Shown here: piece by piece, positions 1 through 64,000 of the stretch
How positions within the stretch are numbered: position 1 is the stretch's first letter
How the letters are laid out: every line of letters begins with the position of its first letter
DNA from: Thermoplasmatota archaeon
GTDB taxonomy: Archaea; Thermoplasmatota; Thermoplasmata; Thermoplasmatales; Thermoplasmataceae
Length of the DNA: 64,000 nucleotides
NCBI GenBank assembly: GCA_023487205.1
Contig: JAMDBT010000047.1
Coordinates: 16,879-80,878, forward strand
Reading direction: 5' to 3'
Program-made: the position numbers and the translations under genes
The notes under the pieces: model-generated
Seen by the model: only the letters and a program-made list of their open reading frames with translations
Databases searched by the model: none
Told to the model about the DNA's origin: nothing

Positions 1-171
1 GGGGTATACATCGTCGGCGACGGTGGCGTGAAGCCGTACAGGGTAAGGGTGAGAAGTCCCACTTTCAAGAATCTTTCAGTGCTGCCCGTACTGGCAAAGG
101 ATCAGATGATTGCAGACATGGTTGCCATATCCGGGACACTTGACCTGGTATTCGGGGAGATTGACAGATGA
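1..171 (+). CDS. nuoD: NADH-quinone oxidoreductase subunit D, C-terminal fragment (5' end lies outside the window)
   Basis: Frame 1 reads GVYIVGDGGVKPYRVRVRSPTFKNLSVLPVLAKDQMIADMVAISGTLDLVFGEIDR*, the typical NuoD C-terminus. The stop overlaps the nuoH ATG (ATGA). Confidence 0.8.
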   Translation, partial: GVYIVGDGGVKPYRVRVRSPTFKNLSVLPVLAKDQMIADMVAISGTLDLVFGEIDR

Positions 172-1217
172 GCCTGTACTCAAGGCTGGTCGGCCTTTTT
201 TCACCACTCGGCAACCTGCCTTCCGAGGCGCTGTCGTACATTGCTGAGAGCCTGATCATGATCATAATTGCAACACTTGGCCTGGCGTTCATGATCTACC
301 TGTTCAGGAAATTCATGGCCAGGTTGCAATTAAGGATCGGCCCGAACAGGGTGGGAAAGTTCGGCTTATTGCAGGTGGTCGCAGACGGGCTCAAGCTTGC
401 AGGAAAGGAATCCATATTCCCCAAAGGCAGGGACGACCTTCCTTACAGGGTGGCTCCCTTGATTGGAATGGTTGGCCTGATCCTTGCGTTTGCAGTCCTT
501 CCATATGGAAGCCTGTTCTGGGTCGGTACTGTCACCATATTCGATGCGTCTGGCACCTCCGTGTCCGTCATTCTACTGTTTGCCATAATCGCGATTATGC
601 CAATAGGGGAAGTGCTTGCAGGAATAAGTTCAAGGAACAAGTATGCACTGCTGGGATCGCTCAGGTCCATAGCTAAGGACGTGTCGTTCGAGGTTCCCAT
701 GATGATTTCCGTTCTTGCCGTTGTGATGATGGCCTCCGCCCGGACTGCGTACCCGTTGAGCATCAATTCCATAGTCACAACTGAGATACTGCCCTACGGC
801 ATTCTTGAGCCGCTTGGAATATTCGTGTTCATGGTATCCATGGTGGCAAGGGCCTCGTACACTCCCTTCGATATGGGGGAGAGCGACAGCGAACTGATCA
901 CCGGCTATTCCACGGAGTACAGCGGAATGAGGTTTGCAATGTTCTACATGGGCCTCTTCGGATCGATACTTCTCGGGTCTTTCATGGTCTCTCTCTTCTA
1001 TCTTGGGGGATTCAACGGCCCATTGGATTCAAGCCTGGGCGTGGTCTGGCTTGTTATCAAGGCTCTGATCCTTGTACTGATTTCATTCACAATCTGGTTG
1101 TCAATGCCCAGGATCCGGATAGACAAGTTTGTCAATCTGGGATGGAAATACCTGCTTCCCCTGTCTATGATCAACCTGATCTTATCCGGGATCCTGACGC
1201 TGGGAATGGGGTGGTAG
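168..1217 (+). CDS. nuoH: NADH-quinone oxidoreductase subunit H (membrane)
   Basis: RIGPNRVGKFGLLQVVADGLKL motif, polytopic membrane protein, position in the operon. Confidence 0.95.
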   Translation: MSLYSRLVGLFSPLGNLPSEALSYIAESLIMIIIATLGLAFMIYLFRKFMARLQLRIGPNRVGKFGLLQVVADGLKLAGKESIFPKGRDDLPYRVAPLIGMVGLILAFAVLPYGSLFWVGTVTIFDASGTSVSVILLFAIIAIMPIGEVLAGISSRNKYALLGSLRSIAKDVSFEVPMMISVLAVVMMASARTAYPLSINSIVTTEILPYGILEPLGIFVFMVSMVARASYTPFDMGESDSELITGYSTEYSGMRFAMFYMGLFGSILLGSFMVSLFYLGGFNGPLDSSLGVVWLVIKALILVLISFTIWLSMPRIRIDKFVNLGWKYLLPLSMINLILSGILTLGMGW

Positions 1218-1220
1218 AAA

Positions 1221-1655
1221 TTGATTGAAGTGAAGGAGCCCAGGAGGCCGATTCCCATTGTGGGAAGCATTTCCGGGATGGTTAACGTTGCAAGACACCT
1301 TTTCAGGAAGCCTGTCACGGTCCAGTACCCGGAGGAGAAGCCCATTCTGCCACAACGCTTCAGGGCCAGAATATTCCTCAGGCTTGACGATTGCGTGGGA
1401 TGCACACTCTGCGAGCAGGTCTGCCCCAACAACAGCATTACCATGCAGCTTGTTGACAGGGAAAACCCCCGGAACAAGAGGAAGATATACCCGGACGTGA
1501 ATTTCGGAACCTGTACAGTATGCAGGAACTGCGAAGAAATCTGTCCCACGGATGCAATTTACCTGACTCACGTTTTCGAGACCTCCCGAACGAGGAACAG
1601 TTTCACCTATTCGCCGCAGGAACTAGCGCTTCAGGAGAATGAGGTGAAGAAGTGA
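1221..1655 (+). CDS. nuoI: NADH-quinone oxidoreductase subunit I (2x[4Fe-4S] ferredoxin-type)
   Basis: Two CxxCxxCxxxCP motifs (CVGCTLCEQVCP and CTVCRNCEEICP). Apparent TTG start. Confidence 0.92.
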   Translation: MIEVKEPRRPIPIVGSISGMVNVARHLFRKPVTVQYPEEKPILPQRFRARIFLRLDDCVGCTLCEQVCPNNSITMQLVDRENPRNKRKIYPDVNFGTCTVCRNCEEICPTDAIYLTHVFETSRTRNSFTYSPQELALQENEVKK

Positions 1656-1900
1656 TCTATACAGTCATATTCGCAGTTTTCGGGGTGATTCTCGTGGCAG
1701 CATCCATTCTTGCGGTGGAAAACATGAATATCGTGCATTCAGCCGTATGGCTAATGGTCTTCCTCTTCGCCATGGGTGCCTTCTTCATATTTTTCGGGGC
1801 CACATTCCTGGGCAGCGTCGAGCTTCTGGTGTACGTGGGGGCCGTTGTCACACTGATCACTTTCACGCTGATGCTTACGGGAGGAAAGGAGTTTGAATAA
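1652..1900 (+). CDS. nuoJ: NADH-quinone oxidoreductase subunit J, N-terminal part (split gene)
   Basis: 82 aa with 3 TM segments. Aligns by eye to NuoJ residues ~1-80 (..VHSAVWL..GA.FLG.VELLVYVGAV..). Confidence 0.8.
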   Translation: MIYTVIFAVFGVILVAASILAVENMNIVHSAVWLMVFLFAMGAFFIFFGATFLGSVELLVYVGAVVTLITFTLMLTGGKEFE

Positions 1901-2108
1901 GCGATCCTCCGCACTTGCTTCCGCGCTGTTCTTCTTTGTGTTTCTATACCAGATCATCAATATTACGGGAAACGTCACTTTTGTGTCACAGAATCTTACG
2001 GTGCTGTCCAGTGCGCTGTTCAGCACCTACCTGATTCCGTTCGAACTGATTTCCGTAATTCTGGTCGGATCGATTATTGCCATGTTCCACGTTGCCGGAG
2101 GGAAATGA
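1893..2108 (+). CDS. nuoJ: NADH-quinone oxidoreductase subunit J, C-terminal part (split gene)
   Basis: 71 aa. LFSTYLIPFELISVILVGSIIAMFHVAG matches the NuoJ C-terminal helix. TTG start overlaps the preceding stop. Confidence 0.7.
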   Translation: MNKRSSALASALFFFVFLYQIINITGNVTFVSQNLTVLSSALFSTYLIPFELISVILVGSIIAMFHVAGGK

Positions 2109-2404
2109 TGGTATTCATGGTCCTTGCGGAGTCATTGTCTCTCCTGCTGTTTGTAATCGGCCTATATGGCGTAATGAGTTCGAAGGTCGGGATCAAGATG
2201 CTGATTTCCATCGAGATCCTTGTCAATGCGGGCGTCCTTAACCTGGTGCTGGTCGCTGGATCGTCCATGCAACCGATTATCCTGGCTCTGATGGTGATTG
2301 CCATATCGGCAGCGGAATCCGTCGTAGGGCTCAGCATACTGGTAGCGATCTACAGGAAGTTCGGGAAAGTCAATATCTCACTGTTGAAGGAGATGAAGGA
2401 ATAG
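2105..2404 (+). CDS. nuoK: NADH-quinone oxidoreductase subunit K
   Basis: 99 aa with 3 TM segments, ..LISIEILVNAGVLNLV.., position in the operon. Confidence 0.9.
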   Translation: MMVFMVLAESLSLLLFVIGLYGVMSSKVGIKMLISIEILVNAGVLNLVLVAGSSMQPIILALMVIAISAAESVVGLSILVAIYRKFGKVNISLLKEMKE

Positions 2405-2405
2405 A

Positions 2406-4295
2406 ATGATCATTCAATGGCTTATCGTTCTTGCCCCGCTTATTGCGGCTCCCATAACGCTGGCAGCAGGTAAATGGAAGAGGAACCTCGCAGGAATAAT
2501 CGCATCGCTGAGCATTGGCATATCCCTGGCGATTTCAGGAATTACCTACTTCGGGGTGTCATCAGGTTCCACATATCAGGAGCAGTTCACCTGGTTTTCC
2601 AACGTTAGTTACGGCATCTACATAGACCCGCTGGCAGTGACCATGGCCCTCATGGTCTCTTTCGTTTCGCTGATGATTCATCTCTTTGCAATGTATTACA
2701 TGGGCAAAGATCCAAACAGGCATGTCTATTTTGTGGAGACCTCCCTGTTCACTGCGGGGATGCTTGGGATTGCCGTCTCGTCAAACCTGCTTGAGTTCTT
2801 CATGTTCTGGGAGCTGGTTGGGCTCTGTTCGTACTTGCTCATCGGTTTCTGGTTCTTCAAGCCCAATGCCACTGCTGCAGCAAAAAAGGCTTTCATCGTG
2901 ACCAGGGTGGGAGACCTGCTCTTTCTGATCGGGATTGTTGCGCTCTACGAGGGAATCACCACATCTGCGTTATCGGCCGATCCGCTTGGCATTCAATACC
3001 TGATCACGCATTCTTCCGCAGTCCTCGCAGCACTGGGAAGCACGAAACTGTTCTTTGTTACGGTCATGCTGCTGGGAGGCGCGATTGGAAAATCATCGCA
3101 GTTTCCGCTGCACGTATGGATACCAGACGCAATGGAAGGGCCCACGACGGTGTCTGCGCTCATTCACGCCGCTACCATGGTGACCGCGGGAATCTACCTA
3201 GTCGCAAGAGTCTATCCCCTGTTCGTAGCAGCTGGACCGGACATGCTCTACATTCTGGCAATTCTGGGGGCTTTCACTGCATTCATGGCAGGGACAATGG
3301 GAATCGTGATGAATGACATCAAGCGGATACTTGCCTATTCTACAATAAGCCAGCTTGGGTACATGCTTTCTGCACTCGGGTTGTTTAGCATATACGGTTC
3401 TGCTGCAGTCGGCATCTCGCTGTACCACCTTGTATCGCACGCCTTCTTCAAGGCAATGCTTTTCATGTCTGCCGGTGCTATACTGATTGCGCTGATGGAT
3501 CTCCGTGACGTGAGGCAGATGGGTGGGCTCTGGAAAAAGATGCCAGTAACCGTAACGCTCCTGTTCATTGGCAGCATTACACTGGCGGCGGTCCCCTTCA
3601 CTTCCGCCTATTTCTCCAAGGATACTATCATCTCGGCTTCCTGGCTGTATTATTCCGGCAACGGATCCATCATGTATGCCCTGCCATGGTTTCTCCTCGA
3701 GCTGGGATCGCTAATGACAGTCCTGTATACGTTCAGGATGTTCTTCCTCGTGGCGATCGGGAAGCCCAGATCCTTCCTGGCAGAACACGCCAGAGACCCT
3801 CCTCTGGTAGCCCTGATTCCGGTTGCGATCCTGGGGTTCTTCTCGCTCGTGTTTGGAGTGTTCCAGGGGTCGTTCTACAACTTCGTCAGCGGGTTTTCTG
3901 TTTCTGTTAAACCGGTGCCGCTGGAGATTGAATTGATCCCGTTGCTGATGCTGGTTCTGGGTGTTGCGGTAGCTTACCTGATATACGGTACCGGCGCCTG
4001 GTCCAGGCTGAAACTTTCCAGGCTACCCGGATATAAGTTCCTCAAGAACAAGTACTACCTGGACAGGCTTTACACAAACGTGATCGCCGAACGCGGAATT
4101 CTCCCGCTGTCCGGCGCTTTTGGAAGTTTCGAGGATTCCTATAATACGGCAAACGTGAGGGCAGGAAGGGGCGTTCTTTCATTCGGATCGCTTCTCAGGA
4201 AACTGCAGTCGGGCATTGTCGAGAATTATTTCCTCGTGATCATTGTTGCGTTTTCAATAATATTCGTGCTTGTGGATCTTATGGGAGGTTTCTAG
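2406..4295 (+). CDS. nuoL: NADH-quinone oxidoreductase subunit L (antiporter-like)
   Basis: 629 aa. FMFWELVGLCSYLLIGFW and SQFPLHVWIPDAMEGPTTVSALIHAATMV motifs. Confidence 0.95.
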   Translation: MIIQWLIVLAPLIAAPITLAAGKWKRNLAGIIASLSIGISLAISGITYFGVSSGSTYQEQFTWFSNVSYGIYIDPLAVTMALMVSFVSLMIHLFAMYYMGKDPNRHVYFVETSLFTAGMLGIAVSSNLLEFFMFWELVGLCSYLLIGFWFFKPNATAAAKKAFIVTRVGDLLFLIGIVALYEGITTSALSADPLGIQYLITHSSAVLAALGSTKLFFVTVMLLGGAIGKSSQFPLHVWIPDAMEGPTTVSALIHAATMVTAGIYLVARVYPLFVAAGPDMLYILAILGAFTAFMAGTMGIVMNDIKRILAYSTISQLGYMLSALGLFSIYGSAAVGISLYHLVSHAFFKAMLFMSAGAILIALMDLRDVRQMGGLWKKMPVTVTLLFIGSITLAAVPFTSAYFSKDTIISASWLYYSGNGSIMYALPWFLLELGSLMTVLYTFRMFFLVAIGKPRSFLAEHARDPPLVALIPVAILGFFSLVFGVFQGSFYNFVSGFSVSVKPVPLEIELIPLLMLVLGVAVAYLIYGTGAWSRLKLSRLPGYKFLKNKYYLDRLYTNVIAERGILPLSGAFGSFEDSYNTANVRAGRGVLSFGSLLRKLQSGIVENYFLVIIVAFSIIFVLVDLMGGF

Positions 4296-4298
4296 GCC

Positions 4299-5774
4299 AT
4301 GTTCCTTGCATTCATCTTCGGCCTGTTGTTTGCAATATCCCTGGTTACGTTCCTCACGGGCAGGTATTCCTCGAGATTCGCAATGGCGGGTTCGGTCCTC
4401 ATACTAGTCCTGGTCGCAGGATACCTTCTGGAAGTTATGCAAGGCTATAGTGGCGGCATCACGGGAAAGTACTCTTACCCGCTTAATGCAGAGTATCAAA
4501 TCTTTTTCTCGGTCGGGATAAACGGCTTTACCGGGCCGCTTCTGCTCGCTGCCGCAATAGTATTTCCCCTGTCAATATACATTTCCCTGAAGGAAAAGTA
4601 TGATGGCAAATTCTATGGGCTGATGATGCTCGCAGAGACCGGCCTGTTTGGGGTCCTCATATCCAGGGACATGATCCTTTTCTATATCTTCTGGGAGTTC
4701 GTCCTCGTTCCCGTTTTCTTCCTCATCCTTATGTACGGCGGGGAAGGGAGGAACTCTGTTGCCCTGAAATTCTTCGTGTACACGCACATCGGATCGGCAT
4801 TAATCCTGCTGGCCATATTCTCCCTGTATGCCTATTACTTCTCCGTTTACGGTATATACACGATGCAGATGTCTGCCCTGACCCAGCCCTCGTTTGTGTC
4901 CCAGATCCCGCTTTTCTGGGAGTTGTTCATTGTGGCGGGCCTGATGATAGGATTTCTTGTCAAGCTGCCGGTATTCCCGTTCCATGCGTGGCTTCCCGAC
5001 TCTTATGATGTTGCTCCATATCCCGTTACGGTGGCGATCGCGGGAGGTCTTTCCCTGATGGGAGGATACGGTCTGTTCGGGATCATGCTTGGGTTGAAGT
5101 CACTGTTTCCCGCGCTGGTGCTCTGGATCCTCGTGGGAATCTCCATCGTCTCGCTCATCTATTTTGCCCTGACTGCGATGTTTCAGACCTCAATCAAGAG
5201 GATGATGGCTTATGCCAGTGCCGGTTCAATGGGCTTCGTGCTGCTTGCATTCGCTGCAGGCATAATGGAAGAGTCAGGTGTTGAATACAATCTTGTCCTG
5301 TCCGGAGGCATGTTCCAGATACTGGCTCATGCGATCATAATCTCGCTGCTTTTCGTGAATATATTCTTCATCAAGCTCAAGGCGGGCACGGACACGCTGG
5401 GTGGCCTTGGAGGCATCTATCGCGAGGCTCCGGTGTTGTCAACAATAATGCTGGGAGGGCTCCTTGCGTCGCTGGGGCTTCCGGGCCTTGCCGGATTCAT
5501 AGGCGAATTCTCCATCCTCGGGGGGTCGTTCCAGGCCATTGGCTACCTGATTTTCTTCGTCATATTTTCGATGATAATCACGGCATCATACCACATATGG
5601 ATGGCACAGCGCACCCTGTATGGTCCGTACAATGAGCACCTGGGAGGGATAAGGGACCTCAGCAGGCCGGAAATGGCAGTCCTTGGCGCAGTCCTGATCC
5701 TTATTCTAGTACTGGGAGTGTTTCCGTCCCCGCTGTTTTCGCTGTTCTCGTCCTATGCAGGAGGGATTATATGA
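4299..5774 (+). CDS. nuoM: NADH-quinone oxidoreductase subunit M (antiporter-like)
   Basis: 491 aa. FYIFWEFVLVPVFFLI and KLPVFPFHAWLPDSY motifs. Confidence 0.95.
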   Translation: MFLAFIFGLLFAISLVTFLTGRYSSRFAMAGSVLILVLVAGYLLEVMQGYSGGITGKYSYPLNAEYQIFFSVGINGFTGPLLLAAAIVFPLSIYISLKEKYDGKFYGLMMLAETGLFGVLISRDMILFYIFWEFVLVPVFFLILMYGGEGRNSVALKFFVYTHIGSALILLAIFSLYAYYFSVYGIYTMQMSALTQPSFVSQIPLFWELFIVAGLMIGFLVKLPVFPFHAWLPDSYDVAPYPVTVAIAGGLSLMGGYGLFGIMLGLKSLFPALVLWILVGISIVSLIYFALTAMFQTSIKRMMAYASAGSMGFVLLAFAAGIMEESGVEYNLVLSGGMFQILAHAIIISLLFVNIFFIKLKAGTDTLGGLGGIYREAPVLSTIMLGGLLASLGLPGLAGFIGEFSILGGSFQAIGYLIFFVIFSMIITASYHIWMAQRTLYGPYNEHLGGIRDLSRPEMAVLGAVLILILVLGVFPSPLFSLFSSYAGGII

Positions 5775-7207
5775 CCCTGATAGCAGTACCGGGATGGCTC
5801 GAGAGTATACTCCCCATGATCTTTGTTGGTTTTGCGGGGTTCCTGATCCTTGCAATTGGAATGAAGGTTGATTCCGGAAAGGCTTTCTCCTCAATCACTT
5901 TCGTTGCACTTGCCCTTTCCCTGGTCAGCGTGGTCTGGCAGAGCTATGATCCGGTCGCAGGATCACTCGTCACTTTCAATCCCTTCAACGCATATTTCGC
6001 AGCGATCCTGATCATATCGTCGCTGTTCGTGACTTTCCCTGCCCTGAGAAACCTCACCGAAAGGAGGGACATATTCTATTCTCTCCTGCTTTTCGTGACT
6101 TTGGGGATGCTCGTCGCTTCGTTTACCATGAACCTTGTGGTAATGTTCGTCGCATTCGAGGCCGTGAGCATCGGGACCTATGTCATGGCGGGCTTCCACA
6201 AGACCAGGCGTGCACTTGAGGCGTCCGCGAAGTACTTTTTTACCGGTGCGGTTTCTACCGGATTCATCGTCATAGGCCTTTCCTACTATTTCCAGGCAAC
6301 GGGGACCTTCGACCTTACCGCAGTCACGATCGTGTCCAGGATACCGCTCCTGACTGCACTTGCCTTCCTCATTATAGGCTTCGGCTTCAAGCTGGCCATA
6401 TTCCCCATGCATCAATGGGCCATAGACACGTATGACGGATCGGAAAATTCAGTTTCAGCATTGCTTTCCACGGGTTCAAAGATTCTGGCATTCATGATCA
6501 TGCTGAAGCTTTTCGTCGTTGGATTCCCGCTTCTGGGGCAATCAGTCTTCATCTTTTTCACCATACTTGCAATCCTTACAATGACCTACGGCAACATTTC
6601 TGCCCTGTCTGAGACCAGGCTGAAGCGGCTCCTGGCATATTCCAGCGTTGCGCAGGCGGGTTACATGATCCTGGTGTTCAGCGCAGTAGCCTACGCCCAG
6701 TATAACGGCATGTCAGCGGGTTATATCCAGTTCATAGTGGCTGCAGGCATGCTCTATTCCCTGATCTACATCTTCATGAAGGGAGGGGCGTTCCTTGCGC
6801 TCAACTCCATAGGCAAGGAGAATCCGGGCCTGGAGGACATATCCGGGATGGGCACAAGATCACCGGCACTTGCTCTAAGCTTTACCGTGCTTCTGCTTGC
6901 GCTTGCAGGCATCCCGCTGACGGGAGGCTTCACGGCCAAGGCGTGGCTGTTCCTGTCGCTCATCAACGTCAAGCTCTGGTGGCTCGCCGTCATTGCCATC
7001 CTTAACAGCGCGATCTCCGTGTTCTATTATTTCAGGGTAATCAGCTATATGTACAGGAAAGAACCCCTATCCGGGGTCATAATCTCAACGGAGAAATCAG
7101 TGATTGTGCCTGTGGCCCTTGCTGCAGCAATTGTGGTGGCGCTGGGGATATATTTCTACGTTATCTACTTCATACTGCCGTTTGTTGGATTTCTGGTGGG
7201 TGGTTAA
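5771..7207 (+). CDS. nuoN: NADH-quinone oxidoreductase subunit N (antiporter-like)
   Basis: 478 aa. FVAFEAVSIGTYVMAGF and KLAIFPMHQWAIDTYDG motifs. ATGA overlap with nuoM. Confidence 0.93.
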   Translation: MTLIAVPGWLESILPMIFVGFAGFLILAIGMKVDSGKAFSSITFVALALSLVSVVWQSYDPVAGSLVTFNPFNAYFAAILIISSLFVTFPALRNLTERRDIFYSLLLFVTLGMLVASFTMNLVVMFVAFEAVSIGTYVMAGFHKTRRALEASAKYFFTGAVSTGFIVIGLSYYFQATGTFDLTAVTIVSRIPLLTALAFLIIGFGFKLAIFPMHQWAIDTYDGSENSVSALLSTGSKILAFMIMLKLFVVGFPLLGQSVFIFFTILAILTMTYGNISALSETRLKRLLAYSSVAQAGYMILVFSAVAYAQYNGMSAGYIQFIVAAGMLYSLIYIFMKGGAFLALNSIGKENPGLEDISGMGTRSPALALSFTVLLLALAGIPLTGGFTAKAWLFLSLINVKLWWLAVIAILNSAISVFYYFRVISYMYRKEPLSGVIISTEKSVIVPVALAAAIVVALGIYFYVIYFILPFVGFLVGG

Positions 7208-7250
7208 ACTGAACCTTATTGTTGAGCTGGCATTTGTGGAATCTTCTGTC

Positions 7251-7562
7251 ATGCAGGGAGACTACAGGAACGCCATCAAGCGCATCGACTCCAGGCTGAG
7301 GAAAGAGAACAGGAAACTCTCCGGGAGGAAGGGAGGGAGGTCCGCAGATCAGATAGCAGTTCTTTCCGGAATCCGCGACCTGCTTGAAGAAAAAATAACC
7401 CCTGAAAGCCTGAGGAAAAAGCTGTCCAAGTCAGGATCCTTTATGACGATTCCCGACAGTGCCAGATGCGCTGACAGGCTGATTTATTTTCTGGAATACT
7501 GCAGGGACCGGTATAACCTGAATTATCCGGAATATGACCAGAAGAGGTGTGGTGACCTGTGA
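7251..7562 (+). CDS. hypothetical small soluble protein (no family recognised)
   Basis: An ORF in a frame that overlaps the nuoN end. Candidate starts are ATG 7251, GTG ~7236 and GTG ~7198. Its stop overlaps the next ORF's start (GTGA). Confidence 0.45.
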   Translation: MQGDYRNAIKRIDSRLRKENRKLSGRKGGRSADQIAVLSGIRDLLEEKITPESLRKKLSKSGSFMTIPDSARCADRLIYFLEYCRDRYNLNYPEYDQKRCGDL

Positions 7563-7810
7563 GTCAGCGGCTTGAGGAATGCTTTGCGCACCTGAACGAC
7601 GAGGAGTCCGCTGCGGAGTGCGTGCACTGCCTGAAGAAACACGGGGAAACAGTAATCTTCTCGGACAAGCTTGGCCGCCTTGCACTGGGAAGGGAAATGT
7701 GGGACGACAGCCACGCAAAAGACATGGAATCGGTTTCCGAGATACTGGGCATAACAGACAGGAAAACTTACGAGGAAGCGGACAGGAAATACAACCTCAC
7801 AATGTACTGA
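7559..7810 (+). CDS. hypothetical small protein with a Cys/His cluster (CFAH-x10-CVHC)
   Basis: 83-aa ORF translationally coupled to the preceding ORF. No family recognised. Confidence 0.45.
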   Translation: MSQRLEECFAHLNDEESAAECVHCLKKHGETVIFSDKLGRLALGREMWDDSHAKDMESVSEILGITDRKTYEEADRKYNLTMY

Positions 7811-8752
7811 TCAGAAGCATTCTATCCGCTCTATCCTTGTCTCCCTCTCGCCAAAATCCACATTGAGTCTTGAGATAACGTCCTGGTATTTCGCGACCTG
7901 GGAAGTGGGAATTACCCAGTGAAAGTGTATTCTGGGGTCCGAATCATGGCTCTGGGAAGCATTCACATAGGTCAGTCCTTCTTTGGAAATCAGCTGCGCA
8001 ACGGCGTCCAGGTATGGCGCTTTGGTGGGAATCTCAAAGGAGGTCTTCGATTGATCGAGAGGTATGCATTCGGATTCATGGTCCAATTCAACAGGTCCAT
8101 TGAACTTGTATATGGCCCGGAATTCGCCGGTGCTCCCGTCGATCTTCATGACCCTGTTCCACGGAACTTTCATCAGGCCGTATCTGTCAAGATGCAAACT
8201 ATCCCCCGTCTTTGGCAACAGGCTATATTCCAGGTAGGACAGGGGAACCGTATCCTTCATAAGAGCAACAGAATCGCTGAGCCCCTCGGACTGGCCAAGG
8301 TAGGTTATTTCTGTGGATCTAACGGATCCAACAACCTTGAGTGCACTATGCTGTACCCTCTCCGCATACATGCGAGAATAGTACAGCGTGACCCAGTAGT
8401 AATCCGGGTCAAGTCCCACGTGCCTGACAGTAACCGAAGGTATGTTAATCATCTCCACCAGCGGGGAATACAGCGGGTTAGTCTCAAGTATGTCCCTGGT
8501 TATCACAAGGCCAGTCCCATTGCTGACCGATCCTGCCGAAACAAGCATTGACCTGAGGGACGCGTTCCGGCAAAGTATCTCCGGCACAAAGAAATCCAGC
8601 CGTAACCTCATTTCAACCTGGCGAATAAGCCCAGCCACCCGTGCATTCAGCCTCTTGGTAATGGCATGCAGGCTTCCGACAATTGGAGTCCTTATGGTGC
8701 AGCGCATATCAAGTATTCTCGTGCCGAGGATATCGCTCATCATGAAAGACAT
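7811..8752 (-). CDS. hypothetical protein (313 aa, soluble, no family recognised)
   Basis: Longest ORF at this locus with balanced composition. The antisense 210-aa ORF looks like a shadow. The start may be Met4 or Met5 (8743/8740). Confidence 0.6.
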   Translation of the reverse strand: MSFMMSDILGTRILDMRCTIRTPIVGSLHAITKRLNARVAGLIRQVEMRLRLDFFVPEILCRNASLRSMLVSAGSVSNGTGLVITRDILETNPLYSPLVEMINIPSVTVRHVGLDPDYYWVTLYYSRMYAERVQHSALKVVGSVRSTEITYLGQSEGLSDSVALMKDTVPLSYLEYSLLPKTGDSLHLDRYGLMKVPWNRVMKIDGSTGEFRAIYKFNGPVELDHESECIPLDQSKTSFEIPTKAPYLDAVAQLISKEGLTYVNASQSHDSDPRIHFHWVIPTSQVAKYQDVISRLNVDFGERETRIERIECF

Positions 8753-8948
8753 GCAGGCAGTGAAGATAAATCAGACTGTGATCCGGACGGGGCAACAGGA
8801 AATCGGATCAGTCTATATGACTGGAAGAATGTATTCATAGGTCATCCTCCCGGGACCGGAATCACGCTGAATTGCGCGTATGCGAAGAGAATAACGACCG
8901 TGTTGTGGAACAGAATATTTCACGAAGAACTCTGCCGGCAAAAGGCAC

Positions 8949-9752
8949 TCAATTTGCAGGTCCTGTTTCCATCGTTCTCTTGGCTTCGACCCTCACTGAC
9001 ACCCACATCCCGCCGAGATACAGTGCGATCATGGGAATGGCCATCACTGTCATCGTGAATCCTGTCACGCCAGGGGAAAAAATCATTCCGAAAACGAATG
9101 CCCCAATGACAGCATGTCTCCAGTGGTCTCGCCAGAACTTGGCAGGGATCACGCCTGCACCTGTCAGGGCGACCATGAAAACTGGAACCTCAAATGATAC
9201 CCCGAAAATAAGCGTGTAAATGAGGACGAAATTAAGGAAACTGGTTACGCTCACGGAAGAGACCACTCCGAGCCCTATGTCGAACATGTTGAATATCGCA
9301 AAAAGCTCTGGAAGCACGATCCACAGGCCAAACACGGCTCCAGTAATGAAAAGGACCGTGGCCGGAATTACCACCTGCCTGGCTGCGTGTATCTCTCCCG
9401 GCTTCAATGCCGGTTTAACGAATGCCCACGCGTGATGGACAGAGTATGGCATGCTCAGGGAAAATCCCAGGAAAAGGCATGAATAGAAGTCGGCCATCAG
9501 ACCGTCGGACGGGCGGAGAATGAGAAGTTCCGTCCCGGAAGGCAAAAGGTGGTATTCCAGCAGCTTTATGAATTGTGCCCCGACATTTGAATATGGGTCG
9601 GGATAGAGGAATGGGAACGTAACTGGACCGACAGTCAGGTACTGAATCCTGAATAAAAGCAACACCATCGAAGTCAGCATTATGCCGGCGAAGATTCTGA
9701 TTACCCTGAAGCGCAACTCATCCAGATGCTTCAGAAATTCTCCGGGTTCCAA
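8949..9752 (-). CDS. tatC: twin-arginine translocase subunit TatC
   Basis: 267 aa with 6 TM segments. N-terminal ..HLDELRFRVIRIF.. is typical of TatC. Adjacent to tatA. Confidence 0.9.
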   Translation of the reverse strand: MEPGEFLKHLDELRFRVIRIFAGIMLTSMVLLLFRIQYLTVGPVTFPFLYPDPYSNVGAQFIKLLEYHLLPSGTELLILRPSDGLMADFYSCLFLGFSLSMPYSVHHAWAFVKPALKPGEIHAARQVVIPATVLFITGAVFGLWIVLPELFAIFNMFDIGLGVVSSVSVTSFLNFVLIYTLIFGVSFEVPVFMVALTGAGVIPAKFWRDHWRHAVIGAFVFGMIFSPGVTGFTMTVMAIPMIALYLGGMWVSVRVEAKRTMETGPAN

Positions 9753-9761
9753 GGGGAAGAC

Positions 9762-10052
9762 TCACTGATTGGTAGATACTTTTCTGGCGATTTCCTGCTT
9801 CAGTTCCTCGTCAGTCTTGTTTCCGGGGTCAATTCCCAAGCTTTTTGCGGCATCCCTGTACTGTGAAGTCACCACAGGCTGGGCTTCATAGGAATTCTTG
9901 AGTTCGCGTTCCAGCTCCATCTTTCCCCTGGTATACTCACCATGAGCGCGCCCAAGGCTCCTTGCCAGTTCAGGTATCTTCTTTGCTCCCCCAAACAAAA
10001 CGAGAACCAGCACAATGATGATGATCCAGTCTGTGGGGGTATCAAACGCCAT
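9762..10052 (-). CDS. tatA: twin-arginine translocase subunit TatA/E
   Basis: One N-terminal TM segment followed by FGGAKKIPELARSLGRA and an amphipathic helix. Confidence 0.85.
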   Translation of the reverse strand: MAFDTPTDWIIIIVLVLVLFGGAKKIPELARSLGRAHGEYTRGKMELERELKNSYEAQPVVTSQYRDAAKSLGIDPGNKTDEELKQEIARKVSTNQ

Positions 10053-10065
10053 ATTTCACAATTGA

Positions 10066-10079
10066 AAGTTCTTATATAA
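10066..10079 (-). promoter_or_regulatory. putative TATA box/core promoter of tatA
   Basis: The minus strand reads TTATATAAGAACTT 14-27 nt upstream of the tatA ATG (10052), which fits a leaderless transcript. Confidence 0.4.
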
Positions 10080-10148
10080 GACTTGGGCAGGTGGAAATCC
10101 GAACATGCGCAGCATCGGAAAATGCACCTATTCCCGGCTGCAGGAATC

Positions 10149-11921
10149 TCAGGCAGACGTAATGGTTCGCCGCAGGATCTCGTAGTAGTGATACGCAAGA
10201 ACAAGAAGTGAGACAGCAGAAATGCCGTGCCTGTGGGACCAGTCGATCTCCTTGATCAGATAGGTGAGGTGGCTGCTCTTGTCTTCACCAGCCTCATACT
10301 CCGATCCGTTCATGTATTGCAGGATCTTCTCCCGTATCTGGTGCCTTTCGTCTGACGTCAGGTAGCCAAGCCTGCCTGCAATATCAGTCATCATCAGCCC
10401 CGAGACATAAGTGGTCCTGGCAATTTCATCCCTGGACATCCATTTCGTCTCGTAGTTCAGGTAGTCCACCCACGAAAGGCCCCGCTCCAGAAGATCATAA
10501 TAGGCCATCACGTTTCTTGCAGTTATCTTGTATCCATATTTCTCGGAGTTCTCGTAAAATAGAGACCCGGGATCAACGAACGGAGCGAGGGGCGAAATGA
10601 ACCCATACATTTGCATGCCGTTCGCGTAACGCTTCCGCATCAAGGATTCTAGGTATCCGCAGTCTGACAGAACATCTTCCCCCGTCTGCTCCGGCAATCC
10701 GATTGTGAGGTACAGATCAAACTTCCTGGATCCGAACTTTCCGGCAAGATCGATGGACTTTTCCAACTGGCTGTTACCGTACCTCTTTCCGGTGATTCTT
10801 CTTATCCTCTCGTTTGAGGATTCGGGGGACATCTCACAGGCAAATTCAGAAACGCTGTGCGAGAGCGACCTGAAGAAATCCTCGCCGGGCGGGTAAAAAT
10901 ACTCGGTTAGAAGGGGTAAGTCCAGGCCCCTTTCTTTAAGCTCAGTGAAGAGTCTGTCGTAATACTTCTCCCCTGCTAAATTAAGGTCGCCCGCCACAAA
11001 CATGGGAGAATTAATGGTTTCCTTGACCACCAGCATCTCATCCGCCACCCTGGCAGGGTCCCTTCTCACCGGCGCAGTGAAGAAATAGTGGTTTCGGTAT
11101 GCGAAATTAGAACCGCCGCAGAAGCCGCAATTCATCTGGCAACCCCTCTGGATTAGCGTCATTCCGATGGGGTTTTCAATCCAGGAGTAGTACGGGAGGT
11201 GCCCCTTCACGTCGTGATATTTAATGGAGTTCTTGACCAGAATTCCATAATCGATGAAAACTGCGTCACCGGGGTTCTCATCCCTCAACCGGGGGTTGGT
11301 TCTCACCTTTCCTTCCTGCCTGTAGACAAGATTCGGCACGGAATCGAGGCTCCTGTTTCCCTGATAGTTTTCCACCAGGGAAAGCAACTGCTTCTCGACA
11401 AAATCGCCACTGAGTATGAAGTCAACGTACGGATTAGTGCGCATTATGTCCTCAGCGAAGTAGGTGGCAGAGAAACCTCCAAGAAGCACTTTCCTGTCTG
11501 GATGATATTTCTTCACCATTTCCGCAATCTTGAAGGCGCCATGCACATGGGGCAGCCAGTGCAGATCAATTCCATATATCTCGGCGTCAAGATTCCTGAT
11601 GTACCTCTCCGCATCGAAATTCCTGTCAGAAAGCATTAGCACCGCGATGTTGCTTATCCTGCCGGAATGACCGTTCTGGATGAGGTAGTTCAGCATGCTC
11701 ACGAATCCAACGGGATACATCTCGAACAACGGCGTAGAAGGTATCACGTCTCCCACCGGGCCCTCGCGAAGATTCTTCTTTCTGAAGTCATAAATGCTCG
11801 GTGGATGGATGAACGCCACATCCGCATTCATAATGCCAGGTATCGCATTGCAACCTAAAACACATGGCGTCGAAGAATCCTGGCGGAATTGCACGTCAGA
11901 GTTAAACGGAATTGGCTTCAT
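10149..11921 (-). CDS. B12-binding-domain radical SAM protein
   Basis: CQMNCGFCGG (CxxxCxxC) radical SAM cluster motif. The N-terminal region (..KVLLGGFSATYFAEDI..) resembles a cobalamin-binding domain. 590 aa. Confidence 0.85.
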   Translation of the reverse strand: MKPIPFNSDVQFRQDSSTPCVLGCNAIPGIMNADVAFIHPPSIYDFRKKNLREGPVGDVIPSTPLFEMYPVGFVSMLNYLIQNGHSGRISNIAVLMLSDRNFDAERYIRNLDAEIYGIDLHWLPHVHGAFKIAEMVKKYHPDRKVLLGGFSATYFAEDIMRTNPYVDFILSGDFVEKQLLSLVENYQGNRSLDSVPNLVYRQEGKVRTNPRLRDENPGDAVFIDYGILVKNSIKYHDVKGHLPYYSWIENPIGMTLIQRGCQMNCGFCGGSNFAYRNHYFFTAPVRRDPARVADEMLVVKETINSPMFVAGDLNLAGEKYYDRLFTELKERGLDLPLLTEYFYPPGEDFFRSLSHSVSEFACEMSPESSNERIRRITGKRYGNSQLEKSIDLAGKFGSRKFDLYLTIGLPEQTGEDVLSDCGYLESLMRKRYANGMQMYGFISPLAPFVDPGSLFYENSEKYGYKITARNVMAYYDLLERGLSWVDYLNYETKWMSRDEIARTTYVSGLMMTDIAGRLGYLTSDERHQIREKILQYMNGSEYEAGEDKSSHLTYLIKEIDWSHRHGISAVSLLVLAYHYYEILRRTITSA

Positions 11922-11936
11922 ACGCCAGCGTGCGGA

Positions 11937-12263
11937 TCAGTCTATGTCAAGCTCTACCCTGATCCCGTCCTTTTCGAACGGGGCGGTTGCCTTCCGGATA
12001 GTTTCTTTCAGTTCTTTTGAGGGCTTACCAAGGGATATGGATATTACCTTCTTGCTCGTGTTCACGACCACAAAGCCTATGGTGTGGTCCTCAGGCATTA
12101 CCGTTTCCGTTCTGGAGTATTTTGAGATGAATTCAGAAAGCACCTCGCTCGCGTATTCTGACCGGAACAGTTCGGGCAGGGATGTTATGGAATCGCACAA
12201 TTTGGCAATTTCCACGCATATTGTAGACGTGTGTACATCGGGGAGGCTGATATTGTATATCAC
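11937..12263 (-). CDS. hypothetical protein (108 aa)
   Basis: An ORF 15 nt downstream of the radical SAM gene on the same strand. No family recognised. Confidence 0.5.
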   Translation of the reverse strand: MIYNISLPDVHTSTICVEIAKLCDSITSLPELFRSEYASEVLSEFISKYSRTETVMPEDHTIGFVVVNTSKKVISISLGKPSKELKETIRKATAPFEKDGIRVELDID

Positions 12264-12335
12264 GCAGTCCGTCAGAATGTCACCGTTTCGCCAGATTCGG
12301 AATTGAGCTTAAACAAATCCTTTTTGCTCCGGGAA

Positions 12336-14339
12336 TCAGGAAAAGCGTCTTTCGCGGATTTCATCATTTACCATTTTGGCGAAATCCTTGAATGGCATTT
12401 TCTCCTGCGAGTTGTCCTTGCGCCTGACGGTCACGCTGCCTTCGTCAACCTCTTTCTGGCCAACGACCAGAATGTAGGAAGGCCTCAGGGAGTGGAGCGT
12501 CCTTATCTTCTTGCTCACAGTATCATTGGAATTGTCTACGCTAGACCTGATGCCGTGGGACAGTAGATCCGCATTGATCTTTTCCGCGTACCCTGATGAG
12601 GAGTCGTTTACGGGAACGATGATAACCTGGTGAGGAGACAACCAGGTGGGAAGCTTTCCAGCACTGCCTTCAATCATTATTGCCATGATGCGTTCAAAGC
12701 TGCCATAAACTGCCCGGTGAAGCATTATGATTGGTTCTTTCTTTCCGTCCGCGGAAACATAATACAGTCCGAAGTTGGCCGGCATGAAGAAGTCCACCTG
12801 GATCGTTGAGATCTGCCACTCCCTGCGTATGGCATCCCTGGCCTTTATGTCAATCTTAGGGCCATAGAATGCGGCGTCTCCCGGAAACTCACGATAGCTT
12901 AATCCAGCCCTCTTTAAGGCCTCGCGAAGCGAATTCGATGCGTCGTCCCACTTGGTAAAATCTGGGCTGAGGCGTTCCGATGAGCAGGACGGGCACTTGA
13001 TTTCACCTTCCGCTGCCTTCCTCATCTCAGTCACAGTTCCGCAATTGGCGCATTTGTAGGAAATCAGGAAATTGTCGGGGTTCTGCTTATCGATTAAACT
13101 GAGGTTGAAGGCGAGTTCCGGCTCCTCGAAAAGCTTCGAGGACGACTCCTTAACCATTTCCAGTATTGACAGTATTTCTTCGACAACCTGATCCAGTCTG
13201 AGGAAAGCATGCCCATCGTCAATCGTAAACATCCGAGGTCTTGTGAGCCCCCCTACCTCTCCCGATTTCTCATACCTGTAAACTGTCCCGAACTCCGAGT
13301 ATCTCACTGGCAGGTCCCTATAACTGTACACTTTTCTGTCAAATATGGTAATATGCCCCGGGCAATTCATCGGCTTTATCCCGTATCCATCGCCGTTCAG
13401 ATCAAAGACGAACATATTGGGTTTATACTTGGCAAAATGGCCTGACTTCCTCCATATCTCGTCCTTGAATACGTGCGGCGTGGTGACCTCTTCCCATCCG
13501 CGCGAAGAATTCAACTCCCTCATATACTTCATCAGTTCATTCCTGATGATGGTCCCGTTTGGGGTGTAAAGCGGGAAACCCGGAGCGAGTTCCGAGTTGA
13601 ACAGATACAGATCCATTTCCTGCCCCAGCTTCCGGTGATCCCGCTTGGCTGCTTCTTCCCTCAACTCGAGGAATTCATCCAACTCTTTCCGGGTGGGAAA
13701 CACGGTGCCGTATATCCGCACCATCTTCTCCAGATTCTCGTCCCCCTTGTAGTATGCGCTTGACACTGACAGCAGTTTTGAAGCCATCAGATAGCCCGTG
13801 TGCGGAACATGCGGACCCGTGCAGAAGTCGGTGAACTCGGCCTGCTCGTACACAGTGGACTTTCCGCCGTCGGGGATCTTCTCGGCGATTCTCTCTGATT
13901 TGAATTTGTTTCCGCCAAACTTCCTGAGAAGTTCCTCCTTGTTCAGCATCTTCTTGACGATGGGAATTTTCTTTGAAGCAATGTCATGCATCCTCTTCTC
14001 GATTTGCGTCAGTGTCTCAGAGCTTACCGGATCCATGAAGATGTCGTAATAGAAGCCATCCTCCGTGGGCGGGCCTGCATTCGGCAGTGCCTTCGGGAAA
14101 AGTTGCAATACTGATTGCGCAAGCAAATGAGCTCCAGAATGCCGAAGGATCATGATTCCCTCTTCGGAATTCAGCAAAATGGGAGTGCAATTCGAATCCT
14201 CGGCCGAAACGTCCGATAGGTCGTGAAGGGTCTGGCCAACCTTTGCTGCAATAACGCCATCGTGGCCAGACAGTGCGTCACCGAACTTCTCTCCCTTTTT
14301 GACTGAAAACCGAGTGCGCTTTTCTTCCATGTTAGACAA
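12336..14339 (-). CDS. thrS: threonyl-tRNA synthetase (bacterial-type architecture with TGS and N2 editing domains)
   Basis: Editing motifs RHSGAHLLAQ and CTGPHV. Class II core motifs HRKLGQEMDLY.., FRYE-like YRYEKSGEVGGLTRPRMFTIDDGH and AFYGPKID. Confidence 0.95.
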   Translation of the reverse strand: MSNMEEKRTRFSVKKGEKFGDALSGHDGVIAAKVGQTLHDLSDVSAEDSNCTPILLNSEEGIMILRHSGAHLLAQSVLQLFPKALPNAGPPTEDGFYYDIFMDPVSSETLTQIEKRMHDIASKKIPIVKKMLNKEELLRKFGGNKFKSERIAEKIPDGGKSTVYEQAEFTDFCTGPHVPHTGYLMASKLLSVSSAYYKGDENLEKMVRIYGTVFPTRKELDEFLELREEAAKRDHRKLGQEMDLYLFNSELAPGFPLYTPNGTIIRNELMKYMRELNSSRGWEEVTTPHVFKDEIWRKSGHFAKYKPNMFVFDLNGDGYGIKPMNCPGHITIFDRKVYSYRDLPVRYSEFGTVYRYEKSGEVGGLTRPRMFTIDDGHAFLRLDQVVEEILSILEMVKESSSKLFEEPELAFNLSLIDKQNPDNFLISYKCANCGTVTEMRKAAEGEIKCPSCSSERLSPDFTKWDDASNSLREALKRAGLSYREFPGDAAFYGPKIDIKARDAIRREWQISTIQVDFFMPANFGLYYVSADGKKEPIIMLHRAVYGSFERIMAIMIEGSAGKLPTWLSPHQVIIVPVNDSSSGYAEKINADLLSHGIRSSVDNSNDTVSKKIRTLHSLRPSYILVVGQKEVDEGSVTVRRKDNSQEKMPFKDFAKMVNDEIRERRFS

Positions 14340-14358
14340 GGTAGATGGGAATCAGCGA

Positions 14359-15849
14359 TTAAATTCTTATTTGTTCCAGCACCGTTTTTTCAAATCCATC
14401 GGATGATACCAACTCGCAGATCTTTTCGATGTCTACGTAGGGAGGCCTATCCTGCTTCAATTCAGGAACTTCCTTTCTTATGATTTCCACAGTCCTGGAG
14501 AGTACATTGCCCAGTGGCACGCCAGCAACTTCTGCTGCCTGTATGGAGAGAAGCAACTCAATGGCTATTATCTTCTTCAGGTTTGCAACTATCCTGGAGA
14601 GTTTCAGGGCTGCGGTCATTCCCATGCTGACGTGATCCTCCTGGCTTGCGGACGTTGGAATGGTATCGACTGAGGCAGGATGAGCCAAGGTCTTGTTGTA
14701 ATTGCAGAGGGCTGCCGATACGTACTGTGGAATCATATATCCAGAACTCAGGCCGCTGTCTCTTGTCAGGAATGCGGGAAGGCCACTCATGTTCTTGTCC
14801 ACCAGCAATGCCGTTCTTCTCTCGCAAATGTTTCCCAGATCTGTGAGCGCGATGGCAAGGAAATCACAGGCAAATGCAACGGGTTCACCATGGAAGTTGC
14901 CTGCAGATATCACTTCACCGTCTTTCACCAGGGGATTGTCTGTGGCAGAATTCATCTCGATTTCCAGTACATTGCGCGCGTATTCCAGGGTATCCAGTAC
15001 TGCGCCGTGTACCTGTGGAATGCATCTCAGGCTGTAAGGGTCCTGGATTCTGGCACCCTCGCCAGACTCAGCGAGTAATTCTCTCATGACGCGGGAAATC
15101 TTTGCCTGACCGGCATGGTTCCTGGATTCCACTGCCCACTTGGTGTATGCGGCAGCATTTCCCCTGAGCGCAGAAAACGATATTGCTGCAGAAATCGCCG
15201 ACAGCTTGATCAGGTCGCAAGCCCTTGCAATCTCCACAGCAAGGATACCGCTGATAGCGGCAGTGCCGTTTATGAAAGCCACACCCTCCTTGTATGAGAA
15301 CTTGTACGGAGCGAGTCCATTTTCCTTCAAAACTGCAGCAGATCGGTATCTCTTTCCGTCCTTCAGGAATTCGCCCTCGCCAGCAAGCGAAAGCGCAACG
15401 TGTGAGAGGGGTGCAAGGTCCCCGCTGGCACCGACCGAACCTATCTCAGGGACATAAGGAACAAGACCCTTGTTGATCAGGTCAAGCAGTGACTGCAAGA
15501 GATTCTCGCTTACAGCAGAATGGGCATACAGGAAAGTGTTGGCCCTTATTGTCATCATTGCCCTGACGTACTCCCTCGAAAGCGGTTCTCCGACTCCAGA
15601 AGCGTGGCTCCTTATGAGGTTCATCTGCAACTCGCCAATTTTGTCTTGCGGGACCTTCACGTTGTAAAGGCTACCGAACCCCGTGTTCACCCCATAAACC
15701 GTTTTTCCAGACTCAAGGAGTTTTTCAAGGGATTCACGATTCTTTCGCAGCCTCTGAAGAGCTTCCTTGGTGGTTCTAACTTCCTGTCCAAGAAAAGCGA
15801 TGTTTCTGACTGCATTTACCGAAAGGGAATGACCATCTATCTCAGCCAT
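14359..15849 (-). CDS. hutH: histidine ammonia-lyase (MIO-dependent aromatic amino acid lyase family)
   Basis: GSVGASGDLAPLSH (Ala-Ser-Gly MIO precursor). NLIRSHASGVG carries the Ser-His pair typical of HAL rather than PAL or TAL. Confidence 0.88.
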   Translation of the reverse strand: MAEIDGHSLSVNAVRNIAFLGQEVRTTKEALQRLRKNRESLEKLLESGKTVYGVNTGFGSLYNVKVPQDKIGELQMNLIRSHASGVGEPLSREYVRAMMTIRANTFLYAHSAVSENLLQSLLDLINKGLVPYVPEIGSVGASGDLAPLSHVALSLAGEGEFLKDGKRYRSAAVLKENGLAPYKFSYKEGVAFINGTAAISGILAVEIARACDLIKLSAISAAISFSALRGNAAAYTKWAVESRNHAGQAKISRVMRELLAESGEGARIQDPYSLRCIPQVHGAVLDTLEYARNVLEIEMNSATDNPLVKDGEVISAGNFHGEPVAFACDFLAIALTDLGNICERRTALLVDKNMSGLPAFLTRDSGLSSGYMIPQYVSAALCNYNKTLAHPASVDTIPTSASQEDHVSMGMTAALKLSRIVANLKKIIAIELLLSIQAAEVAGVPLGNVLSRTVEIIRKEVPELKQDRPPYVDIEKICELVSSDGFEKTVLEQIRI

Positions 15850-16011
15850 CTAAAGGACATCGCATTTTCGGAATAAAATCTCCTGATCCCGCAAGCTTCT
15901 TTGGACCCAAATTAAGGAACCCGGCTTTCCCACGGCTTGAGGCCTCCCGGTCTTCAACCATCTGCGAGCGTTCGTGCGCAACCTGTTTATTGGGGGGCTG
16001 AATGACCGGCC

Positions 16012-16587
16012 ATGCCAGGGAGAGACAAGCACCATCATACGTTCTCGGCAAAACATTCATTTATGCTGCTAAGCGACACGCGCGTCAGGGCGCATCCACC
16101 TGAGAACATAATTGGCCACATGAAAATCCAGCCGGATGACGTTGTTGTGGACCTTGGTTGTGGTCCCGGATACTATACTCTTCCAATTGCAAAGCACGCA
16201 AAACAAGTGTTTGCCATAGATCTCCAGCAGGAAATGCTTGACATGGCCAAAAAGAGGGCAATGGAGAACGGTGTCAAGATCGATTTTATGCGATCGGACG
16301 GAACCATCATCGATCTGGCGTCGGAGAGCGTTGACAAGGTCCTGGTGAGCGGGGTACTGCACGAGTTCCCGGATGCAGACAAGGTGCTCGCCGAAATTCG
16401 GAGGATACTGAAGCCATCGGGTACGCTGACAATCCGCGAAAGAACCAGAGTGGGCCTGACTCCAGTCGGTCCCCCGATAATGAGAGTAAGGGAAATAGAT
16501 GCGGTGCTGGATCAGAACGGGTTCCAAATTTCCTCAACGACGCGGGAAAAAAGGGACAGTTTTGTCACGGCCGTCAAACAACCTTAG
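16012..16587 (+). CDS. class I SAM-dependent methyltransferase
   Basis: VVDLGCGPGYYTLPIA (motif I) and ..VLVSGVLHEF.. The start is uncertain because several in-frame Met codons exist. Confidence 0.8.
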   Translation: MPGRDKHHHTFSAKHSFMLLSDTRVRAHPPENIIGHMKIQPDDVVVDLGCGPGYYTLPIAKHAKQVFAIDLQQEMLDMAKKRAMENGVKIDFMRSDGTIIDLASESVDKVLVSGVLHEFPDADKVLAEIRRILKPSGTLTIRERTRVGLTPVGPPIMRVREIDAVLDQNGFQISSTTREKRDSFVTAVKQP

Positions 16588-16618
16588 CTAATAGGACTAG
16601 ACGCGGATAGCTTCTGTA

Positions 16619-16693
16619 TGCAGGTGCCGGGATTTGGACCCGGGTCGAAAGCTTGGAAGGCTTCCGTGCTAGACCAGACTACACTACACCTGC
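16619..16693 (-). tRNA. tRNA-Gly (anticodon UCC)
   Basis: The reverse complement folds as a cloverleaf: GCAGGUG / GUGU..GCAC / GAAGC-CUUCCAA-GCUUU / CCGGG-UCCAAAU-CCCGG / CACCUGC-A. No encoded CCA and no intron. Confidence 0.9.
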
Positions 16694-16768
16694 TTCAGGG
16701 TTCCACGGCATCAACCGGTCACATATGTATTTTTATGGGGAGTACACAGCGTTCCGGGAATTGAGGGA

Positions 16769-17401
16769 TTATTCCAGGTAAAAAGTATCCGGATAACCGT
16801 GATTCTGGCTTAGCAGACTAATGGTGAAGGTTGCAGTGCCTGTAAAGGATGTATAATTAAAATACAAGTAACCTCCCACAAAATGTGATCCGATTTTCAG
16901 ATTGCTGTGCGAAGCATAACTTTCTGTTATGTTGAACTGACTCATTGGGTACGGGTAAGCGATCGGTACCCTCAACTCGGTGGAGTTATGCGCATAAAGC
17001 GTAAACTGTCCACTTGTCCCGTTAGCGTTGAGAGAATTCCAGTTCCCATTAAGGTACTGCTGCGGGCTATGGAACTGTGGTCCGGAATTAACGGCGAATG
17101 GCGGATTCAGAAATACAATCCAGAATACAAGCCAGGTGAAAAACATCTCACCAAAAAGGAAGAACCTGTGGGACGCCTTCTTGGGGAGTTCCAGTTTCAA
17201 CATCTGGAAAATCGGCCTGTTGAATACCAGTACGGCAAAGAACAGCAATACGCCGATGTACCAGACCAGCGACGAGAGGTAAGCGATCAGGATCCCTATG
17301 ATGAAAAGGAAAACAACGGCTTTTGCTCTTTCTTTCTCCGACTGAAGGAATTCATGCTCGTCGAATTCAGGCTCGGTGAAAAGCGGGTCCCCTTTACTCA
17401 T
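16769..17401 (-). CDS. hypothetical membrane protein (2-3 TM segments plus an Asn/Ser/Thr-rich extracytoplasmic domain)
   Basis: 210-aa ORF with hydrophobic segments (AVVFLFIIGILIAYLSSLVWYIGVLLFFAVLVF). No family recognised. Confidence 0.6.
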   Translation of the reverse strand: MSKGDPLFTEPEFDEHEFLQSEKERAKAVVFLFIIGILIAYLSSLVWYIGVLLFFAVLVFNRPIFQMLKLELPKKASHRFFLFGEMFFTWLVFWIVFLNPPFAVNSGPQFHSPQQYLNGNWNSLNANGTSGQFTLYAHNSTELRVPIAYPYPMSQFNITESYASHSNLKIGSHFVGGYLYFNYTSFTGTATFTISLLSQNHGYPDTFYLE

Positions 17402-17445
17402 CGGTTCGTCCCGATCTTACCTTGTCTAATGAATTTGATCCCGTC

Positions 17446-18117
17446 TCAACGGGAAATCGCTTTTATGAAACCTTCGAGGACTGCGGGCGGATCGCTGGCC
17501 AGCACGACACCGGAGGCGACCAGAATACCCACGGCTCCCAGTTCCATCGATTTCTGGACATCCTCCGGCTTCTTTATTCCAGCCCCGACAAGCACCTTCG
17601 TATTCGTTTCGGAACAGGCAGATATGACCTCCTCAATCACTTCGGGCTTTGCAGTCGCTACGGATATGTCCCCTCCAATCAGTTCCGGTGGCTCGTATGA
17701 AATGAACTCTGCGCCCATCTTCGAAAACCTTCTGGCCTCTTCGACCCGCTCAACGCATAGGAACACCTTGAATTCCTGTTTCATTGCCATCTGGAGCACT
17801 TTCTCGATTTCCTTCTCTGGAATTCGTCTCTCCGAATGGTTCAGAAGGGAAGCGCCAATCCCCATCTTCTTGAGGGCTTCAATGGAAACCTGTCCGGTAA
17901 AAGGTCCGAAGGGGGTGCCATCCACGTGCTGAGATATGATTTCCATACGGGGGAACCGATCTTTCAGAACTGCCAGATCATACACTGGAACGGCAAATCC
18001 CGGGTGAATGCCACGCGGTGCCCTCACTTCGCCAAGGCGATCAAGCAGGTTCTTTGCGCCGTCCAGTGATGCGTTCCTGTATTGCTTCAGGTTTACAAGT
18101 ACGAACTTGTCTGTCAT
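17446..18117 (-). CDS. tpiA: triosephosphate isomerase (short archaeal type)
   Basis: 223 aa. ..LLNHSERR.. and ..ISYEPPELIGG.. motifs. Confidence 0.9.
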   Translation of the reverse strand: MTDKFVLVNLKQYRNASLDGAKNLLDRLGEVRAPRGIHPGFAVPVYDLAVLKDRFPRMEIISQHVDGTPFGPFTGQVSIEALKKMGIGASLLNHSERRIPEKEIEKVLQMAMKQEFKVFLCVERVEEARRFSKMGAEFISYEPPELIGGDISVATAKPEVIEEVISACSETNTKVLVGAGIKKPEDVQKSMELGAVGILVASGVVLASDPPAVLEGFIKAISR

Positions 18118-18175
18118 TCCAATTCAGTAGCTTGGGCCAGCGACAAGGATCGCAGGGCTATTGGCACGAAAACCG

Positions 18176-19891
18176 TCAATGGAGTTCGCGCCTCAGAACC
18201 TTTCCCACCATGGTCTTCGGAAGTTCGTCCCTGAATTCCACGAATCGCGGGATCTTATACGGAGCAAGATATGCACGACAGAATTCCATAATTTCCTCCG
18301 GCTTGACGTTATCCCCTTTCTTGACAACCAGAAAAGCCTTGACGCTTTCTCCCCTGTATTCGTCTTTCACGCCCACCACGGCCGCATCCAGGACTGCGGG
18401 ATGCTTGTATAAAACCTCCTCTACCTCCCTGGGGTAAATATTGTATCCGCCGGCTATGATCAGGTCCTTCTTACGGTCGACTATGTACACGTAGCCATCC
18501 TCGTCCATCCTTGCCAGGTCACCAGTATGCAGCCATCCATCCCTCAACGCCTTATCAGTTTCCTGCTGGTTGTTCCAGTAGCCTTTCATGACCTGCGGTC
18601 CGTTTATGACAAGCTCCCCTATCTCGCCTACGGGCAGGTCCCTGGTACCGGTTTCCGAGTCCACTATTCTTTCATAAGTGTTCGGGACTGCGAGTCCTAC
18701 TGATCCGATACGGAGCCTACCCTTGACCGGGTCTGTAACACCTATGGGATTGATATTTGCAACCGGGGACGTCTCGCTGAGACCATATCCCTCAGAGAGC
18801 CTGGTTCCAAACTGAGTCTCGAACTTCTTTTGTAACTCATCGGGAAGCGAGGATGCACCTGAAAGGCAGAGTTTTATGGAGTTGATCTTGTATTTCTGAA
18901 CGTTCGGGTAGTTGACAACTGCGTGATACATTGCCGGAACCCCTGGAAATGAAGTGGGGGCGTGCTTATGGATGCTTTTCACCGTCATGGTGATGTCTCT
19001 CGGATCAGGAACCAGGATTATCGTGGATCCCTGCAGCAAAGGCAGCAGCATGGCGCTCATCATTCCATAGACGTGGAAATACGGAATGGAGGCTAGAAAT
19101 TTTATCTCCTCCCGGAACTCTTCAGGTATCCATTCCTGTATCTGGTGCAGGTTGGAAATGAGGTTATGGTGAGTCAGCATTGCACCTTTCGGAATTCCGG
19201 TAGTGCCTCCTGTGTACTGCAATAGGGCAACCTGATCCTCCGGGGCTACCTTTGTTTCCGGCAGTTCAACAGCCTTGCTCTTTCCGGAATACATGAATAT
19301 ATGTGTTCCCCGCGGCAATATGGGTTTGGTTTTCTTGATCCTCCGGGACAAAGAGTAGAGTGCGCCCAAAACTCCAGGCAGATAGTCCTCGACCCTAACA
19401 ATGACAATCTTCTTGACGATCTTCGGGTGAAGCATCTGCACCTTGTCAGCAAAATCATCCAGTACAATGACTAAATCTGCGCCGGCATCCGTTAGCTGGT
19501 ACTCGAGTTCATGCTTTGAGTAAATTGGGTTGGTCTGCACTATAGTAGCCCCCGAACGAAGAAGGGCAAAGAAGAAGATAATGAACTGGGGGATATTTGG
19601 CAGCATCAGGCTTACACGGTCTCCCTTCTTCACACCCAGTTCGGACAGGAATGATTGAGCAGAAAAGACTTCCTCCAGCAGTTTCCGATAGGTTATCTTG
19701 TTCCCGAGGAAATCGATGGCCACATTATTTCCGTACTTGTTTGCAGACTCGTCAAGTATGGAATGGACCGTCCTGTCCGGTATGTCAATATTTCTCTTTG
19801 CCCAGTCTGGATAGCTCTTTTGAAGAAGGCTATCGAATTCCTGTTTGTAAGAGGCATCCAATTTCATGCACCCATGGTAAATACATGGCAT
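18176..19891 (-). CDS. AMP-dependent acyl-CoA synthetase (long/medium-chain fatty acid-CoA ligase family)
   Basis: LQYTGGTTGIPKGAMLTHHNL (AMP-binding signature), ..GYGLSETSP.., ..GWLHTGDLA.., C-terminal ..PKTMVGKVLRREL. Confidence 0.9.
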   Translation of the reverse strand: MPCIYHGCMKLDASYKQEFDSLLQKSYPDWAKRNIDIPDRTVHSILDESANKYGNNVAIDFLGNKITYRKLLEEVFSAQSFLSELGVKKGDRVSLMLPNIPQFIIFFFALLRSGATIVQTNPIYSKHELEYQLTDAGADLVIVLDDFADKVQMLHPKIVKKIVIVRVEDYLPGVLGALYSLSRRIKKTKPILPRGTHIFMYSGKSKAVELPETKVAPEDQVALLQYTGGTTGIPKGAMLTHHNLISNLHQIQEWIPEEFREEIKFLASIPYFHVYGMMSAMLLPLLQGSTIILVPDPRDITMTVKSIHKHAPTSFPGVPAMYHAVVNYPNVQKYKINSIKLCLSGASSLPDELQKKFETQFGTRLSEGYGLSETSPVANINPIGVTDPVKGRLRIGSVGLAVPNTYERIVDSETGTRDLPVGEIGELVINGPQVMKGYWNNQQETDKALRDGWLHTGDLARMDEDGYVYIVDRKKDLIIAGGYNIYPREVEEVLYKHPAVLDAAVVGVKDEYRGESVKAFLVVKKGDNVKPEEIMEFCRAYLAPYKIPRFVEFRDELPKTMVGKVLRRELH

Positions 19892-20147
19892 AGAATATCA
19901 ATTGTCGCTTTTACTAAGATTGCCATTTTTGGATTATGTCAGTGCAAGCAATTCGAATGAAAAGAAACTCCTCTGATCGAATATCCGCAATTTCCAGTTA
20001 ACAGGCAGAATTTCAAGCTGCCGCACTGGTTGTCTAATTCCCATTGATTGGACAAAAAAAATAATCCTTATTCTAGGGCTCTTGGCCAGGCCAGGGACTC
20101 ATAACGGTACTTCACCAGAATCTTTCTGCAAACTCGTAGTTACCTGA

Positions 20148-20329
20148 AGACAAGAGATAACGACCAGCGTGCTGGAGAGGATCAACCTGGAGATCAAGAG
20201 AGGGGCCAGGAAGCGTGGTGCACACTTCCCTGAGAGAAACCGCTGCTGAGGGTTATGTGCTCAATATCGATGGGCATCCACGAGGAGTGGAGAACGGGAA
20301 GGAAATCCCATGTGGAGGAGGAAGGTTAA
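20148..20329 (+). pseudogene. C-terminal remnant of an IS256/Mutator-type transposase, with at least one frameshift
   Basis: One frame reads ..EITTSVLERINLEIKRGARKRGAHFPERNRC*. A second frame continues LLRVMCSISMGIHEEWRTGRKSHVEEEG*. Together these match the conserved C-terminus (T-N-x-LERxNxEIKRR..FP....RL.....E.HEEW..GR.Y). No intact N-terminal part is present. Confidence 0.6.
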
Positions 20330-20362
20330 GATCTAACAGGACCCTTTCGAATTTACAGCAGT

Positions 20363-22303
20363 TCATGTACGCGCCTTCACTCCCTTCCCATTGGCCGTGA
20401 CGCTTACCTCATAAATTCGGCTCCGATACTTCAGGTTCTCAACGGACATGCTGCTCCAACCGCTCGGAAGTACCGGATTGAAGTTACCGGCAATTCCCTG
20501 CAAACGATCCTTTCCGTCGGGGTTGATGCCAAAGAGGCCCTCTATGACACACTGAACAAATATCGCAGAAGACCATCCCTGTGCAAACTGGCCAGTTTCC
20601 TCTCCTGTCACATCATTGTAGGTTTCATTGATCCTTCCCGGGTCCCGGCTCCCGAAAGCCAGCCTGGGAAACGTCGAAAGCGACGCAAAGGCCTCTCCGG
20701 GAAGGGAGTTCGCGTATGCCGCCAATACGTACCAGCCCGTCATCAGGGGCCAAACAGTGCCCCTGTGATAGCTTCCGTCATACATCGCATCAAGGCGAGA
20801 CATGGATCTTGTTCCCCATGGCGTCTGCATGTCTTCTCCAGACATGTCCCTGACCAGGAATTTCATGTCAGCATTCCGGAAGTAAATCGCAGGAATGAGT
20901 TCCATAGGTGATCTTACACATCGTCGCGCCCCCTTCTCAACAGAGTCATAAACGGTCAGGCCTCCTCCATCATGAATGAAGAATTTCTGCAGAAACCTAT
21001 TCAACAGGGATGAGTGATCGTTTCTGCCCTGCAAATCATCTGTTTCCAAGAGTGCTTTCGTCCATAATGCGTTGACATCTATGCATGCACCGTCTCTCCT
21101 GTCTGCCCAGGATTCCGGCCATCCTATGAGGCCGTCCCTGAAACTGTTCTCAACCAGTCCATCCCTGTCGGTATCACATCTCCTGAGGAAATCCACAACC
21201 TGATCAATCTCACGCTTCCTGGGTCTTGTTCCGTGCCACTTCACATTCTTCAGGTGTGATATGATCCACAGCGGGCTGCTGTCAATGGACATGTACCTTG
21301 AGGTGAGCCCGTTTGACGCAATCTGGTCGGTATCCGGAATCCGTGTGTCGGCGGGGATCTCATGCGGAATCCTGCCGTGGCGAGAAAAATTCCAGAGCAG
21401 GGAGAGATGTTTTTCAGAAAGTTCCTCCAACCCACATTCGGAGGCGGCCATGGAAATCCACTCGCCATCCCTGCCGAAGAACCATGAAAATTGGGGAAGC
21501 CCAGCATACCAGCCATATTCCCCGCCTGCGTCCGTGAAAAGCTCAAGGAGATCATGTTTGGCCCAGAGGAATGCCTTGTTGAACTCAAACGAAGGGGTCA
21601 CCAGCTTGCAGTATCTCTCGACACTATGATGATACTCCAGCGTTCCTTCCAGCACAGAGTCCGTGAATTCCGGGCCTTCGCGTGAAATGGCAAGGGTTAC
21701 CGTGTCCTCGAGGGGAAAATCCACCCTCAGATGATTTTCCCGGTTCTCAAATCTTGGAGTAACTCCCTCCACCGAAATTATCGTTCTCCCGACGCTGCTT
21801 GTGATTTCCATGGTCCTGTCACCTGGCACTGAGCTGTAACCTTCAGGAATGTTCGAGTCTGGCCACGCGTTAAGATGGTCAATGTCCATTTCAATGGATA
21901 TATGTGTAGGAATGTCCGGCGTGAACACCATTACCACGGCATCCTGATCCCAGGGAACAAAGTCAATTCGGCTGAAGTCTCCAAACTGTCTAAAAATATA
22001 ACCAAATCCCCTGACCATCTTAACGAAGCTTGTCCCGCTTTCCCCCAAAGTGCTCGTGACCTTCAGGTGTGAGACATGCCTGGTTTTGACCCCCCATATC
22101 CCGGTACGAACCCTTGAATTGGAAACCAGGGCAGAATTCCCGTCCATTCCAAGGATAGAATGTCCTCTAAGCCCCTTGATCAGAGTCATCGTGTCATTTC
22201 TGAAAACTGCAGAACTTCTTTCCCTTATCCAGGCATGATAAACCCTGAGATTGTCCTTCTCCGTAAGGGTCCTGGACTCCCGGAGAATCTTTTCAACGTT
22301 CAT
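20363..22303 (-). CDS. glycogen-debranching-enzyme-like glycoside hydrolase (GDE_C / amylo-alpha-1,6-glucosidase family)
   Basis: 646 aa. ..GWYAGLPQFSWFFGRDGEWI.. and a C-terminal (alpha/alpha)6-type region ..YHRGTVWPLMTGWY... Confidence 0.8.
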   Translation of the reverse strand: MNVEKILRESRTLTEKDNLRVYHAWIRERSSAVFRNDTMTLIKGLRGHSILGMDGNSALVSNSRVRTGIWGVKTRHVSHLKVTSTLGESGTSFVKMVRGFGYIFRQFGDFSRIDFVPWDQDAVVMVFTPDIPTHISIEMDIDHLNAWPDSNIPEGYSSVPGDRTMEITSSVGRTIISVEGVTPRFENRENHLRVDFPLEDTVTLAISREGPEFTDSVLEGTLEYHHSVERYCKLVTPSFEFNKAFLWAKHDLLELFTDAGGEYGWYAGLPQFSWFFGRDGEWISMAASECGLEELSEKHLSLLWNFSRHGRIPHEIPADTRIPDTDQIASNGLTSRYMSIDSSPLWIISHLKNVKWHGTRPRKREIDQVVDFLRRCDTDRDGLVENSFRDGLIGWPESWADRRDGACIDVNALWTKALLETDDLQGRNDHSSLLNRFLQKFFIHDGGGLTVYDSVEKGARRCVRSPMELIPAIYFRNADMKFLVRDMSGEDMQTPWGTRSMSRLDAMYDGSYHRGTVWPLMTGWYVLAAYANSLPGEAFASLSTFPRLAFGSRDPGRINETYNDVTGEETGQFAQGWSSAIFVQCVIEGLFGINPDGKDRLQGIAGNFNPVLPSGWSSMSVENLKYRSRIYEVSVTANGKGVKART

Positions 22304-22319
22304 GCCGACCGATGCAGGA

Positions 22320-23390
22320 TCACTGTTCCGGTTCCAGAAGCGGTTCCTCGCTCAGTACTCTTCCTTCTTGCTTCCCGTCCTTGTCAAAAAGGTAAATTCG
22401 TCTCCTGTCCGCATACAGAGTGGTCGTCTTTCCCTCATTGACGAGGCTGGAGTCGTTTATGTGCACGTAGAAATACACCAGTTCATTTCCCATTTCAGAC
22501 TGCACCAGAACCTCGTTCCCCAGAAGATTCTTCATCAGCACCTTCACTTCAATGGATATGATGTTTGCCGAGTCCTTCGGTTTCCTCACGAACATTGCTC
22601 TTGGCCTTATCCCGGCATATGTATGTGTCTCCGCTTCAAGGGCCCTCTTTGCCTCTTCTGATTCCAGGATGTTCATGGATGGGTTGCCCACAAAGGATGC
22701 CACGAAGGTATTGACAGGGCTATTGAATATTTCCATTGGATGCCCCACCTGTTCAATCGTTCCGCTCCTGAATATTGCTATGCGGTTTCCAAGAGTCATT
22801 GCCTCCAGCTGATCGTGGGTGACGTAGACCGTGGTGACTCCGGTTTCCATATGTATCCTTTTCAGCTCAAACCTTACGGCATCTCGAAGCTTGGCGTCCA
22901 GATTGCTCAACGGTTCGTCCATCAGGAGAAGCTTGGGATCCTTGACCAGTGCCCTTGCAATGGCTACTCTCTGCCTTTCGCCCCCGGAAATTTGGTGAGG
23001 CTTCTTCGCAACAAGATGGTCAATGGCCAGGAACTTTGAAATCTCCTTGACCTTGTCCCTGATGTACTGCATTTCCCTATGGGCGATTCTCAAGGGAAAT
23101 GCTATGTTCTCGAAAACAGTCATATGGGGGTAGAGTGCATAATCCTGGAATACCATGGATATGTTCCTCTTGCTTGGCGGTCTATCACTGATGTCTTCCC
23201 CATCCATGAGTACTTTTCCGGAAACCTGTCTCATAAGTCCAGATATTACCCTGAGCGTGGAGGTCTTTCCACAACCCGAAGGTCCAAGCAATACAAAGAA
23301 GTCCTTGTCATCGATGTAAAGGTTCACATCCTTCAATATTTCATTTTTTCCAGCCGTGAGATATATTTTCTCAAGTTCCAGTGTTGTCAT
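22320..23390 (-). CDS. sugar ABC transporter ATP-binding protein (MalK/UgpC-like)
   Basis: Walker A GPSGCGKTS, signature ISGGERQRVAIARAL, Walker B LLLMDEPLS, C-terminal regulatory domain. Confidence 0.93.
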   Translation of the reverse strand: MTTLELEKIYLTAGKNEILKDVNLYIDDKDFFVLLGPSGCGKTSTLRVISGLMRQVSGKVLMDGEDISDRPPSKRNISMVFQDYALYPHMTVFENIAFPLRIAHREMQYIRDKVKEISKFLAIDHLVAKKPHQISGGERQRVAIARALVKDPKLLLMDEPLSNLDAKLRDAVRFELKRIHMETGVTTVYVTHDQLEAMTLGNRIAIFRSGTIEQVGHPMEIFNSPVNTFVASFVGNPSMNILESEEAKRALEAETHTYAGIRPRAMFVRKPKDSANIISIEVKVLMKNLLGNEVLVQSEMGNELVYFYVHINDSSLVNEGKTTTLYADRRRIYLFDKDGKQEGRVLSEEPLLEPEQ

Positions 23391-23408
23391 ACCATCATCT
23401 CCCCAAGT

Positions 23409-24230
23409 TCATTTCAACGCCCCGGCAATTATGTTACTTCTCATGTATTTCTGCAACACCAGAACCAGGACGATGACCGGAATCGTCATTATGAGCGAGA
23501 AAGCGTCATCCGCCGGCAATCCCCCAATTCCCCTGGCCACGTTCTGGTAGATCAGCACTGGTATGGTGGTGTACAGCGGAGATATGAGTTCTGCAAGTAT
23601 GAACTCGTCCCAGGAGAAAAGCCAGGCAAGAATAAAGGCTACAAAGATACCTGTCAGTGCTAACTGGAGGTCTATGTAGAAGAATGCCTGGAACTTACTT
23701 GCCCCATCGATTTGTGCGGACTCTCCCAGCCTGGGCGGAATGCTGCGAAAAGCTCCCACCAGAACGTACGTCACCAGCGGAACTGCTATGGAAGATTGCG
23801 CTAACGCAATGCCCAATGGGTTATTGATAAGGTGCAATCTTGCCATAGCGCTCGCAAGCGGGACTCCAATTTGTACTTCCGGTATCATCTGCGTAACGAA
23901 CAGAAAAATAATCACCAGGTACGACGCTTTCCTTGGCATCTTCGATATGGTGTAAGCCGCAGGTGCTCCCAGGGCGAGGGTTATTCCGGATACCATGAAA
24001 GCCACTTCCAGGCTCAGGAAAAAGTGAGGAAGGAAATTGTAGTTGTTCAGGACGACGATGAGAGAATAGGGAGAAATGCTGGTCGGAATCAGTGCGGGGC
24101 GAGGCCTGAATATTTCCGAGGGCGGCGCGAAAGCGACGAGGAATATGAGATAGATTGGGAACAAGACAAAAACGGCCACGATTGCCATGGCAAGGTACCA
24201 AAGCGATTTCTTTGCGATTTCTGTTTTCAC
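23409..24230 (-). CDS. sugar ABC transporter permease (MalG-like)
   Basis: 273 aa with 6 TM segments and an EAA-like loop (ESAQIDGASKFQAFFYI). Confidence 0.9.
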   Translation of the reverse strand: MKTEIAKKSLWYLAMAIVAVFVLFPIYLIFLVAFAPPSEIFRPRPALIPTSISPYSLIVVLNNYNFLPHFFLSLEVAFMVSGITLALGAPAAYTISKMPRKASYLVIIFLFVTQMIPEVQIGVPLASAMARLHLINNPLGIALAQSSIAVPLVTYVLVGAFRSIPPRLGESAQIDGASKFQAFFYIDLQLALTGIFVAFILAWLFSWDEFILAELISPLYTTIPVLIYQNVARGIGGLPADDAFSLIMTIPVIVLVLVLQKYMRSNIIAGALK

Positions 24231-25093
24231 CTGTTCACGTCCCCTAATTTTCCCGAAACATAGACGTATATGACAACGAACATAAGCACGATTGCGAGAA
24301 GTACGGTCGCAGCCGCTGCCGACATGTTGGCTGACCCCAGCGAGAACGTTTCGTATAGGTTGAAAGAAAATGTGCCAAGGAATTGAAGGTTGGATCCGAC
24401 GAGAATCAGCGGAAGGGATAGTATGTTGAATTCAGACACGGCCCTGATAATCATTGCGATCATAATAAAAGGGTAAAGGTTTGGCATCGTGATCCTCCTA
24501 AATTGCTGCAACGGGGTGGCTCCATCCATTGCTGCTGCCTCATACTGGCTCTCCGGGATCATTTGCAAGCCTCCCAGAAGGATGAGCATTATGAGGGGAA
24601 AGGTTTTCCAGGAATCGGCCAAGGCGACTGAAACGAACGCATAATTTCCAAGAGTCCAATCAATCTGATGGCTGGAAAGTCCAATGCCGGTGAGGAATTC
24701 GTTGGCATATCCGTTCGTGGCCGTGAAAATGAACGAGAATGCAATTGCCGAAACGACAGTTGCGACGCCGTAGGGAAGCATCACAATCGACCTGAAGGCC
24801 GATCTCCCTCGAATGGACCTGTTAAGAAGTAGCGCCGTAAACAATGCAAGGAAGAACTCAATTGCGAGCGCAAACGGTACGTAAAGAAAAGTGTTGAAAG
24901 TCACGGTCTGAAGGGATGGAGTATAGGTCTGGAGTTGTTGGTAGTTATACAGGCTATATTGCCCTAGGAGAAGGAACCCACTGTTCACTCCCACTATGAT
25001 TGGATAAATGTTCAGCAGTCCAACAAAAATTAATAATGGAAGTATAAAAATTACTTCCATCAGGTTATTCTTTAGTTGCCTCACTATCTGCAT
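24227..25093 (-). CDS. sugar ABC transporter permease (MalF-like)
   Basis: 288 aa with an EAA loop (YEAAAMDGATPLQQFRRITMP). 4-nt overlap with the downstream permease gene. Confidence 0.9.
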   Translation of the reverse strand: MQIVRQLKNNLMEVIFILPLLIFVGLLNIYPIIVGVNSGFLLLGQYSLYNYQQLQTYTPSLQTVTFNTFLYVPFALAIEFFLALFTALLLNRSIRGRSAFRSIVMLPYGVATVVSAIAFSFIFTATNGYANEFLTGIGLSSHQIDWTLGNYAFVSVALADSWKTFPLIMLILLGGLQMIPESQYEAAAMDGATPLQQFRRITMPNLYPFIMIAMIIRAVSEFNILSLPLILVGSNLQFLGTFSFNLYETFSLGSANMSAAAATVLLAIVLMFVVIYVYVSGKLGDVNR

Positions 25094-25108
25094 TAACGCT
25101 CCACCGGA

Positions 25109-26530
25109 TTATGTTGGTCCTGTATAGTCTCCGGTGGGGTAGATCGCCCCCGCAGCGTACTCAGAGGGATACGATGTTGACGAATAGTATATCTCCAGAT
25201 AGTTGTACATGTTGGCGTGCGCAGTGTTCAGCGCCGTAGTTACGTTGCCTCCGGCCATTATTACTGCCCAGGCACTGTCAAAGTAATTGTCCCACTGGGT
25301 CATCCAAGGCACTGCCGGCCTGAATATGCCATGCGCTTCCTCAAGCTGGATCATTTTGAATGGAAGCCCGCTTGCTGCGCTGGAGTTGTAAGCTGCAGTG
25401 TTCACGACGGGCCAGGTGAGATTCTGTAATAGCTGTGTCTGTACGCTGGCCGAGTCAAGGAACTGGATATAATGGGTGGCAGCCCAGAGGTTTGAGGTGT
25501 GGTTTACGATACCGAGCACATCGCCTCCAACGATGAACTGGGAATCATTATTGGGCCCTGCGAAGACCTGGTTGATCCCAAGGTTGTGGGTAGAACTCTG
25601 GGTGGTGTTGTTCCAGCCGAGACCTGACATGGTCGTTGTGATGTAGGGCCACTGATCTATGTACTGGTACGAATTCGATGCAAGCCCCTTATAGCTGCCC
25701 CAGTAGCCGGTGCTGTAATGCGGAGACATAAGACCCTTGTTTTCCATGTTCTGAAGGAAAGTCAACGCCTTGATATCGCCGGTCGTGTTGAAAGCCATGG
25801 GATTTCCGTTAAATTCGGCCATCCACTGGAATACTTGTGTTGGAGTGCTTGCACCCTGGTGGCCCTGCATGTTGAATGGTTGAGCATATCCGCTCGAATT
25901 CAGGGCTTCCATATCAATCATGAGGTTGGTGGTGTTCGTCGGTTGCGGAAGAACTAAGTGTTTAAGCGTCCCGACTGCCGTGAGGGCAGACTGGTTGTAA
26001 TAGGCTAGCTGAACATTTCCTCTGATGGGGAAGAAATAGTATGTACTGCCAAACATGCCCTCGTGGTAATACGCAGGTATTATGGATCCGTATGACGAGG
26101 GAACGGACGATGTGTTGCCTGTAATCGGCTCAAACTGGGAAAGATAAGGGTTCAGTGGCATCACGAGTCCGCTTGCAACAAGTGGCCCCGTGAACCCATT
26201 GTCCTGCTGAACTACGTCAATGGTAGGGCTGGTCCCCTCAGATTGTAACGTTGATACGACAGAGGTCGCCGATTCGGTGGTGAACTGCAGAGTCAGGTTT
26301 GGATAAGCCTTCTCGAATTCGGGCAATATTGTATTCTGGTAAAACTTTAACTCGCTTCCAGATAGGGATATGTTCACGGTAAGGGTTTGCTTGGCGTGAG
26401 GACTACTTGAGAGTACAAAATAAACTCCCGTCCCCGCCACTATGAGTATTACAACAATTATTCCTATTATTGCATACTTCAGTTTTGCCTTTTTTTCACC
26501 CGTTGGGGCTACTTCGGATGCATTATTCAT
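25109..26530 (-). CDS. extracellular solute-binding protein of the ABC importer (N-terminally membrane-anchored)
   Basis: 473 aa, first gene of the operon, with one N-terminal TM segment (YAIIGIIVVILIVAGTGVYFVL). Ser/Thr/Asn-rich. The family call rests on context and weak motifs. Confidence 0.75.
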   Translation of the reverse strand: MNNASEVAPTGEKKAKLKYAIIGIIVVILIVAGTGVYFVLSSSPHAKQTLTVNISLSGSELKFYQNTILPEFEKAYPNLTLQFTTESATSVVSTLQSEGTSPTIDVVQQDNGFTGPLVASGLVMPLNPYLSQFEPITGNTSSVPSSYGSIIPAYYHEGMFGSTYYFFPIRGNVQLAYYNQSALTAVGTLKHLVLPQPTNTTNLMIDMEALNSSGYAQPFNMQGHQGASTPTQVFQWMAEFNGNPMAFNTTGDIKALTFLQNMENKGLMSPHYSTGYWGSYKGLASNSYQYIDQWPYITTTMSGLGWNNTTQSSTHNLGINQVFAGPNNDSQFIVGGDVLGIVNHTSNLWAATHYIQFLDSASVQTQLLQNLTWPVVNTAAYNSSAASGLPFKMIQLEEAHGIFRPAVPWMTQWDNYFDSAWAVIMAGGNVTTALNTAHANMYNYLEIYYSSTSYPSEYAAGAIYPTGDYTGPT

Positions 26531-27134
26531 TGCATAAAACTCATGCAGGTCATCGTATAAATACTTGATTCGAAAAACTATATTGCTGAAGTAATGTCTA
26601 GCAAATTATAATTATCCGCATGATTTCTTGGTGGAAATTCGAGTTGAGGGCAAATCCTTTTCCTTTGCGGCAAGAATCAATACGCATGACTGACATTTTG
26701 AAGACAATGGATATGTCCGATAGGGGACAAAGGGGGAGAAAGCCACCATGCGTATGGCTGTGAGTTACATACATACAACCGAACTTTAGATCGGGGAACT
26801 GCAGCGGCCGGGAAAGTGGTTATACCTGGAGATGTAAACATAACCAGGGTGCGTTGTGCTGACAACAGTGGTTCCAAGGTTCCTCCGGCATTGGTTTTGT
26901 TGGAGGAGCCTGGCAACGCTGTGATTGGGGGCATATCGAAAGATGTACGCATGAAAGGGTTACCATTTCCACGCAAGATGGTGAGGGCAGGACAGCGTAA
27001 TCAAGTTGAATTACATATTCACTGTAACAAATGACACAATTCTGAAGACCGTCCTGTATCTGATCAGGGAAAAGGGGCAATTGGTTCTGAAAGAGATTAT
27101 CAGGAAACTACGCGGCATGATTGCCTGACAAGAA

Positions 27135-27208
27135 CGGGTCCGGAGGGGTTCGAACCCCCGACCTATGGATTAAGAGTCCATCGCTCTACCTGGCTAAGCT
27201 ACGGACCC
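27135..27208 (-). tRNA. tRNA-Lys (anticodon CUU)
   Basis: The reverse complement folds as GGGUCCG / GCUU..GAGC / AUGGA-CUCUUAA-UCCAU / GGGGG-UUCGAAC-CCCUC / CGGACCC-G. No intron and no encoded CCA. Confidence 0.9.
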
Positions 27209-27308
27209 GAGCGGACTGGATATGTAACTCCGGATTAAAATATTGTCACGAACCATGCTGGGGAAAAAACCCACACCAACACCTGGCTCCTTCATCAAAG
27301 GCATCAAT

Positions 27309-30300
27309 CTACTTACAGTGTGCCTTCTGAAACTTCTGGAGCATAAGCTGTACGGGCTGAATATTTTCCTTTTGTGAATGTATCGCGGCAGATTCGCAGA
27401 GCTGCTTCATAGTGACGTTCTTTGATTTGGCTGCTTTCACCAGCGTTGCTAATCCATCGTCGGAGGTCCGGCGCATGGCGAGTATCTCCGCGTAATTGAC
27501 CCATACTTCAGGCATATTGGGAGCTAGTTCAGAAAGGGTCTCGTAGGTTGAAAGTGCCTCGTCCAGCCTTCCGACTTCCTTGAGGAGCTGAACTTTTGCG
27601 TTGTAATACTCTAACTTTGTCTTGTCAAGACTGATTGCTAGATCATATTCCGCAAAGGCGGAATCTATATCTTCCATTTCCTTCAGCGCTTCGGCCTTCT
27701 GGAAGTGAAAATCAGCCTTGTTTTCCAGAGAGATTGCCTCGTCATATTGCTTGATTGCCTCGTCGTACTTCTTCAGTTTAAAGAGAGCAGTCCCTTTCAG
27801 GGAATGTGCTTCCGCCGATTTTGGATTGAGTTCTATCACACGGTCATAGGAGTCAACGCTTTCCTTTACCCTTCTGGTCCTGATCTTCAATTGACCTAGC
27901 GCCATATGAAATTCCGGGGCTTCAGGCTGAAGTTCCACCGCTGTATTGAACTCCTTAAGGGCTTCGTCAAACCGTCCCTTGTCCTGGAGCATTTCGCCGT
28001 ATGCAAAACGGTACTGTGCTTTATTTGGCTGCATCTTTGCGGCCTGCTCATATTCCTTAAGCGCATCGTCAACTCTTCCGGCAGAGGCGAATATCTCCGC
28101 CAGGGCAAAGTGGCTCTCAGCCGACGCAGAACCAGATGATCCAGCAATAGAATTAAGTGCCTCAACCGCAGCATCGATATCCCCCGAGGCAGCCAGGGCC
28201 TTCGCCTTCTTCATTACAAGGTCCCCACTGTCCTTGGAGAGTTCGATTGCAGCATCAAGCTCCGCAATGGACTCCTTTGCCCTTCCGTTATCTGCCAGAA
28301 AGTCAGCCTTTTCTGCGTGGAACTCAGGATTTCCCGGGTTAAGTGCAATGGCGCGATCAAATTCCTCTTCCGCATTATCTGGACGCCCCATCTTGAGGTA
28401 AATCCTTCCCAGGGTGGCTGAAGGCTTTCCGTCACTCGGGTTCAGTGTGATTGCTTTCTGTACCTCCTTTATGGCATCTTCATAGTTCCCCAACTTGCTG
28501 AGCGCGCTTCCCTTGGCCAGGTAATACTCATAGTTCTCATCGTCCCCGCTTATGGCCAGATCGTATTCCTTTAATGCACCATCCAGGTCCGAAGAGAGAT
28601 CCAGACTCTGTGCAAGGTCGAAATGATACGCAGTATTTGCAGGGTCCATGGATACCGCCTCTCCAAACTCTCTGGAAGCCTCCCTATATCGCCCAAGCTG
28701 AACCAGGGCTCTTCCGAGGAAATATCGTACTGGCGCTTCCCTTGGCTTCTTGGTCGCTGCCTCCTCGAGCACTTGGAGCGCATTTCTGGTGTCCTCGTTC
28801 CAGAGAAGCATGCGTCCGTACTCCAGCACGTACAGCCAGTTATCCGGTTCGAGGTCAAAAGCAGTTTTCACCGCAGACAGCGCGTCCTTCTTCTTTCCCT
28901 TGCGTTCCAGAACCTGGGCTTTGTGCAGGTACAGATCAGACTGGGTTGGAGAAATGATTATGGCGTCTTCAAAGAGCTTCTGCGCCTGGTCAAATCTCCC
29001 CTCTGAAGTGTAAGCTATGCCAAGCTTGTCGAGATACGCAACGTTCTGCCCCATAAGGCTGACCGCAGATTCCAGGTATTTTATTGATTGCTCCAGCTTG
29101 CCGGAATCAAACAGCAGCCCCCCAAGGGTGGAGACGTACTCCGGATTCATGGGATCCATCGACGATGCTTTCTTCAGGTCGGAAATACCCTCGTCAAACC
29201 GCCCCATCTCGATCAGAAGCTTGCCTTTATTGAACCATATCGATGGTTCTTCGTGGCCAGCCGATATAATCTGCTCGAAAGCAGTCAGTGCTTCTGCCCC
29301 CTTCCCCGCTTTTACCAGTATCCGCGCCTTCTTGGATTTCAGGGCGAGGTTTTCCTGATCCATCTTGATCGCCTTATCAATGTCCTTTAGCGATCCGCTT
29401 ATCTCACCCAGTTCGGCCTTGCAGACTGCTCTTTGCGCAAGCAGAATGGGATCACCTGGCGACTCATCCAGAACCTTTTCAATATTCTTCAGAGCCTCAG
29501 CGAAGTGTCCCGTTTCTGTCTGGACAAATCCCAGATCCTTCGTAATAGTGAGATTCCTTGGTGACAATTTTGCCGCTACGGTAAGATCCACTTCTGCTTC
29601 CGGGAGACGCTTCATTTCGATGAGAAGTTTTGCCCGCTTCTCCCGGTACTCGGGGTTATTCTGATCAAGCTTTATGAGATAGTCGTACCTTTCGACGGCC
29701 TTGGCCTTCACTCCATAAAGTTCAGAAACATATTTCCTGTTTTCAGGAGCAAGGGAGACAGCAATCTCATATTCCCTGAGGCTCTCGTCTGCCTTCTTCT
29801 GCTCAAGCATGAGCTTTCCGCGTCCATAGTGAAACTCTGCGTTGTCCTTGTCCAGTTCAATTGACGCGTCGATCTCTGCCATGGCATCGTCCAGCTTCCC
29901 CTGCTGCTGCAGCATCCCTGCAAGCTTGTAGTGGTAACTCGGGTCTCCCGGTCTCAGGTTTATCGCTTCCCTGCACTCCCTTATGGCATCGTCTGTCCTG
30001 CCCTGCTTGGAGAGTGCCTCAGCCTTCCTGAACCTGAACTCAGGATTCTTTGGTGACAGCCTTATTGCCTCGTTGGCCTCCTTGAGTGCCTCCTCATGCC
30101 TGCCTATCTCAGACATGGCCATGGCCTTCCTGCTATGGAACTCGGCCATGTTGGGGTTTATGCGTATTGCCTCCTCATACTCCTTCAGGGCAGGATCCGT
30201 CTTTCCTTCCCTGAGGTACAGTATGCCCTTCTCCACGTGGTACTGCGGCTCGTTGGGGTTGAGGGATATGGCCCTGTCGAACTCCTTCACTGCATCATTG

Positions 30301-33300
30301 TGCCTGCCCATCTCAACGTAAAGCCTTCCCAGGTTGCTGTAGTACAGGGATTCCTTAGGGGCGATCGAAATTGCGGTTTCGAACTCTTTCAAGGCTTCAT
30401 CGTACCTGTGCATCTCCATGAAAGCGTTCCCCTTTCCAACGCGGTAATCCGCAACCTTCGGGTCCAGTTCCACCGATCTCTCGAACTCCCTGAGGGACTC
30501 ATCGGTTCTCGAGGTTTTCAGGAGCGTCTCTCCCATCCTCGCATGGTACTCCGGGTTATCCGGATCAAACCTCACGGCCTCTCCGAACTCCTTGGAGGAC
30601 TCCCTGTTAATTCCCATCCTGGAGAGCACAATTCCACGGTAGTAGTGCACCAGGGGGTCATTGTAATTCAGCTTAACTGCAGAATTGCACTCCTCAAGCG
30701 CATCGTCAAGCATCCCAAGCCTGTTCAGCACCTCAGCCTTGTCCCTGTGGTATTCCCACCTGTCGGGATCAAGCTTCACAGCTTCGTTGAGTGCCTTGAG
30801 GGCTTCATTCTCCTCCTTAGTGGCAAGCATTATCCTGGATCTGAGATAGTAAGCGCTGGCGTCCTTCGGGTTCATCCTCAGGGACTCATTTACCTCCTTG
30901 AGTGCTGCGTTCTGCTTGCCAACGCTCAGGAGAAATCCCGCGAGGGCAACCTTAAGTTTCGTGTCCTTTGGCCTGGCCTTCACTGCCTGCGTCAACTCTT
31001 CAACGGCGTCGTCGACTCTGCCAAGCTGGGAAAGAAGGTTGGCCTTTCCGGCCCTGTATTCTGCATCGCCTGCGCTATAATCGATTGCTGACTGGTACTC
31101 CTGCAGCGCAAGTTCCTTTTCGCCAATTTTTTCAAGCAGCCTAGCTTTCTCGCTGTGCGGCAACGGGTCTGTCCTGATTATATCGATCGCCCGATCAAGC
31201 TCGGCAATGGCTTCCTTCACCCTCTCCTGGCTTGCAAGTATCCGAGACTTGCTGAGATACGCGGATGAGTCCTTGGTTCCAAGCTGTATGGCCTTTTCAT
31301 AGTCCTCAATGGCAAGGTCCTCCTTCCCCATGGTCTTCTTTATGGCGGCACTTCTGGAGTAATATGCCGGGTTGTTCGGGTCAAGGGACATCGCTTTCTC
31401 CAGGTATTCAAGAGCCTCCTTGTTTTCCCCTTTGGCCATCAAAATTCCGGATATCTCCCACGGGTACTTCGGATCCTTGCTGTCAAGGGCAACGGCTTTC
31501 TTGTATTCGGCCAGGGCCTCGTCGGTTTTACCCATCTGGGCGAGCACGTAGGCTATATCCGCATGGTGAGTCGGATCTTTAGGTTCTTTCTTGGCAGACC
31601 CTCTGTATTCCTTCAGGGCGTCGCCCAGCAATGCATCAATCTCTGTCCCACTCTCCCCGCCAACGATATCAATTACGTCGCTGTACTCCTTCAGGGCTTT
31701 ATTGGGGTCGCCTATCTTTAACAGCAACTCTCCCCTCTTGTACCTGTAGCTGCTCTCGGCAGGGTCAAGAGTGATGGCCTGGTTGAGTTCCGCAAGTGAG
31801 TTTTCAAAATCCTCTCTTTCCGCTAGGATTAAGGCCTTATGGTAATGGAAAAATGCGTTTCCAGGGTCCAATTTCATGACTTCGTCAAGGTCCCTGATCG
31901 CATCGTCATATCTCCCCATTTTAATCATGCACATGGCTTTGGACCCGTAGCTCTCCGAGTCCTTCGGATTCAGAGCGATTGCCTTTTCGTAGCTGGATAT
32001 GGCGCCAGAATAGTCGCCTTTCTGCATCAGGATTTTCCCGTTCATGGAGAAAACCTTGGGGTCGTCCTTGATGACTTGCATTGCTGCATCCACTTCCTTC
32101 TTCGCTTCATCCAGCCTGTCCAGCCTCAGGAGAATTGACGCTTTCAGGGCGTGAAGGTCGCCGGTTTCCTTTATTTCGAGGGCTTTGTTGCAAGTAGAAA
32201 GTGCGTCATCAATCTTTCCAGTATCCCTGTAGAGCAGCGCAAGATTGGCAAGGCTGTTCACGTTTTCAGGATCAATATTGATGGAATTCTGAAGATCTGA
32301 CGATGCCTGTTTCAGCCTGCCCGTCCGGAGGAATGCCATCCCTCTTCCGGAGAAATACGGGGCCATCTTTGGATTCGTGGAGATCGCGGCATTGTACTGT
32401 TCGATTGCATCTTCGTACTTTCCCGCCTCGTAGAGGGCGTCAGCATACTCCGCCCTGTAAGAGTCGTTGGCGGGGGACGCCTCAATTGCTGTCTTTAACT
32501 CGTGTACCGCCTTCTCGTAATTCCTCGTCTTTCTGTACAGCTTTCCGACCGCAAAGTGGTACTCCGGATCTGCCGGATCAATCTCCATGGCATTCCCATA
32601 TTCCCTCATTGCCTCGTCCAGCTTCCCCTGCTGCTGCAGCATCCCTGCAAGCTTGTAGTGGTAACTCGGGTCTCCCGGTCTCAGGTTTATCGCTTCCCTG
32701 CACTCCCTTATGGCATCGTCTGTCCTGCCCTGCTTGGAGAGTGCCTCAGCCTTCCTGAACCTGAACTCAGGATTCTTTGGTGACAGCCTTATTGCCTCGT
32801 TGGCCTCCTTGAGTGCCTCCTCATGCCTGCCTATCTCAGACATGGCCATGGCCTTCCTGCTATGGAACTCGGCCATGTTGGGGTTTATGCGTATTGCCTC
32901 CTCATACTCCTTCAGGGCAGGATCCGTCTTTCCTTCCCTGAGGTACAGTATGCCCTTCTCCACGTGGTACTGCGGCTCGTTGGGGTTGAGGGATATGGCC
33001 CTGTCGAACTCCTTCACTGCATCATTGTGCCTGCCCATCTCAACGTAAAGCCTTCCCAGGTTGCTGTAGTACAGGGATTCCTTAGGGGCGATCGAAATTG
33101 CGGTTTCGAACTCTTTCAAGGCTTCATCGTACCTGTGCATCTCCATGAAAGCGTTCCCCTTTCCAACGCGGTAATCCGCAACCTTCGGGTCCAGTTCCAC
33201 CGATCTCTCGAACTCCCTGAGGGACTCATCGGTTCTCGAGGTTTTCAGGAGCGTCTCTCCCATCCTCGCATGGTACTCCGGGTTATCCGGATCAAACCTC

Positions 33301-35597
33301 ACGGCCTCTCCGAACTCCTTGGAGGACTCCCTGTTAATTCCCATCCTGGAGAGCACAATTCCACGGTAGTAGTGCACCAGGGGGTCATTGTAATTCAGCT
33401 TAACTGCAGAATTGCACTCCTCAAGCGCATCGTCAAGCATCCCAAGCCTGTTCAGCACCTCAGCCTTGTCCCTGTGGTATTCCCACCTGTCGGGATCAAG
33501 CTTCACAGCTTCGTTGAGTGCCTTGAGGGCTTCTTCACGTTCCCTGAACTGAATAAGAATCTGAGACTTGTGGTAGAAGTACGAGGCGTTGGACGGTTCC
33601 ATCTTTATTGCCTCGTTGATGTCTTTCAGTGCCTCGTTGGTTTTTCCGATGTGCATGTTCGACAAGGCCCTGAGGCTCTTAACCTCGTGATCTCTTGGGT
33701 TCTTGACAATAATGAAATTAAAATCAGCAAGTGCCTCTTCGTACCTGTTGAGGTTGAAGTAGCAACTCGCTCTCTGCTTCCTGTACTCCGGATTTCCATT
33801 ATCCAGCTTAACGGCTTCAAGCATTTCAGGTAAAGCGTCCTGGTATCTCGAGAAGCGCATCAGCACCATTGCCTTATTATACCGGTACTCCGGCTCCTTG
33901 GGATTCTTCCTGATCGCGTCGTCATATTCCTTCAGGGCATCGTCGAACTTTCCGCTCTTGAGAAGTATGAGGCCCTTGTTGTACTGATAACGCGGATTTG
34001 TCCTGTCGAGAACTATCGCTTCTTCAATTTCCCTGAGGGCTTCCGTCGGCTTCTCCATGTCACTGAGCAGGAGAGCTTTGGTGCTGTGCACTTCTGGATT
34101 GTTCTTGTCCAGCACTATGCAGGTGTCAAGCTCGTCGATTGCTTCCTGAAACAGGTTCAGTTTCTGCTCGATTTCTGCTGTCCGGATATGATATGTAAGA
34201 TTGTTCGGGTCTCTCTTTACCGCTTCAGCAAGTTCCTTGAGAGCCTCCTGGTATTTTCCAATGTCCTGAAGCAGAGAGGAACGCTTGAAGTGAAACTCTG
34301 CAGTATCGGCACCGAGTTTCACGATCTTGTCGTACTCTTCTATTGCCTCATTGTGCATCTTGAGTTCGTCAAGAAGGACGGCGCGAAGTATGTGGTACTC
34401 GGGATTCCTGTCGTCGAGTTTTATCGCAGTGACAAGTTCGTTTATTGCCAGCTCCTTCTTGTTCAGCTTTACGAGGTTGACGGCCTTTCTGTAATAATAA
34501 TCCGGGATATTGGACTCAAACTTCAGTGCTACGTCTATACTCTTCAGGGCATCTGCGTACTTTTCCATGTCTCCCAGTATTGTCGCTTTCTCGAAGTGTG
34601 CGCCAGCCAGGTTAGCGTTAAGGCGAAGCGCCTCATCCACCTCCCTGAGTCCCTCGCCTAGCCTTCCCAACTTGTGTAATATAATCCCCCTGTCCAGATG
34701 GAACTGGAAGTCCGTCTGGTCAAGTTTCACTGCTTCATTGAGTTCCCAAAGGGATTCTTCAAGCCTATTGAGTTTCAACAACGCAAGGCCGAAGTCCCTG
34801 TGGAGTGCAGGGTCCAGGTGGTCAAGCACGATGGATTCCTTATATTCCCTAAGAGCTTCATCATCCCGTCCCAGTCCCATCAGCGCGTTCGCCTTGTTGT
34901 TGTGGTATGTAGGGTCTCTTGAGTTCAGACTGAGGGCATCGTTGTAGTAGGCCAGCGCCTTATCGAGGCTTCCGGATTCGTACATGATGTTCCCGTAATC
35001 GTTGTAATAGTCCGGATCACGGGGGTTTATCTTGATCGCTTCATTCAGTTCCTTGATGGCGTCTTCTCTTCTTCCCAGTTCATTTATGACCAGCGCTCGG
35101 TTGTAATGGTAGGAAGCTTCCCCCGGGGCCATCCTGAGCGCCACGTTAAAATCAGAGAGAGCCTCCTGAAGCTTGCTCAGGTTGTAATAGGCAAGTCCTC
35201 TGTTATAGTAATATGTAGCGTCATTTGGGTTCAGGGTTATTGCCTTGTTGAACTCGTCAATAGCCTGTTCAATCTTGCCGAGGTTGAAAAGAGTAACACC
35301 CCTGTTATTGTGAGATGAGGGGTTCTTTGGGTCCTTCTGGACATCTCTCGTGTACCGCTGAAGAGCGTCATCCTGGGATTCGCTAACATCGGAATCCTGG
35401 TCCATCTCCTCTTCATCAAATTCTGGTTCTGCCATCAGCGCACATCCATCAATTAACTTATTACCAATGGTACGAAATACATTAAGGTTGCTGGTTCTGT
35501 CAAGCTCCAGATTGGTGAACGAAGGCATGGTTTGCGCACAACCTACGAATTCCGAGTTAAGGTTATATAAGAACTTCCGCTCACGGACAAGAACCAT
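27309..35597 (-). CDS. giant tetratricopeptide-repeat protein (2762 aa as drawn, roughly 75-80 tandem TPR units)
   Basis: One uninterrupted ORF with a 34-aa periodicity throughout (..A...Y..AI.L.P....Y...G..L..LG...EA..). It has an acidic N-terminus (MAEPEFDEEEMDQDSDVSESQDD). No TM segment, signal peptide or enzymatic motif was seen. The true start is possibly ATG 35528 or 35435. Confidence 0.85.
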   Translation of the reverse strand: MVLVRERKFLYNLNSEFVGCAQTMPSFTNLELDRTSNLNVFRTIGNKLIDGCALMAEPEFDEEEMDQDSDVSESQDDALQRYTRDVQKDPKNPSSHNNRGVTLFNLGKIEQAIDEFNKAITLNPNDATYYYNRGLAYYNLSKLQEALSDFNVALRMAPGEASYHYNRALVINELGRREDAIKELNEAIKINPRDPDYYNDYGNIMYESGSLDKALAYYNDALSLNSRDPTYHNNKANALMGLGRDDEALREYKESIVLDHLDPALHRDFGLALLKLNRLEESLWELNEAVKLDQTDFQFHLDRGIILHKLGRLGEGLREVDEALRLNANLAGAHFEKATILGDMEKYADALKSIDVALKFESNIPDYYYRKAVNLVKLNKKELAINELVTAIKLDDRNPEYHILRAVLLDELKMHNEAIEEYDKIVKLGADTAEFHFKRSSLLQDIGKYQEALKELAEAVKRDPNNLTYHIRTAEIEQKLNLFQEAIDELDTCIVLDKNNPEVHSTKALLLSDMEKPTEALREIEEAIVLDRTNPRYQYNKGLILLKSGKFDDALKEYDDAIRKNPKEPEYRYNKAMVLMRFSRYQDALPEMLEAVKLDNGNPEYRKQRASCYFNLNRYEEALADFNFIIVKNPRDHEVKSLRALSNMHIGKTNEALKDINEAIKMEPSNASYFYHKSQILIQFREREEALKALNEAVKLDPDRWEYHRDKAEVLNRLGMLDDALEECNSAVKLNYNDPLVHYYRGIVLSRMGINRESSKEFGEAVRFDPDNPEYHARMGETLLKTSRTDESLREFERSVELDPKVADYRVGKGNAFMEMHRYDEALKEFETAISIAPKESLYYSNLGRLYVEMGRHNDAVKEFDRAISLNPNEPQYHVEKGILYLREGKTDPALKEYEEAIRINPNMAEFHSRKAMAMSEIGRHEEALKEANEAIRLSPKNPEFRFRKAEALSKQGRTDDAIRECREAINLRPGDPSYHYKLAGMLQQQGKLDEAMREYGNAMEIDPADPEYHFAVGKLYRKTRNYEKAVHELKTAIEASPANDSYRAEYADALYEAGKYEDAIEQYNAAISTNPKMAPYFSGRGMAFLRTGRLKQASSDLQNSINIDPENVNSLANLALLYRDTGKIDDALSTCNKALEIKETGDLHALKASILLRLDRLDEAKKEVDAAMQVIKDDPKVFSMNGKILMQKGDYSGAISSYEKAIALNPKDSESYGSKAMCMIKMGRYDDAIRDLDEVMKLDPGNAFFHYHKALILAEREDFENSLAELNQAITLDPAESSYRYKRGELLLKIGDPNKALKEYSDVIDIVGGESGTEIDALLGDALKEYRGSAKKEPKDPTHHADIAYVLAQMGKTDEALAEYKKAVALDSKDPKYPWEISGILMAKGENKEALEYLEKAMSLDPNNPAYYSRSAAIKKTMGKEDLAIEDYEKAIQLGTKDSSAYLSKSRILASQERVKEAIAELDRAIDIIRTDPLPHSEKARLLEKIGEKELALQEYQSAIDYSAGDAEYRAGKANLLSQLGRVDDAVEELTQAVKARPKDTKLKVALAGFLLSVGKQNAALKEVNESLRMNPKDASAYYLRSRIMLATKEENEALKALNEAVKLDPDRWEYHRDKAEVLNRLGMLDDALEECNSAVKLNYNDPLVHYYRGIVLSRMGINRESSKEFGEAVRFDPDNPEYHARMGETLLKTSRTDESLREFERSVELDPKVADYRVGKGNAFMEMHRYDEALKEFETAISIAPKESLYYSNLGRLYVEMGRHNDAVKEFDRAISLNPNEPQYHVEKGILYLREGKTDPALKEYEEAIRINPNMAEFHSRKAMAMSEIGRHEEALKEANEAIRLSPKNPEFRFRKAEALSKQGRTDDAIRECREAINLRPGDPSYHYKLAGMLQQQGKLDDAMAEIDASIELDKDNAEFHYGRGKLMLEQKKADESLREYEIAVSLAPENRKYVSELYGVKAKAVERYDYLIKLDQNNPEYREKRAKLLIEMKRLPEAEVDLTVAAKLSPRNLTITKDLGFVQTETGHFAEALKNIEKVLDESPGDPILLAQRAVCKAELGEISGSLKDIDKAIKMDQENLALKSKKARILVKAGKGAEALTAFEQIISAGHEEPSIWFNKGKLLIEMGRFDEGISDLKKASSMDPMNPEYVSTLGGLLFDSGKLEQSIKYLESAVSLMGQNVAYLDKLGIAYTSEGRFDQAQKLFEDAIIISPTQSDLYLHKAQVLERKGKKKDALSAVKTAFDLEPDNWLYVLEYGRMLLWNEDTRNALQVLEEAATKKPREAPVRYFLGRALVQLGRYREASREFGEAVSMDPANTAYHFDLAQSLDLSSDLDGALKEYDLAISGDDENYEYYLAKGSALSKLGNYEDAIKEVQKAITLNPSDGKPSATLGRIYLKMGRPDNAEEEFDRAIALNPGNPEFHAEKADFLADNGRAKESIAELDAAIELSKDSGDLVMKKAKALAASGDIDAAVEALNSIAGSSGSASAESHFALAEIFASAGRVDDALKEYEQAAKMQPNKAQYRFAYGEMLQDKGRFDEALKEFNTAVELQPEAPEFHMALGQLKIRTRRVKESVDSYDRVIELNPKSAEAHSLKGTALFKLKKYDEAIKQYDEAISLENKADFHFQKAEALKEMEDIDSAFAEYDLAISLDKTKLEYYNAKVQLLKEVGRLDEALSTYETLSELAPNMPEVWVNYAEILAMRRTSDDGLATLVKAAKSKNVTMKQLCESAAIHSQKENIQPVQLMLQKFQKAHCK
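29887..30806. repeat. copy A of a 920-bp perfect direct repeat inside the TPR gene
   Basis: Base-for-base identical, by eye, to 32614-33533. The offset is exactly 2727 bp (909 codons). Confidence 0.9.
32614..33533. repeat. copy B of a 920-bp perfect direct repeat inside the TPR gene
   Basis: Identical to 29887-30806. Shadow ORFs 29983-30321 and 32710-33048 translate identically, and the protein segment EALKALNEAVKLDPDRW...MLQQQGKLD occurs twice. Confidence 0.9.
35563..35576 (+). promoter_or_regulatory. putative TATA box/core promoter of the ribosomal-protein operon (possibly bidirectional)
   Basis: TTATATAAGAACTT lies ~110 nt upstream of the rpl3 ATG. It is the same 14-mer as at the tatA promoter. 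The TTATATAA core is palindromic and also sits ~35-43 nt upstream of the alternative TPR-gene start at 35528. Confidence 0.35.
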
Positions 35598-35683
35598 ACA
35601 TCAGGGGCAATGCACTCTGCAACCCCATGCTGCCGTTGGATTCTGACGGCGGAAAAGATGTAACGGTCTAATTCGGTGAAAGA

Positions 35684-36673
35684 ATGGCGACACCTCATCA
35701 CCCAAGACGTGGGTCTAAAGGATACTATCCAAGAGTTCGAGCGAAGCGGGAACACGGCTTCATCAGGTCATGGCCAGAGCTGGACGGAAAGGCAAAAATT
35801 CAGGCATTTGCCGGTTACAAGGTTGGCATGACTCATGTGGAGATGGTGGACTACAGAAAGAATAGTGTAACGGCTGGCCAGAGCGTTTTCAGTGCGGTGA
35901 CCATAGTGGAAGTACCTCCCCTGAAGGTGGCTGCAATCAGATTTTATTCTGAAGGGTCGGAGGGTTTGTACGTTTCCGCAGAAAAATGGGCTGAAAAGCT
36001 TGACGACTCCCTCCTGCTTCGAATACCTCGCACTGTTAACAGGAAGAAATCAGCACTGCCGGAAGACCTGTCAGACGTGCGCCTGGTGGTTCACACAGAG
36101 CCTGCCTTGGTAACCGGTATTCCCAAGAAAGTTCCGGAAATCTTTGAAGTGCGAATTGGAGGCGACAGCATGGAAAGCAGGGTGCAGTACGCGGAGTCAA
36201 AACTCGGCCAGGATCTCAGATTTACCGACTTTTCTGGGTCGGGAAAATTTGTGGACGTTATCGGCGTGACAAAGGGAAAGGGGTTTACCGGTCACGTTGA
36301 GAGATTTGGGGTAAAACTGCTCCCAAGGAAGAACAGAAAGCATAGAAGAATGATTGGTACCCTAGGGCCGTGGCATCCAAACTTCGTTAAGGAAACGGTA
36401 CCACAGGCCGGTCAAATGGGCTATCAGCAGCGGACCGCCCACAATATCAGGGTCATTAAGTATGGCACTGCAGAGGAGTCTTCGTCGGTGAACGTGAAAG
36501 GTGGGAACGTTGGATACGGGCTTGTGAGAAACGATTTCGTGCTCCTGCACGGGTCAATCCCGGGGCCAAGCCACAGGCTGGTGAAGATGAGAGACCCCGC
36601 CAGGCAGAAATCTCCTGACGTGAAGGACCTCAAGGTTTCATACATTTCAGTTGAATCAAAGCAAGGTGATTAA
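35684..36673 (+). CDS. rpl3: 50S ribosomal protein L3 (uL3)
   Basis: MATPHHPRRGSKGYYPRVRA.. and ..FAGYKVGMTHV.., first gene of the cluster. Confidence 0.95.
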   Translation: MATPHHPRRGSKGYYPRVRAKREHGFIRSWPELDGKAKIQAFAGYKVGMTHVEMVDYRKNSVTAGQSVFSAVTIVEVPPLKVAAIRFYSEGSEGLYVSAEKWAEKLDDSLLLRIPRTVNRKKSALPEDLSDVRLVVHTEPALVTGIPKKVPEIFEVRIGGDSMESRVQYAESKLGQDLRFTDFSGSGKFVDVIGVTKGKGFTGHVERFGVKLLPRKNRKHRRMIGTLGPWHPNFVKETVPQAGQMGYQQRTAHNIRVIKYGTAEESSSVNVKGGNVGYGLVRNDFVLLHGSIPGPSHRLVKMRDPARQKSPDVKDLKVSYISVESKQGD

Positions 36674-36675
36674 GA

Positions 36676-37434
36676 ATGCAGGTCAAGGTATACTCAAGAA
36701 ATGGTGAATCAACCGGCAAGATGAAACTCCCGTCAATACCGGGTCCAGTACGGGTAGACCTGGTCTCCCAACTCTACAGATCAGCGACTCTCAGCGTGAG
36801 GGCCCCCTACGGAACCAAACGGAGCGCCGGATTGAGAAACGTTGGCCACAACATGGGCGCCAACCACGGAAGATCAAGAATCCCCAGAGTGGCTGGGGGG
36901 AACCGCGGAGTTATTCTGGCCAGTATGGTTGGAGGGAGAAGTGCCCACGCTCCAGTCGTGGCGAAGAACCTAATCGTATCCATGAACAGCAAGGAGAGGA
37001 TCGTCGCAAGAAAGTCAGCAATATTGATGACTTTTGACCATGCTGCCGTTTCAAGGAGAGGGCACAACATTCCCGAAGATCTTGAGTTCCCCATTGTTGC
37101 GAAAGATGAAATTCAGGATATATCCAAGACATCCGAAGCTATGGAATTTCTAGAAAAGATCGGGCTGAGCGATGACCTGGACAGGGCAAAGAACGGAAAG
37201 AAGGTAAGAGCCGGCAGGGGAAAGATGCGGGGCCGCAAATACAAGGGGAAAAAATCGGTGCTCGTCGTTGGCACAGACTCCAGAAAACTGTCCGCCTTTT
37301 CTTCACTTCCCGGTGTTGACGTGGCGTCCGTGAGTTCGCTTGGAATCACAAAACTGGCGCCAGGAGGCAAGCCAGGAAGACTGACCGTTTACACAGAGTC
37401 TGCCATGAAGGAGATCATTGAGGTGCTGCAATGA
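36676..37434 (+). CDS. rpl4: 50S ribosomal protein L4 (uL4)
   Basis: ..RAGRGKMRGRKYK.. and its position after L3. Confidence 0.93.
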   Translation: MQVKVYSRNGESTGKMKLPSIPGPVRVDLVSQLYRSATLSVRAPYGTKRSAGLRNVGHNMGANHGRSRIPRVAGGNRGVILASMVGGRSAHAPVVAKNLIVSMNSKERIVARKSAILMTFDHAAVSRRGHNIPEDLEFPIVAKDEIQDISKTSEAMEFLEKIGLSDDLDRAKNGKKVRAGRGKMRGRKYKGKKSVLVVGTDSRKLSAFSSLPGVDVASVSSLGITKLAPGGKPGRLTVYTESAMKEIIEVLQ

Positions 37435-37685
37435 AGAGAGAAATTGTAATTTCGCCGGTTGCCACAGAAAAGTCCATGCTTATTACTGAAAGGGAGAACA
37501 AGATCACATTCATAGTGGACAGGACAGCGAACAGAAAAATGATCAAGGAAGAGGTTGAAAGGATGTATTCAGTCAAGGTAACCTCGGTCAGAACGCTTAT
37601 GACAAAGTACGGCAAGAAGGCAATAGTCACCCTTGACCCGGAGTATTCTGCGGACGAACTCTCCGGAAGGATAGGCATATTCTGA
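37431..37685 (+). CDS. rpl23: 50S ribosomal protein L23 (uL23)
   Basis: 84 aa, ..SPVATEKSM.. and ..KKAIVTL.. ATGA overlap with rpl4. Confidence 0.92.
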   Translation: MKREIVISPVATEKSMLITERENKITFIVDRTANRKMIKEEVERMYSVKVTSVRTLMTKYGKKAIVTLDPEYSADELSGRIGIF

Positions 37686-37694
37686 GGTGTTGGC

Positions 37695-38399
37695 ATGGGA
37701 AAACATATAGTTGCACAGAGGAGAGGAAAAGGCGGACTTGTCTACAGGAGTCCCAGCCACAGGCACATAGAAAGTTCCAAGCTGCCGCCAGAAGGCAAGT
37801 ACAAGGTCGTTGATATTGTCCACGCTCCAGGGAGGAACGCGCCTTACGTGAAACTGAGGTCCGAAGGTGGGAAGCAGTTTTATCAGATTGCATACCTCGG
37901 CGCTTTTGTGGGTGAAGAGGTAGCATCCGGTCAGTCAGTAGAGACAGGCTACAAGCCCGGAACTACTGCAACACTTGGAGTGCTTCCCGATGGGATGCTC
38001 ATTCACAATGTGGAGTCTACCCCGGGAGATGGTGGGAAGTTCTGCAGGACGGCCGGAAGCTCGGCCATCATTATCAGCCACGGCGAGTTCGTATCCGTCA
38101 AGCTCAGGTCAGGAAAAATAAGGAGGTTCCATCCGCACTGCCTTGCAACCGTCGGCATTGTCGCTGGTTCAGGCGCAAGGGATCCCCCAGTTCTGAAGGC
38201 AGGAAACTCAGTTCATTTTACGAGAAGCAGGGCAAAGAGACCGTATTCGGTCAGAGGAGTGGCCATGAACGCGATCAATCACCCCCATGGGGGAGGCAAC
38301 CACCAGCATGTGGGCAGGCCGTCCACTGTGGGTTTCAAGGCACCACCAGGGAGAAAGGTGGGCAGGCTCTCCAAGAAGAAATCTAGGTTGGCGAGATAA
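37695..38399 (+). CDS. rpl2: 50S ribosomal protein L2 (uL2)
   Basis: ..[16 protein letters not shown].. Confidence 0.95.
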
Positions 38400-38854
38400 T
38401 GGTAGTGAAGAAGCAGGCATCCGTAAAGTCGATAAAGAGAAAGGCAAGAAAGTCCCAGAAAGTTGCAATGGGACGCGCCAGAGAATTCACTTACAGGGGA
38501 TATACTCTGGAGCAGCTTCAGGCGATGAGTATTGAAGACGTTATTCGAATACTGCCATCCAGGGCAAGGCGGTCGCTGTCAAGGGAAATGAATCACGAGC
38601 AAAAGGCTGCGCATGAGAAACTGGCCGGGGAATACGGGGAAGTCAAAACCCATGTTAGAGACCTGATAATTATTCCGGCATATGTAGGGAAGGTTGTTGA
38701 ACTGTATAATGGACACGTATACGTTAAGTTCGAAGTGAAGCCCGAGATGATCGGGCATTATCTCGGGGAGTTCTCGCTTACCAGGAAGGATGTCAAGCAC
38801 TCCGGTCCCGGAGTTGGAGCTACCAGATCATCGAAGTTCATGCCGCTGAAGTGA
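38399..38854 (+). CDS. rps19: 30S ribosomal protein S19 (uS19)
   Basis: ..EFTYRGYTLEQL.. and ..IGHYLGEFSLTRK.V.H..PGVGATRSS. The start is either 38399 (overlapping the L2 stop) or Met24 at 38468. Confidence 0.9.
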   Translation: MVVKKQASVKSIKRKARKSQKVAMGRAREFTYRGYTLEQLQAMSIEDVIRILPSRARRSLSREMNHEQKAAHEKLAGEYGEVKTHVRDLIIIPAYVGKVVELYNGHVYVKFEVKPEMIGHYLGEFSLTRKDVKHSGPGVGATRSSKFMPLK

Positions 38855-38860
38855 TGAAAA

Positions 38861-39310
38861 ATGAAAGGATATTCAATTCAGAAATTGCCCGAGAAAAATG
38901 CGGTTGCCCGGCTGGTCGAGGCGAACATATCCATGAAAGATGCAGTCAACGTGGCGCATTTCCTCAAGAACAAGCCCCTGGATGAAGCGAGAGACTATAT
39001 AGAGAACGTTATCGAAAGGAAAAAGCCCATACCATATTTCAGGTATCTAGATTCCGTTTCTCACAGGCGTGGAACCGGTCCCGGCAGGTATCCGGTCAGA
39101 GCAGCAAAGGCTTTTCTTGCGCTGCTGGAAAGTGTGACCGCGAACGCGGAATTCAAGAATCTTGACACGGAGAAGGTAGTCATAGAGCACATTGCTGCGT
39201 CAAAGGGAAGAATGCTCAAGAGGTTCACTCCCAAGGCGCAGGGGTCGTCCGGTGCCAATAATCGGGACCTTGTTAACCTTGAGGTTGTAGTCGCGGAGGC
39301 GGTAGAATGA
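38861..39310 (+). CDS. rpl22: 50S ribosomal protein L22 (uL22)
   Basis: 149 aa, ..[18 protein letters not shown].., position in the cluster. Confidence 0.92.
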
Positions 39311-39975
39311 AAGAGAGGAAATTTATTGAGGAATCCGTGAAGAGGCTCTTGATCACCGAGTATGTGAGGAAGGAGATCGACTCGGCTGGATTCGGTGGAA
39401 TGGACATCAGGAGGACACCGTTCGGTACCACGATTACGCTCTACGTTAACAAGCCAGGTCTTGTTATCGGAAGGAAAGGGGCCAAAATCCAGGAGATTAC
39501 CAACACCCTTGACAAGGTCTATGGGTTGGAGTCTCCTCAGGTGGAGGTTAAGGAAGTGGAAAACGCTGACCTTAATCCGAACATTGTAGCTAAGAAGATT
39601 GCGCTGTCTCTGGAGAAGGGATGGTCCTACAGGAGAGCAGGCAACACCGCTCTGAGAAGGACTATGGAGCAGAATGCGCCCGGCGTATTGATAAGACTGG
39701 CCGGGAAGATCTCAGGCGAAAGGTCCAGATCCCAGAAATTTATCAACGGTTCAGTGAAGTATGCTGGAGAACCGGCAAGGGCCGGAATGAAGAGGGGAAT
39801 TGCCCAGGCAAAACTGAAGCTAGGAATCATTGGGATTTCGGTAGGAATACTTGACCCCAAGTACAAGCTTCCCGACGTGATAGAGAAGCGTGTCAAGCCA
39901 GCTCAGCCCGTGGTTCAGGGAAAAGTGGAGGTGTTAAATGGAGCTCAAGGCGAAAGAAGCCAGAAAAATGAGTGA
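39307..39975 (+). CDS. rps3: 30S ribosomal protein S3 (uS3)
   Basis: KH-domain region ..[14 protein letters not shown].. and ..GLKGIKV-like ..[14 protein letters not shown].. Confidence 0.93.
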
Positions 39976-40141
39976 ACAGGAACTCAGGGAAAGGCGCAAG
40001 TCTCTCATGGATACGCTCATGAAAGAGAGGGCGTCAAGGGCAATGGGCGGCGCTCCCCACAACCCAGGAAAAATGGGATCAGTGAGAAGGGAAATTGCCA
40101 GGCTCAACACGGTAATGGCGGAACGGGGGATAAAGCGGTGA
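39938..40141 (+). CDS. rpl29: 50S ribosomal protein L29 (uL29)
   Basis: [23 protein letters not shown].., 67 aa. Confidence 0.9.
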
Positions 40142-40440
40142 AGGAAAAGAATTTCACCGGAATACCTAAGGAACTGCAGCCCTGGGAAGGATTCAGCAGG
40201 GACACACAAACGGTCAAGATAAGCGTAGACAAGAGAAGATATGGTAAGAACGTGACAATAATAGAAGGCATAGACCCGAAATCAGAAGACATCTTCGAGA
40301 TCGCGAAGACCCTCAAGAAGAAGGTTGCCTCCGGCGGTACGGTTAAGGACGGGAAAAGGGTCGAATTGCAAGGAGACCACAGGGATGAGGTAAAGAAGCA
40401 ACTGGAGGAGATGGGCTTCAAGACCGAGGTAATTGTATGA
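40138..40440 (+). CDS. sui1: translation initiation factor aSUI1 (eIF1 homologue)
   Basis: ..GKNVTIIEGI.. and ..KKKVASGGTVKDGKRVELQGDHRDEVKKQLEEMGF. GTG start overlaps the L29 stop. Confidence 0.9.
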   Translation: MKEKNFTGIPKELQPWEGFSRDTQTVKISVDKRRYGKNVTIIEGIDPKSEDIFEIAKTLKKKVASGGTVKDGKRVELQGDHRDEVKKQLEEMGFKTEVIV

Positions 40441-40730
40441 ACAAATTATACATGGCAAACTTCGTGGGGAAGAGACTGAAGGTAAAGTCCTCTACGAACA
40501 CAAATCTGGTGGGGCTTGAGGGAACGGTCCTGGATGAAACGATGAATACATTCACGATTTTGACTTCCCACGGAAGCAAGACGGTTCCAAAGTCTGTGTG
40601 CAAGTTTGCTATAGGTGGTTCCTCCGGTCCAGTTGAATTGCTCGGATCAGCAATATGCCTGAGGCAGGAAGACAGGATCAGGGAATATCGAAGAATTGAG
40701 AAAAGAATTTCAAGAGGTGCTGGAAATTGA
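40437..40730 (+). CDS. rnp1: RNase P protein component 1 (Rpp29/Pop4)
   Basis: ..FVGKRLKVKSSTNTNLVGLEGTVLDETMNTFTI.., canonical position between sui1 and rps17. Confidence 0.88.
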   Translation: MNKLYMANFVGKRLKVKSSTNTNLVGLEGTVLDETMNTFTILTSHGSKTVPKSVCKFAIGGSSGPVELLGSAICLRQEDRIREYRRIEKRISRGAGN

Positions 40731-41050
40731 GGAATATCGGTGTTGAAGTTGTCCCGCCGGAAACAGAATGTACAGATGCAAAGTGCCCGTTTCATGGCAG
40801 CCTGTCAATCAGGGGACAGATCATTCAGGGTGTGGTTAAGTCGGCTTCCATGAAGGGAACTGCAGTGGTTCTCAGCGAGAGGAGGAGAAGAATACCCAAG
40901 TATGAGAGGTACGAATCCCGGGTCTCGCAGTATCATGCACATGTCCCTGCCTGCATCACAGTGCAGCCTGGGAGCAAAGTCAAGATTGCGGAATGCAGAA
41001 AACTTGCAAAGACCGTGTCATACGTGGTTATAGAGAAGGTGACATCATGA
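40727..41050 (+). CDS. rps17: 30S ribosomal protein S17 (uS17)
   Basis: ..CTDAKCPFHGSLSIRGQ.. and ..KYERYESR..YHAH.P.C... TTG start. Confidence 0.92.
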   Translation: MRNIGVEVVPPETECTDAKCPFHGSLSIRGQIIQGVVKSASMKGTAVVLSERRRRIPKYERYESRVSQYHAHVPACITVQPGSKVKIAECRKLAKTVSYVVIEKVTS

Positions 41051-41445
41051 AAGGCATAGCGGGAAGACAGCACAGGGGTCTCCCCCTGGGTGCTACTATG
41101 GCATGTGCCGATAACACAGGCGCCAAGATAATCAGCCTGATAGAGGTCAAGGCATATCACGGCGTTGCCAGAAGAGTTCCTGCTGCAGGCGTTGGAGACC
41201 TATTCATCGCGAGCGTTAAGAAGGGCACCCCAGAAATGAGAAGCAAGGTGGTTTACGCAGTAGTCATTCGGCAGAGAAGGCCATTCAGGAGACCGGACGG
41301 AATAATGGTGCAGTTTGAAGACAATGCTGCAGTCCTGGTTACCCCGGAAGGGGAAGTAAGGGGCTCAGAGATAAAGGGGCCGGTTGCCAGAGAGGCATCA
41401 GAAAGATGGCCAAGGATCGCTGCAATTGCCTCCACAATTGTGTAG
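41047..41445 (+). CDS. rpl14: 50S ribosomal protein L14 (uL14)
   Basis: MKGIAGRQHRGLPLGATMACADNTGAK.. ATGA overlap with rps17. The track ORF begins further upstream at 40993. Confidence 0.93.
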   Translation: MKGIAGRQHRGLPLGATMACADNTGAKIISLIEVKAYHGVARRVPAAGVGDLFIASVKKGTPEMRSKVVYAVVIRQRRPFRRPDGIMVQFEDNAAVLVTPEGEVRGSEIKGPVAREASERWPRIAAIASTIV

Positions 41446-41455
41446 GGAGTTTAGT

Positions 41456-41938
41456 ATGTTTAAACCAAAAATGAATGTAAGATTGAACAAGGACCTTCGA
41501 AAAAAGTATGGGATAAGGTCTTTCCCAGTTTCGACCGGTGACGTAGTTAGCATTAAGAAGGGGCCGAAGAAAGGCGAAGGCGGCAAAGTCCTGGACGTCG
41601 ATCATACGGCACTCATCGTGCTCGTTGATGGAATTACCGTTTCAAAGGCCGATGGCAAACAGAAGGAGTACTACGTTCAGCCATCCATGCTTGAGATAAC
41701 CCGCCTTGACGTTTCGCACAGGGGAAGACTTGAAAAGCTGAAGGCGAAAGCCGCTCTTCGAGACATAGTGGTGGAGGAGGAGCCTGAGCCCATCGAGGAG
41801 ACCAAGGAAACTCCGACACAGGAAGGCGAGGCTGAGGCTTCTGCCGACTCCAATGAAGAAAGCGATGAGAAAGCCGCTTCGGAAGAGGTAGCGGAAGAGA
41901 ATAGTGAAGAGGTGGAAAATGACAATAAACAAGACTAA
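41456..41938 (+). CDS. rpl24: 50S ribosomal protein L24 (uL24) with a ~55-aa acidic C-terminal extension
   Basis: KOW region ..STGDVVSIKKGPKKGEGGKVLDVD.. Start taken at MFKPKMNVRL, and the track ORF begins upstream at 41384. Confidence 0.9.
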   Translation: MFKPKMNVRLNKDLRKKYGIRSFPVSTGDVVSIKKGPKKGEGGKVLDVDHTALIVLVDGITVSKADGKQKEYYVQPSMLEITRLDVSHRGRLEKLKAKAALRDIVVEEEPEPIEETKETPTQEGEAEASADSNEESDEKAASEEVAEENSEEVENDNKQD

Positions 41939-42629
41939 GACCATGATGGTTTCTCCGGCTGTTCACATCAGAAGAAAGGTTCACTTCTGGAGCGTGACCC
42001 CCCGTCCCGGGAAGCACGCAAGTGACAGATCTGTTGCTATCCTGATAGTTCTCAGGGACTACTTGAGAATAGGAGATAAGGAGCGGGAGATCACCAGGAT
42101 ACTGAACTCCGGATCCGTAAAGGTCGATGGCAAAGTGGTCAAGGATAGGAGAACAAGCCTGGGATTTATGGATCTGGTAAGCATATCAGAGAACAATTCG
42201 AATCACCGGATTCTTTATGATCGAAAGGGTAGGCTCATTGCCGTACCGGACGAAGAGCACAAAGACTCAAAACTGGTAAAGGTAACCCACAAGACATCGG
42301 TTGGAAAGGGCAAGTTCATGATCACATTCCACGACGGGCAGAACATACTTGTGGAGGACAACTCCATAAGGCCGAACGACGTGCTCGTTATCTTGAACGA
42401 CGGAAAAAAGATAGATCAGATACTCAAGTTGGCAAAGGGTTCGAAAGTCTTTATGATCGGAGGGAGTCACGTAGGAGAAACTGGAACGGTAAAGGAAATC
42501 GAGGTCAAGGCGTCATCCCAGGCGAATCTGGTCACTCTAGAAGAGGGATTTTCCACGACAGTCAATAACGTTTTCGTAGTTGGGAATTCAAAATACAACT
42601 TCAACGTGACAGCAGGGAGTGTCTCATAA
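41919..42629 (+). CDS. rps4e: 30S ribosomal protein S4e (eS4)
   Basis: ..HIRRKVHFWSVTPRPGKH.. and a KOW-like C-terminus. Start candidates are ATG 41919, ATG 41943 and GTG 41904. Confidence 0.88.
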   Translation: MTINKTKTMMVSPAVHIRRKVHFWSVTPRPGKHASDRSVAILIVLRDYLRIGDKEREITRILNSGSVKVDGKVVKDRRTSLGFMDLVSISENNSNHRILYDRKGRLIAVPDEEHKDSKLVKVTHKTSVGKGKFMITFHDGQNILVEDNSIRPNDVLVILNDGKKIDQILKLAKGSKVFMIGGSHVGETGTVKEIEVKASSQANLVTLEEGFSTTVNNVFVVGNSKYNFNVTAGSVS

Positions 42630-43144
42630 TGGCTGGTGAAAGCAGGGAAGTGGTAATCGACAAGGTTACATTGAACATCGGTGTCGGTCAGGCAGGAGAC
42701 CGACTTGCGAAGGCAGCCAGAATACTGGAAACGCTTACCGGGCACAAACCGGTCCAGACAATTTCAGAGAAGACAATCAGGGATTTCAACATAAGAAAGG
42801 GACTTCCCATCGGAGTGAAGGTCACTCTTCGCAAAAAGGACGCCGAAGATTTCCTGAAGAGGGCTTTTGAGGCAAAGGGGAATAAAATGTCCTCATACTC
42901 GTTCGACCGGCAGGGCAACGCATACTTCGGCATTCCAGATTACACCGATTTTGTGGGAATGAAGTATGACCCGGAAATAGGTATTTTCGGAATGGATGTT
43001 GCAGTCGTGCTGAAAAGGAGAATGGGATACAGGATTTCAAGACGCAGAATCAACAGGAAGCACCTTCCTAACGCCATCAGGGTAACCAAAGAAGAGAGCA
43101 TAAAATTCCTGAAGGAACGGTTCAAAGTCAACACGGTGGAGTGA
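42629..43144 (+). CDS. rpl5: 50S ribosomal protein L5 (uL5)
   Basis: ..ITLNIGVGQAGDRL.. and ..YDPEIGIFGMDV.. Confidence 0.93.
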   Translation: MAGESREVVIDKVTLNIGVGQAGDRLAKAARILETLTGHKPVQTISEKTIRDFNIRKGLPIGVKVTLRKKDAEDFLKRAFEAKGNKMSSYSFDRQGNAYFGIPDYTDFVGMKYDPEIGIFGMDVAVVLKRRMGYRISRRRINRKHLPNAIRVTKEESIKFLKERFKVNTVE

Positions 43145-43150
43145 TCAAGA

Positions 43151-43312
43151 GTGGCAAAATTCAAACTGCAACCGAAGAGGAATTTTGGACGCAAGGATGG
43201 CTGTAGAAGATGTGGCCGGAAACGCGGCATGGTACGGCGATATGGACTCCGACTATGCAGACAGTGCTTTAGGGAAACTGCTCCCGCATTGGGATTCAGG
43301 AAGTACAGTTGA
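43151..43312 (+). CDS. rps14: 30S ribosomal protein S14 type Z (uS14, zinc-binding)
   Basis: Not in the ORF track because it is under 60 aa. My translation is [53 protein letters not shown], with a CxxC...CxxC motif. It sits in the expected slot between L5 and S8. Confidence 0.88.
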
Positions 43313-43321
43313 GGTGAAAAT

Positions 43322-43711
43322 GTGAGACACGATCCATTGAATGACATAATTGTCCAGATAAAGAACGCATCTAGGATGGGACTGAGGAAAATAGAGGTTG
43401 AGCCAGCTGCAAGGCTAATCGGAAGGGTACTCAAAGTAATGCAGGACTACAACTACATCAAGAGCTTTGAAGTCGAAGAAAACAACACAGGCGGAAAATT
43501 CAAGATTGAACTCAGCGAAAGTATCAACAATTGCGGCATAATCAAGCCCAGGCTGCCGGTGAGGAACATCAATCTTGACAGATATGAGGCTCGTTACCTG
43601 CCTGCTCAGGACTTTGGAATAATAATCATGACGACAACGAAAGGGGTCATGAGTCACCTGGATGCTAGGAAGAGCGGAGTTGGGGGAAAACTCCTGGCAT
43701 ACGTATATTGA
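43322..43711 (+). CDS. rps8: 30S ribosomal protein S8 (uS8)
   Basis: ..DPLNDIIVQIKNA.. and C-terminal ..GGKLLAYVY. GTG start. Confidence 0.93.
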   Translation: MRHDPLNDIIVQIKNASRMGLRKIEVEPAARLIGRVLKVMQDYNYIKSFEVEENNTGGKFKIELSESINNCGIIKPRLPVRNINLDRYEARYLPAQDFGIIIMTTTKGVMSHLDARKSGVGGKLLAYVY

Positions 43712-43721
43712 GGCGAGGCAA

Positions 43722-44255
43722 ATGGTTAAGTTTGAGCAAGCAAGAATGGTAAAAATCCCTTCCGGCGTGTCGGTCACTGCGTCGGACGGAACCGTGGAGA
43801 TTTCAGGGAAGCTGGGGAAAACCAGCAGAGTTTTCAGGAGCAACTACGTCCGCTACGAAATTGCAGATGGAGAAGTAAAATTCTACGTCAGCAGGAAGAA
43901 CAAGCGCGTAATGTCGGTACTGGGAACCTGGGCTTCCACGTTGGAGACACTTTTTCGGGGTGTACAGCAGGGATTCCAGTATGAAATGAAGATTGACTAC
44001 ACACACTTTCCTGTGCGTGTTTCAGTAAAGGGGAACAGTGTGCTGATTGAGAACTTCCTAGGTGGCAGATTCCCCAGGACTGCCCCCATCGTCGGAAATA
44101 CCTCTGTAAGCGTGAAAGGTGACAGGGTCTTCCTCGAGGGGATTGATCGTCAGGACATCGGAGAAACTGTCGCGAACATAGAGCGTGCCACAAAGATTAG
44201 GCACTTTGACCTGAGGGTGTTTCAGGATGGAATTTATCTTCTGGGAGGAAACTGA
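43722..44255 (+). CDS. rpl6: 50S ribosomal protein L6 (uL6)
   Basis: Start at [18 protein letters not shown].. It has the two-domain L6 pattern and the expected position. Confidence 0.9.
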
Positions 44256-44256
44256 G

Positions 44257-44664
44257 ATGAAACCAGCACTCACTAAGGAGGAAAAGCGACTTCTTGCAAA
44301 GAAGAACGAGTCTTCCAGGAAGAGACACGAATTCAAGAGGCAGGAGTGGTTCAGGTACCTGAAACTGGGTGAATCCTGGCGGAAGCCAAGGGGGAAGCAC
44401 TCCAAACTCAGGGAACATCAGGCAAGAAGGCCAGGGGTTGTGGACGCTGGTTATCGTGGCCCCAGGCTGGTAAGGGGGCTCCATCCGTCCGGATTCAAGG
44501 AAGTAATGGTATACAACGTGAAAGACCTGGAATCAGTCAACCCGCAAAGGGAAGCGGCAAGGATCGGATCCGCCGTGGGCGCGAAGAAGAGAGAGGAAAT
44601 AATAGTGAAAGCGGACGAACTTTCCATCAGGGTACTCAATCGGGGTGTGCAGGTTGAACATTAA
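44257..44664 (+). CDS. rpl32e: 50S ribosomal protein L32e (eL32)
   Basis: ..[27 protein letters not shown].. Confidence 0.9.
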
Positions 44665-45109
44665 TTCAGCAAAGAAGATTTCAGCCGACATACTCAAGGT
44701 GGGGACGTCCCGCATCTGGATTGATACCAACAATCTTGACGACGTTCTCGATGCGGCCACACGAGAGGATATCCGGGCGTTGATCCGAAGAAATGTAATT
44801 CAGCGAAAACCTGCGAAAGGAAATTCCGGGGGAAGGTTCAGGAAGAGGATTATTCAGAGATCTAAGGAAAGAAGGAGGGGGCCGGGTTCCGTACGTGGCA
44901 CCCGCAATGCAAGAGACCCGTCAAAGAGAAGGTGGATCAGAACAATCCGGGCCGTGAGGGACGAACTGAAAACACTTAAGTCAGAGGGGAAAATAGATGA
45001 CAAGACCTACCGCAAGTTTTACAGGAATTCCAAAGGCGGTCGCATAAATTCCAGGGCTCAGCTGCGAACACAACTGGCTGCGCAGGGTTTCATCGGTGAG
45101 AAAAAATGA
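44645..45109 (+). CDS. rpl19e: 50S ribosomal protein L19e (eL19)
   Basis: ..[19 protein letters not shown].. and a basic C-terminus. The start is GTG 44645 or TTG 44654. Confidence 0.9.
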
Positions 45110-45750
45110 AGACTTCCAGGACATTCAAGAGAAGAAAGAGCGGGCAGACGGACTACCGCAGGAGGCTTGCGATTGTAAAATCCTCGAAACCAAGGCTGGT
45201 GGTCAGGCCTTCTGGCAAGGGAATAAGTGTGCAGATTGTGAAGTACGCTCCAAGAGGTGACATTGTGATGAAGACTGTCACTGACAGGTCGCTCAAGGAT
45301 AGAGGGTTTGATATCGCAGGAAACAGCACGCCTGTGGCATACCTTGTTGGAAAAGTGATGGCAGAGGAGGCAAAGAAAGCTGGAATATCCGAAGTCATAC
45401 TGGACTCCGGTAGGAGAAACATTGTCCGCGGGGGAAGAATTTCAGCAACCGTAATGGGTTACGTGGAAGCAGGCGGCAATATGTCTCACGATCCGTCCAT
45501 ATTTCCAAGCGAGGAGAGGATTGCGGGAACACATCTGAAGGACAAGGCCGTGGGCAAACAGATTGAAAAGGTAAGGGGACCGGTCGAGCAGAAGAAGGCC
45601 GCACAGCCCAAGAAACCTTCCGATCAGAAAAAAGCGGAATCATCAAAGCAGGCAAAAGGCGAAAAGAAGCCTGCCGCAGGAAAGAAGACAGCTCCTGAAG
45701 GGAGCAAATCAGTGAAGAAGAGTGGAGGAGAAAAAGATGCCAGAAAGTAG
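45106..45750 (+). CDS. rpl18: 50S ribosomal protein L18 (uL18) with a Lys-rich C-terminal tail
   Basis: ..FKRRKSGQTDYRRRL.. and ..RLVVRPS.K.I..QIV.. Confidence 0.92.
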   Translation: MKTSRTFKRRKSGQTDYRRRLAIVKSSKPRLVVRPSGKGISVQIVKYAPRGDIVMKTVTDRSLKDRGFDIAGNSTPVAYLVGKVMAEEAKKAGISEVILDSGRRNIVRGGRISATVMGYVEAGGNMSHDPSIFPSEERIAGTHLKDKAVGKQIEKVRGPVEQKKAAQPKKPSDQKKAESSKQAKGEKKPAAGKKTAPEGSKSVKKSGGEKDARK

Positions 45751-46405
45751 CTGGATACCTAGGACAGAGCTTGGCAGACTGGTGGCGCAGGGGACTATTA
45801 AGTCCATGTCCGAAGCCATAAGGACGAAGTTGCCGCTCAAGGAATATCAGATAGTTGACATGTTGATCCCCAATATTGCCGATGAAGTTCTCGACATTGA
45901 AAGAGCGCAGAGAATGACGGACTCGGGAAGAAGAATGAGTTATTCCATCACGGCCGTCGTAGGAAACGGGGACGGCTTTGTCGGGGTTGGAAGAGGGAAG
46001 GCCAAGGAAGCGGCTCCTGCAATCCGCAAGGCAGTGAATAATGCAAAGCTGAATATTACTGAAATCAGGAGAGGCTGTGGTTCATGGGAATGCGGCTGCG
46101 GACGTCCGCATACGCTGCCGTTCACCGTCACCGGGTCCTCAGGTTCGGTGCGTGTGAGGCTCAAGCCATCTCCGCGCGGAGTTGGCAGGGCGGTGGGAGA
46201 CCTCGCGAAGATAATCCTGGAAAAGGCCGGAATAGAGGATGCTTGGGGATTTGCTTCAGGGCATACAAAGACGACCGTTAACTATGCTCTAGCAACCTTC
46301 AACGCCCTGGTACAGACTTCAAAGATGAGAATAAACCCATCGATTAAACTGGCTACTCCGATATATGTGGGAGGTGTGACCAATGCTGGCAGTAATTCGG
46401 ATTAG
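45737..46405 (+). CDS. rps5: 30S ribosomal protein S5 (uS5)
   Basis: ..WIPRTELGRLV.. and ..VVGNGDGFVGVGRGKAKE.. An alternative GTG start lies at 45722. Confidence 0.92.
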   Translation: MPESSWIPRTELGRLVAQGTIKSMSEAIRTKLPLKEYQIVDMLIPNIADEVLDIERAQRMTDSGRRMSYSITAVVGNGDGFVGVGRGKAKEAAPAIRKAVNNAKLNITEIRRGCGSWECGCGRPHTLPFTVTGSSGSVRVRLKPSPRGVGRAVGDLAKIILEKAGIEDAWGFASGHTKTTVNYALATFNALVQTSKMRINPSIKLATPIYVGGVTNAGSNSD

Positions 46406-46880
46406 AGGGCGTACCGGAATCAAACCGGACGCGAGGAAGACTGCAGAGCTGCTGAGGCTCCACAGAGTGAATCACCTCGCTCTTGTGGATGATAACGTGA
46501 CAACCCGCGGGATGCTACAGACAGTTAAGGATTACGTTACCTGGGGTGAGATAGACAAGGAAACGCTTCGCCTGACTCTTGAATACAGGCTCCTGTTCAA
46601 GGGACACAAGAAAGTTCCGGAAGGATCGCTGAAGGATCAGGTCGGTTTCTCAAGTTACAAGGAGATAGCGGACAAGATGATGAAGGGCGGTGTACACCTG
46701 AAGGATCTGAAAGATGCCGTTCCGGTCATAAGGCTCAATCCTCCCGCTGGAGGGTGGGAATATATCCGGAAGCCGTACGGCCAGGGTGGATCGCTGGGAT
46801 ATAGAGGAAACGATATAAACCGTGTAATAAAGAAAATGCTGAAGGAGGGGGCAAACCTAAATGGTAAGAAACAAGACTAA
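46383..46880 (+). CDS. rpl30: 50S ribosomal protein L30 (uL30)
   Basis: MLAVIRIRGRTGIKPDARKTAELLRLHRVNH.. Confidence 0.92.
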   Translation: MLAVIRIRGRTGIKPDARKTAELLRLHRVNHLALVDDNVTTRGMLQTVKDYVTWGEIDKETLRLTLEYRLLFKGHKKVPEGSLKDQVGFSSYKEIADKMMKGGVHLKDLKDAVPVIRLNPPAGGWEYIRKPYGQGGSLGYRGNDINRVIKKMLKEGANLNGKKQD

Positions 46881-47301
46881 GAAACAGCGCGGCGGCCATT
46901 ACGGCAGGGGAATGAAAGCTGGCAGGGGAAAGGGAAAGAGAGGAGGATCCGGAATGGCAGGGCTGGGCAAGCACCTGTGGATCTGGATGGTCAAGTATGA
47001 TCCACTGCATTACGGCGGCAAGGGATTTACCAGCCATCACTTTTCAAGGAAGTTGCCACCCATAACCTTGAGGGAGCTGGAGACTGCTCTTCCAATGCTG
47101 AAGGAAAACGGATTCGTAAGGGAGGAAGAAAACGCCCTTGAGATCGATCTTAAGACTGCCGGTTATGGAAAGCTACTTGGGTCCGGAATGTTCCCCTTGA
47201 AATCAAGAATTATCGTTCCAGAGGCTACGGAAAAGGCTATTAGTAAACTCTCAGTTCACGGTAGCACGGTAGAAGTGGATGAACACAGTACAGAGAAATA
47301 A
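46861..47301 (+). CDS. rpl15: 50S ribosomal protein L15 (uL15)
   Basis: ..RGGHYGRGMKAGRGKGKRGGSGMAG.. Confidence 0.92.
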   Translation: MVRNKTKKQRGGHYGRGMKAGRGKGKRGGSGMAGLGKHLWIWMVKYDPLHYGGKGFTSHHFSRKLPPITLRELETALPMLKENGFVREEENALEIDLKTAGYGKLLGSGMFPLKSRIIVPEATEKAISKLSVHGSTVEVDEHSTEK

Positions 47302-49051
47302 AGCAGCAGTACTGCCGATCGGCATTCTGTACGCCATAACGCTGGCAGCACTTTGGTACTTCGGCAAGTTTAACTACGTGCAGCTTGGGCTGTCGTTCGT
47401 GCTGCTGTTTCCGGTGTTCGGTGTTCTGTACCTTGTGGTCAGCTACATCGGCCCAAAACAGTCCAAGCTCTATGGCCTGGAGTACCTTACATCCAAGCTT
47501 CCTGCGGTGAAGAAGGCCAAGGGGCACGTTGAATTCAAGTACAAGTTGATGTGGACCGCGCTTGTCGTGATACTCTATTTCGTGCTGACCAACGTTTACG
47601 TTTACGGACTTAACAGGACACAAACGCTTGACGTGTTTCAATCTTTCAGGGCGATTTTTGCAGGAACGTCCGGATCCCTGATGGACCTGGGTATAGGGCC
47701 CATTGTGACTGCCAGCATTGTGATGCAGCTATTCTCCGGAGCCAAGATTTTTAACCTGGACCTTCAGAATTCAGAGGATAAGGCCGTGTATCAGGGGGTG
47801 CAGAAACTCCTCATAATCGTGATGATATTCGTAGAGGCCATACCCCAGGCATTTGGATATCTTGTCCCTGACGCTGCCCTTGTGTCTTCCTTGAATTCAA
47901 GCGTTCCAGGATACGGGGAATTTTTGGCACAAAGCATCATAATAGCACAACTGTTCTTCGGAACCTACTTAGTTTTCCTGTTCGATGAACTGGTTTCAAA
48001 GTATGGGATCGGGTCAGGGGTCTCCCTTTTCATTGCTGCGGGAGTTTCGCAGCAGTTGTTCACTGGAACATTCAACTGGGTACCGACGAGTTCTGCCGCG
48101 GCACTGAGCCTCAGCAACCTCCCCGCCGGGACCATACCCAAGATCCTTTACGTCGCCCAGAACGCCCCTGCGAGCTACCTGTACAGCACCGCCATGGAAT
48201 CGCTCCTTTTCTTCCCATCGAATCCTGTCATTGCGCTGATCGGGACTGTAATGATATTCTTCATTGTGGCATACTTCCAGAGCAGCAAGATAGAGCTTCC
48301 CATATCTCATGAAAGAGTCAGGGGAGCCAGGGGGAGATATCCGATCCAACTGCTATACGCTTCAAACATTCCGGTTATACTTGCCACCGCACTTCTTGCA
48401 AATATTGCCATGTGGTCGCTCCTATTCTGGAGCAGCCCGGTGTTAAGCCATGTTCCCCTGTTGGGGCATAATTACCTGCTGGGTTCTTATCCGTCTGCCG
48501 TGCAGGTGGCACAGTACCAAACTCAATACGGGATAAGCCAGAACACCCCTACTGCAGGTCTTGCCTACTACCTGAATGCCCCCAACGGGCTATCCAACTG
48601 GTTGTTCCCGATCTTAGCTCCAAGCGCCTTCAGCGTGACCCTTTTCGGTCACTCGGTGTGGCAGGCGATTGCCCACGTGATAGTTTACATGGCATTCATG
48701 CTCATATTCAGTGTAATCTTTGCAAAGTTCTGGATCGAGACCACTAATATGGGAGCAGCTTCAGTGGCAAAGCAGATTCAAAACAGTGGAATGCAGATAC
48801 CCGGTTTCCGTAGAGATCCGAAGATTATGGAAAGGGTGCTGAATAAATACATTCCGGCGGTTACGATTTTCAGCGGCGCGACGGTCGGCCTGCTTGCAGC
48901 GGGAGCGAACCTCATCGGCACTGTTGGCAACACCAGCGGAACAGGTCTACTGCTCGCGGTAGGTATAGTAATCCAGTTCTATGAGGCAATGGGCAGAGAA
49001 CAGTTGATGGAGATGCATCCTGTAATCCGGCAGTTCTTTGCGGGGGCGTGA
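47279..49051 (+). CDS. secY: preprotein translocase subunit SecY (unusually long at 590 aa)
   Basis: ..LPAVKKAKGHVEFKYKLMWTALVVILYFVL.. (canonical archaeal N-terminus, beginning near residue 65), ..GSLMDLGIGPIVTASIVMQL.. and ..RGRYPIQLLYASNIPVILA.. Confidence 0.9.
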   Translation: MNTVQRNKAAVLPIGILYAITLAALWYFGKFNYVQLGLSFVLLFPVFGVLYLVVSYIGPKQSKLYGLEYLTSKLPAVKKAKGHVEFKYKLMWTALVVILYFVLTNVYVYGLNRTQTLDVFQSFRAIFAGTSGSLMDLGIGPIVTASIVMQLFSGAKIFNLDLQNSEDKAVYQGVQKLLIIVMIFVEAIPQAFGYLVPDAALVSSLNSSVPGYGEFLAQSIIIAQLFFGTYLVFLFDELVSKYGIGSGVSLFIAAGVSQQLFTGTFNWVPTSSAAALSLSNLPAGTIPKILYVAQNAPASYLYSTAMESLLFFPSNPVIALIGTVMIFFIVAYFQSSKIELPISHERVRGARGRYPIQLLYASNIPVILATALLANIAMWSLLFWSSPVLSHVPLLGHNYLLGSYPSAVQVAQYQTQYGISQNTPTAGLAYYLNAPNGLSNWLFPILAPSAFSVTLFGHSVWQAIAHVIVYMAFMLIFSVIFAKFWIETTNMGAASVAKQIQNSGMQIPGFRRDPKIMERVLNKYIPAVTIFSGATVGLLAAGANLIGTVGNTSGTGLLLAVGIVIQFYEAMGREQLMEMHPVIRQFFAGA

Positions 49052-49606
49052 ATGAGGGCCGTAATGGCTGGCGTAGCCGGCGTCGGCAAATCTACGGTCC
49101 TTGGAATAGTTTCAAAGAAGATCCAGTACGATGTGGTTAATTACGGTACCCTGATGTTCGAGATGGCGAAAGAATTGAATCTTGTTGCAGACAGGGACCA
49201 GATAAGGAAGCTGAGTGTGGACACCCAGATAAACCTGCAGAAGAAGGCTTCCAGCATAATTGGGAAGATGGACAATGTCATAATAGACACTCACATGGCC
49301 ATACGATCACCTAAAGGATACCTTCCGGGATTGCCCGAATGGGTGGTCAGGGAACTGAAGGTATCGTCATATTTTCTCATAGAGTCGGACCCTGCGCTGA
49401 TCAAGGAACGGCGATCCAGGGATGATAACCGCAAGAGGGACAGCGACACAGTGGAGGAAATTGCGGAACATCAGATGGTCAACAGGTATTTTGCAGTCGC
49501 TTATTCCGTATTTACGGGAGCAACCATAAGGTTCGTGGACAACCCGGAGGGAAAACCTGAAAATCCTTCAGACATTATCGTACAGAGCCTGGTGCAACAT
49601 GACTGA
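49052..49606 (+). CDS. adkA: adenylate kinase, archaeal type
   Basis: P-loop GVAGVGKST. 184 aa. Canonical position after secY. Confidence 0.88.
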   Translation: MRAVMAGVAGVGKSTVLGIVSKKIQYDVVNYGTLMFEMAKELNLVADRDQIRKLSVDTQINLQKKASSIIGKMDNVIIDTHMAIRSPKGYLPGLPEWVVRELKVSSYFLIESDPALIKERRSRDDNRKRDSDTVEEIAEHQMVNRYFAVAYSVFTGATIRFVDNPEGKPENPSDIIVQSLVQHD

Positions 49607-50285
49607 AGCGAAAAATCGACCCCCGCCAATCACTCCAGAGCAGAGAAAGGCTATGAGTTTCCAGATGACCTACCTCATGGTAATGATCCTTATGCTGGTC
49701 ATCATTTCAGACGCTGGATTGAGGCTTGCCATTGGTCAGACAGTGAATAGTGTCTTTTTCCCTCTCATTGGATTTGGGGGAAATTACCCGCTCATTAGCA
49801 TAGTGGCAAGCGGAGTAATAATCGGGTTGATCACGTCGATACCCAGATACTTCTTCACAGACTGGATAAAGATGGGAAAAATACAGAACAAGATGAAGGC
49901 ATACAGCCAGGCGGTCCGCGAAGCATACAGGAGCAACAACAGGGACAAGATCACGAAACTCAACAAGTTAAGGACGCAGATGATGTCCGAGAATCAGCAG
50001 GCTACCATGAACACGATGAAGCCACTGATGGTACTCACCATCTTCACTCTTCTCATTTACATATGGCTATTCTATGCGGTTGCCACGCTTCCTTACAGGC
50101 TGATCTCGGTGCCATGGGCAAACAATGTCGGCATTGCCACAAATACAACCTCAATGTTTCAGCCCTGGATACTTATGTACATGTTCACCAGCATAACTGT
50201 GGGTTACTTCACGACCATGGTGATAAAGTATTTCGACTTCACATACAAGCTCAGGAAGGAAGAGGAATCCGTCCAGGTCTTTTGA
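49599..50285 (+). CDS. DUF106 / EMC3-TMCO1-like membrane protein (archaeal Oxa1/YidC-like)
   Basis: 228 aa with 3 TM segments and a central basic coiled-coil region (..KMGKIQNKMKAYSQAVREAYRSNNRDKITKLNKLRTQMM..). Conserved position between adk and cmk. Confidence 0.75.
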   Translation: MTEAKNRPPPITPEQRKAMSFQMTYLMVMILMLVIISDAGLRLAIGQTVNSVFFPLIGFGGNYPLISIVASGVIIGLITSIPRYFFTDWIKMGKIQNKMKAYSQAVREAYRSNNRDKITKLNKLRTQMMSENQQATMNTMKPLMVLTIFTLLIYIWLFYAVATLPYRLISVPWANNVGIATNTTSMFQPWILMYMFTSITVGYFTTMVIKYFDFTYKLRKEEESVQVF

Positions 50286-50818
50286 TGCGGATAACGATAA
50301 GCGGGCCGATTGGCAGCGGCAAGAGCACGGTCGGAAAGTTGGTCGCTGAGAAGCTCAAGTTCACTTTTTTCTCCGGGGGTGAGATATTCAGGATGTCTGC
50401 AAGGAAAGCCGGCCTTTCTCTGGAGGAATTTGGCAGGCGCGCCGAGACTGACCCCAGTATAGACAGGGAACAGGACAGGATTCAGGTCGAAATCATCAGT
50501 CAGCATTCGGATATAGTGTTTGAGTCCAGATTGGCCGGATGGCTTGCGTCAGAAAATAAGATAGATGCAGTCAAGATATATCTGGACGCTTCTCTTGAGG
50601 AGAGGGTGCGTCGGGTATCATCCAGAGAAGGCGGCAAATACGAGGGAGAAGCCGGGGCAATTAACAGAAGGGAGGAATCAGAACTGAAGAGATACAATTC
50701 CTATTATGGGGTCAACTTCAAGGAATGGGGCGGATACGACCTGAAAATTGACACCACCGAAATGAGCCCGGTAGAGGCTTCGAACAGGATAGTATCATTC
50801 GCACAACGAGGAAGATGA
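50285..50818 (+). CDS. cmk: cytidylate kinase, archaeal type
   Basis: MRITISGPIGSGKSTVGKLVAEKL.. Start taken at ATG 50285, overlapping the preceding stop. The track ORF starts upstream at 50063. Confidence 0.88.
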   Translation: MRITISGPIGSGKSTVGKLVAEKLKFTFFSGGEIFRMSARKAGLSLEEFGRRAETDPSIDREQDRIQVEIISQHSDIVFESRLAGWLASENKIDAVKIYLDASLEERVRRVSSREGGKYEGEAGAINRREESELKRYNSYYGVNFKEWGGYDLKIDTTEMSPVEASNRIVSFAQRGR

Positions 50819-50822
50819 GAAC

Positions 50823-51884
50823 TTGGACGGATTCATTGTAATAGATAAGCCGAAGGGGCCAACGAGCCACCAGATCGATTTCTGGCTCAGGGAGATTGTC
50901 TCGGAGAAGAAGGTCGGGCATATTGGGACGCTGGATCCAGGGGCTTCGGGTGTCCTTGTAATGGCACTCGGGGCCGCGGTGAAACTAATAGACATCGCGC
51001 ACGAGTTCCCTAAGGAGTACATTGCGGTGATGAAGCTGCACGGTGACTTTGACGTTGAAAAGCTTTCCCAGACGATACACGATTTCACATCCGAGATATG
51101 GCAGATACCACCCATGCGGTCAGCAGTGGCAAGGAACCTGAGAAAGAGGAAAATCCACGAAATGGAAATAATGGAAATATCCGAAAGGGACGTCCTCCTG
51201 AGAATTAAATGCGAGTCTGGAACCTATATCAGGACACTTTGCACCGACATCGGTTACATGGTCTGCTTTGGAGGACAGATGGCAGAGTTGAGGAGAACCC
51301 TCACAGGACCGTTTACTGAATCCAATGCATGTACCCTCCAGGACGTATCAGACGCTTTCAAGCTGCGCAAAGAGGGAAATGAGGAACTTTGGTCCAGGGT
51401 CTTCCTGCCGATGGATTTCCTGTTCCGCGACACTCCGAAAATAGTTGTCAAGAACTCAGCAATCGACAACCTGTCACACGGGTCTGATCTTTTTCCGGGA
51501 GGAATAAAGGCCTTCATAGGAAATCCGCGGCGGAACGAAAGGGTTGTCTTGATTTCGGACTCAAACAAGCTAATAGCCACCGGAACAATGCTGGTCTCAT
51601 ACGACGAGATAGCAGACGTGAAGGTTGTTGATGTCGACAGGGTTCTGGTAGAACCCACGGGGAGGAGAAATGATGAGCACAAGCCTGAAGTGGTGGGGGA
51701 TAGAAAAGGACGGGAGAAAAGAGTACTTTCCACAGGTAAGGGAAAGGTTCAGGGAAATTTTCGATCAAATAAGGTCGGGCAACATCCCGGAAACAGTTTC
51801 CACAAGGGCAGAGGAAATACCAGACCTCAGAGACCTCCTAATAGAGTACGGCGAATACAGGGCAAGAAAGGAATTCACACCTGA
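50823..51884 (+). CDS. cbf5: tRNA/rRNA pseudouridine synthase Cbf5 (TruB family plus PUA domain); the 3' end is questionable
   Basis: ..VIDKPKGPTSHQ.. and ..VGHIGTLDPGASGVLVMALG.. (catalytic Asp). The PUA domain ends near ..VVDVDRVLVEP. The last ~70 aa are a low-complexity basic tail that overlaps the next gene. TTG start. Confidence 0.8.
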   Translation: MDGFIVIDKPKGPTSHQIDFWLREIVSEKKVGHIGTLDPGASGVLVMALGAAVKLIDIAHEFPKEYIAVMKLHGDFDVEKLSQTIHDFTSEIWQIPPMRSAVARNLRKRKIHEMEIMEISERDVLLRIKCESGTYIRTLCTDIGYMVCFGGQMAELRRTLTGPFTESNACTLQDVSDAFKLRKEGNEELWSRVFLPMDFLFRDTPKIVVKNSAIDNLSHGSDLFPGGIKAFIGNPRRNERVVLISDSNKLIATGTMLVSYDEIADVKVVDVDRVLVEPTGRRNDEHKPEVVGDRKGREKRVLSTGKGKVQGNFRSNKVGQHPGNSFHKGRGNTRPQRPPNRVRRIQGKKGIHT

Positions 51885-52494
51885 CCAGGAAGCCCTCAAG
51901 GTATTCGCTTTTCGTCAGGATCTGGACAGGATCATCAATCTGTATGTTGAACAGGTCTCCGGAATGGTTCTTCCTCTTGGGTTGAAGTATGGCGGGGACC
52001 CATGCCAGTTCCTCAGGGAAATGGCACAGTTTTTGTCATCCGAGAAACTCAATGAAGCAATTAGGGAGGCAGGAGATGCCGGAAAAAGGTTATGTGATCT
52101 CCGGTCTTCCCTTGATTCCCATATTGCTGAATCAAGCCCTGGACTGTTCCCAAACCTCTACGGGCTCCTCGGACCGCTGTCAGTAGAGTTGCTGTACCAC
52201 GCTGGCGGGCTTGGGAGGATGGCCTTGATGCCTGCAGGTACGATACAGACGCTGGGTGCCCAAAGGGCTCTGTTCAGGCATACCAGTACAGGAGGAAAGC
52301 CCCCAAAACATGGGGTTCTCTTCAAGTTTCCAGGCCTTTCTTCGCTTCCTGTTAAGAAGCGGGGAAAGATCGCAAGAATCATTGCCAACAAGGCTGCCAT
52401 TGCGGCACGTGCCGATTACCTGGGTACACGAATCGACGTGAATGCAATGGTCGAAAAAATAAGGGGCGAAGTCGCCCGCGCAAAGGTTCAATAA
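51670..52494 (+). CDS. Nop5/Nop56/58-family protein (Nop domain; short form, 274 aa)
   Basis: ..ELLYHAGGLGRMALMPAGTIQTLGAQRALFRHTSTGGKPPKHGVLFKFP.. and ..RGKIARIIANKAAIAARADY.. Confidence 0.85.
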   Translation: MMSTSLKWWGIEKDGRKEYFPQVRERFREIFDQIRSGNIPETVSTRAEEIPDLRDLLIEYGEYRARKEFTPDQEALKVFAFRQDLDRIINLYVEQVSGMVLPLGLKYGGDPCQFLREMAQFLSSEKLNEAIREAGDAGKRLCDLRSSLDSHIAESSPGLFPNLYGLLGPLSVELLYHAGGLGRMALMPAGTIQTLGAQRALFRHTSTGGKPPKHGVLFKFPGLSSLPVKKRGKIARIIANKAAIAARADYLGTRIDVNAMVEKIRGEVARAKVQ

Positions 52495-53978
52495 TTTTCA
52501 AGTTCCGACTGGAGCGCGTACTTTTCTCCGGTTATGCTTATGGGATAGGAACCAGTCAGGCAGCCCACGCACAGGCTATCCGAGGGCTTGCCTAAGCTGC
52601 TTGTCAGGGAATCTATGGTCAAATATGAAAGCGAATCAGCGCCAATCTCTTCTCTGATCTTCTCAACGGTCTTGTTAGATGCCAGAAACTGGTCCTTTGT
52701 CTTCATGTCCACGCCGAAGTAGCACGGCGAGATAATCGGCGGGCATCCTATGCGAACGTGAACCTCCGTTGCACCCTGGTTCCTCAAGAGGGTGATAATG
52801 TGTCTGATGGTGTTCCCGCGGACTATGCTGTCATCGACCAGTACGACCCTTTGTCCGGAGATTACTGATCTTACGGAATTAAGTTTGAGTTTTATTGCGC
52901 GGCTCCTCGCTTTCTGAGAGGGCATTATGAACGTGCGATCTGAATACCTGTTCTTGATGAGCCCTTCGTTGTACGGGATGTTAGATTCCATCGAGTAGCC
53001 AAGGGCCTGAGTTCTCCCGGAGTCAGGCACGGCAATTACCACATCCGCGGGAACGGGATCCTGCCTGGCAAGCATTTTGCCGATGTTAAGCCTGCTCTGG
53101 AACACTTCTGTTCCATCTATGATGCTATCAGGCCTTGCAAAATATACCCATTCAAACATACAGTGGGCGGTTGCCTTGGCAGGCACCGAAAAGAGTGTTT
53201 CGATCCCATCCGGCGTTATCTCAACCACCTCACCAGGCTTGACGTCCCTAATGAATTCGCCTTCCAGGACGTCAAATACGCAACTCTCGGACGCGACTAT
53301 GAAATGATCTCCGGCTCTGCCAACGGACAATGGCCTTATGCCATAAGGATCGCGCATAGCGAGGAGTCTGTCGTTCATCATTATGCTGCAAGAATATGCT
53401 CCCTGAAGTTTGCTCATGGCAATCCTCAGACCGTTCACGATTCCGTTGTCGCCAATGTCCTTCGCAATTTCCATGAGAAGGACTTCGGAGTCAGAGGTCG
53501 TCATGAAGGCAGTGCCCTTCTTCTTCAATTCATCCTTTAACTTGGCAGCGTTAGTTATTTCGCCATTGTGAGACAGTGCAATGTATCCAATTGCGCTCGA
53601 AATGACGAACGGGCCGGAATTCTCAATCGTCTTTGACCCTTCTGTGGAGTATCTTGTATGGGCTATTCCCACATTGCCGGATAACTGTGTCTGCAGGTGC
53701 TGATCCCGTTCAGAGAAAACCTCAGATACGAGACCCATACCCTTCTTGAGTTGAACGACTTCACCGTCAAAAGTAGCAATTCCCGCACTTTCCTGGCCTC
53801 TATGCTGCAGGGACTTGAGAGAAATGAGGAGGTTCTGATATGCGGACGTACGACCAATTGTGCCTACCACGGCACAGTGATCATTTGGCTTTTGCCCAGC
53901 TATATTCTCTTGTTCTTGCGGCGGGGAAACCACAGTGAGAGCACCTCTTCTGTCTAACATGGTAAGAGTGTTGGCCAC
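52488..53978 (-). CDS. purF: amidophosphoribosyltransferase
   Basis: Ntn Cys in ..DHCAVVG.., ..LQHRGQESAGIA.., PRPP loop ..VVLVDDSIVRGNT.., and a C-terminal Cys cluster. Confidence 0.93.
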   Translation of the reverse strand: MANTLTMLDRRGALTVVSPPQEQENIAGQKPNDHCAVVGTIGRTSAYQNLLISLKSLQHRGQESAGIATFDGEVVQLKKGMGLVSEVFSERDQHLQTQLSGNVGIAHTRYSTEGSKTIENSGPFVISSAIGYIALSHNGEITNAAKLKDELKKKGTAFMTTSDSEVLLMEIAKDIGDNGIVNGLRIAMSKLQGAYSCSIMMNDRLLAMRDPYGIRPLSVGRAGDHFIVASESCVFDVLEGEFIRDVKPGEVVEITPDGIETLFSVPAKATAHCMFEWVYFARPDSIIDGTEVFQSRLNIGKMLARQDPVPADVVIAVPDSGRTQALGYSMESNIPYNEGLIKNRYSDRTFIMPSQKARSRAIKLKLNSVRSVISGQRVVLVDDSIVRGNTIRHIITLLRNQGATEVHVRIGCPPIISPCYFGVDMKTKDQFLASNKTVEKIREEIGADSLSYLTIDSLTSSLGKPSDSLCVGCLTGSYPISITGEKYALQSELENY

Positions 53979-54041
53979 ATCTTCTGCACGTTACATGGAC
54001 CTTCTTGTTGTTCATCTTGCCCATTACGGCAGTTCCGTTAC

Positions 54042-54296
54042 TCATTCTCCACCCCCAATGGATGGAGCCACAAAAATTACGTTATCTCCGCGTACTAGCA
54101 GCCTCTGAAAAACTCCGCTATTCTTCTCGTTGATTGTTTCACCAGCGTTCCTGATTACCAGGTTCATGTAAACATCGTATCCCTCAAGTACGCCGGAATA
54201 AAGTCTGTTTCCCCTGACTTCCACCATAATGTTGCTGTCGATGGACCGTCTCAACAGTTCGAGAGGCTTAATCGGTGCAGTGACAGTTTTGGGCAT
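54042..54296 (-). CDS. Sm-like archaeal protein (LSm/SmAP)
   Basis: Sm1/Sm2 pattern ..IMVEVRGNRLYSGVLEGYDVYMNLVIRNA.. and ..LLVRGDNVIFV.. Confidence 0.88.
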   Translation of the reverse strand: MPKTVTAPIKPLELLRRSIDSNIMVEVRGNRLYSGVLEGYDVYMNLVIRNAGETINEKNSGVFQRLLVRGDNVIFVAPSIGGGE

Positions 54297-54323
54297 TATC
54301 GATTCGTCACGCGATTGGACGAC

Positions 54324-54333
54324 TATATATAAC
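54324..54333 (-). promoter_or_regulatory. putative TATA box of the Sm-like gene
   Basis: The minus strand reads TTATATATAG 28-37 nt upstream of the ATG at 54296. Confidence 0.35.
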
Positions 54334-54458
54334 CTTATTCTGGAGCCTAAACTGGGGTCAGGGCAGGCTCCCAGACAATTACGATCAAAGGGCTTGTCGG
54401 CGCCGAAGCACCCCCAATTAAGGCAATCAATATCTGCAGGCGCTTAATCCCATACTGA

Positions 54459-55082
54459 ATGCCAGCTGTCAGCGTCCACGAGAAGAAGAAACCGAAATGG
54501 AAAATAAGGTTAATTTCAGTGATAAGGTATAACACGTTCAAGTTTGGTATATTTGCTGTGGTACTTGGACTGATTCTCCTGATGCTGTCCCCCGTAAGTG
54601 GGCAGTATGTGAACGAACCATTAAGTTACCAACAAAATGCGCAGTTTCCGGGCCATCCCGCTCCAGTGTTCTCCTTTATTGGGCTGGACAATTTGCCTAC
54701 AAACATTTCTTTCGTTATGCCGTCATGGGCGGAGATAAATTACACCCTTTACTGGATTTCGTATACTGGAACCATAAATAACCGTATTTCAGTATATCAC
54801 TTGATATCCGACGGGACGGCCACCAATGGAACCATAATTACTTGTAGAGGTGCGGAGTCTCCTTATGAATTTCAGATCAATATGACCAGTCCTACCGACA
54901 GAAGCTTTACAGCAAACATCAATGCCGTTACCAATTCTCTTGTGCCTGTTCAATTCAATGTGTACTTGATGTATCCAGGTTACGCGATATTAGGATCCGG
55001 TGGCGCTTCCCTCGTTGCCTTTATTACGCTAGCCAGCAGAGACCTTGCGGCCGGTGCATTTGGAAAAAGGGACAAAAGCTAA
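54459..55082 (+). CDS. hypothetical membrane-anchored/secreted protein
   Basis: 207 aa with an N-terminal TM segment (FGIFAVVLGLILLMLSP) and a C-terminal TM segment. No family recognised. Confidence 0.55.
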   Translation: MPAVSVHEKKKPKWKIRLISVIRYNTFKFGIFAVVLGLILLMLSPVSGQYVNEPLSYQQNAQFPGHPAPVFSFIGLDNLPTNISFVMPSWAEINYTLYWISYTGTINNRISVYHLISDGTATNGTIITCRGAESPYEFQINMTSPTDRSFTANINAVTNSLVPVQFNVYLMYPGYAILGSGGASLVAFITLASRDLAAGAFGKRDKS

Positions 55083-55302
55083 TCGTCCAATTCTATCCAA
55101 GCAAGCCGCTTCCCCGATTATTAGTCGCGATCAGGGATATCTACCCGCGAATCCACAAACCATTTCCCCTGCGGTAATGTGCATTGCTGCTAATTCATTG
55201 CGTAACGTTTTCGCGGAAATCAAATGCTGAATTAAGGCGTTTGATTACCGATGTTACACACCAACGACTCAGAGGGCTCAATCGTGCTTCTTCAAAGATA
55301 GT

Positions 55303-55310
55303 ATATTTAG
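55303..55310 (+). promoter_or_regulatory. putative TATA box of the aIF5A gene
   Basis: TATATTTA lies ~30 nt upstream of the ATG at 55338. Confidence 0.35.
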
Positions 55311-55337
55311 GAAGCAGATTATGCACTTTAGATTCCC

Positions 55338-55727
55338 ATGAGCTGGCAAGAAGCAGAAGTTAGAGAACTCAAGGTGGGGCGATACATGATGGTCGAGGAT
55401 TCTCCTTCCAAGATTATGGAGATTACTACTTCCAAGCCCGGAAAGCACGGCGAGGCCAAGAGCAGAATAGTTGCCATTGGAATTTTCGATAACCAGAAGA
55501 GAAGCGTGGTCTTCCCGGTGAAACATAAAGTTAAAGTCCCGGTCATAGAGAAGAAGAATGCTCAGGTCCTTTCTGTCAGCAATAAGGAGGCTCAGTTGAT
55601 GGATTCGGAAACTTTTGAGACTTTTGTGATACCGCTGAATGAAGAAGAAATGGGGAAAGTAAAGGCCGGTGCGGAGGTGTCCTACTGGGAAGCAATGGGA
55701 ATGCGGAAGATAATGTTCCAGAACTGA
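55338..55727 (+). CDS. eif5a: translation initiation factor 5A (aIF5A)
   Basis: ..[21 protein letters not shown].. (hypusine-site motif), 129 aa. Confidence 0.92.
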
Positions 55728-55789
55728 GCCATCTTCTTGGGAAACATCGTCTCCCTGACGCGCTCAGTTCATTTGCGGAATCAAAATAC

Positions 55790-56578
55790 GTGGTCTTTGG
55801 GGCTCCATATGATGGAACTTCCAGTTTCAGAAAGGGGTCCAGGTTTGCCCCAGATTCTGTCAGGCTGGCGTACGACAACCTTGAGTCGTTTGATCCGAGA
55901 TATGGCGTTGATTACGGAGAGGCGGCGATCTGTGATCTGGGAGATTTGATTGAACTTCAATCAGTAGATGAAATGGTCGAATCGGTCTCAAAAGTCACAT
56001 CACACATTTTCTCGAGAGGCAAGCTTCCCATAATGCTGGGTGGGGAACATTCGATTACCGTGGGCGCAGTTAGATCCGCAGGAAATTGTGGGATGATTAT
56101 AATCGACGCTCATTCAGATTTCAGGGATTCTTACCACGGAAGCAAGCTGAACCATGCGTGTGTCACGAGACGATGCTTGGAGCTTCTGGGTCCTGGGAGG
56201 ATTGTCTCAATTGGGACCAGATCCATATCAAGGGAAGAATTCGAGTCTCCCGAATTCAATGGCGTCAGGTTCATCAGGGCGGAAGATGTCCGAAAGCAGG
56301 GAGTTCAGAAGTTCTTCGCTGAAATCAGGAAAATTGCAGGGGATAGGATATATTTCTCCATAGACATGGACGGAATCGATCCGGCATTCGCTCCCGCAGT
56401 GGGAACTCCGGAACCGTACGGCCTTTCGGATTGTGACGTCCGGGATCTTCTGAGGGAATTCTCAAAGAACGTCATTGGGTTAGACATAACCGAGTTTAGC
56501 CCTCAGTATGATAACGGAAATACCGCGATGCTTGCCTCTAAACTGATTCAGGATTTTATCGGTTCAAGGACGAGTTAG
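55790..56578 (+). CDS. speB: agmatinase (arginase/ureohydrolase family)
   Basis: Mn-ligand motifs ..GGEHSIT.., ..IIDAHSDFR.. and ..SIDMDGIDP.. GTG start. The N-terminus may extend upstream, because the same frame stays open through ..FAESKYV. Confidence 0.88.
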   Translation: MVFGAPYDGTSSFRKGSRFAPDSVRLAYDNLESFDPRYGVDYGEAAICDLGDLIELQSVDEMVESVSKVTSHIFSRGKLPIMLGGEHSITVGAVRSAGNCGMIIIDAHSDFRDSYHGSKLNHACVTRRCLELLGPGRIVSIGTRSISREEFESPEFNGVRFIRAEDVRKQGVQKFFAEIRKIAGDRIYFSIDMDGIDPAFAPAVGTPEPYGLSDCDVRDLLREFSKNVIGLDITEFSPQYDNGNTAMLASKLIQDFIGSRTS

Positions 56579-57105
56579 AGTCCTGCCATTCGAGCTTCTT
56601 TCTCTCCCCTTGAAATTACAATGTCGCAGGGGGTTGGAAGCTTGCCTGCAGCTTTATGCAAAGCATCTTTGAGGCCCTTTGCCGAAGCTGCATCTGAACG
56701 GGCGACCATAATAATGTCGCCGGAACGGACTCTCGCAGCAGTTCCTACGGCCTTGCCGAATGACATGCTCATCCCAGACGATATTCTGTCCGCACCCGCA
56801 CCAGTAGCCATCTTGTGCTCACGCAAGACGTGATGAGGATAGGGTCTTATCTGGAGAAAGAAATTGTCAACTCCCACAAGAACTGACATTTTTCTGTTAA
56901 TGGATACGCGCGCCGCTTCCAATGCTGAATGTCTAATCTGACAGGTCTCCTTGGCGATCAGTTTCAATTCAACTTCAAAACTCTTATTCTGATTTCCCTG
57001 AGTGAACGTTGTGATCTTCGGGTAGGGAACGCCTCCCATGAACTCCCTTCTGGTGTAGGCTGGTCCCGAGACTTTCGTGTACATTCTGGCAGGTTTTGTT
57101 ACCAT
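56575..57105 (-). CDS. rpl10e: 50S ribosomal protein L10e (uL16)
   Basis: MVTKPARMYTKVSGPAYTRREFMGGVP.. Confidence 0.92.
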   Translation of the reverse strand: MVTKPARMYTKVSGPAYTRREFMGGVPYPKITTFTQGNQNKSFEVELKLIAKETCQIRHSALEAARVSINRKMSVLVGVDNFFLQIRPYPHHVLREHKMATGAGADRISSGMSMSFGKAVGTAARVRSGDIIMVARSDAASAKGLKDALHKAAGKLPTPCDIVISRGEKEARMAGL

Positions 57106-57130
57106 TGGAATCCTAGGGACAATTCAACCA

Positions 57131-57140
57131 CATATAAAAA
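57131..57140 (-). promoter_or_regulatory. putative TATA box of rpl10e
   Basis: The minus strand reads TTTTTATATG 26-35 nt upstream of the ATG at 57105. Confidence 0.35.
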
Positions 57141-57149
57141 ATATGGTTG

Positions 57150-57425
57150 GAACCGCTGATGCCACGAACTACGTCTCCGGGTAATGAATATCCTCCCGCA
57201 AACCAAACAGATGCTCCGAATTCCGAGAGAATAACATTCTAAGTTCCCATTCAAGGGGCTGATCCGGTTGATTCCTGTAATGGTGTTCCGTGGATCGCTA
57301 ACTGGTTAATCGCTTCCGGACACTACCTTGTCGACCCGGACTTTCCTGAGGACCGGATGAACTGTCCCGAAAACGGGTTTGCGGAAAGCATCGATCCGAT
57401 TGCAGGCACGTCAATCAATTCATTT
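57150..57425 (-). ncRNA. rnpB: candidate RNase P RNA (boundaries approximate)
   Basis: The minus strand carries an exact AGGAAAGUCCGGG (CR-I/P4 5' strand) at 57335-57347, inside a 740-bp ORF-free gap. A CCCG-UUUU-CGGG hairpin lies just upstream, which is a P3-like position. ACAGGAAUCAACCGG lies ~56 nt downstream. ACCCGGA at 57176-57182 could pair with UCCGGGU to form P4. I could not identify CR-II, III, IV or V confidently. Confidence 0.4.
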
Positions 57426-57847
57426 TGCTCCCGTCCCAGGTTCACCAAACCTTGGCCACTCAATCTTCGGCACCGCAAAGAAAAACCCCGGATTGGGGTG
57501 CTTCGGAGTCTCGGATGGACATGCAGGTCAACAATTAATCTGAAGTAGACAGCCGATTCATCAGAATCCTCTTAATTCCAATGTCGACGACGAAAGATGC
57601 GGACCTAAAGAGTTTTAGATGATGGGGGCGCAGATCCAAATAGGGTTGTAAACTTCCCATTTACGCAAATCTTGTCGCGAAGTGACGATTTTAGCTAATG
57701 GCGATTCCATCGTGAGTTCTGAATCAAGAAAGAACGATGAATTTCATGGATAATTGCACTTCTAGCCAGGGCCTTAATTGTTTCCGCACCTCCAGGAATG
57801 GGAAAATGCCAGAAGAAATATTTAGTTAACTTATTACATCAGTGGCA

Positions 57848-58009
57848 ATGGTAGAAAGAAAGCTTGTGGATGTCGCTCACGTTTCAGGAAGAAGTGGATC
57901 GTACAGAATTACAATTCCAAAACGAGTGAGCGAGATTCTGAAAATCAGTGAAGGGGATATCATTGCTTTCTACGAAGACGGAAAGATATTCATTGAGAAA
58001 CTTCAATAA
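57848..58009 (+). CDS. AbrB/SpoVT-family (MazE-like swapped-hairpin) DNA-binding protein, 53 aa
   Basis: Not in the ORF track because it is under 60 aa. My translation is MVERKLVDVAHVSGRSGSYRITIPKRVSEILKISEGDIIAFYEDGKIFIEKLQ*. The ..YRITIPK.V...L.I..GD.. signature is present, and an AT-rich box lies ~25-30 nt upstream. Confidence 0.7.
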   Translation: MVERKLVDVAHVSGRSGSYRITIPKRVSEILKISEGDIIAFYEDGKIFIEKLQ

Positions 58010-58045
58010 TTTTTCTAACTCGAATGCTATTGCGGCTGGGGTTTA

Positions 58046-59134
58046 GTGAAAGACTTCGGAAAAGAATACGGGCTGATTCTTTCCAGTTTCCTCTTTTCGG
58101 TGGGGTGGTTCTCCATAGCTTTCTCCCTGCCGCTGCTTGGGGTAAGATATGGATTCACCAGTGCGGAAATAGGTCTGCTTGGCTCCGGCGGGGCGTTACC
58201 TTTTGTAATATTCCCATACGTCCTGAGAAATTACACACCTGAGAGCGCACTCAGGCTCCTTCGAATCCCACCGATCGTGGTGGCGATTGGTTCCATATTA
58301 CTGATACCTTACTCCCCCTCGCTATTTATTTTAGGACTGGCGATAGTCGACCTGCTTCAGGGTCTATACTGGATAGTAATTGAAATATACATTGGATACC
58401 TCGATCGTGAAGGGGGAGCTGAAAAATACTCATTCTCATGGGGGATTCCAAATTTCGTGATGCCAATCGCGATGGGGTTCCTGGTGAATGCGTACGGCTT
58501 CCTTCCGCTGTTTGTCGTTGGTTCAGTGGCCTGTCTTGGGTCCTTCTTTGTAACTCCTAAAGTTCACTTTCCTAATGTACGAAAAGCTACTGGAAAGCCG
58601 GAAGTCAAGTTTGTTTTCCCAATGCTTTTTGTTGGTAACAGTTCGGGATATCTGTTCTATGTGATAATCCCTCATCTCCGATCGGTGGGGGTAGAATACA
58701 GCGCTCTGGGCATACTGTCATCGATACCGTCTCTCGTCATCGCATTGGGATTCTTTTTTCTAATTCTGCTGAGGAGCACCAGTATCTGGAAGAGTGCGCT
58801 TATTTCTTCACTTTTCCTTGCTTCCCCAATTCTCCTAATTTTTTATCACGGCCTGGTGGAGATAGCTGCAATTAGTGCCGTCGCCGGACTTGGATCAGCC
58901 ATTGGATTTTCCAAAGTTCTTGCATATGTCTCCAAATCCACAAGCCCTTCGTACGGCGTTATGTATTATGAAGGGTTCTTTGCAGCGGGCTTTACGGTGG
59001 GGTCTCTCGGGGGTGGGTTCCTCTTCGGTCTTCTTTCCTACGGGTCAAGCATAGTAATATTTGCAATACCTGTTCTCTATTCGATCATTATGGTCTTGAA
59101 TTCCTCTCGCTGGATCTCCGGATCTCGACTGTAA
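58046..59134 (+). CDS. MFS-type transporter (about 10-12 TM segments)
   Basis: 362 aa and highly hydrophobic with two-fold repeat topology. The family call rests on topology alone. Confidence 0.6.
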   Translation: MKDFGKEYGLILSSFLFSVGWFSIAFSLPLLGVRYGFTSAEIGLLGSGGALPFVIFPYVLRNYTPESALRLLRIPPIVVAIGSILLIPYSPSLFILGLAIVDLLQGLYWIVIEIYIGYLDREGGAEKYSFSWGIPNFVMPIAMGFLVNAYGFLPLFVVGSVACLGSFFVTPKVHFPNVRKATGKPEVKFVFPMLFVGNSSGYLFYVIIPHLRSVGVEYSALGILSSIPSLVIALGFFFLILLRSTSIWKSALISSLFLASPILLIFYHGLVEIAAISAVAGLGSAIGFSKVLAYVSKSTSPSYGVMYYEGFFAAGFTVGSLGGGFLFGLLSYGSSIVIFAIPVLYSIIMVLNSSRWISGSRL

Positions 59135-60197
59135 CATTTAGTGGGCCCTCGTAATTTGAATCGATCTCTTTCTTGCAAGACATGCACTGCAACTTCATTC
59201 CCGGGAGTACCCTGAATGATGTGTTTCCACAGGAGGGGCAGGATGACCTTATCCACAGGTTTTCTGTAGAGAGTCTCCGGGACTTGCTGATTTCGCCTGC
59301 TGCTGAACCCTTGGTCGAAGAATCGCCCGCGTTGTGCTTCACTCTGGTGGCCACATAAATTGCAAGGAGCGCGTAAAAACCAAGGAATCCCCAAGCTATG
59401 AGGAAAAATTCAGCACCTACACCGATGCCCTGGACAAGAAAGCTGGAGGAGAAGTCCGACGCGAGAATCAGGGTGGACAAACCCTGCACTATGATAGTCA
59501 TGCTGAAACTTCTGGTGAACCCTATATATGCGGAAACAACGTCCAGGAAAGCTGCCTGGATCACAAAAAGGACAAGATTCACAGCATAGTAGCTGGACCC
59601 AAGAGTCAAGACACCAAAGATGGCAGTCTGAACGAAGATCAGAAGGATCATTATGGCCCCGTCTCTTTGTGTAGCCAACGCTGTCTTATGGCCATTTAGT
59701 CTGGATGTTAAGAATGCAAGTATGGCAATGGGTACAAAAATCGAGATTGCGAACTCAATCAGGAACCCCAACTGGGAGGATAGAACATCAATCAGTAACG
59801 GATAGCCTGCAAAGTAATCGAGAGAGGCGCTTTCATAGCCGGGATAAGCGGCAGTTATGAGGTAAATAACCCACTGAAGGAGGACATATACGGAGATCAG
59901 CAGCAAATACCTGATCAGCATGTCGCGATCCGCCTCTTTCCGGCGTGAACTTACCAAGAAGAATAACAGAAATGCCGGGGGAAGGAATAATGTGGCTATC
60001 CAGGCCAGAGGAGCGATATATGATGGAATGCCGGAAGAGTTCAGGTACGTTATCGATGCCCCGATAGACATTAAATCAAGAATAACAAAAATTAGGAATG
60101 TCGCAAGAGAAACATATGCTCCAGCAGCCGCAAAAAACCGGAGGGCGGCGTAGAAGCCGCGCAGTTTTTGCGTCAGGTTCTGTTTTTCCGGTTCCAT
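59088..60197 (-). CDS. polytopic membrane protein with a C-terminal cytoplasmic zinc ribbon
   Basis: 369 aa with ~9 TM segments, then ..CPSCGNTSFRVLPGMKLQCMSCKKEI.. (CxxC-x15-CxxC). No family recognised. Confidence 0.6.
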   Translation of the reverse strand: MEPEKQNLTQKLRGFYAALRFFAAAGAYVSLATFLIFVILDLMSIGASITYLNSSGIPSYIAPLAWIATLFLPPAFLLFFLVSSRRKEADRDMLIRYLLLISVYVLLQWVIYLITAAYPGYESASLDYFAGYPLLIDVLSSQLGFLIEFAISIFVPIAILAFLTSRLNGHKTALATQRDGAIMILLIFVQTAIFGVLTLGSSYYAVNLVLFVIQAAFLDVVSAYIGFTRSFSMTIIVQGLSTLILASDFSSSFLVQGIGVGAEFFLIAWGFLGFYALLAIYVATRVKHNAGDSSTKGSAAGEISKSRRLSTENLWIRSSCPSCGNTSFRVLPGMKLQCMSCKKEIDSNYEGPLNVTVEIRRSSERNSRP

Positions 60198-60201
60198 GGC
60201 A

Positions 60202-60915
60202 TCAGGATAAGGTAATTGTGAGCCTCTTGTTGATTTTTCCCTTTACGAGGGAAGTCTTGATATTGATCTTGCCAACCTCTCCAGTGTTTTTTACCTGAGT
60301 TCCCATGTCAGGTTGTGGCGGGAGTCCAGGAATCTCACAAATTCGTGTATTCTCTAGGTCAGGGACTTTCCCTTTGCTGAATGCCGTAAGGTCGGCATTC
60401 TGCTGAAATTCCTCCTTTGTCAGTACACGATTTGTCACACTCAGCTTCTGAGCAACTATCTCGTTCGCCTTAGCCTCAAGAGACTTAACCATTTCTTCGG
60501 TTAGTTCATCGAGATTGACGTCTATCCACGCCTGGTCGTCGTAAGTCTGGCTCAAACGCGAACCCGATCCGAGGTCCCTGAATGCCAGTCCGGCAAGGAT
60601 GAAAAGGGCTGTCCTGAATCTCATGTGAATGTATCTGATGTTCCAGTCGATCTTCTGCAGAACGGTCTTTCCCACAACATCCTGCGGATAGGTGTCAAAC
60701 GACATCAGGTGAACCCATTTGCCGTCCCACCATGAATCGTTTATCGGGTACGACCTGCCCTCAATCACGACTTCGCCCTTGTCGTTCGGCTGCCCGTCAA
60801 AAGTCGGATGGAACATTGACCTGTCTACAACAAGGTCGGTGAATTCGACGAAAGTTGCCTTGCTCTCGCACTCTGTGGAATAAGGATTCTCAAGATAAAG
60901 GAGTTCTGATCCCAT
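60202..60915 (-). CDS. AlaX-M-like protein (alanyl-tRNA synthetase editing-domain family) lacking the Zn-binding residues
   Basis: N-terminal ..LYLENPYSTECESKATFVEF..VVDRSMFHPTFDGQPNDKGEV.. The core is ..IDWNIRYIHMRFRTALFIL.. and ..QPDMGTQVKNTGEVGKINI.., where the family normally has HxxxH and CxxxH. Confidence 0.7.
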   Translation of the reverse strand: MGSELLYLENPYSTECESKATFVEFTDLVVDRSMFHPTFDGQPNDKGEVVIEGRSYPINDSWWDGKWVHLMSFDTYPQDVVGKTVLQKIDWNIRYIHMRFRTALFILAGLAFRDLGSGSRLSQTYDDQAWIDVNLDELTEEMVKSLEAKANEIVAQKLSVTNRVLTKEEFQQNADLTAFSKGKVPDLENTRICEIPGLPPQPDMGTQVKNTGEVGKINIKTSLVKGKINKRLTITLS

Positions 60916-61002
60916 GCCACCGAATATGTCACTGTTTACTTTATGCTTGCCATCAAGAATTGGTCGCTAGCTTAATCTTGATCCTCAAAATTCCTTCCAA
61001 GC

Positions 61003-62280
61003 TTGGACAAGAGAACGCTGGACTACATTTATGCGCTGAAACGTGAGGGGGTCAAGCTGGATCTTGACATTGTTTCTGAGTTTTCAAGGGTAACCGGCGA
61101 CTCTTACAGTTCATTTGATTCTGTGCACGTAGCAGGCACCAACGGTAAGGGATCAACATCCTGTCTGATTTACAACGTCCTTAATCTTTCCGCAAGAACA
61201 GGTCTTTACACTTCACCCCATCTTGTAAAATTCAACGAGAGAGTGGTATCCGGTGTAGAAATGATACCGGACTCATACATCGAGAAGTTCGTGAATGACC
61301 ATATGGGCGATATTGAAAAACTCAAGACAAACAACAGGAATCCCACATTTTTCGAGGTTACGACCGTAATGGCCTTTGATTATTTCAGGGACACTGGATG
61401 CAAGAGGGCATCAATTGAGGTTGGCCTTGGCGGGAGGCTGGACGCGACAAACATACTACGCCCGCAGGTTGCAGTTATCACCCAGATAGGATACGAGCAC
61501 GCAAACTTGCTGGGAGGGTCGCTCACATCTATTGCACGAGAAAAGGGCGGGATCATAAAGCCAGGAATTCCAGTCGTGGTTGGCGAGAGGAAACCAGAAC
61601 CTCTCAAGGAACTTGCAAGAATTGCGGGTCTCATGGGAAGCAAGCTTATTCAAGTGGACAGGGCTTGCAGAACCTCAAACGAAGAGTCTACCGTACAGGG
61701 AAACAGCGTAAGGGTCGCCACAGACAGGGATACGTACGACCTCCGATGTTCAATGCCGGGAAAGTATCAGATAAGGAACCTGTTAACATCGGTAATTGCT
61801 CTGGAAAACCTCCCGGACCCTCCTTCAAGAGTGGAAATCGAGAAGGGCATCGAGAATTCCAGGTGGCCGGGAAGACTGGAACTGGTGAGAGACGACCCGC
61901 CGATCATCCTGGATTCTGCACATAATCCTCCTGCTGCACAAGCTCTCGTGACCTCGCTAAAGGGCCTTCTCAGGGAAGAGCCAATCCTCATGGTGGGTCA
62001 ACTGAAAGATAAGGATTATTTTTCATTCCTGAACGTCATCAGGCATCTCTCCGGCAGAATCGTGCTCACAACACCGGACGAGGAGGACAGGGCTGAAGAT
62101 CCGTACAAGTTGCTCCCGATCTGCAAAGGCTTATTCAGGGAATCTTCCGTGATTCCCGACCCAGTTGAAGCATACGAATACGTGAAGAACCAGGGATCTG
62201 CGGCAGTGATTACCGGATCGATCTATCTTGTGGGTCTAATAAAAGGCCTGGAAAACTCGTCCTTAAATCCGTTTAAATAG
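61003..62280 (+). CDS. folC: folylpolyglutamate synthase/dihydrofolate synthase (Mur ligase family)
   Basis: ..VAGTNGKGSTS.. P-loop, ..EVGLGGRLDATN.. and ..DSAHNPPAAQAL.. TTG start. Confidence 0.88.
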   Translation: MDKRTLDYIYALKREGVKLDLDIVSEFSRVTGDSYSSFDSVHVAGTNGKGSTSCLIYNVLNLSARTGLYTSPHLVKFNERVVSGVEMIPDSYIEKFVNDHMGDIEKLKTNNRNPTFFEVTTVMAFDYFRDTGCKRASIEVGLGGRLDATNILRPQVAVITQIGYEHANLLGGSLTSIAREKGGIIKPGIPVVVGERKPEPLKELARIAGLMGSKLIQVDRACRTSNEESTVQGNSVRVATDRDTYDLRCSMPGKYQIRNLLTSVIALENLPDPPSRVEIEKGIENSRWPGRLELVRDDPPIILDSAHNPPAAQALVTSLKGLLREEPILMVGQLKDKDYFSFLNVIRHLSGRIVLTTPDEEDRAEDPYKLLPICKGLFRESSVIPDPVEAYEYVKNQGSAAVITGSIYLVGLIKGLENSSLNPFK

Positions 62281-62301
62281 AAGCTCCCCGGTAATATTAA
62301 A

Positions 62302-63615
62302 GTGCGAAAACCGAAACAAAATTATTTTGTACGCAATGGAATCTCAATGATCTCGGATCGCATGAACAATCCTTTCGTAGATTTCAATGAAAAATCCTCC
62401 TTCCTTACAGGAAATCTCTCAGATCTAGGAGGCTCTTTCATACCGGAGAGTTTGCCTCATCGAGAGGAGCAGATCCTGCAGATGGCAAAGCTTCTCGGGA
62501 GCCTGATGCGTAATGGCAGGCCCTCCAATATTGTGGTATATGGCAGGACAGGTACAGGGAAGACTTCCACAACCAGGCATGTAATGCGGATGCTCACTGA
62601 TGCCACAAATGGCTATGTGAGGATATGCTACATCAACTGCCAGATCAATGACTCACAATATTCAGTGCTCGTAACACTCGTAAACCTTTTCTCCGCTGAC
62701 AGCGAGGAGAACATACCTTTAAGTGGCTGGCCGCTGGACAGGATTTATTCCGAGCTAGTGTCGAGGATTAAGAGGAGTTCAAGGCCTCTTCTTTTGGTAC
62801 TGGACGAAATAGACCGCATGATCGCAAAGAGCGGCAGCGATTCCCTTTACGTGATCCTAAAGCTGGGGGATGACGTGGATGGGCTGAGCTGCTCCATAAT
62901 CGGAATAACCAATGATACTTCTTTCTCGGAAAGATTGGATTCGAGAGTAAGAAGCAGGCTCAATCAGGAAAGCATGCTCCTTCCTCCATACAATGCATCG
63001 GAACTGAAGGACATCCTGTCCTATCGAACCAAGGGGATCCTCAGGGAAGGATCGCTTGAGGAGTCAGCTCTTAACCTGTGCGCGGCTATAGCAGCAAGGG
63101 AGCATGGCGATGCCAGAAAAGCGCTTGACCTGTTAAGGGTCGCCATAGACATTACCATCAGGAATTCATCCCTGGTGATTACGGACAAGGAAGTCATAGC
63201 AGCAAGGGAGAGGCTTGAGATCGATATTCTCAGGGAAACAGTCAAATCCCTTCCCCTGCATACCCAGATTGTGCTGTTGAGTTGCGTGGTCACGCAAGAG
63301 GTCACGAGAAGGCCGTCATTTACAGGGGAGATCTCCCGCAATTACTCGGAGATATGCCAGGAACTTGGCAACAGCCCACTCAGCAACAGGAGGGTCAGTG
63401 ATCTGATCTCTGACCTGGACGACATAGGCCTTATCTCAACCAGGATACAGAGCATGGGCAGGAACGGTAGGTCAAAGCTCATCCAGCTGGAAGAAAATGG
63501 CGACCAGCTTAAGAAGTACCTGATGGAGGTTGATTCCCTTTCGTCCTTCGTGGGTGCAGGTCTGGGAAAGCAATCCCGGCTAAACCTTGGGAACGATAAC
63601 GATCCTGCTAACTAA
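62302..63615 (+). CDS. cdc6: Orc1/Cdc6-type replication initiator (AAA+ plus C-terminal winged helix)
   Basis: ..LPHREEQI.., Walker A YGRTGTGKTST, Walker B LLVLDEIDRM, sensor ..GITND.. and ..HGDARKALDLLR.. The start is more likely Met at 62347 or 62362. Confidence 0.9.
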   Translation: MRKPKQNYFVRNGISMISDRMNNPFVDFNEKSSFLTGNLSDLGGSFIPESLPHREEQILQMAKLLGSLMRNGRPSNIVVYGRTGTGKTSTTRHVMRMLTDATNGYVRICYINCQINDSQYSVLVTLVNLFSADSEENIPLSGWPLDRIYSELVSRIKRSSRPLLLVLDEIDRMIAKSGSDSLYVILKLGDDVDGLSCSIIGITNDTSFSERLDSRVRSRLNQESMLLPPYNASELKDILSYRTKGILREGSLEESALNLCAAIAAREHGDARKALDLLRVAIDITIRNSSLVITDKEVIAARERLEIDILRETVKSLPLHTQIVLLSCVVTQEVTRRPSFTGEISRNYSEICQELGNSPLSNRRVSDLISDLDDIGLISTRIQSMGRNGRSKLIQLEENGDQLKKYLMEVDSLSSFVGAGLGKQSRLNLGNDNDPAN

Positions 63616-63622
63616 TTCCCGC

Positions 63623-64000
63623 TCAGGAGTGTATGAAGCATAGGTCGTCTACGACTCTTACGAGGCTGAATTTATTTCTCTCCGCAAAATCGTGCGGGGC
63701 ATCTGTCCAGTCAAAATTATCCACCATTATGATCCAGTTTCCCCTCAGATATGGCAGAACAGAATCCAGTTCAAGAGTAACGTGATCATAGGTGTGCTCT
63801 GAATCGTGGAAAAAGATATTCACGCTTCCAATCTCACGCAGTTTCGGCAATAGCGTTTCCCTGCTGTTTCCGATAGTAAGGTGCCAGTTCTTTTTCACTC
63901 TTTCCGGAACCACAAATCCAACCGGCAACTCTGCTTTCTCTTGTCCGTACTTCACGCCAAGGTCAAAGCTGTATAGATTTCCGGAATTCCCAATTGCGCT
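63623..64000 (-). CDS. class I SAM-dependent methyltransferase (O-methyltransferase/CmcI-like), 5' end outside the window
   Basis: ..NIFFHDSEHTYDHVTLELDSVLPYLRGNWIIMVDN.. The frame stays open to the window edge (..AIGNSGNLYSFDLG..). Confidence 0.65.
   Translation of the reverse strand, partial: SAIGNSGNLYSFDLGVKYGQEKAELPVGFVVPERVKKNWHLTIGNSRETLLPKLREIGSVNIFFHDSEHTYDHVTLELDSVLPYLRGNWIIMVDNFDWTDAPHDFAERNKFSLVRVVDDLCFIHS

What the first reader, a model, noticed from the sequence alone, without database searches (positions are those of the whole stretch)
27309..35597. 8.3-kb gene encoding a 2762-aa protein made almost only of TPR repeats, divergent from the ribosomal superoperon
A single uninterrupted ORF shows 34-aa TPR periodicity from about residue 85 almost to the C-terminus, roughly 75-80 units. 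An acidic, Asp/Glu-rich N-terminal peptide precedes the repeats. I saw no TM segment, signal sequence, enzymatic motif or other recognisable domain. TPR proteins are common, but a near-pure TPR solenoid of this length is exceptional for a compact archaeal genome. The gene sits between tRNA-Lys and the promoter region of the rpl3 operon. Such a protein could be a giant scaffold or cytoskeleton-like element, or a rapidly evolving interaction platform.
Basis: partly seen in the sequence, partly recalled or inferred. Interest (0 to 1): 0.7.

Follow-up and report, generated by a model that had tools for sequence, protein, structure and literature searches.

The report
Giant all-TPR scaffold protein, Thermoplasmatota
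This is a real, strongly conserved gene of an uncultured acid-mine archaeon that encodes a 2708-residue cytoplasmic protein made of about 77 tetratricopeptide repeats; it is an unusually long member of an ordinary class of protein-binding scaffolds, and its partners are unknown.

Summary
An intact 8.1-kb gene on the minus strand lies between tRNA-Lys(CTT) and the divergently transcribed rpl3 operon. Its product contains only TPR-type helical repeats. Orthologues place the true start at ATG 35435, giving 2708 aa rather than 2762.

The protein is about 307 kDa and acidic, with no TM segment or signal peptide. It has a disordered acidic N-terminal tail, about 77 TPR units and a short helical C-terminal cap.

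The gene is not an artefact. Three assemblies carry the same structure. All 9 strain SNPs in the CDS are synonymous, and dN/dS is about 0.03 between close orthologues.

The same locus holds an orthologue in at least 18 related Thermoplasmatales-like loci. One complete orthologue has only 1167 aa (31 units detected). Both termini and roughly the first 27 units are orthologous. The window protein carries about 45 extra internal units, including an exact, in-phase 9-unit (920-nt) duplication. That repeat breaks most short-read assemblies.

The most likely function is a cytoplasmic multivalent scaffold; this is inferred, not shown. "Rapidly evolving" is not supported. Giant all-TPR proteins of 3100-3600 aa also occur in bacterial MAGs, so this is an extreme member of a known kind, not a new kind.

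The parts
27309..35435 (-). Coding sequence of the giant TPR protein: 2708 aa plus the stop codon at 27309-27311.
   Evidence: The ORF is intact. The exact 2708-aa product is called in NCBI assembly GCA_023379545.1. In orthologues a stop codon lies immediately, or a few codons, upstream of the equivalent Met. All 9 SNPs in the CDS are synonymous.
35436..35597 (-). 5' extension of the mechanical ORF (54 codons). It is most likely non-coding and belongs to the promoter and leader region shared with rpl3.
   Evidence: The extension is not conserved. The orthologous ORFs are closed by stop codons just upstream of the Met that precedes the acidic peptide. A conserved TATA-like element lies downstream of the two upstream ATGs.
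35477..35487 (-). TATA-box-like element CCTTAATGTAT, 42-52 nt upstream of ATG 35435.
   Evidence: The orthologous loci carry (C/T)TTAAAAT(G/A) at the same relative place. Promoter function is inferred, not shown.
35388..35435 (-). Disordered acidic N-terminal tail, residues 1-16 (MAEPEFDEEEMDQDSD).
   Evidence: pLDDT is below 50 in the model. Net charge is -10 over the first 40 aa. An acidic, low-complexity tail of variable sequence is present in all 15 orthologues.
35334..35387 (-). N-terminal capping helix, residues 17-34 (..DDALQRYTRDVQKDPKN).
   Evidence: It forms helix 17-34 in the AlphaFold2 model. The motif EALxKYxxEVxxxPxNP is conserved across orthologues.
27507..35321 (-). TPR array, residues 39-2643: 74 units detected and about 77 inferred.
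   Evidence: Pfam hits. Self-trained HMM. The models show helix-turn-helix hairpins throughout.
32568..35321 (-). Conserved N-terminal module, units 1-27 (residues 39-956), with strict 34-aa spacing.
   Evidence: It is collinear with the 1167-aa orthologue of L073 (39% identity over 1068 aa). Unit-by-unit orthology holds for many units (units 1-5, 18-22 and 25 against L073), and L020, L063 and L073 cease to align unit for unit beyond about unit 27.
32614..33533 (-). Duplicated block, N-proximal copy: residues 635-940, exactly 9 x 34 aa.
   Evidence: It is 920 nt identical to 29887-30806. Units at this position match the orthologous units of L020, L063 and L073. The contigs of L003 and L004 begin inside it, and L004 begins 140 nt (k-1) from its edge.
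29887..30806 (-). Duplicated block, distal copy: residues 1544-1849.
   Evidence: Same evidence as the N-proximal copy. The offset is 2727 nt (909 aa). The flanks are in register but at background identity of 24-38%.
29514..29606 (-). Low-confidence, irregular segment, residues 1944-1974: a possible hinge or break in the solenoid.
   Evidence: pLDDT is below 50 in the model of the C-terminal tile. The segment coincides with a 62-68-aa gap in unit spacing.
28950..29042 (-). Second low-confidence segment, residues 2132-2162.
   Evidence: pLDDT is below 50.
27312..27506 (-). Conserved C-terminal helical cap, residues 2644-2708 (..PEVWVNYAEIL..VTMKQLCE..HCK).
   Evidence: The last 121 aa align without gaps to the C-terminus of the L073 orthologue at 36% identity. 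The model shows four helices at pLDDT 60-75. No distinct Pfam family matches.
27134..27209 (-). tRNA-Lys(CTT), about 100 nt downstream of the stop codon.
   Evidence: Found by ARAGORN and Rfam. L073 has the same arrangement.
35684..36673 (+). rpl3, the first gene of the ribosomal-protein operon, transcribed divergently.
   Evidence: Pfam Ribosomal_L3, with the gene order shown. A TPR gene lies divergent from rpl3 in 16 other loci.

Best explanation
What is shown:
- The gene is a native, expressed-looking, strongly constrained gene of a Thermoplasmatales-like archaeon.
- Its product is a 307-kDa soluble cytoplasmic protein that is one long TPR alpha-solenoid.
- The architecture is a disordered acidic tail, a capping helix, about 77 helix-turn-helix units and a four-helix C-terminal cap.
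- It belongs to a lineage-specific orthologous family that sits in the slot between tRNA-Lys(CTT) and rpl3. Both ends and roughly the first 27 units of the family are conserved unit by unit.
- The distal part of the array varies in length: 1167 aa in one species, 2708 aa here.
- The array grows by in-register segmental duplication between repeats. The latest event is an exact 9-unit copy.

What is inferred:
- It works as other long TPR proteins do (OGT TPR domain, Ski3, Ctr9, IFT-A and APC/C subunits). It would be a passive multivalent scaffold whose superhelical groove and surfaces hold several partner proteins or extended peptides.
- The conserved N-terminal module would be the main, partner-specific binding platform.
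- The variable distal array would add further sites or act as a spacer.
- If it had the geometry of designed consensus TPRs (8 units per turn, 72 A pitch; from memory, Kajander et al. 2007, not measured here), a continuous array would have about 9.6 turns and be about 70 nm long.
For: Real gene:
- The ORF is intact.
- The window, NCBI GCA_023379545.1 and a 319-kb JGI contig have the same length and the same duplication, yet differ by 4-5 SNPs.
- 9 of 9 SNPs in the CDS are synonymous.
- dN/dS is 0.03 for two close orthologue pairs.
- Codon usage matches that of the ribosomal-protein genes: CAI 0.779 against 0.740 +/- 0.026 for 25 other genes.

Only TPR and cytoplasmic.

Orthologous family at a fixed locus:
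- 14 GTDB loci plus L072 and L073 carry a divergent TPR gene upstream of rpl3; L074 carries a more distant (41%) truncated orthologue whose upstream gene was not checked.
- L073 has the order rpl3, TPR (1167 aa), tRNA-Lys(CTT).

Positional conservation:
- Orthologous units are 45-80% identical, against 26% between units within the protein.
- The N-terminal alignment has 75 invariant columns across 15 species.
- The C-terminal 121 aa align without gaps.
- Repeat-specific constraint is concentrated in helix A, at positions 3, 4, 5 and 7.

Scaffold analogy: the best PDB sequence and fold matches are consensus TPR superhelices (rmsd 4-6 A over 255 columns), OGT, Ski3, Ctr9, SPINDLY, IFT-A and APC/C.
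Against: - No partner, ligand or phenotype is known, and no conserved operon partner exists. The gene is monocistronic, and the genes beyond the tRNA appear to differ between the window and L073; I compared ORF sizes and strands only, not their products.
- 'Scaffold' is the default reading for any TPR protein and rests on analogy only.
- There is no expression data.
- The solenoid may not be continuous. The model confidence drops in residues 280-380, 1944-1974 and 2132-2162, and residues 621-1879 were not modelled.
- The closest relatives by L3 (L006, L007) and three clade members (L047, L050, L051) lack the gene at this position, so it is dispensable or mobile within the clade.
Confidence: 0.55

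Rival explanations
1. Structural or mechanical element. The protein would be a cytoskeleton-like nanospring or ruler for wall-less Thermoplasmatales-type cells. It might self-associate head to tail through the acidic N-terminal tail and the conserved C-terminal cap, so that the number of units sets a length.
For: - Both termini are conserved while the interior varies from 31 detected units to about 77.
- The acidic disordered tail is conserved in character in all orthologues.
- Codon usage resembles that of highly expressed genes.
- Consensus TPR arrays behave as springs (PMC8944806).
- The relatives are Thermoplasmatales, many of which lack a cell wall (my own knowledge).
Against: - There is no evidence of self-association.
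- Unit-by-unit conservation of distinct sequences in the first 27 units suggests specific ligands rather than a uniform structural rod.
- The gene is absent at this locus from several clade members and from the cultured Thermoplasmatales examined.
- The tail is not docked in the monomer model.
Confidence: 0.15
2. The length is inflated by assembly. The 920-nt exact repeat would exist once, or the population would be a mixture. The real gene would then be shorter, for example A-R-C at about 1799 aa, or rearranged.
For: - The repeat is exact over 920 nt, longer than short reads.
- Two other assemblies of the same species break inside it.
- Every truncated orthologue contig ends inside the gene.
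- No long-read or read-depth data were available.
Against: - Three assemblies with different SNP sets give the identical A-R-B-R-C structure.
- The 1807-nt segment B between the copies is in-frame TPR sequence flanked by R on both sides, so A-R-B-R-C is the only linear path that uses every segment (my reasoning).
- The L004 contig stops exactly k-1 = 140 nt into the repeat, the signature of a true graph branch.
- L020 shows an independent intragenic duplication.
Confidence: 0.07
3. Binder of a linear polyanion. The basic and aromatic helix-A face (H/R/K at position 4, K/R at position 7, Y at positions 3 and 5) would line a spiral channel that binds RNA or another polyanion. This would resemble PPR, HAT or IFIT proteins, and could relate to the adjacent translation genes.
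For: - Position 7 is K/R in 64% of units and is 85% conserved between orthologues. Position 4 is H/R/K. Helix B is acidic.
- Synteny with rpl3 and a tRNA gene is conserved.
Against: - The overall pI is 5.3, and every 340-aa window is net negative.
- The YxNRG subtype is common in ordinary peptide-binding TPRs: it is the consensus of the unrelated homologues in alignments A2 and A3.
- Whether position 7 faces the groove was not measured.
- No PPR- or IFIT-type family membership was found.
- The tRNA-Lys/rpl3 linkage predates the gene.
Confidence: 0.05
4. Decaying or selfishly expanding repeat DNA with no cellular function: a pseudogene or junk ORF.
For: - Repeat number is unstable between lineages.
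- The gene is absent from some clade members.
Against: - There is no stop codon in 2708 codons.
- dN/dS is 0.03, and 9 of 9 SNPs are synonymous.
- The termini and the promoter element are conserved.
Confidence: 0.02
5. Secreted or surface protein, or part of an anti-virus system with a TPR sensor.
For: - Many bacterial TPR proteins named by NCBIfam are periplasmic or lipoproteins.
- PADLOC contains TPR components.
Against: - There is no signal peptide, TM segment or C-terminal anchor.
- The N-terminus is acidic and disordered.
- There is no NTPase, nuclease or other effector domain.
- The neighbours are housekeeping genes.
Confidence: 0.03

Closest known systems
Designed consensus TPR superhelices (CTPR8, CTPR16; PDB 8bu0, 8chy, 9qhb, 2fo7)
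   Same: They are the best sequence match in the PDB (9qhb, E = 2e-52) and the best local fold match (rmsd 4.3-5.7 A over 255 columns, TM 0.64-0.73). Both have strict 34-aa units with no insertions; here the first 30 units are spaced that way.
   Different: This array is natural, about 77 units long, and every unit is different (26% mean identity). The family signature is H4, K/R7 and K/R16 instead of W4, L7 and D16 (the CTPR consensus is from memory). It also has a specific N-terminal tail and C-terminal cap.
TPR domain of O-GlcNAc transferase and SPINDLY (PDB 1w3b, 7yea, 7y4i)
   Same: Both are long, regular right-handed TPR superhelices. The sequence match to residues 28-317 has E = 2e-34, and these entries are top fold matches. 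The first units carry Asn at position 5 or 6, invariant in units 1, 2 and 4 across the 15 species. This recalls the OGT asparagine ladder (from memory).
   Different: There is no GT41 catalytic domain or any other enzyme domain. The array has about 77 units, against 11-13.5.
Eukaryotic giant TPR scaffolds: Ski3/TTC37, Ctr9, TTC21B (IFT-A) and the APC/C TPR subunits
   Same: Both are all-helical TPR solenoids that serve only as platforms for multi-subunit complexes. They are among the top Foldseek hits.
   Different: The similarity is at fold level only (11-15% identity). The partners are eukaryote-specific, and no homologous complex is known in archaea.
Uncharacterised giant TPR proteins of bacterial MAGs (for example P0245, 3616 aa, Sphingobacteriia; P0017/P0403, 3557 aa, 'Cyanobacteria bacterium UBA8530'; P0107, 3110 aa)
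   Same: They are of similar size, and those with a source name are called only 'tetratricopeptide repeat protein' or hypothetical. I checked domain content only for P0245, where just TPR-type families hit. They have no assigned function.
   Different: They are only 20-29% identical and not collinear, so they are not orthologues. They are bacterial. At equal thresholds they have fewer canonical 34-aa units. Other large hits carry kinase or glycosyltransferase domains, for example P0244 and P0001.

Membership tests
Tetratricopeptide repeat (TPR) superfamily | Tandem 34-residue units with the small/large residue pattern 4-7-8-11-20-24-27-32. | tested here: met
   Pfam TPR_1, TPR_2, TPR_8, TPR_11 and TPR_16 all score far above their cut-offs. 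There are 74 units at 34-aa spacing. Column make-up: A20 in 55 of 66 units, A27 in 51 of 66, P32 in 39 of 66, A/G8 in 59 of 66, L11 in 43 of 66.
Tetratricopeptide repeat (TPR) superfamily | Each unit folds as a helix-turn-helix hairpin, and the hairpins stack into a solenoid. | tested here: met
   The AlphaFold2 models of residues 1-620 (pLDDT 86.7) and 1880-2708 (pLDDT 84.8) consist of paired 13-14-residue helices throughout. Fold matches are to TPR superhelices. Residues 621-1879 were not modelled.
O-GlcNAc transferase / SPINDLY (GT41) | C-terminal GT41 glycosyltransferase catalytic domain. | tested here: not met
   No glycosyltransferase family appears among the families listed by Pfam or NCBIfam (25 shown per search). 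The C-terminal 113 aa hit only weak TPR families.
XrtA/PEP-CTERM TPR protein PrsT, MamA, PilW, LcrH/SycD and Tgl (NCBIfam 'equivalogs' that exceed their cut-off) | A single full-length match to the model, plus the system context: signal peptide or lipoprotein, magnetosome island, pilus or T3SS genes. | tested here: not met
   The scores are sums over 10-19 separate stretches of a 2708-aa protein against models of 136-899 positions. There is no signal peptide. The neighbours are a tRNA, an ABC sugar transporter and ribosomal genes. The organism is archaeal.
Exopolysaccharide export TPR-porins (BcsC, PgaA, PelB/AlgK type) | Signal peptide, periplasmic TPR array and a C-terminal beta-barrel porin. 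| tested here: not met
   The scores are below the curated cut-offs (BcsC 260 against 858; PgaA 317 against 367). There are no beta strands in the models and no signal peptide.
STAND/NLR-type or other defence proteins with a TPR sensor | An NTPase (NB-ARC/AAA) or effector domain joined to the TPR array. | tested here: not met
   PADLOC matches only the generic TPR portions. There is no P-loop or nuclease family in Pfam.
Lineage-specific 'rpl3-adjacent giant TPR' family (defined here) | Acidic tail plus the EALxKYxxEVxxxPxNPxxHNN cap and first units, collinear with orthologues, at the locus between rpl3 and tRNA-Lys(CTT). | tested here: met
   Alignment A4 of 15 species has 75 invariant columns. 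Synteny is shown. The C-terminal cap is shared with L073.
Ski3/Ctr9/APC-type complex scaffolds | Documented stable partners bound along the solenoid. | not testable with these tools
   Only fold similarity is available. No interaction data exist for this organism.

The most novel reading that the evidence does not exclude
A clade of wall-less, acidophilic Thermoplasmatales-like archaea carries a length-variable cytoplasmic TPR 'nanospring' or molecular ruler. Conserved docking ends (an acidic tail and a C-terminal cap) and a conserved 27-unit head are joined by an array that each lineage lengthens or shortens by in-register recombination, from about 30 nm to about 70 nm. The protein would act as a structural or spacing element of the cell rather than as a mere adaptor.
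Probability: 0.12. Interest if true: 0.7.

Novelty: new member of a known kind. Interest (0 to 1): 0.38.

Why it matters
If the product is made as predicted, it would be one of the longest regular TPR arrays seen in nature: about 77 units, against the 3-16 usually quoted.

The family offers a natural series. The ends and the 27-unit head stay the same while the array length varies from 1167 to 2708 aa. That series could be used to study how very long alpha-solenoids fold, flex and recruit partners, and how repeat arrays grow by in-register duplication while each old unit stays under strong purifying selection.

There is also a practical point. The gene ends the contig in every truncated orthologue locus recovered (14 of 14 GTDB loci, plus L072 and L074). 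As a result the family is almost invisible in protein databases: no representative above 37% identity turned up among 1.84 billion clusters. Curated 'equivalog' models would also mis-name it.

It does not open a new class of biology. The function remains an inference by analogy.

Tried and rejected
1. Protein database searches for orthologues. I searched with the whole protein, the N-terminal 350 aa and the C-terminal 800 aa.
   - All three were swamped by generic TPR proteins at 19-39% identity.
   - The tool appears to return only proteins of roughly similar length to the query.
   - Only P0124 (53% identity) was an orthologue, and it is a chimeric TPR::L3 call.
2. Exhaustive HMMER search of 1.84 billion representatives with residues 1-1200. 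It gave 507,042 hits, none above 37% identity, so no orthologue cluster is in that library.
3. Pseudo-alignment of shifted tiles of the protein itself for AlphaFold2. MAFFT simply overlaid the identical overlapping parts, so I abandoned it and used generic TPR homologues instead.
4. Search for ancient block duplications inside the array. Apart from the exact 9-unit copy, no 5-unit block exceeds 40% identity, against a background of 25 +/- 6%. The origin of the other roughly 36 extra units is therefore unresolved.
5. Test of whether each truncated orthologue contig ends in a copy of an upstream segment. This was positive only for L020. For the others the second copy would lie on another contig.
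6. Hypotheses rejected: a cryptic terminal domain; a defence system; a secreted protein; and starts at 35597 or 35528.
7. Literature. I found no paper on a giant TPR protein of Thermoplasmatales. The 'giant genes' preprint concerns Omnitrophota multi-domain proteins.
Full report
**1. Is it there?**

The minus-strand ORF 27309..35597 is uninterrupted for 2762 codons. The 25 best Pfam families listed (of 50 hit) are all TPR or TPR-like helical repeats.

An HMM trained on the protein's own repeats finds 73-74 units from just after the N-terminal peptide to about 65 residues before the stop. Three gaps of 62-70 aa each fit one more degenerate unit. The first 30 units are spaced at exactly 34 residues.

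tRNA-Lys(CTT) lies at 27134-27209 (-), about 100 nt after the stop. rpl3 starts at 35684 (+) and opens the usual archaeal ribosomal-protein operon.

**2. Source and start codon**

Exact-sequence look-ups show the neighbouring L3 and ABC-transporter proteins in MAGs named 'Candidatus Thermoplasmatota archaeon'. NCBI assembly GCA_023379545.1 calls a 2708-aa product starting at ATG 35435. A 319-kb JGI contig calls 2739 aa.

In 14 related species the orthologous ORF is closed by a stop codon at, or a few codons before, the Met that precedes an acidic peptide. A conserved (C/T)TTAAAAT-like TATA box lies 30-55 nt upstream of that Met. In the window the copy is CCTTAATGTAT at 35477-35487, downstream of the other two candidate ATGs. 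I therefore take 35435 as the start and 2708 aa as the length.

The product is 307 kDa with pI 5.3 and GRAVY -0.62. No 19-residue window is hydrophobic enough for a membrane segment, and the first 40 residues carry net charge -10.

**3. Real gene or artefact?**

The gene contains an exact 920-nt direct repeat, 29887-30806 = 32614-33533, offset by 2727 nt. At the protein level it is exactly nine 34-residue units (residues 635-940 = 1544-1849). Its flanks are in register but at background identity.

Such a repeat could be a mis-assembly, but several results argue otherwise:
- The window, the NCBI contig and the JGI contig have the same length and structure while differing at 4-5 SNPs.
- Two further assemblies of the same species break inside the N-proximal copy. 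One megahit k141 contig begins exactly 140 nt (k-1) inside the repeat edge, as expected at a true graph branch.
- All nine SNPs inside the CDS among the five assemblies are synonymous.
- Between close orthologue pairs dN/dS is 0.03.
- Codon usage is native and resembles that of the ribosomal-protein genes.

I could not examine reads, so a shorter allele in part of the population is not excluded. I give that rival 0.07.

**4. The family**

I scanned one genome per GTDB species with L3 and recovered 66 loci. In 14 of them a TPR ORF lies divergent from rpl3. In all 14 the contig ends inside that ORF, after 451-1293 aa. These species group with the window in an L3 neighbour-joining tree.

There are exceptions in or near the clade. 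L047, L050 and L051 have no TPR gene there. L007 has a permease. L006 has an IS66-like transposase followed by a contig end.

The N-terminal 335 residues of 15 species align with one single-residue gap and 75 invariant columns. The window protein is collinear, with no indel, over 18 units with orthologues that are about 50% identical. Units within the protein are on average only 26% identical to each other. The array is therefore old, and each unit keeps its own identity. There is no general concerted evolution and no rapid divergence.

I scanned the metagenome collection with that alignment and found a complete orthologue on a 270-kb contig (L073). It is 1167 aa with 31 detected units. rpl3 is divergent on one side, and tRNA-Lys(CTT) lies 73 nt after the stop on the other. 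The L073 protein aligns to window residues 22-1089 at 39% identity. Its last 121 residues align without gaps to the window's C-terminus at 36%.

The window protein therefore has the same two ends plus about 1540 extra internal residues, roughly 45 units. Beyond about unit 27, L020, L063 and L073 stop being unit-for-unit alignable with the window or with each other.

Ten of the 16 truncated contigs end 16.7-19.2 units from the N-terminus. The L020 contig ends in a 98% copy of its own upstream segment. Long intragenic duplications starting near unit 17-18 thus seem to occur in several species. Whether this is one old duplication homogenised by gene conversion or a recurrent event is open.

The tRNA-Lys(CTT)/rpl3 linkage is older than the gene. 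It is found across Thermoplasmatales with 0.3-5.5 kb of other content in between.

**5. Structure**

AlphaFold2 models, built with generic TPR homologues as the alignment, gave these results:
- Residues 1-620: pLDDT 86.7. Residues 1-16 are disordered, a capping helix spans 17-34, and regular hairpins follow. Confidence is weaker in 280-380.
- Residues 1880-2708: pLDDT 84.8. The tile is all helical, with two low-confidence stretches at 1944-1974 and 2132-2162 and a four-helix C-terminal cap.

No beta structure or cryptic domain appears. The C-terminal 113 aa and the N-terminal 40 aa hit nothing specific in Pfam.

The best PDB sequence matches are engineered consensus TPRs and the OGT TPR domain. 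The best fold matches are Ctr9, OGT, Ski3, CTPR8/16, SPINDLY, IFT-A and APC/C subunits. The figure of about 70 nm assumes CTPR geometry recalled from the literature.

**6. Clues to mechanism**

I compared conservation between orthologous units with conservation between units of one protein. The largest excess is at TPR positions 5, 7, 4, 34 and 3, that is, the first half of helix A. This fits unit-specific surfaces under selection, as expected if different units contact different ligands.

Helix A is aromatic and basic (Y3, H4, K/R7), the turn has K/R16, and helix B is acidic. I did not establish which of these residues face the groove, so I draw no strong conclusion from this pattern.

I saw no conserved operon partner: the genes beyond the tRNA appear to differ between the window and L073, judged by ORF size and strand only. 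PADLOC and NCBIfam give only repeat-summed generic hits.

**7. How unusual?**

An exhaustive search of 1.84 billion cluster representatives gave 507,042 TPR hits. Most of the top 150 are 1200-4400 aa long, at 22-37% identity.

Some of these carry other domains: P0244 has two kinase domains and P0001 has GT9. For others I saw only TPR: P0245 (3616 aa, Sphingobacteriia) hits only TPR-type Pfam families, and P0017 (3557 aa) is named only as a hypothetical protein of 'Cyanobacteria bacterium UBA8530'.

Among the 259 retrieved proteins of at least 1200 aa, the window protein has the most detected canonical units and the highest TPR fraction. This holds both with its own HMM and with a generalised one. 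That set was ranked by similarity to the query, so it is not an unbiased census.

I found no paper describing this family or a giant TPR protein in Thermoplasmatales.

**8. Verdict**

The object is a genuine, selected, lineage-specific giant TPR protein.

Its most probable role is a cytoplasmic multivalent scaffold with a conserved head and an expandable array (0.55). A structural or ruler role is the most interesting alternative (0.12-0.15).

It is an extreme member of a known kind. It is interesting mainly as a natural model of very long solenoids and of repeat-array growth, and as a caution about MAG fragmentation and automatic naming.

Noticed in passing
P0124 (ENA, 3-kb contig); corresponds to the region around window 35435-35684: This 324-aa gene call fuses the first ~200 aa of a TPR orthologue in frame to the last ~120 aa of ribosomal protein L3. 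The two genes are divergent, so the contig is probably chimeric or inverted.
   Followed up: partly
window 27312-35435 (-): The NCBIfam 'equivalog' models MamA, PrsT, PilW, LcrH/SycD and Tgl all exceed their curated cut-offs on this protein. They do so only because scores add up over 10-19 repeat stretches, so automatic pipelines could mis-name it.
   Followed up: yes
L008, L010, L015, L024, L029, L035, L066, L073 and window 27134-35684: tRNA-Lys(CTT) lies upstream of rpl3 on the opposite strand across Thermoplasmatales. The slot between them varies: 0.3 kb in E-plasma, 1.6-5.5 kb of other genes elsewhere, 3.6 kb with the 1167-aa TPR gene in L073, and 8.1 kb in the window.
   Followed up: partly
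L006:44-1288: In the species with the most similar L3 (78%), an IS66-like transposase ORF sits directly upstream of rpl3 and the contig ends there. The TPR gene may be disrupted, displaced or absent.
   Followed up: no
L011-L038, L003, L004 (contig ends inside the TPR gene): Ten of 16 truncated contigs end 16.7-19.2 TPR units from the N-terminus. The end of the L020 contig (nt 1-120) is a 98% copy of its own nt 1918-2037. This suggests long intragenic duplications starting near unit 17-18 in several species.
   Followed up: partly
window 30096-31091 (+) and 32823-33833 (+): Two long antisense ORFs (331 and 336 aa) lie inside the gene, one in each copy of the duplicated block. They are most likely shadow ORFs caused by the biased codon composition of the repeats.
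   Followed up: no
window 35564-35571 (+): A strong TATA-like TTATATAA lies about 115 nt upstream of the rpl3 ATG. With the TPR-gene TATA at 35477-35487 (-), the 248-nt spacer would hold two back-to-back promoters.
   Followed up: no
The search for homologous proteins outputs: The hits returned always fell within roughly 0.55-1.75 times the query length. The exact 2708-aa sequence is absent from that collection although it is present in the contig index. Negative results from that tool for this family are therefore weak.
   Followed up: partly

What the first reader, a model, noticed from the sequence alone, without database searches (positions are those of the whole stretch)
29887..33533. Perfect 920-bp in-frame direct repeat (9 TPR units) inside the giant TPR gene, spaced exactly 2727 bp apart
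Segments 29887-30806 and 32614-33533 are identical at every base I compared. Sequence diverges immediately on both sides. The offset of 2727 bp equals 909 codons, so the frame is preserved, and protein residues ~689-995 reappear as ~1598-1904. The other TPR units in the gene are strongly diverged at the DNA level. Zero divergence over 920 bp therefore implies a very recent segmental duplication, ongoing gene conversion, or an assembly artefact. Such a repeat is also a substrate for recombination that would delete or amplify a 909-codon block, giving length-variable alleles.
Basis: seen in the sequence. Interest (0 to 1): 0.65.

Follow-up and report, generated by a model that had tools for sequence, protein, structure and literature searches.

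The report
Duplicated nine-TPR block in archaeal gene
A giant repeat-protein gene of an acid-mine Thermoplasmata archaeon really does contain two identical in-frame copies of a 920-bp block, confirmed in independent assemblies; this is an ordinary kind of repeat-gene expansion, with hints that the block is kept identical by gene conversion in related species too.

Summary
Window 29887-30806 and 32614-33533 are identical at 920 of 920 bases, 2727 bp (909 codons) apart. Both lie inside one minus-strand TPR gene (27309-35597; about 75 TPR units). Each copy is exactly nine units long and both start at the same TPR phase.

It is not a spurious duplication. Three same-species assemblies carry the same N-R-B-R-C layout without gaps. 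About 36 further contigs stop exactly one assembler k-mer (141 nt) inside the outer edge of copy A or copy B, which is the de Bruijn signature of a true repeat.

However, these are short-read graph assemblies, so perfect identity is partly by construction, and the number of R-B units is not verified.

In relatives, R is followed directly by the ortholog of the window's post-copy-B sequence (N-R-C). The spacer B has no ortholog or paralog, so a simple tandem duplication does not explain the layout.

Ten of 14 related-species contigs break at the orthologous R start. One of them re-enters an exact second copy of the R head. This suggests recurrent duplication or gene conversion of this block across the family.

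Kind: recent or homogenised intragenic block duplication in a repeat protein. Moderately interesting; not a new kind of system.

The parts
27309..35597 (-). Giant TPR gene. The longest ORF is 2762 aa. The likely start is M55 at 35435 (2708 aa). About 75 TPR units, an acidic N-terminal leader and a non-TPR C-terminal tail.
   Evidence: ORF list and translation. Pfam TPR_1/2/8/11/16/19 and related families, E down to 0. 72 units parsed. Orthologs align from aa 55 onward. Gene calls of 2708 aa (NCBI) and 2739 aa (JGI) on L111 and L112.
32614..33533 (-). Repeat copy A (R): aa 689-995, running from helix B of unit 18 to helix A of unit 27. It lies in the ancestral context on its N-terminal side.
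   Evidence: Exact identity to copy B. Orthologs L014, L016, L028, L031, L033, L015, L058 and L076 run collinearly from the N region into the R-equivalent. 17 same-species contigs end 141 nt into this copy.
29887..30806 (-). Repeat copy B (R'): aa 1598-1904. It lies in the ancestral context on its C-terminal side.
   Evidence: Exact identity to copy A. The sequence after it, including the non-TPR linker, is orthologous to what follows the single R-equivalent in L015 and L058. 18 same-species contigs start 141 nt inside its C-side edge, at window 30027.
30807..32613 (-). Spacer B: aa 996-1597, about 17.7 TPR units with two irregular spacers, lying between the two copies. Origin unknown.
   Evidence: No ortholog in any fetched locus (best 27-28%, which is generic TPR similarity). 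No significant paralogous diagonal inside the gene.
33534..35435 (-). N region: aa 55-688, 17.5 TPR units. This is the conserved core shared with orthologs.
   Evidence: 38-52% aa identity and collinear with 15 orthologous fragments.
28935..29886 (-). C1 region: aa 1905-2221. It contains the distinctive non-TPR linker ENRKYVSELYGVKAKAVERYDYLIKLD (window 29664-29744).
   Evidence: The linker and its flanks are orthologous to the sequence directly after the R-equivalent in L015 (39%, E 1.6e-20) and L058 (36%, E 8e-13).
27918..28934 (-). Possible ancient, diverged R-like block (R''): aa 2222-2560, units 61-70.
   Evidence: It is the best non-R' diagonal to R in the protein (7-unit BLOSUM score, top 1 of 1275; quantile 0.992-0.999). 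It lies where relative L015 has its exact second copy of the R head. In an untargeted shuffle test it is not significant, so it is only a lead.
35684..36673 (+). Ribosomal protein L3 gene, the first gene of the archaeal ribosomal-protein operon. It is divergent from the TPR gene and served as the anchor to fetch orthologous and same-species loci.
   Evidence: Pfam PF00297, E 2.9e-73. Anchor.

Best explanation
The two segments are a genuine, near-identical, in-frame duplicate of a nine-TPR block (R) inside a giant TPR scaffold gene of an uncultured acidophilic Thermoplasmata species. The layout is N-R-B-R'-C.

What is shown:
- The duplicate exists in the read data of many samples.
- It is fixed in the three spanning assemblies.
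- It starts and ends at the same point of the TPR helix pair, so the solenoid is continued seamlessly.
- It lengthens the protein by 909 residues relative to an N-R-C arrangement found in relatives.

What is inferred:
- The block arose, and stays identical, through homologous exchange between R-type blocks of the same gene, either unequal recombination or gene conversion, rather than through one simple tandem duplication.
- The same block is repeatedly involved in such exchanges in related species, producing orthologs of very different length.
- I put about 55% on long-term or recurrent homogenisation and about 30% on a single recent event in this species' lineage. The rest goes to copies that are similar but not truly identical and were collapsed by the assembler.

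The protein itself is most likely a cytoplasmic superhelical binding scaffold. Its ligand is unknown.
For: Exact 920/920 identity, in frame and at the same TPR phase.

Same-species support:
- L111 (GCA_023379545.1) and L112 (JGI 3300039716) are gapless 99.9% matches. Their two copies are identical to each other and to the window's, and the proteins are identical.
- Of 22 same-species contigs carrying L3, 17 end exactly 141 nt into copy A (MEGAHIT k141 naming), one ends 116 nt in and one 706 nt in.
- From the other side, 18 of 22 contigs start exactly 141 nt inside copy B.
- None shows a single-copy junction.

Layout in relatives:
- In L015 and L058 the R-equivalent is followed directly by the ortholog of the window's post-R' sequence, including a distinctive non-TPR linker.
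- L076 is a complete 1167-aa N-R-tail ortholog.

Evidence for recurrence:
- 10 of 14 species-level contigs, representing 9 of 10 lineages, end within -30 to +54 aa of the orthologous R start.
- No exact match longer than 65 nt is shared between non-sister lineages (95 nt between the sister pair L015/L016), so sharing between species does not explain these breaks.
- L015's last 113 nt are an exact in-frame copy of its own R-head region 1917 nt upstream. That segment is only about 96% identical to sister species L016.
- The window has a diverged R-like block at that same place.
- There are no intermediate-age block duplications.
- GC3 of R is 0.72, against at most 0.655 elsewhere in the gene.

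Fold: AlphaFold2 pLDDT 94.9 with 20 helices. The best PDB matches are the OGT TPR domain and consensus TPR superhelices.

Precedent: long-lasting gene conversion between neighbouring archaeal paralogs (mtrA; PMC4632066), and multi-unit internal duplication as the usual mode of repeat expansion (PMC1553488).
Against: All the assemblies appear to be short-read graph assemblies (MAG records with MEGAHIT k141 and SPAdes-style contig names). Identity of the interior of the two copies is therefore partly forced, and the number of R-B units (one or more) is not established.

The boundaries of identity are sharp, with no decay gradient, which fits one discrete event as well as it fits conversion.

Repeat number varies among orthologs. 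By the criterion of Persi et al. (PMC5120217), that favours plain birth-and-death over concerted evolution.

No relative has been seen with both copies on one contig, apart from the 113-nt stub in L015. L076, which is 87-88% identical to L021/L022, has a single R.

The origin of spacer B is unexplained under any model.

The GC3 signal rests on four genes.
Confidence: 0.8

Rival explanations
1. A single, very recent segmental duplication or insertion occurred in this species' lineage only. The ancestor was N-R-C. One event placed a copy of R together with B between R and C, and the copies have simply not had time to diverge. The contig breaks in relatives have other causes.
For: Boundaries are sharp, at the same phase, and span a whole number of units. 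The N-R-C order is seen in three other lineages. Ortholog length is variable, which fits birth-and-death (PMC5120217). Strain divergence of 0.1-0.3% predicts only about 1-3 differences in 920 nt, so zero is not surprising. Exact internal repeats are common in large TPR proteins: 45 of 239 have one of at least 25 aa.
Against: It gives no source for B, which has neither ortholog nor paralog. It does not explain why 9 of 10 related lineages break at the orthologous spot. It also does not explain L015's own exact second copy.
Confidence: 0.3
2. The two copies are similar but not identical in the cell (for example 95-99%). The assembler merged them into one graph edge and wrote that edge twice, so the 'perfect' repeat is an artefact of consensus although the duplication itself is real.
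For: The window belongs to a MAG. The three spanning contigs have copies identical to each other and across strains, with no SNP in R, while the flanks carry SNPs. One strain shows a SNP inside copy A (33078).
Against: The 141-nt exact contig ends at both outer edges show that at least the terminal k-mers are truly shared. Differences spaced closer than k would have let MEGAHIT contigs run further into R. 17 of 19 broken contigs stop at exactly 141 nt.
Confidence: 0.12
3. Spurious duplication: the genome has one R, and the assembler joined sequences from different strains or genes into N-R-B-R-C.
For: No long-read evidence is available. A 920-bp exact repeat is normally hard for short reads to span.
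Against: The same structure is recovered in three assemblies from different samples and pipelines. Branching occurs at both outer edges in dozens of contigs. B must be flanked by R on both sides for these graph branches to exist, which already implies two R copies in one molecule. No single-copy contig is seen among the 22 L3-anchored or the 22 SBP-anchored same-species contigs.
Confidence: 0.03

Closest known systems
Internal multi-unit duplication of repeat proteins (Bjorklund, Ekman and Elofsson 2006, PMC1553488)
   Same: Several repeat units are copied at once, in the middle of the array and in frame. The two blocks are far more alike than any other pair of units.
   Different: The classical model inserts the copy next to its origin. 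Here 602 residues of unrelated TPR sequence separate the copies, and that spacer has no detectable source.
Highly internally conserved TPR/ANK/WD repeats of fungal NLRs, which evolve in concert (PMC4986451, PMC12222747)
   Same: TPR units are kept near-identical at the DNA level within a gene. Repeat-number differences between relatives are attributed to recombination among the repeats. Short-read assemblies fail on them.
   Different: In the fungal case single units in tandem are homogenised, vary in number within a species, and show diversifying selection at ligand-contact positions. Here one nine-unit block is present twice, the rest of the array is fully diverged, no within-species length polymorphism was seen, and most SNPs seen among strains are synonymous (12 of 19; the 7 nonsynonymous ones all lie in one strain's C-terminal tract).
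Long-lasting gene conversion between mtrA-1 and mtrA-2 in methanogenic archaea (PMC4632066)
   Same: It is archaeal. Two nearby copies of a segment are kept alike by conversion over long times while the adjoining parts diverge.
   Different: That case involves two genes of an operon and was shown by phylogeny across many complete genomes. Here the copies lie within one gene, and the cross-species evidence is indirect (contig break points plus one 113-nt stub).
Superhelical TPR scaffolds: O-GlcNAc transferase TPR domain (1w3b, 6eou) and consensus CTPR8/16
   Same: Sequence match (E 1e-30 to 6e-62) and fold match (TM 0.63-0.74). The block is a regular A/B helix solenoid.
   Different: There is no catalytic or other non-TPR domain. 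The array has about 75 units instead of 8-16. The partner and function are unknown.

Membership tests
TPR repeat protein (Pfam clan TPR) | Tandem 34-residue units that match TPR profiles | tested here: met
   PF07719, PF13414, PF13432, PF00515 and related families, E from 0 to 1e-226. 72 units of 34 aa were parsed, mostly with no gap between them.
TPR repeat protein (Pfam clan TPR) | Helix-turn-helix pairs stacked into a right-handed superhelix | tested here: met
   AlphaFold2 model of aa 673-1012: pLDDT 94.9, 20 helices. Foldseek best hits are the OGT TPR domain and CTPR superhelices, E 5e-20 to 1e-17.
Intragenic block duplication of a repeat array | [quoted passage not shown] | tested here: met
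   100% identity against at most 58% elsewhere. The offset is 909 codons. Both edges fall at position 17 of a unit, so the block is 9.0 units.
Intragenic block duplication of a repeat array | The copy lies directly next to its source (tandem) | tested here: not met
   The copies are separated by 1807 nt (spacer B), which has no similarity to R or its flanks beyond the TPR background.
Concerted evolution / gene conversion of intragenic repeats | Paralogous blocks within a genome are more alike than the orthologous blocks of a sister species | tested here: met
   Window: R versus R' is 100%, against 45-47% aa to orthologs, which is trivially met. L015: its two R-head copies are identical at 113/113 nt, against about 96% to sister species L016.
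Concerted evolution / gene conversion of intragenic repeats | The duplication predates speciation, so both copies are present at corresponding positions in several species | tested here: inconclusive
   10 of 14 related contigs break at the orthologous R start, but their second copies are not on the fetched contigs. L015's second copy sits at a different place from the window's. L076 has a single R.
Concerted evolution / gene conversion of intragenic repeats | Repeat-number polymorphism within the species | tested here: not met
   All three spanning same-species contigs have two copies and the same length. No N-R-C junction was found among 22 + 22 contigs. Power is low, because short-read assemblies cannot report copy number.
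Concerted evolution / gene conversion of intragenic repeats | A compositional trace of biased conversion (raised GC3 in the converted tract) | tested here: inconclusive
   GC3 of R is 0.72 against at most 0.655 elsewhere in the gene. It is also raised in the R-equivalents of L015 and L007, slightly in L076, and not in L058.
Assembly artefact (spurious duplication) | The structure is present in only one assembly, with no graph branching at the repeat edges in other assemblies | tested here: not met
   Three spanning assemblies agree. 17 contigs end and 18 contigs begin exactly 141 nt inside the outer edges.

The most novel reading that the evidence does not exclude
The nine-TPR block R is a module kept in two or more near-identical copies across many Thermoplasmata species by long-term intragenic gene conversion. 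On this reading its copies act as portable homology for gain, loss and reshuffling of the intervening TPR cassettes. That would make this giant scaffold, encoded next to the ribosomal-protein operon, length-variable (1167 to 2708 aa or more) on evolutionary and possibly population time scales.
Probability: 0.3. Interest if true: 0.5.

Novelty: new member of a known kind. Interest (0 to 1): 0.33.

Why it matters
On its own this is a clean, verified example of how giant repeat proteins grow, by in-frame copying of a multi-unit block.

There is a practical lesson. This gene breaks almost every short-read assembly of the lineage at the same base. Most public MAGs therefore carry only truncated pieces of it, and the perfect identity seen in the few spanning contigs cannot be taken at face value.

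If the cross-species signal holds, the locus would be a rare archaeal case of long-term concerted evolution inside a single gene. It would also be a tractable system for studying ectopic recombination in uncultured acidophilic archaea. The function of the protein remains unknown.

Tried and rejected
1. Exact look-up of the TPR protein found nothing. Three word-index homology searches were run with the whole protein, the repeat unit and the N-terminus. They returned only generic TPR proteins of at most 35% identity, apart from one 324-aa N-terminal fragment.

2. An exhaustive HMMER search of 1.84 billion representatives with aa 996-2195 was also swamped by generic giant TPR proteins. None had the family's C-terminal tail.

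3. I ran exact look-ups of predicted products: the B unitig, the R unitig, a deletion allele, the full-length protein, and even the fragments called on L114 and L117. All were absent. The family appears not to be held in that collection, so the absence of a deletion allele carries no information.

4. I tested for older block duplications. The unit-by-unit identity matrix does not exceed a shuffled-order null (observed best 0.387 against a null 95th percentile of 0.383). The raised identity (0.38-0.47) next to copy A and copy B at the 2727 offset is only in-phase TPR background.

5. I tested whether B is a paralog of N or C. It is not, beyond 24-29% generic similarity.

6. I tested whether contig breaks in relatives come from sequence shared between co-occurring species. 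They do not: the longest exact match between non-sister lineages is 65 nt or less.

7. I considered whether L113 represents a strain class with a shorter identical tract. Finer grouping showed it is a single contig, so I dropped this and list it as unexplained.

8. No other TPR gene in the window could have donated B. There are no Rfam families in the region apart from two tRNAs.
Full report
**Observation**

Window 29887-30806 and 32614-33533 are identical at all 920 bases. The exact run cannot be extended by a single base on either side, and the offset is 2727 nt.

At this offset, identity is 0.52-0.55 in the 100-nt bins that straddle the two edges. It is 0.37-0.47 in the neighbouring sequence and about 0.25 further away. 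No other self-offset of the gene exceeds 58% over 300 nt. This is also the only repeat of at least 60 nt in the whole 64-kb window.

Both copies lie in one minus-strand ORF, 27309-35597. The whole ORF matches TPR profiles and parses into 72 clear 34-residue units plus a few degenerate ones.

Copy A is aa 689-995 and copy B is aa 1598-1904 of the longest ORF. Both edges of the identical tract fall at position 17 of a unit, so the block is exactly nine unit lengths.

An AlphaFold2 model of aa 673-1012 (pLDDT 94.9) has 20 regular helices. The two edges sit at the third residue of helix B of units 18 and 27. The junctions therefore continue the solenoid without a seam. The closest solved folds are the O-GlcNAc transferase TPR domain and consensus TPR superhelices.

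**Context and source**

The gene is transcribed divergently from the archaeal ribosomal-protein operon (L3, L4, L23, L2, S19, L22, S3 and so on). Downstream of it lie tRNA-Lys and a sugar ABC-transporter and glycosidase cluster.

The L3 protein places the organism in the Thermoplasmata. Exact look-ups show that the window's neighbouring proteins are NCBI MAG proteins of 'Candidatus Thermoplasmatota archaeon', locus-tag series M1151 and M1410. The window therefore comes from a metagenome-assembled genome, not from a closed isolate genome.

Orthologs, and the NCBI gene call, begin at M55 (35435). The real protein is probably 2708 aa.

**Is the duplication real?**

I used the neighbouring L3 and solute-binding-protein (SBP) genes as anchors to fetch same-species contigs from independent assemblies.

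- Two contigs, L111 (GCA_023379545.1, 95.7 kb) and L112 (JGI 3300039716, 318.7 kb), match window 25684-46673 without any gap at 99.9%. They carry both copies. The copies are identical to each other and to the window's, and the proteins are identical.
- Of 22 contigs carrying this L3, three span the gene. Seventeen carry a 681-aa N-terminal fragment, meaning they end exactly 141 nt into copy A. One ends 116 nt in and one ends 706 nt in.
- From the SBP side, 18 of 22 contigs begin at window 30027, exactly 141 nt inside the C-side edge of copy B.

One of the contigs that stop at this point carries a MEGAHIT 'k141' name (L114). A unitig that stops one k-mer inside a sequence is the de Bruijn signature of a branch at that point. 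Branches at both outer edges require B to be flanked by R on both sides, which means two R copies in one molecule. No contig shows a single-copy N-R-C junction. A spurious duplication is therefore very unlikely.

Two caveats follow from the same facts. First, in a graph assembly a repeat traversed twice is one edge written twice. Identity of the interior is thus partly by construction, and only the terminal 141 nt at each outer edge are independently shown to be shared. Second, the N-R-B-R-C path is the minimal traversal of a simple loop, so more than one R-B unit cannot be excluded.

**What relatives show**

L3 anchors from one genome per species and from JGI metagenomes gave 16 loci with an ortholog of the TPR gene upstream of L3.

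Only one is complete. L076 sits on a 270-kb contig and encodes 1167 aa. It has the same N-terminus, an R-equivalent (45% identity), a short tail and the same non-TPR C-terminal tail, and no internal exact repeat.

In L015 and L058, which run past the R-equivalent, it is followed directly by the ortholog of what follows copy B in the window. This includes a distinctive non-TPR linker (ENRKYVSELYGVKAKAVERYDYLIKLD) at the same distance. Both the N-to-R junction of copy A and the R-to-C junction of copy B are therefore shared with relatives. Relative to N-R-C, the window has an extra 909 codons consisting of B plus one R.

B has no ortholog in any fetched locus and no detectable paralog within the gene. 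One simple tandem duplication cannot produce this layout.

**Signs of a recurrent process**

All 14 orthologous contigs from species-representative genomes are cut by a contig end inside the gene. Ten of them, representing nine of ten lineages below 80% nucleotide identity, end within -30 to +54 residues of the site orthologous to the window's R start. Four of these end 43-54 residues past that site. This compares with 47 residues for the same-species MEGAHIT contigs.

No exact match longer than 65 nt is shared between non-sister lineages, so sharing between species does not explain the breaks.

L015 runs through its R-equivalent and about 300 residues of C1-like sequence. Its last 113 nt are then an exact, in-frame copy of its own sequence 1917 nt upstream, starting one unit before the window's R start. 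That segment is only about 96% identical in the sister species L016.

At the corresponding place the window has no exact copy. However, units 61-70 (aa 2222-2560) form the best-scoring non-R' diagonal to R in the whole protein, top 1 of 1275 seven-unit diagonals. This signal is not significant in an untargeted shuffle test.

There are no block duplications of intermediate age.

GC3 of R is 0.72, against at most 0.655 for any other 307-codon window. It is also raised in the R-equivalents of L015 and L007 but not L058.

Taken together, these points favour a picture in which R-type blocks of this gene repeatedly exchange sequence and mediate gain and loss of the TPR stretches between them. The evidence is indirect. 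Apart from the L015 stub, no relative has been seen with two copies on one contig. In addition, L076, which is 87-88% identical to L021/L022, has a single R.

**Against over-reading**

By the criterion of Persi et al. (PMC5120217), homogenised repeats combined with variable repeat number between species usually mean recent duplication, not concerted evolution.

Strain divergence of 0.1-0.3% predicts only about one to three differences in 920 nt. Zero differences therefore carries little weight.

Exact internal repeats are common in large TPR proteins. Forty-five of the 239 proteins pulled in by my searches have one of at least 25 aa. The longest of those is 218 aa, against 307 aa here. Short-read assemblies will under-report longer ones.

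Multi-unit duplication in the middle of an array is the usual way repeat proteins grow (PMC1553488). Long-lasting gene conversion between nearby archaeal paralogs has a precedent in mtrA (PMC4632066). Near-identical TPR units evolving in concert are known from fungal NLRs (PMC4986451).

**Verdict**

The artefact reading is rejected. Recent duplication and gene conversion remain unresolved, with a lean towards a recurrent homogenising process. The argument from perfect identity is weakened by how the contigs were built.

This is a new member of a known kind of event, with a modestly interesting comparative twist. The function of the giant TPR protein remains unknown. The best guess is a cytoplasmic superhelical scaffold, which rests only on its fold and on the lack of any other domain.

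Noticed in passing
window 29887-30806 and 32614-33533; L015 and L007 R-equivalents: The third-codon-position GC of the repeated block is the highest in the gene: 0.72 against at most 0.655 for any other 307-codon window. The orthologous block is likewise GC3-rich in L015 (0.71 vs 0.60) and L007 (0.59 vs 0.46), but not in L058. This may be a trace of GC-biased gene conversion.
   Followed up: partly
window 28668-29606 (TPR aa 1998-2310), strain L119 (GCA_027379965.1): One strain carries 10 SNPs packed into about 940 nt of the C-terminal part of the gene, and 7 of them are nonsynonymous. All 9 other SNPs seen in the gene among strains are synonymous. It looks like an imported or converted tract, or local positive selection.
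   Followed up: no
window 27309-35597 and loci L006-L033, L058, L076: Orthologs of this TPR gene sit divergently next to the L3 ribosomal-protein operon in only a subset of Thermoplasmata (16 of about 80 archaeal L3 loci). The closest L3 relatives (L001-L005) lack it in the available flank. Ortholog length ranges from 1167 to 2708 aa, with shared N- and C-termini.
   Followed up: partly
window 35435-35597: The start of the gene is ambiguous. The longest ORF starts at 35597 (M1), the JGI call starts at M24 (35528), and the NCBI call and all orthologs start at M55 (35435). With M55 the divergent intergenic region to L3 is 248 nt instead of 86 nt.
   Followed up: partly
protein collections (not a window coordinate): Every product of this gene, including the fragments that the contig look-up itself lists as called genes on L114 and L117, is absent from the exact-sequence collection, while all neighbouring proteins are present. 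Homology searches therefore could not find the family.
   Followed up: yes
L113/L122 (GCA_027379955.1 DAIEYY010000005.1), window 32828-33533: A single same-species contig runs 706 nt into copy A before ending, unlike the 17 contigs that stop at 141 nt. It carries the only SNP seen inside the repeat (33078 T>C, synonymous). The assembler is unknown and the cause is unexplained.
   Followed up: partly
window 20363-26530: Downstream of the TPR gene and tRNA-Lys (27134-27209) lies a minus-strand cluster. It comprises a solute-binding protein, two permeases, an ABC ATPase and a GDE_C / GH65-C-like glycoside hydrolase. One source names it a trehalose transport system and glycogen debranching enzyme.
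   Followed up: no
window 29983-33833, plus strand: Long antisense ORFs (112-336 aa) lie opposite the TPR gene, and those that fall inside the repeat recur in both copies. They match nothing tested and are best read as by-products of the codon bias of the TPR frame, not as genes.
   Followed up: no
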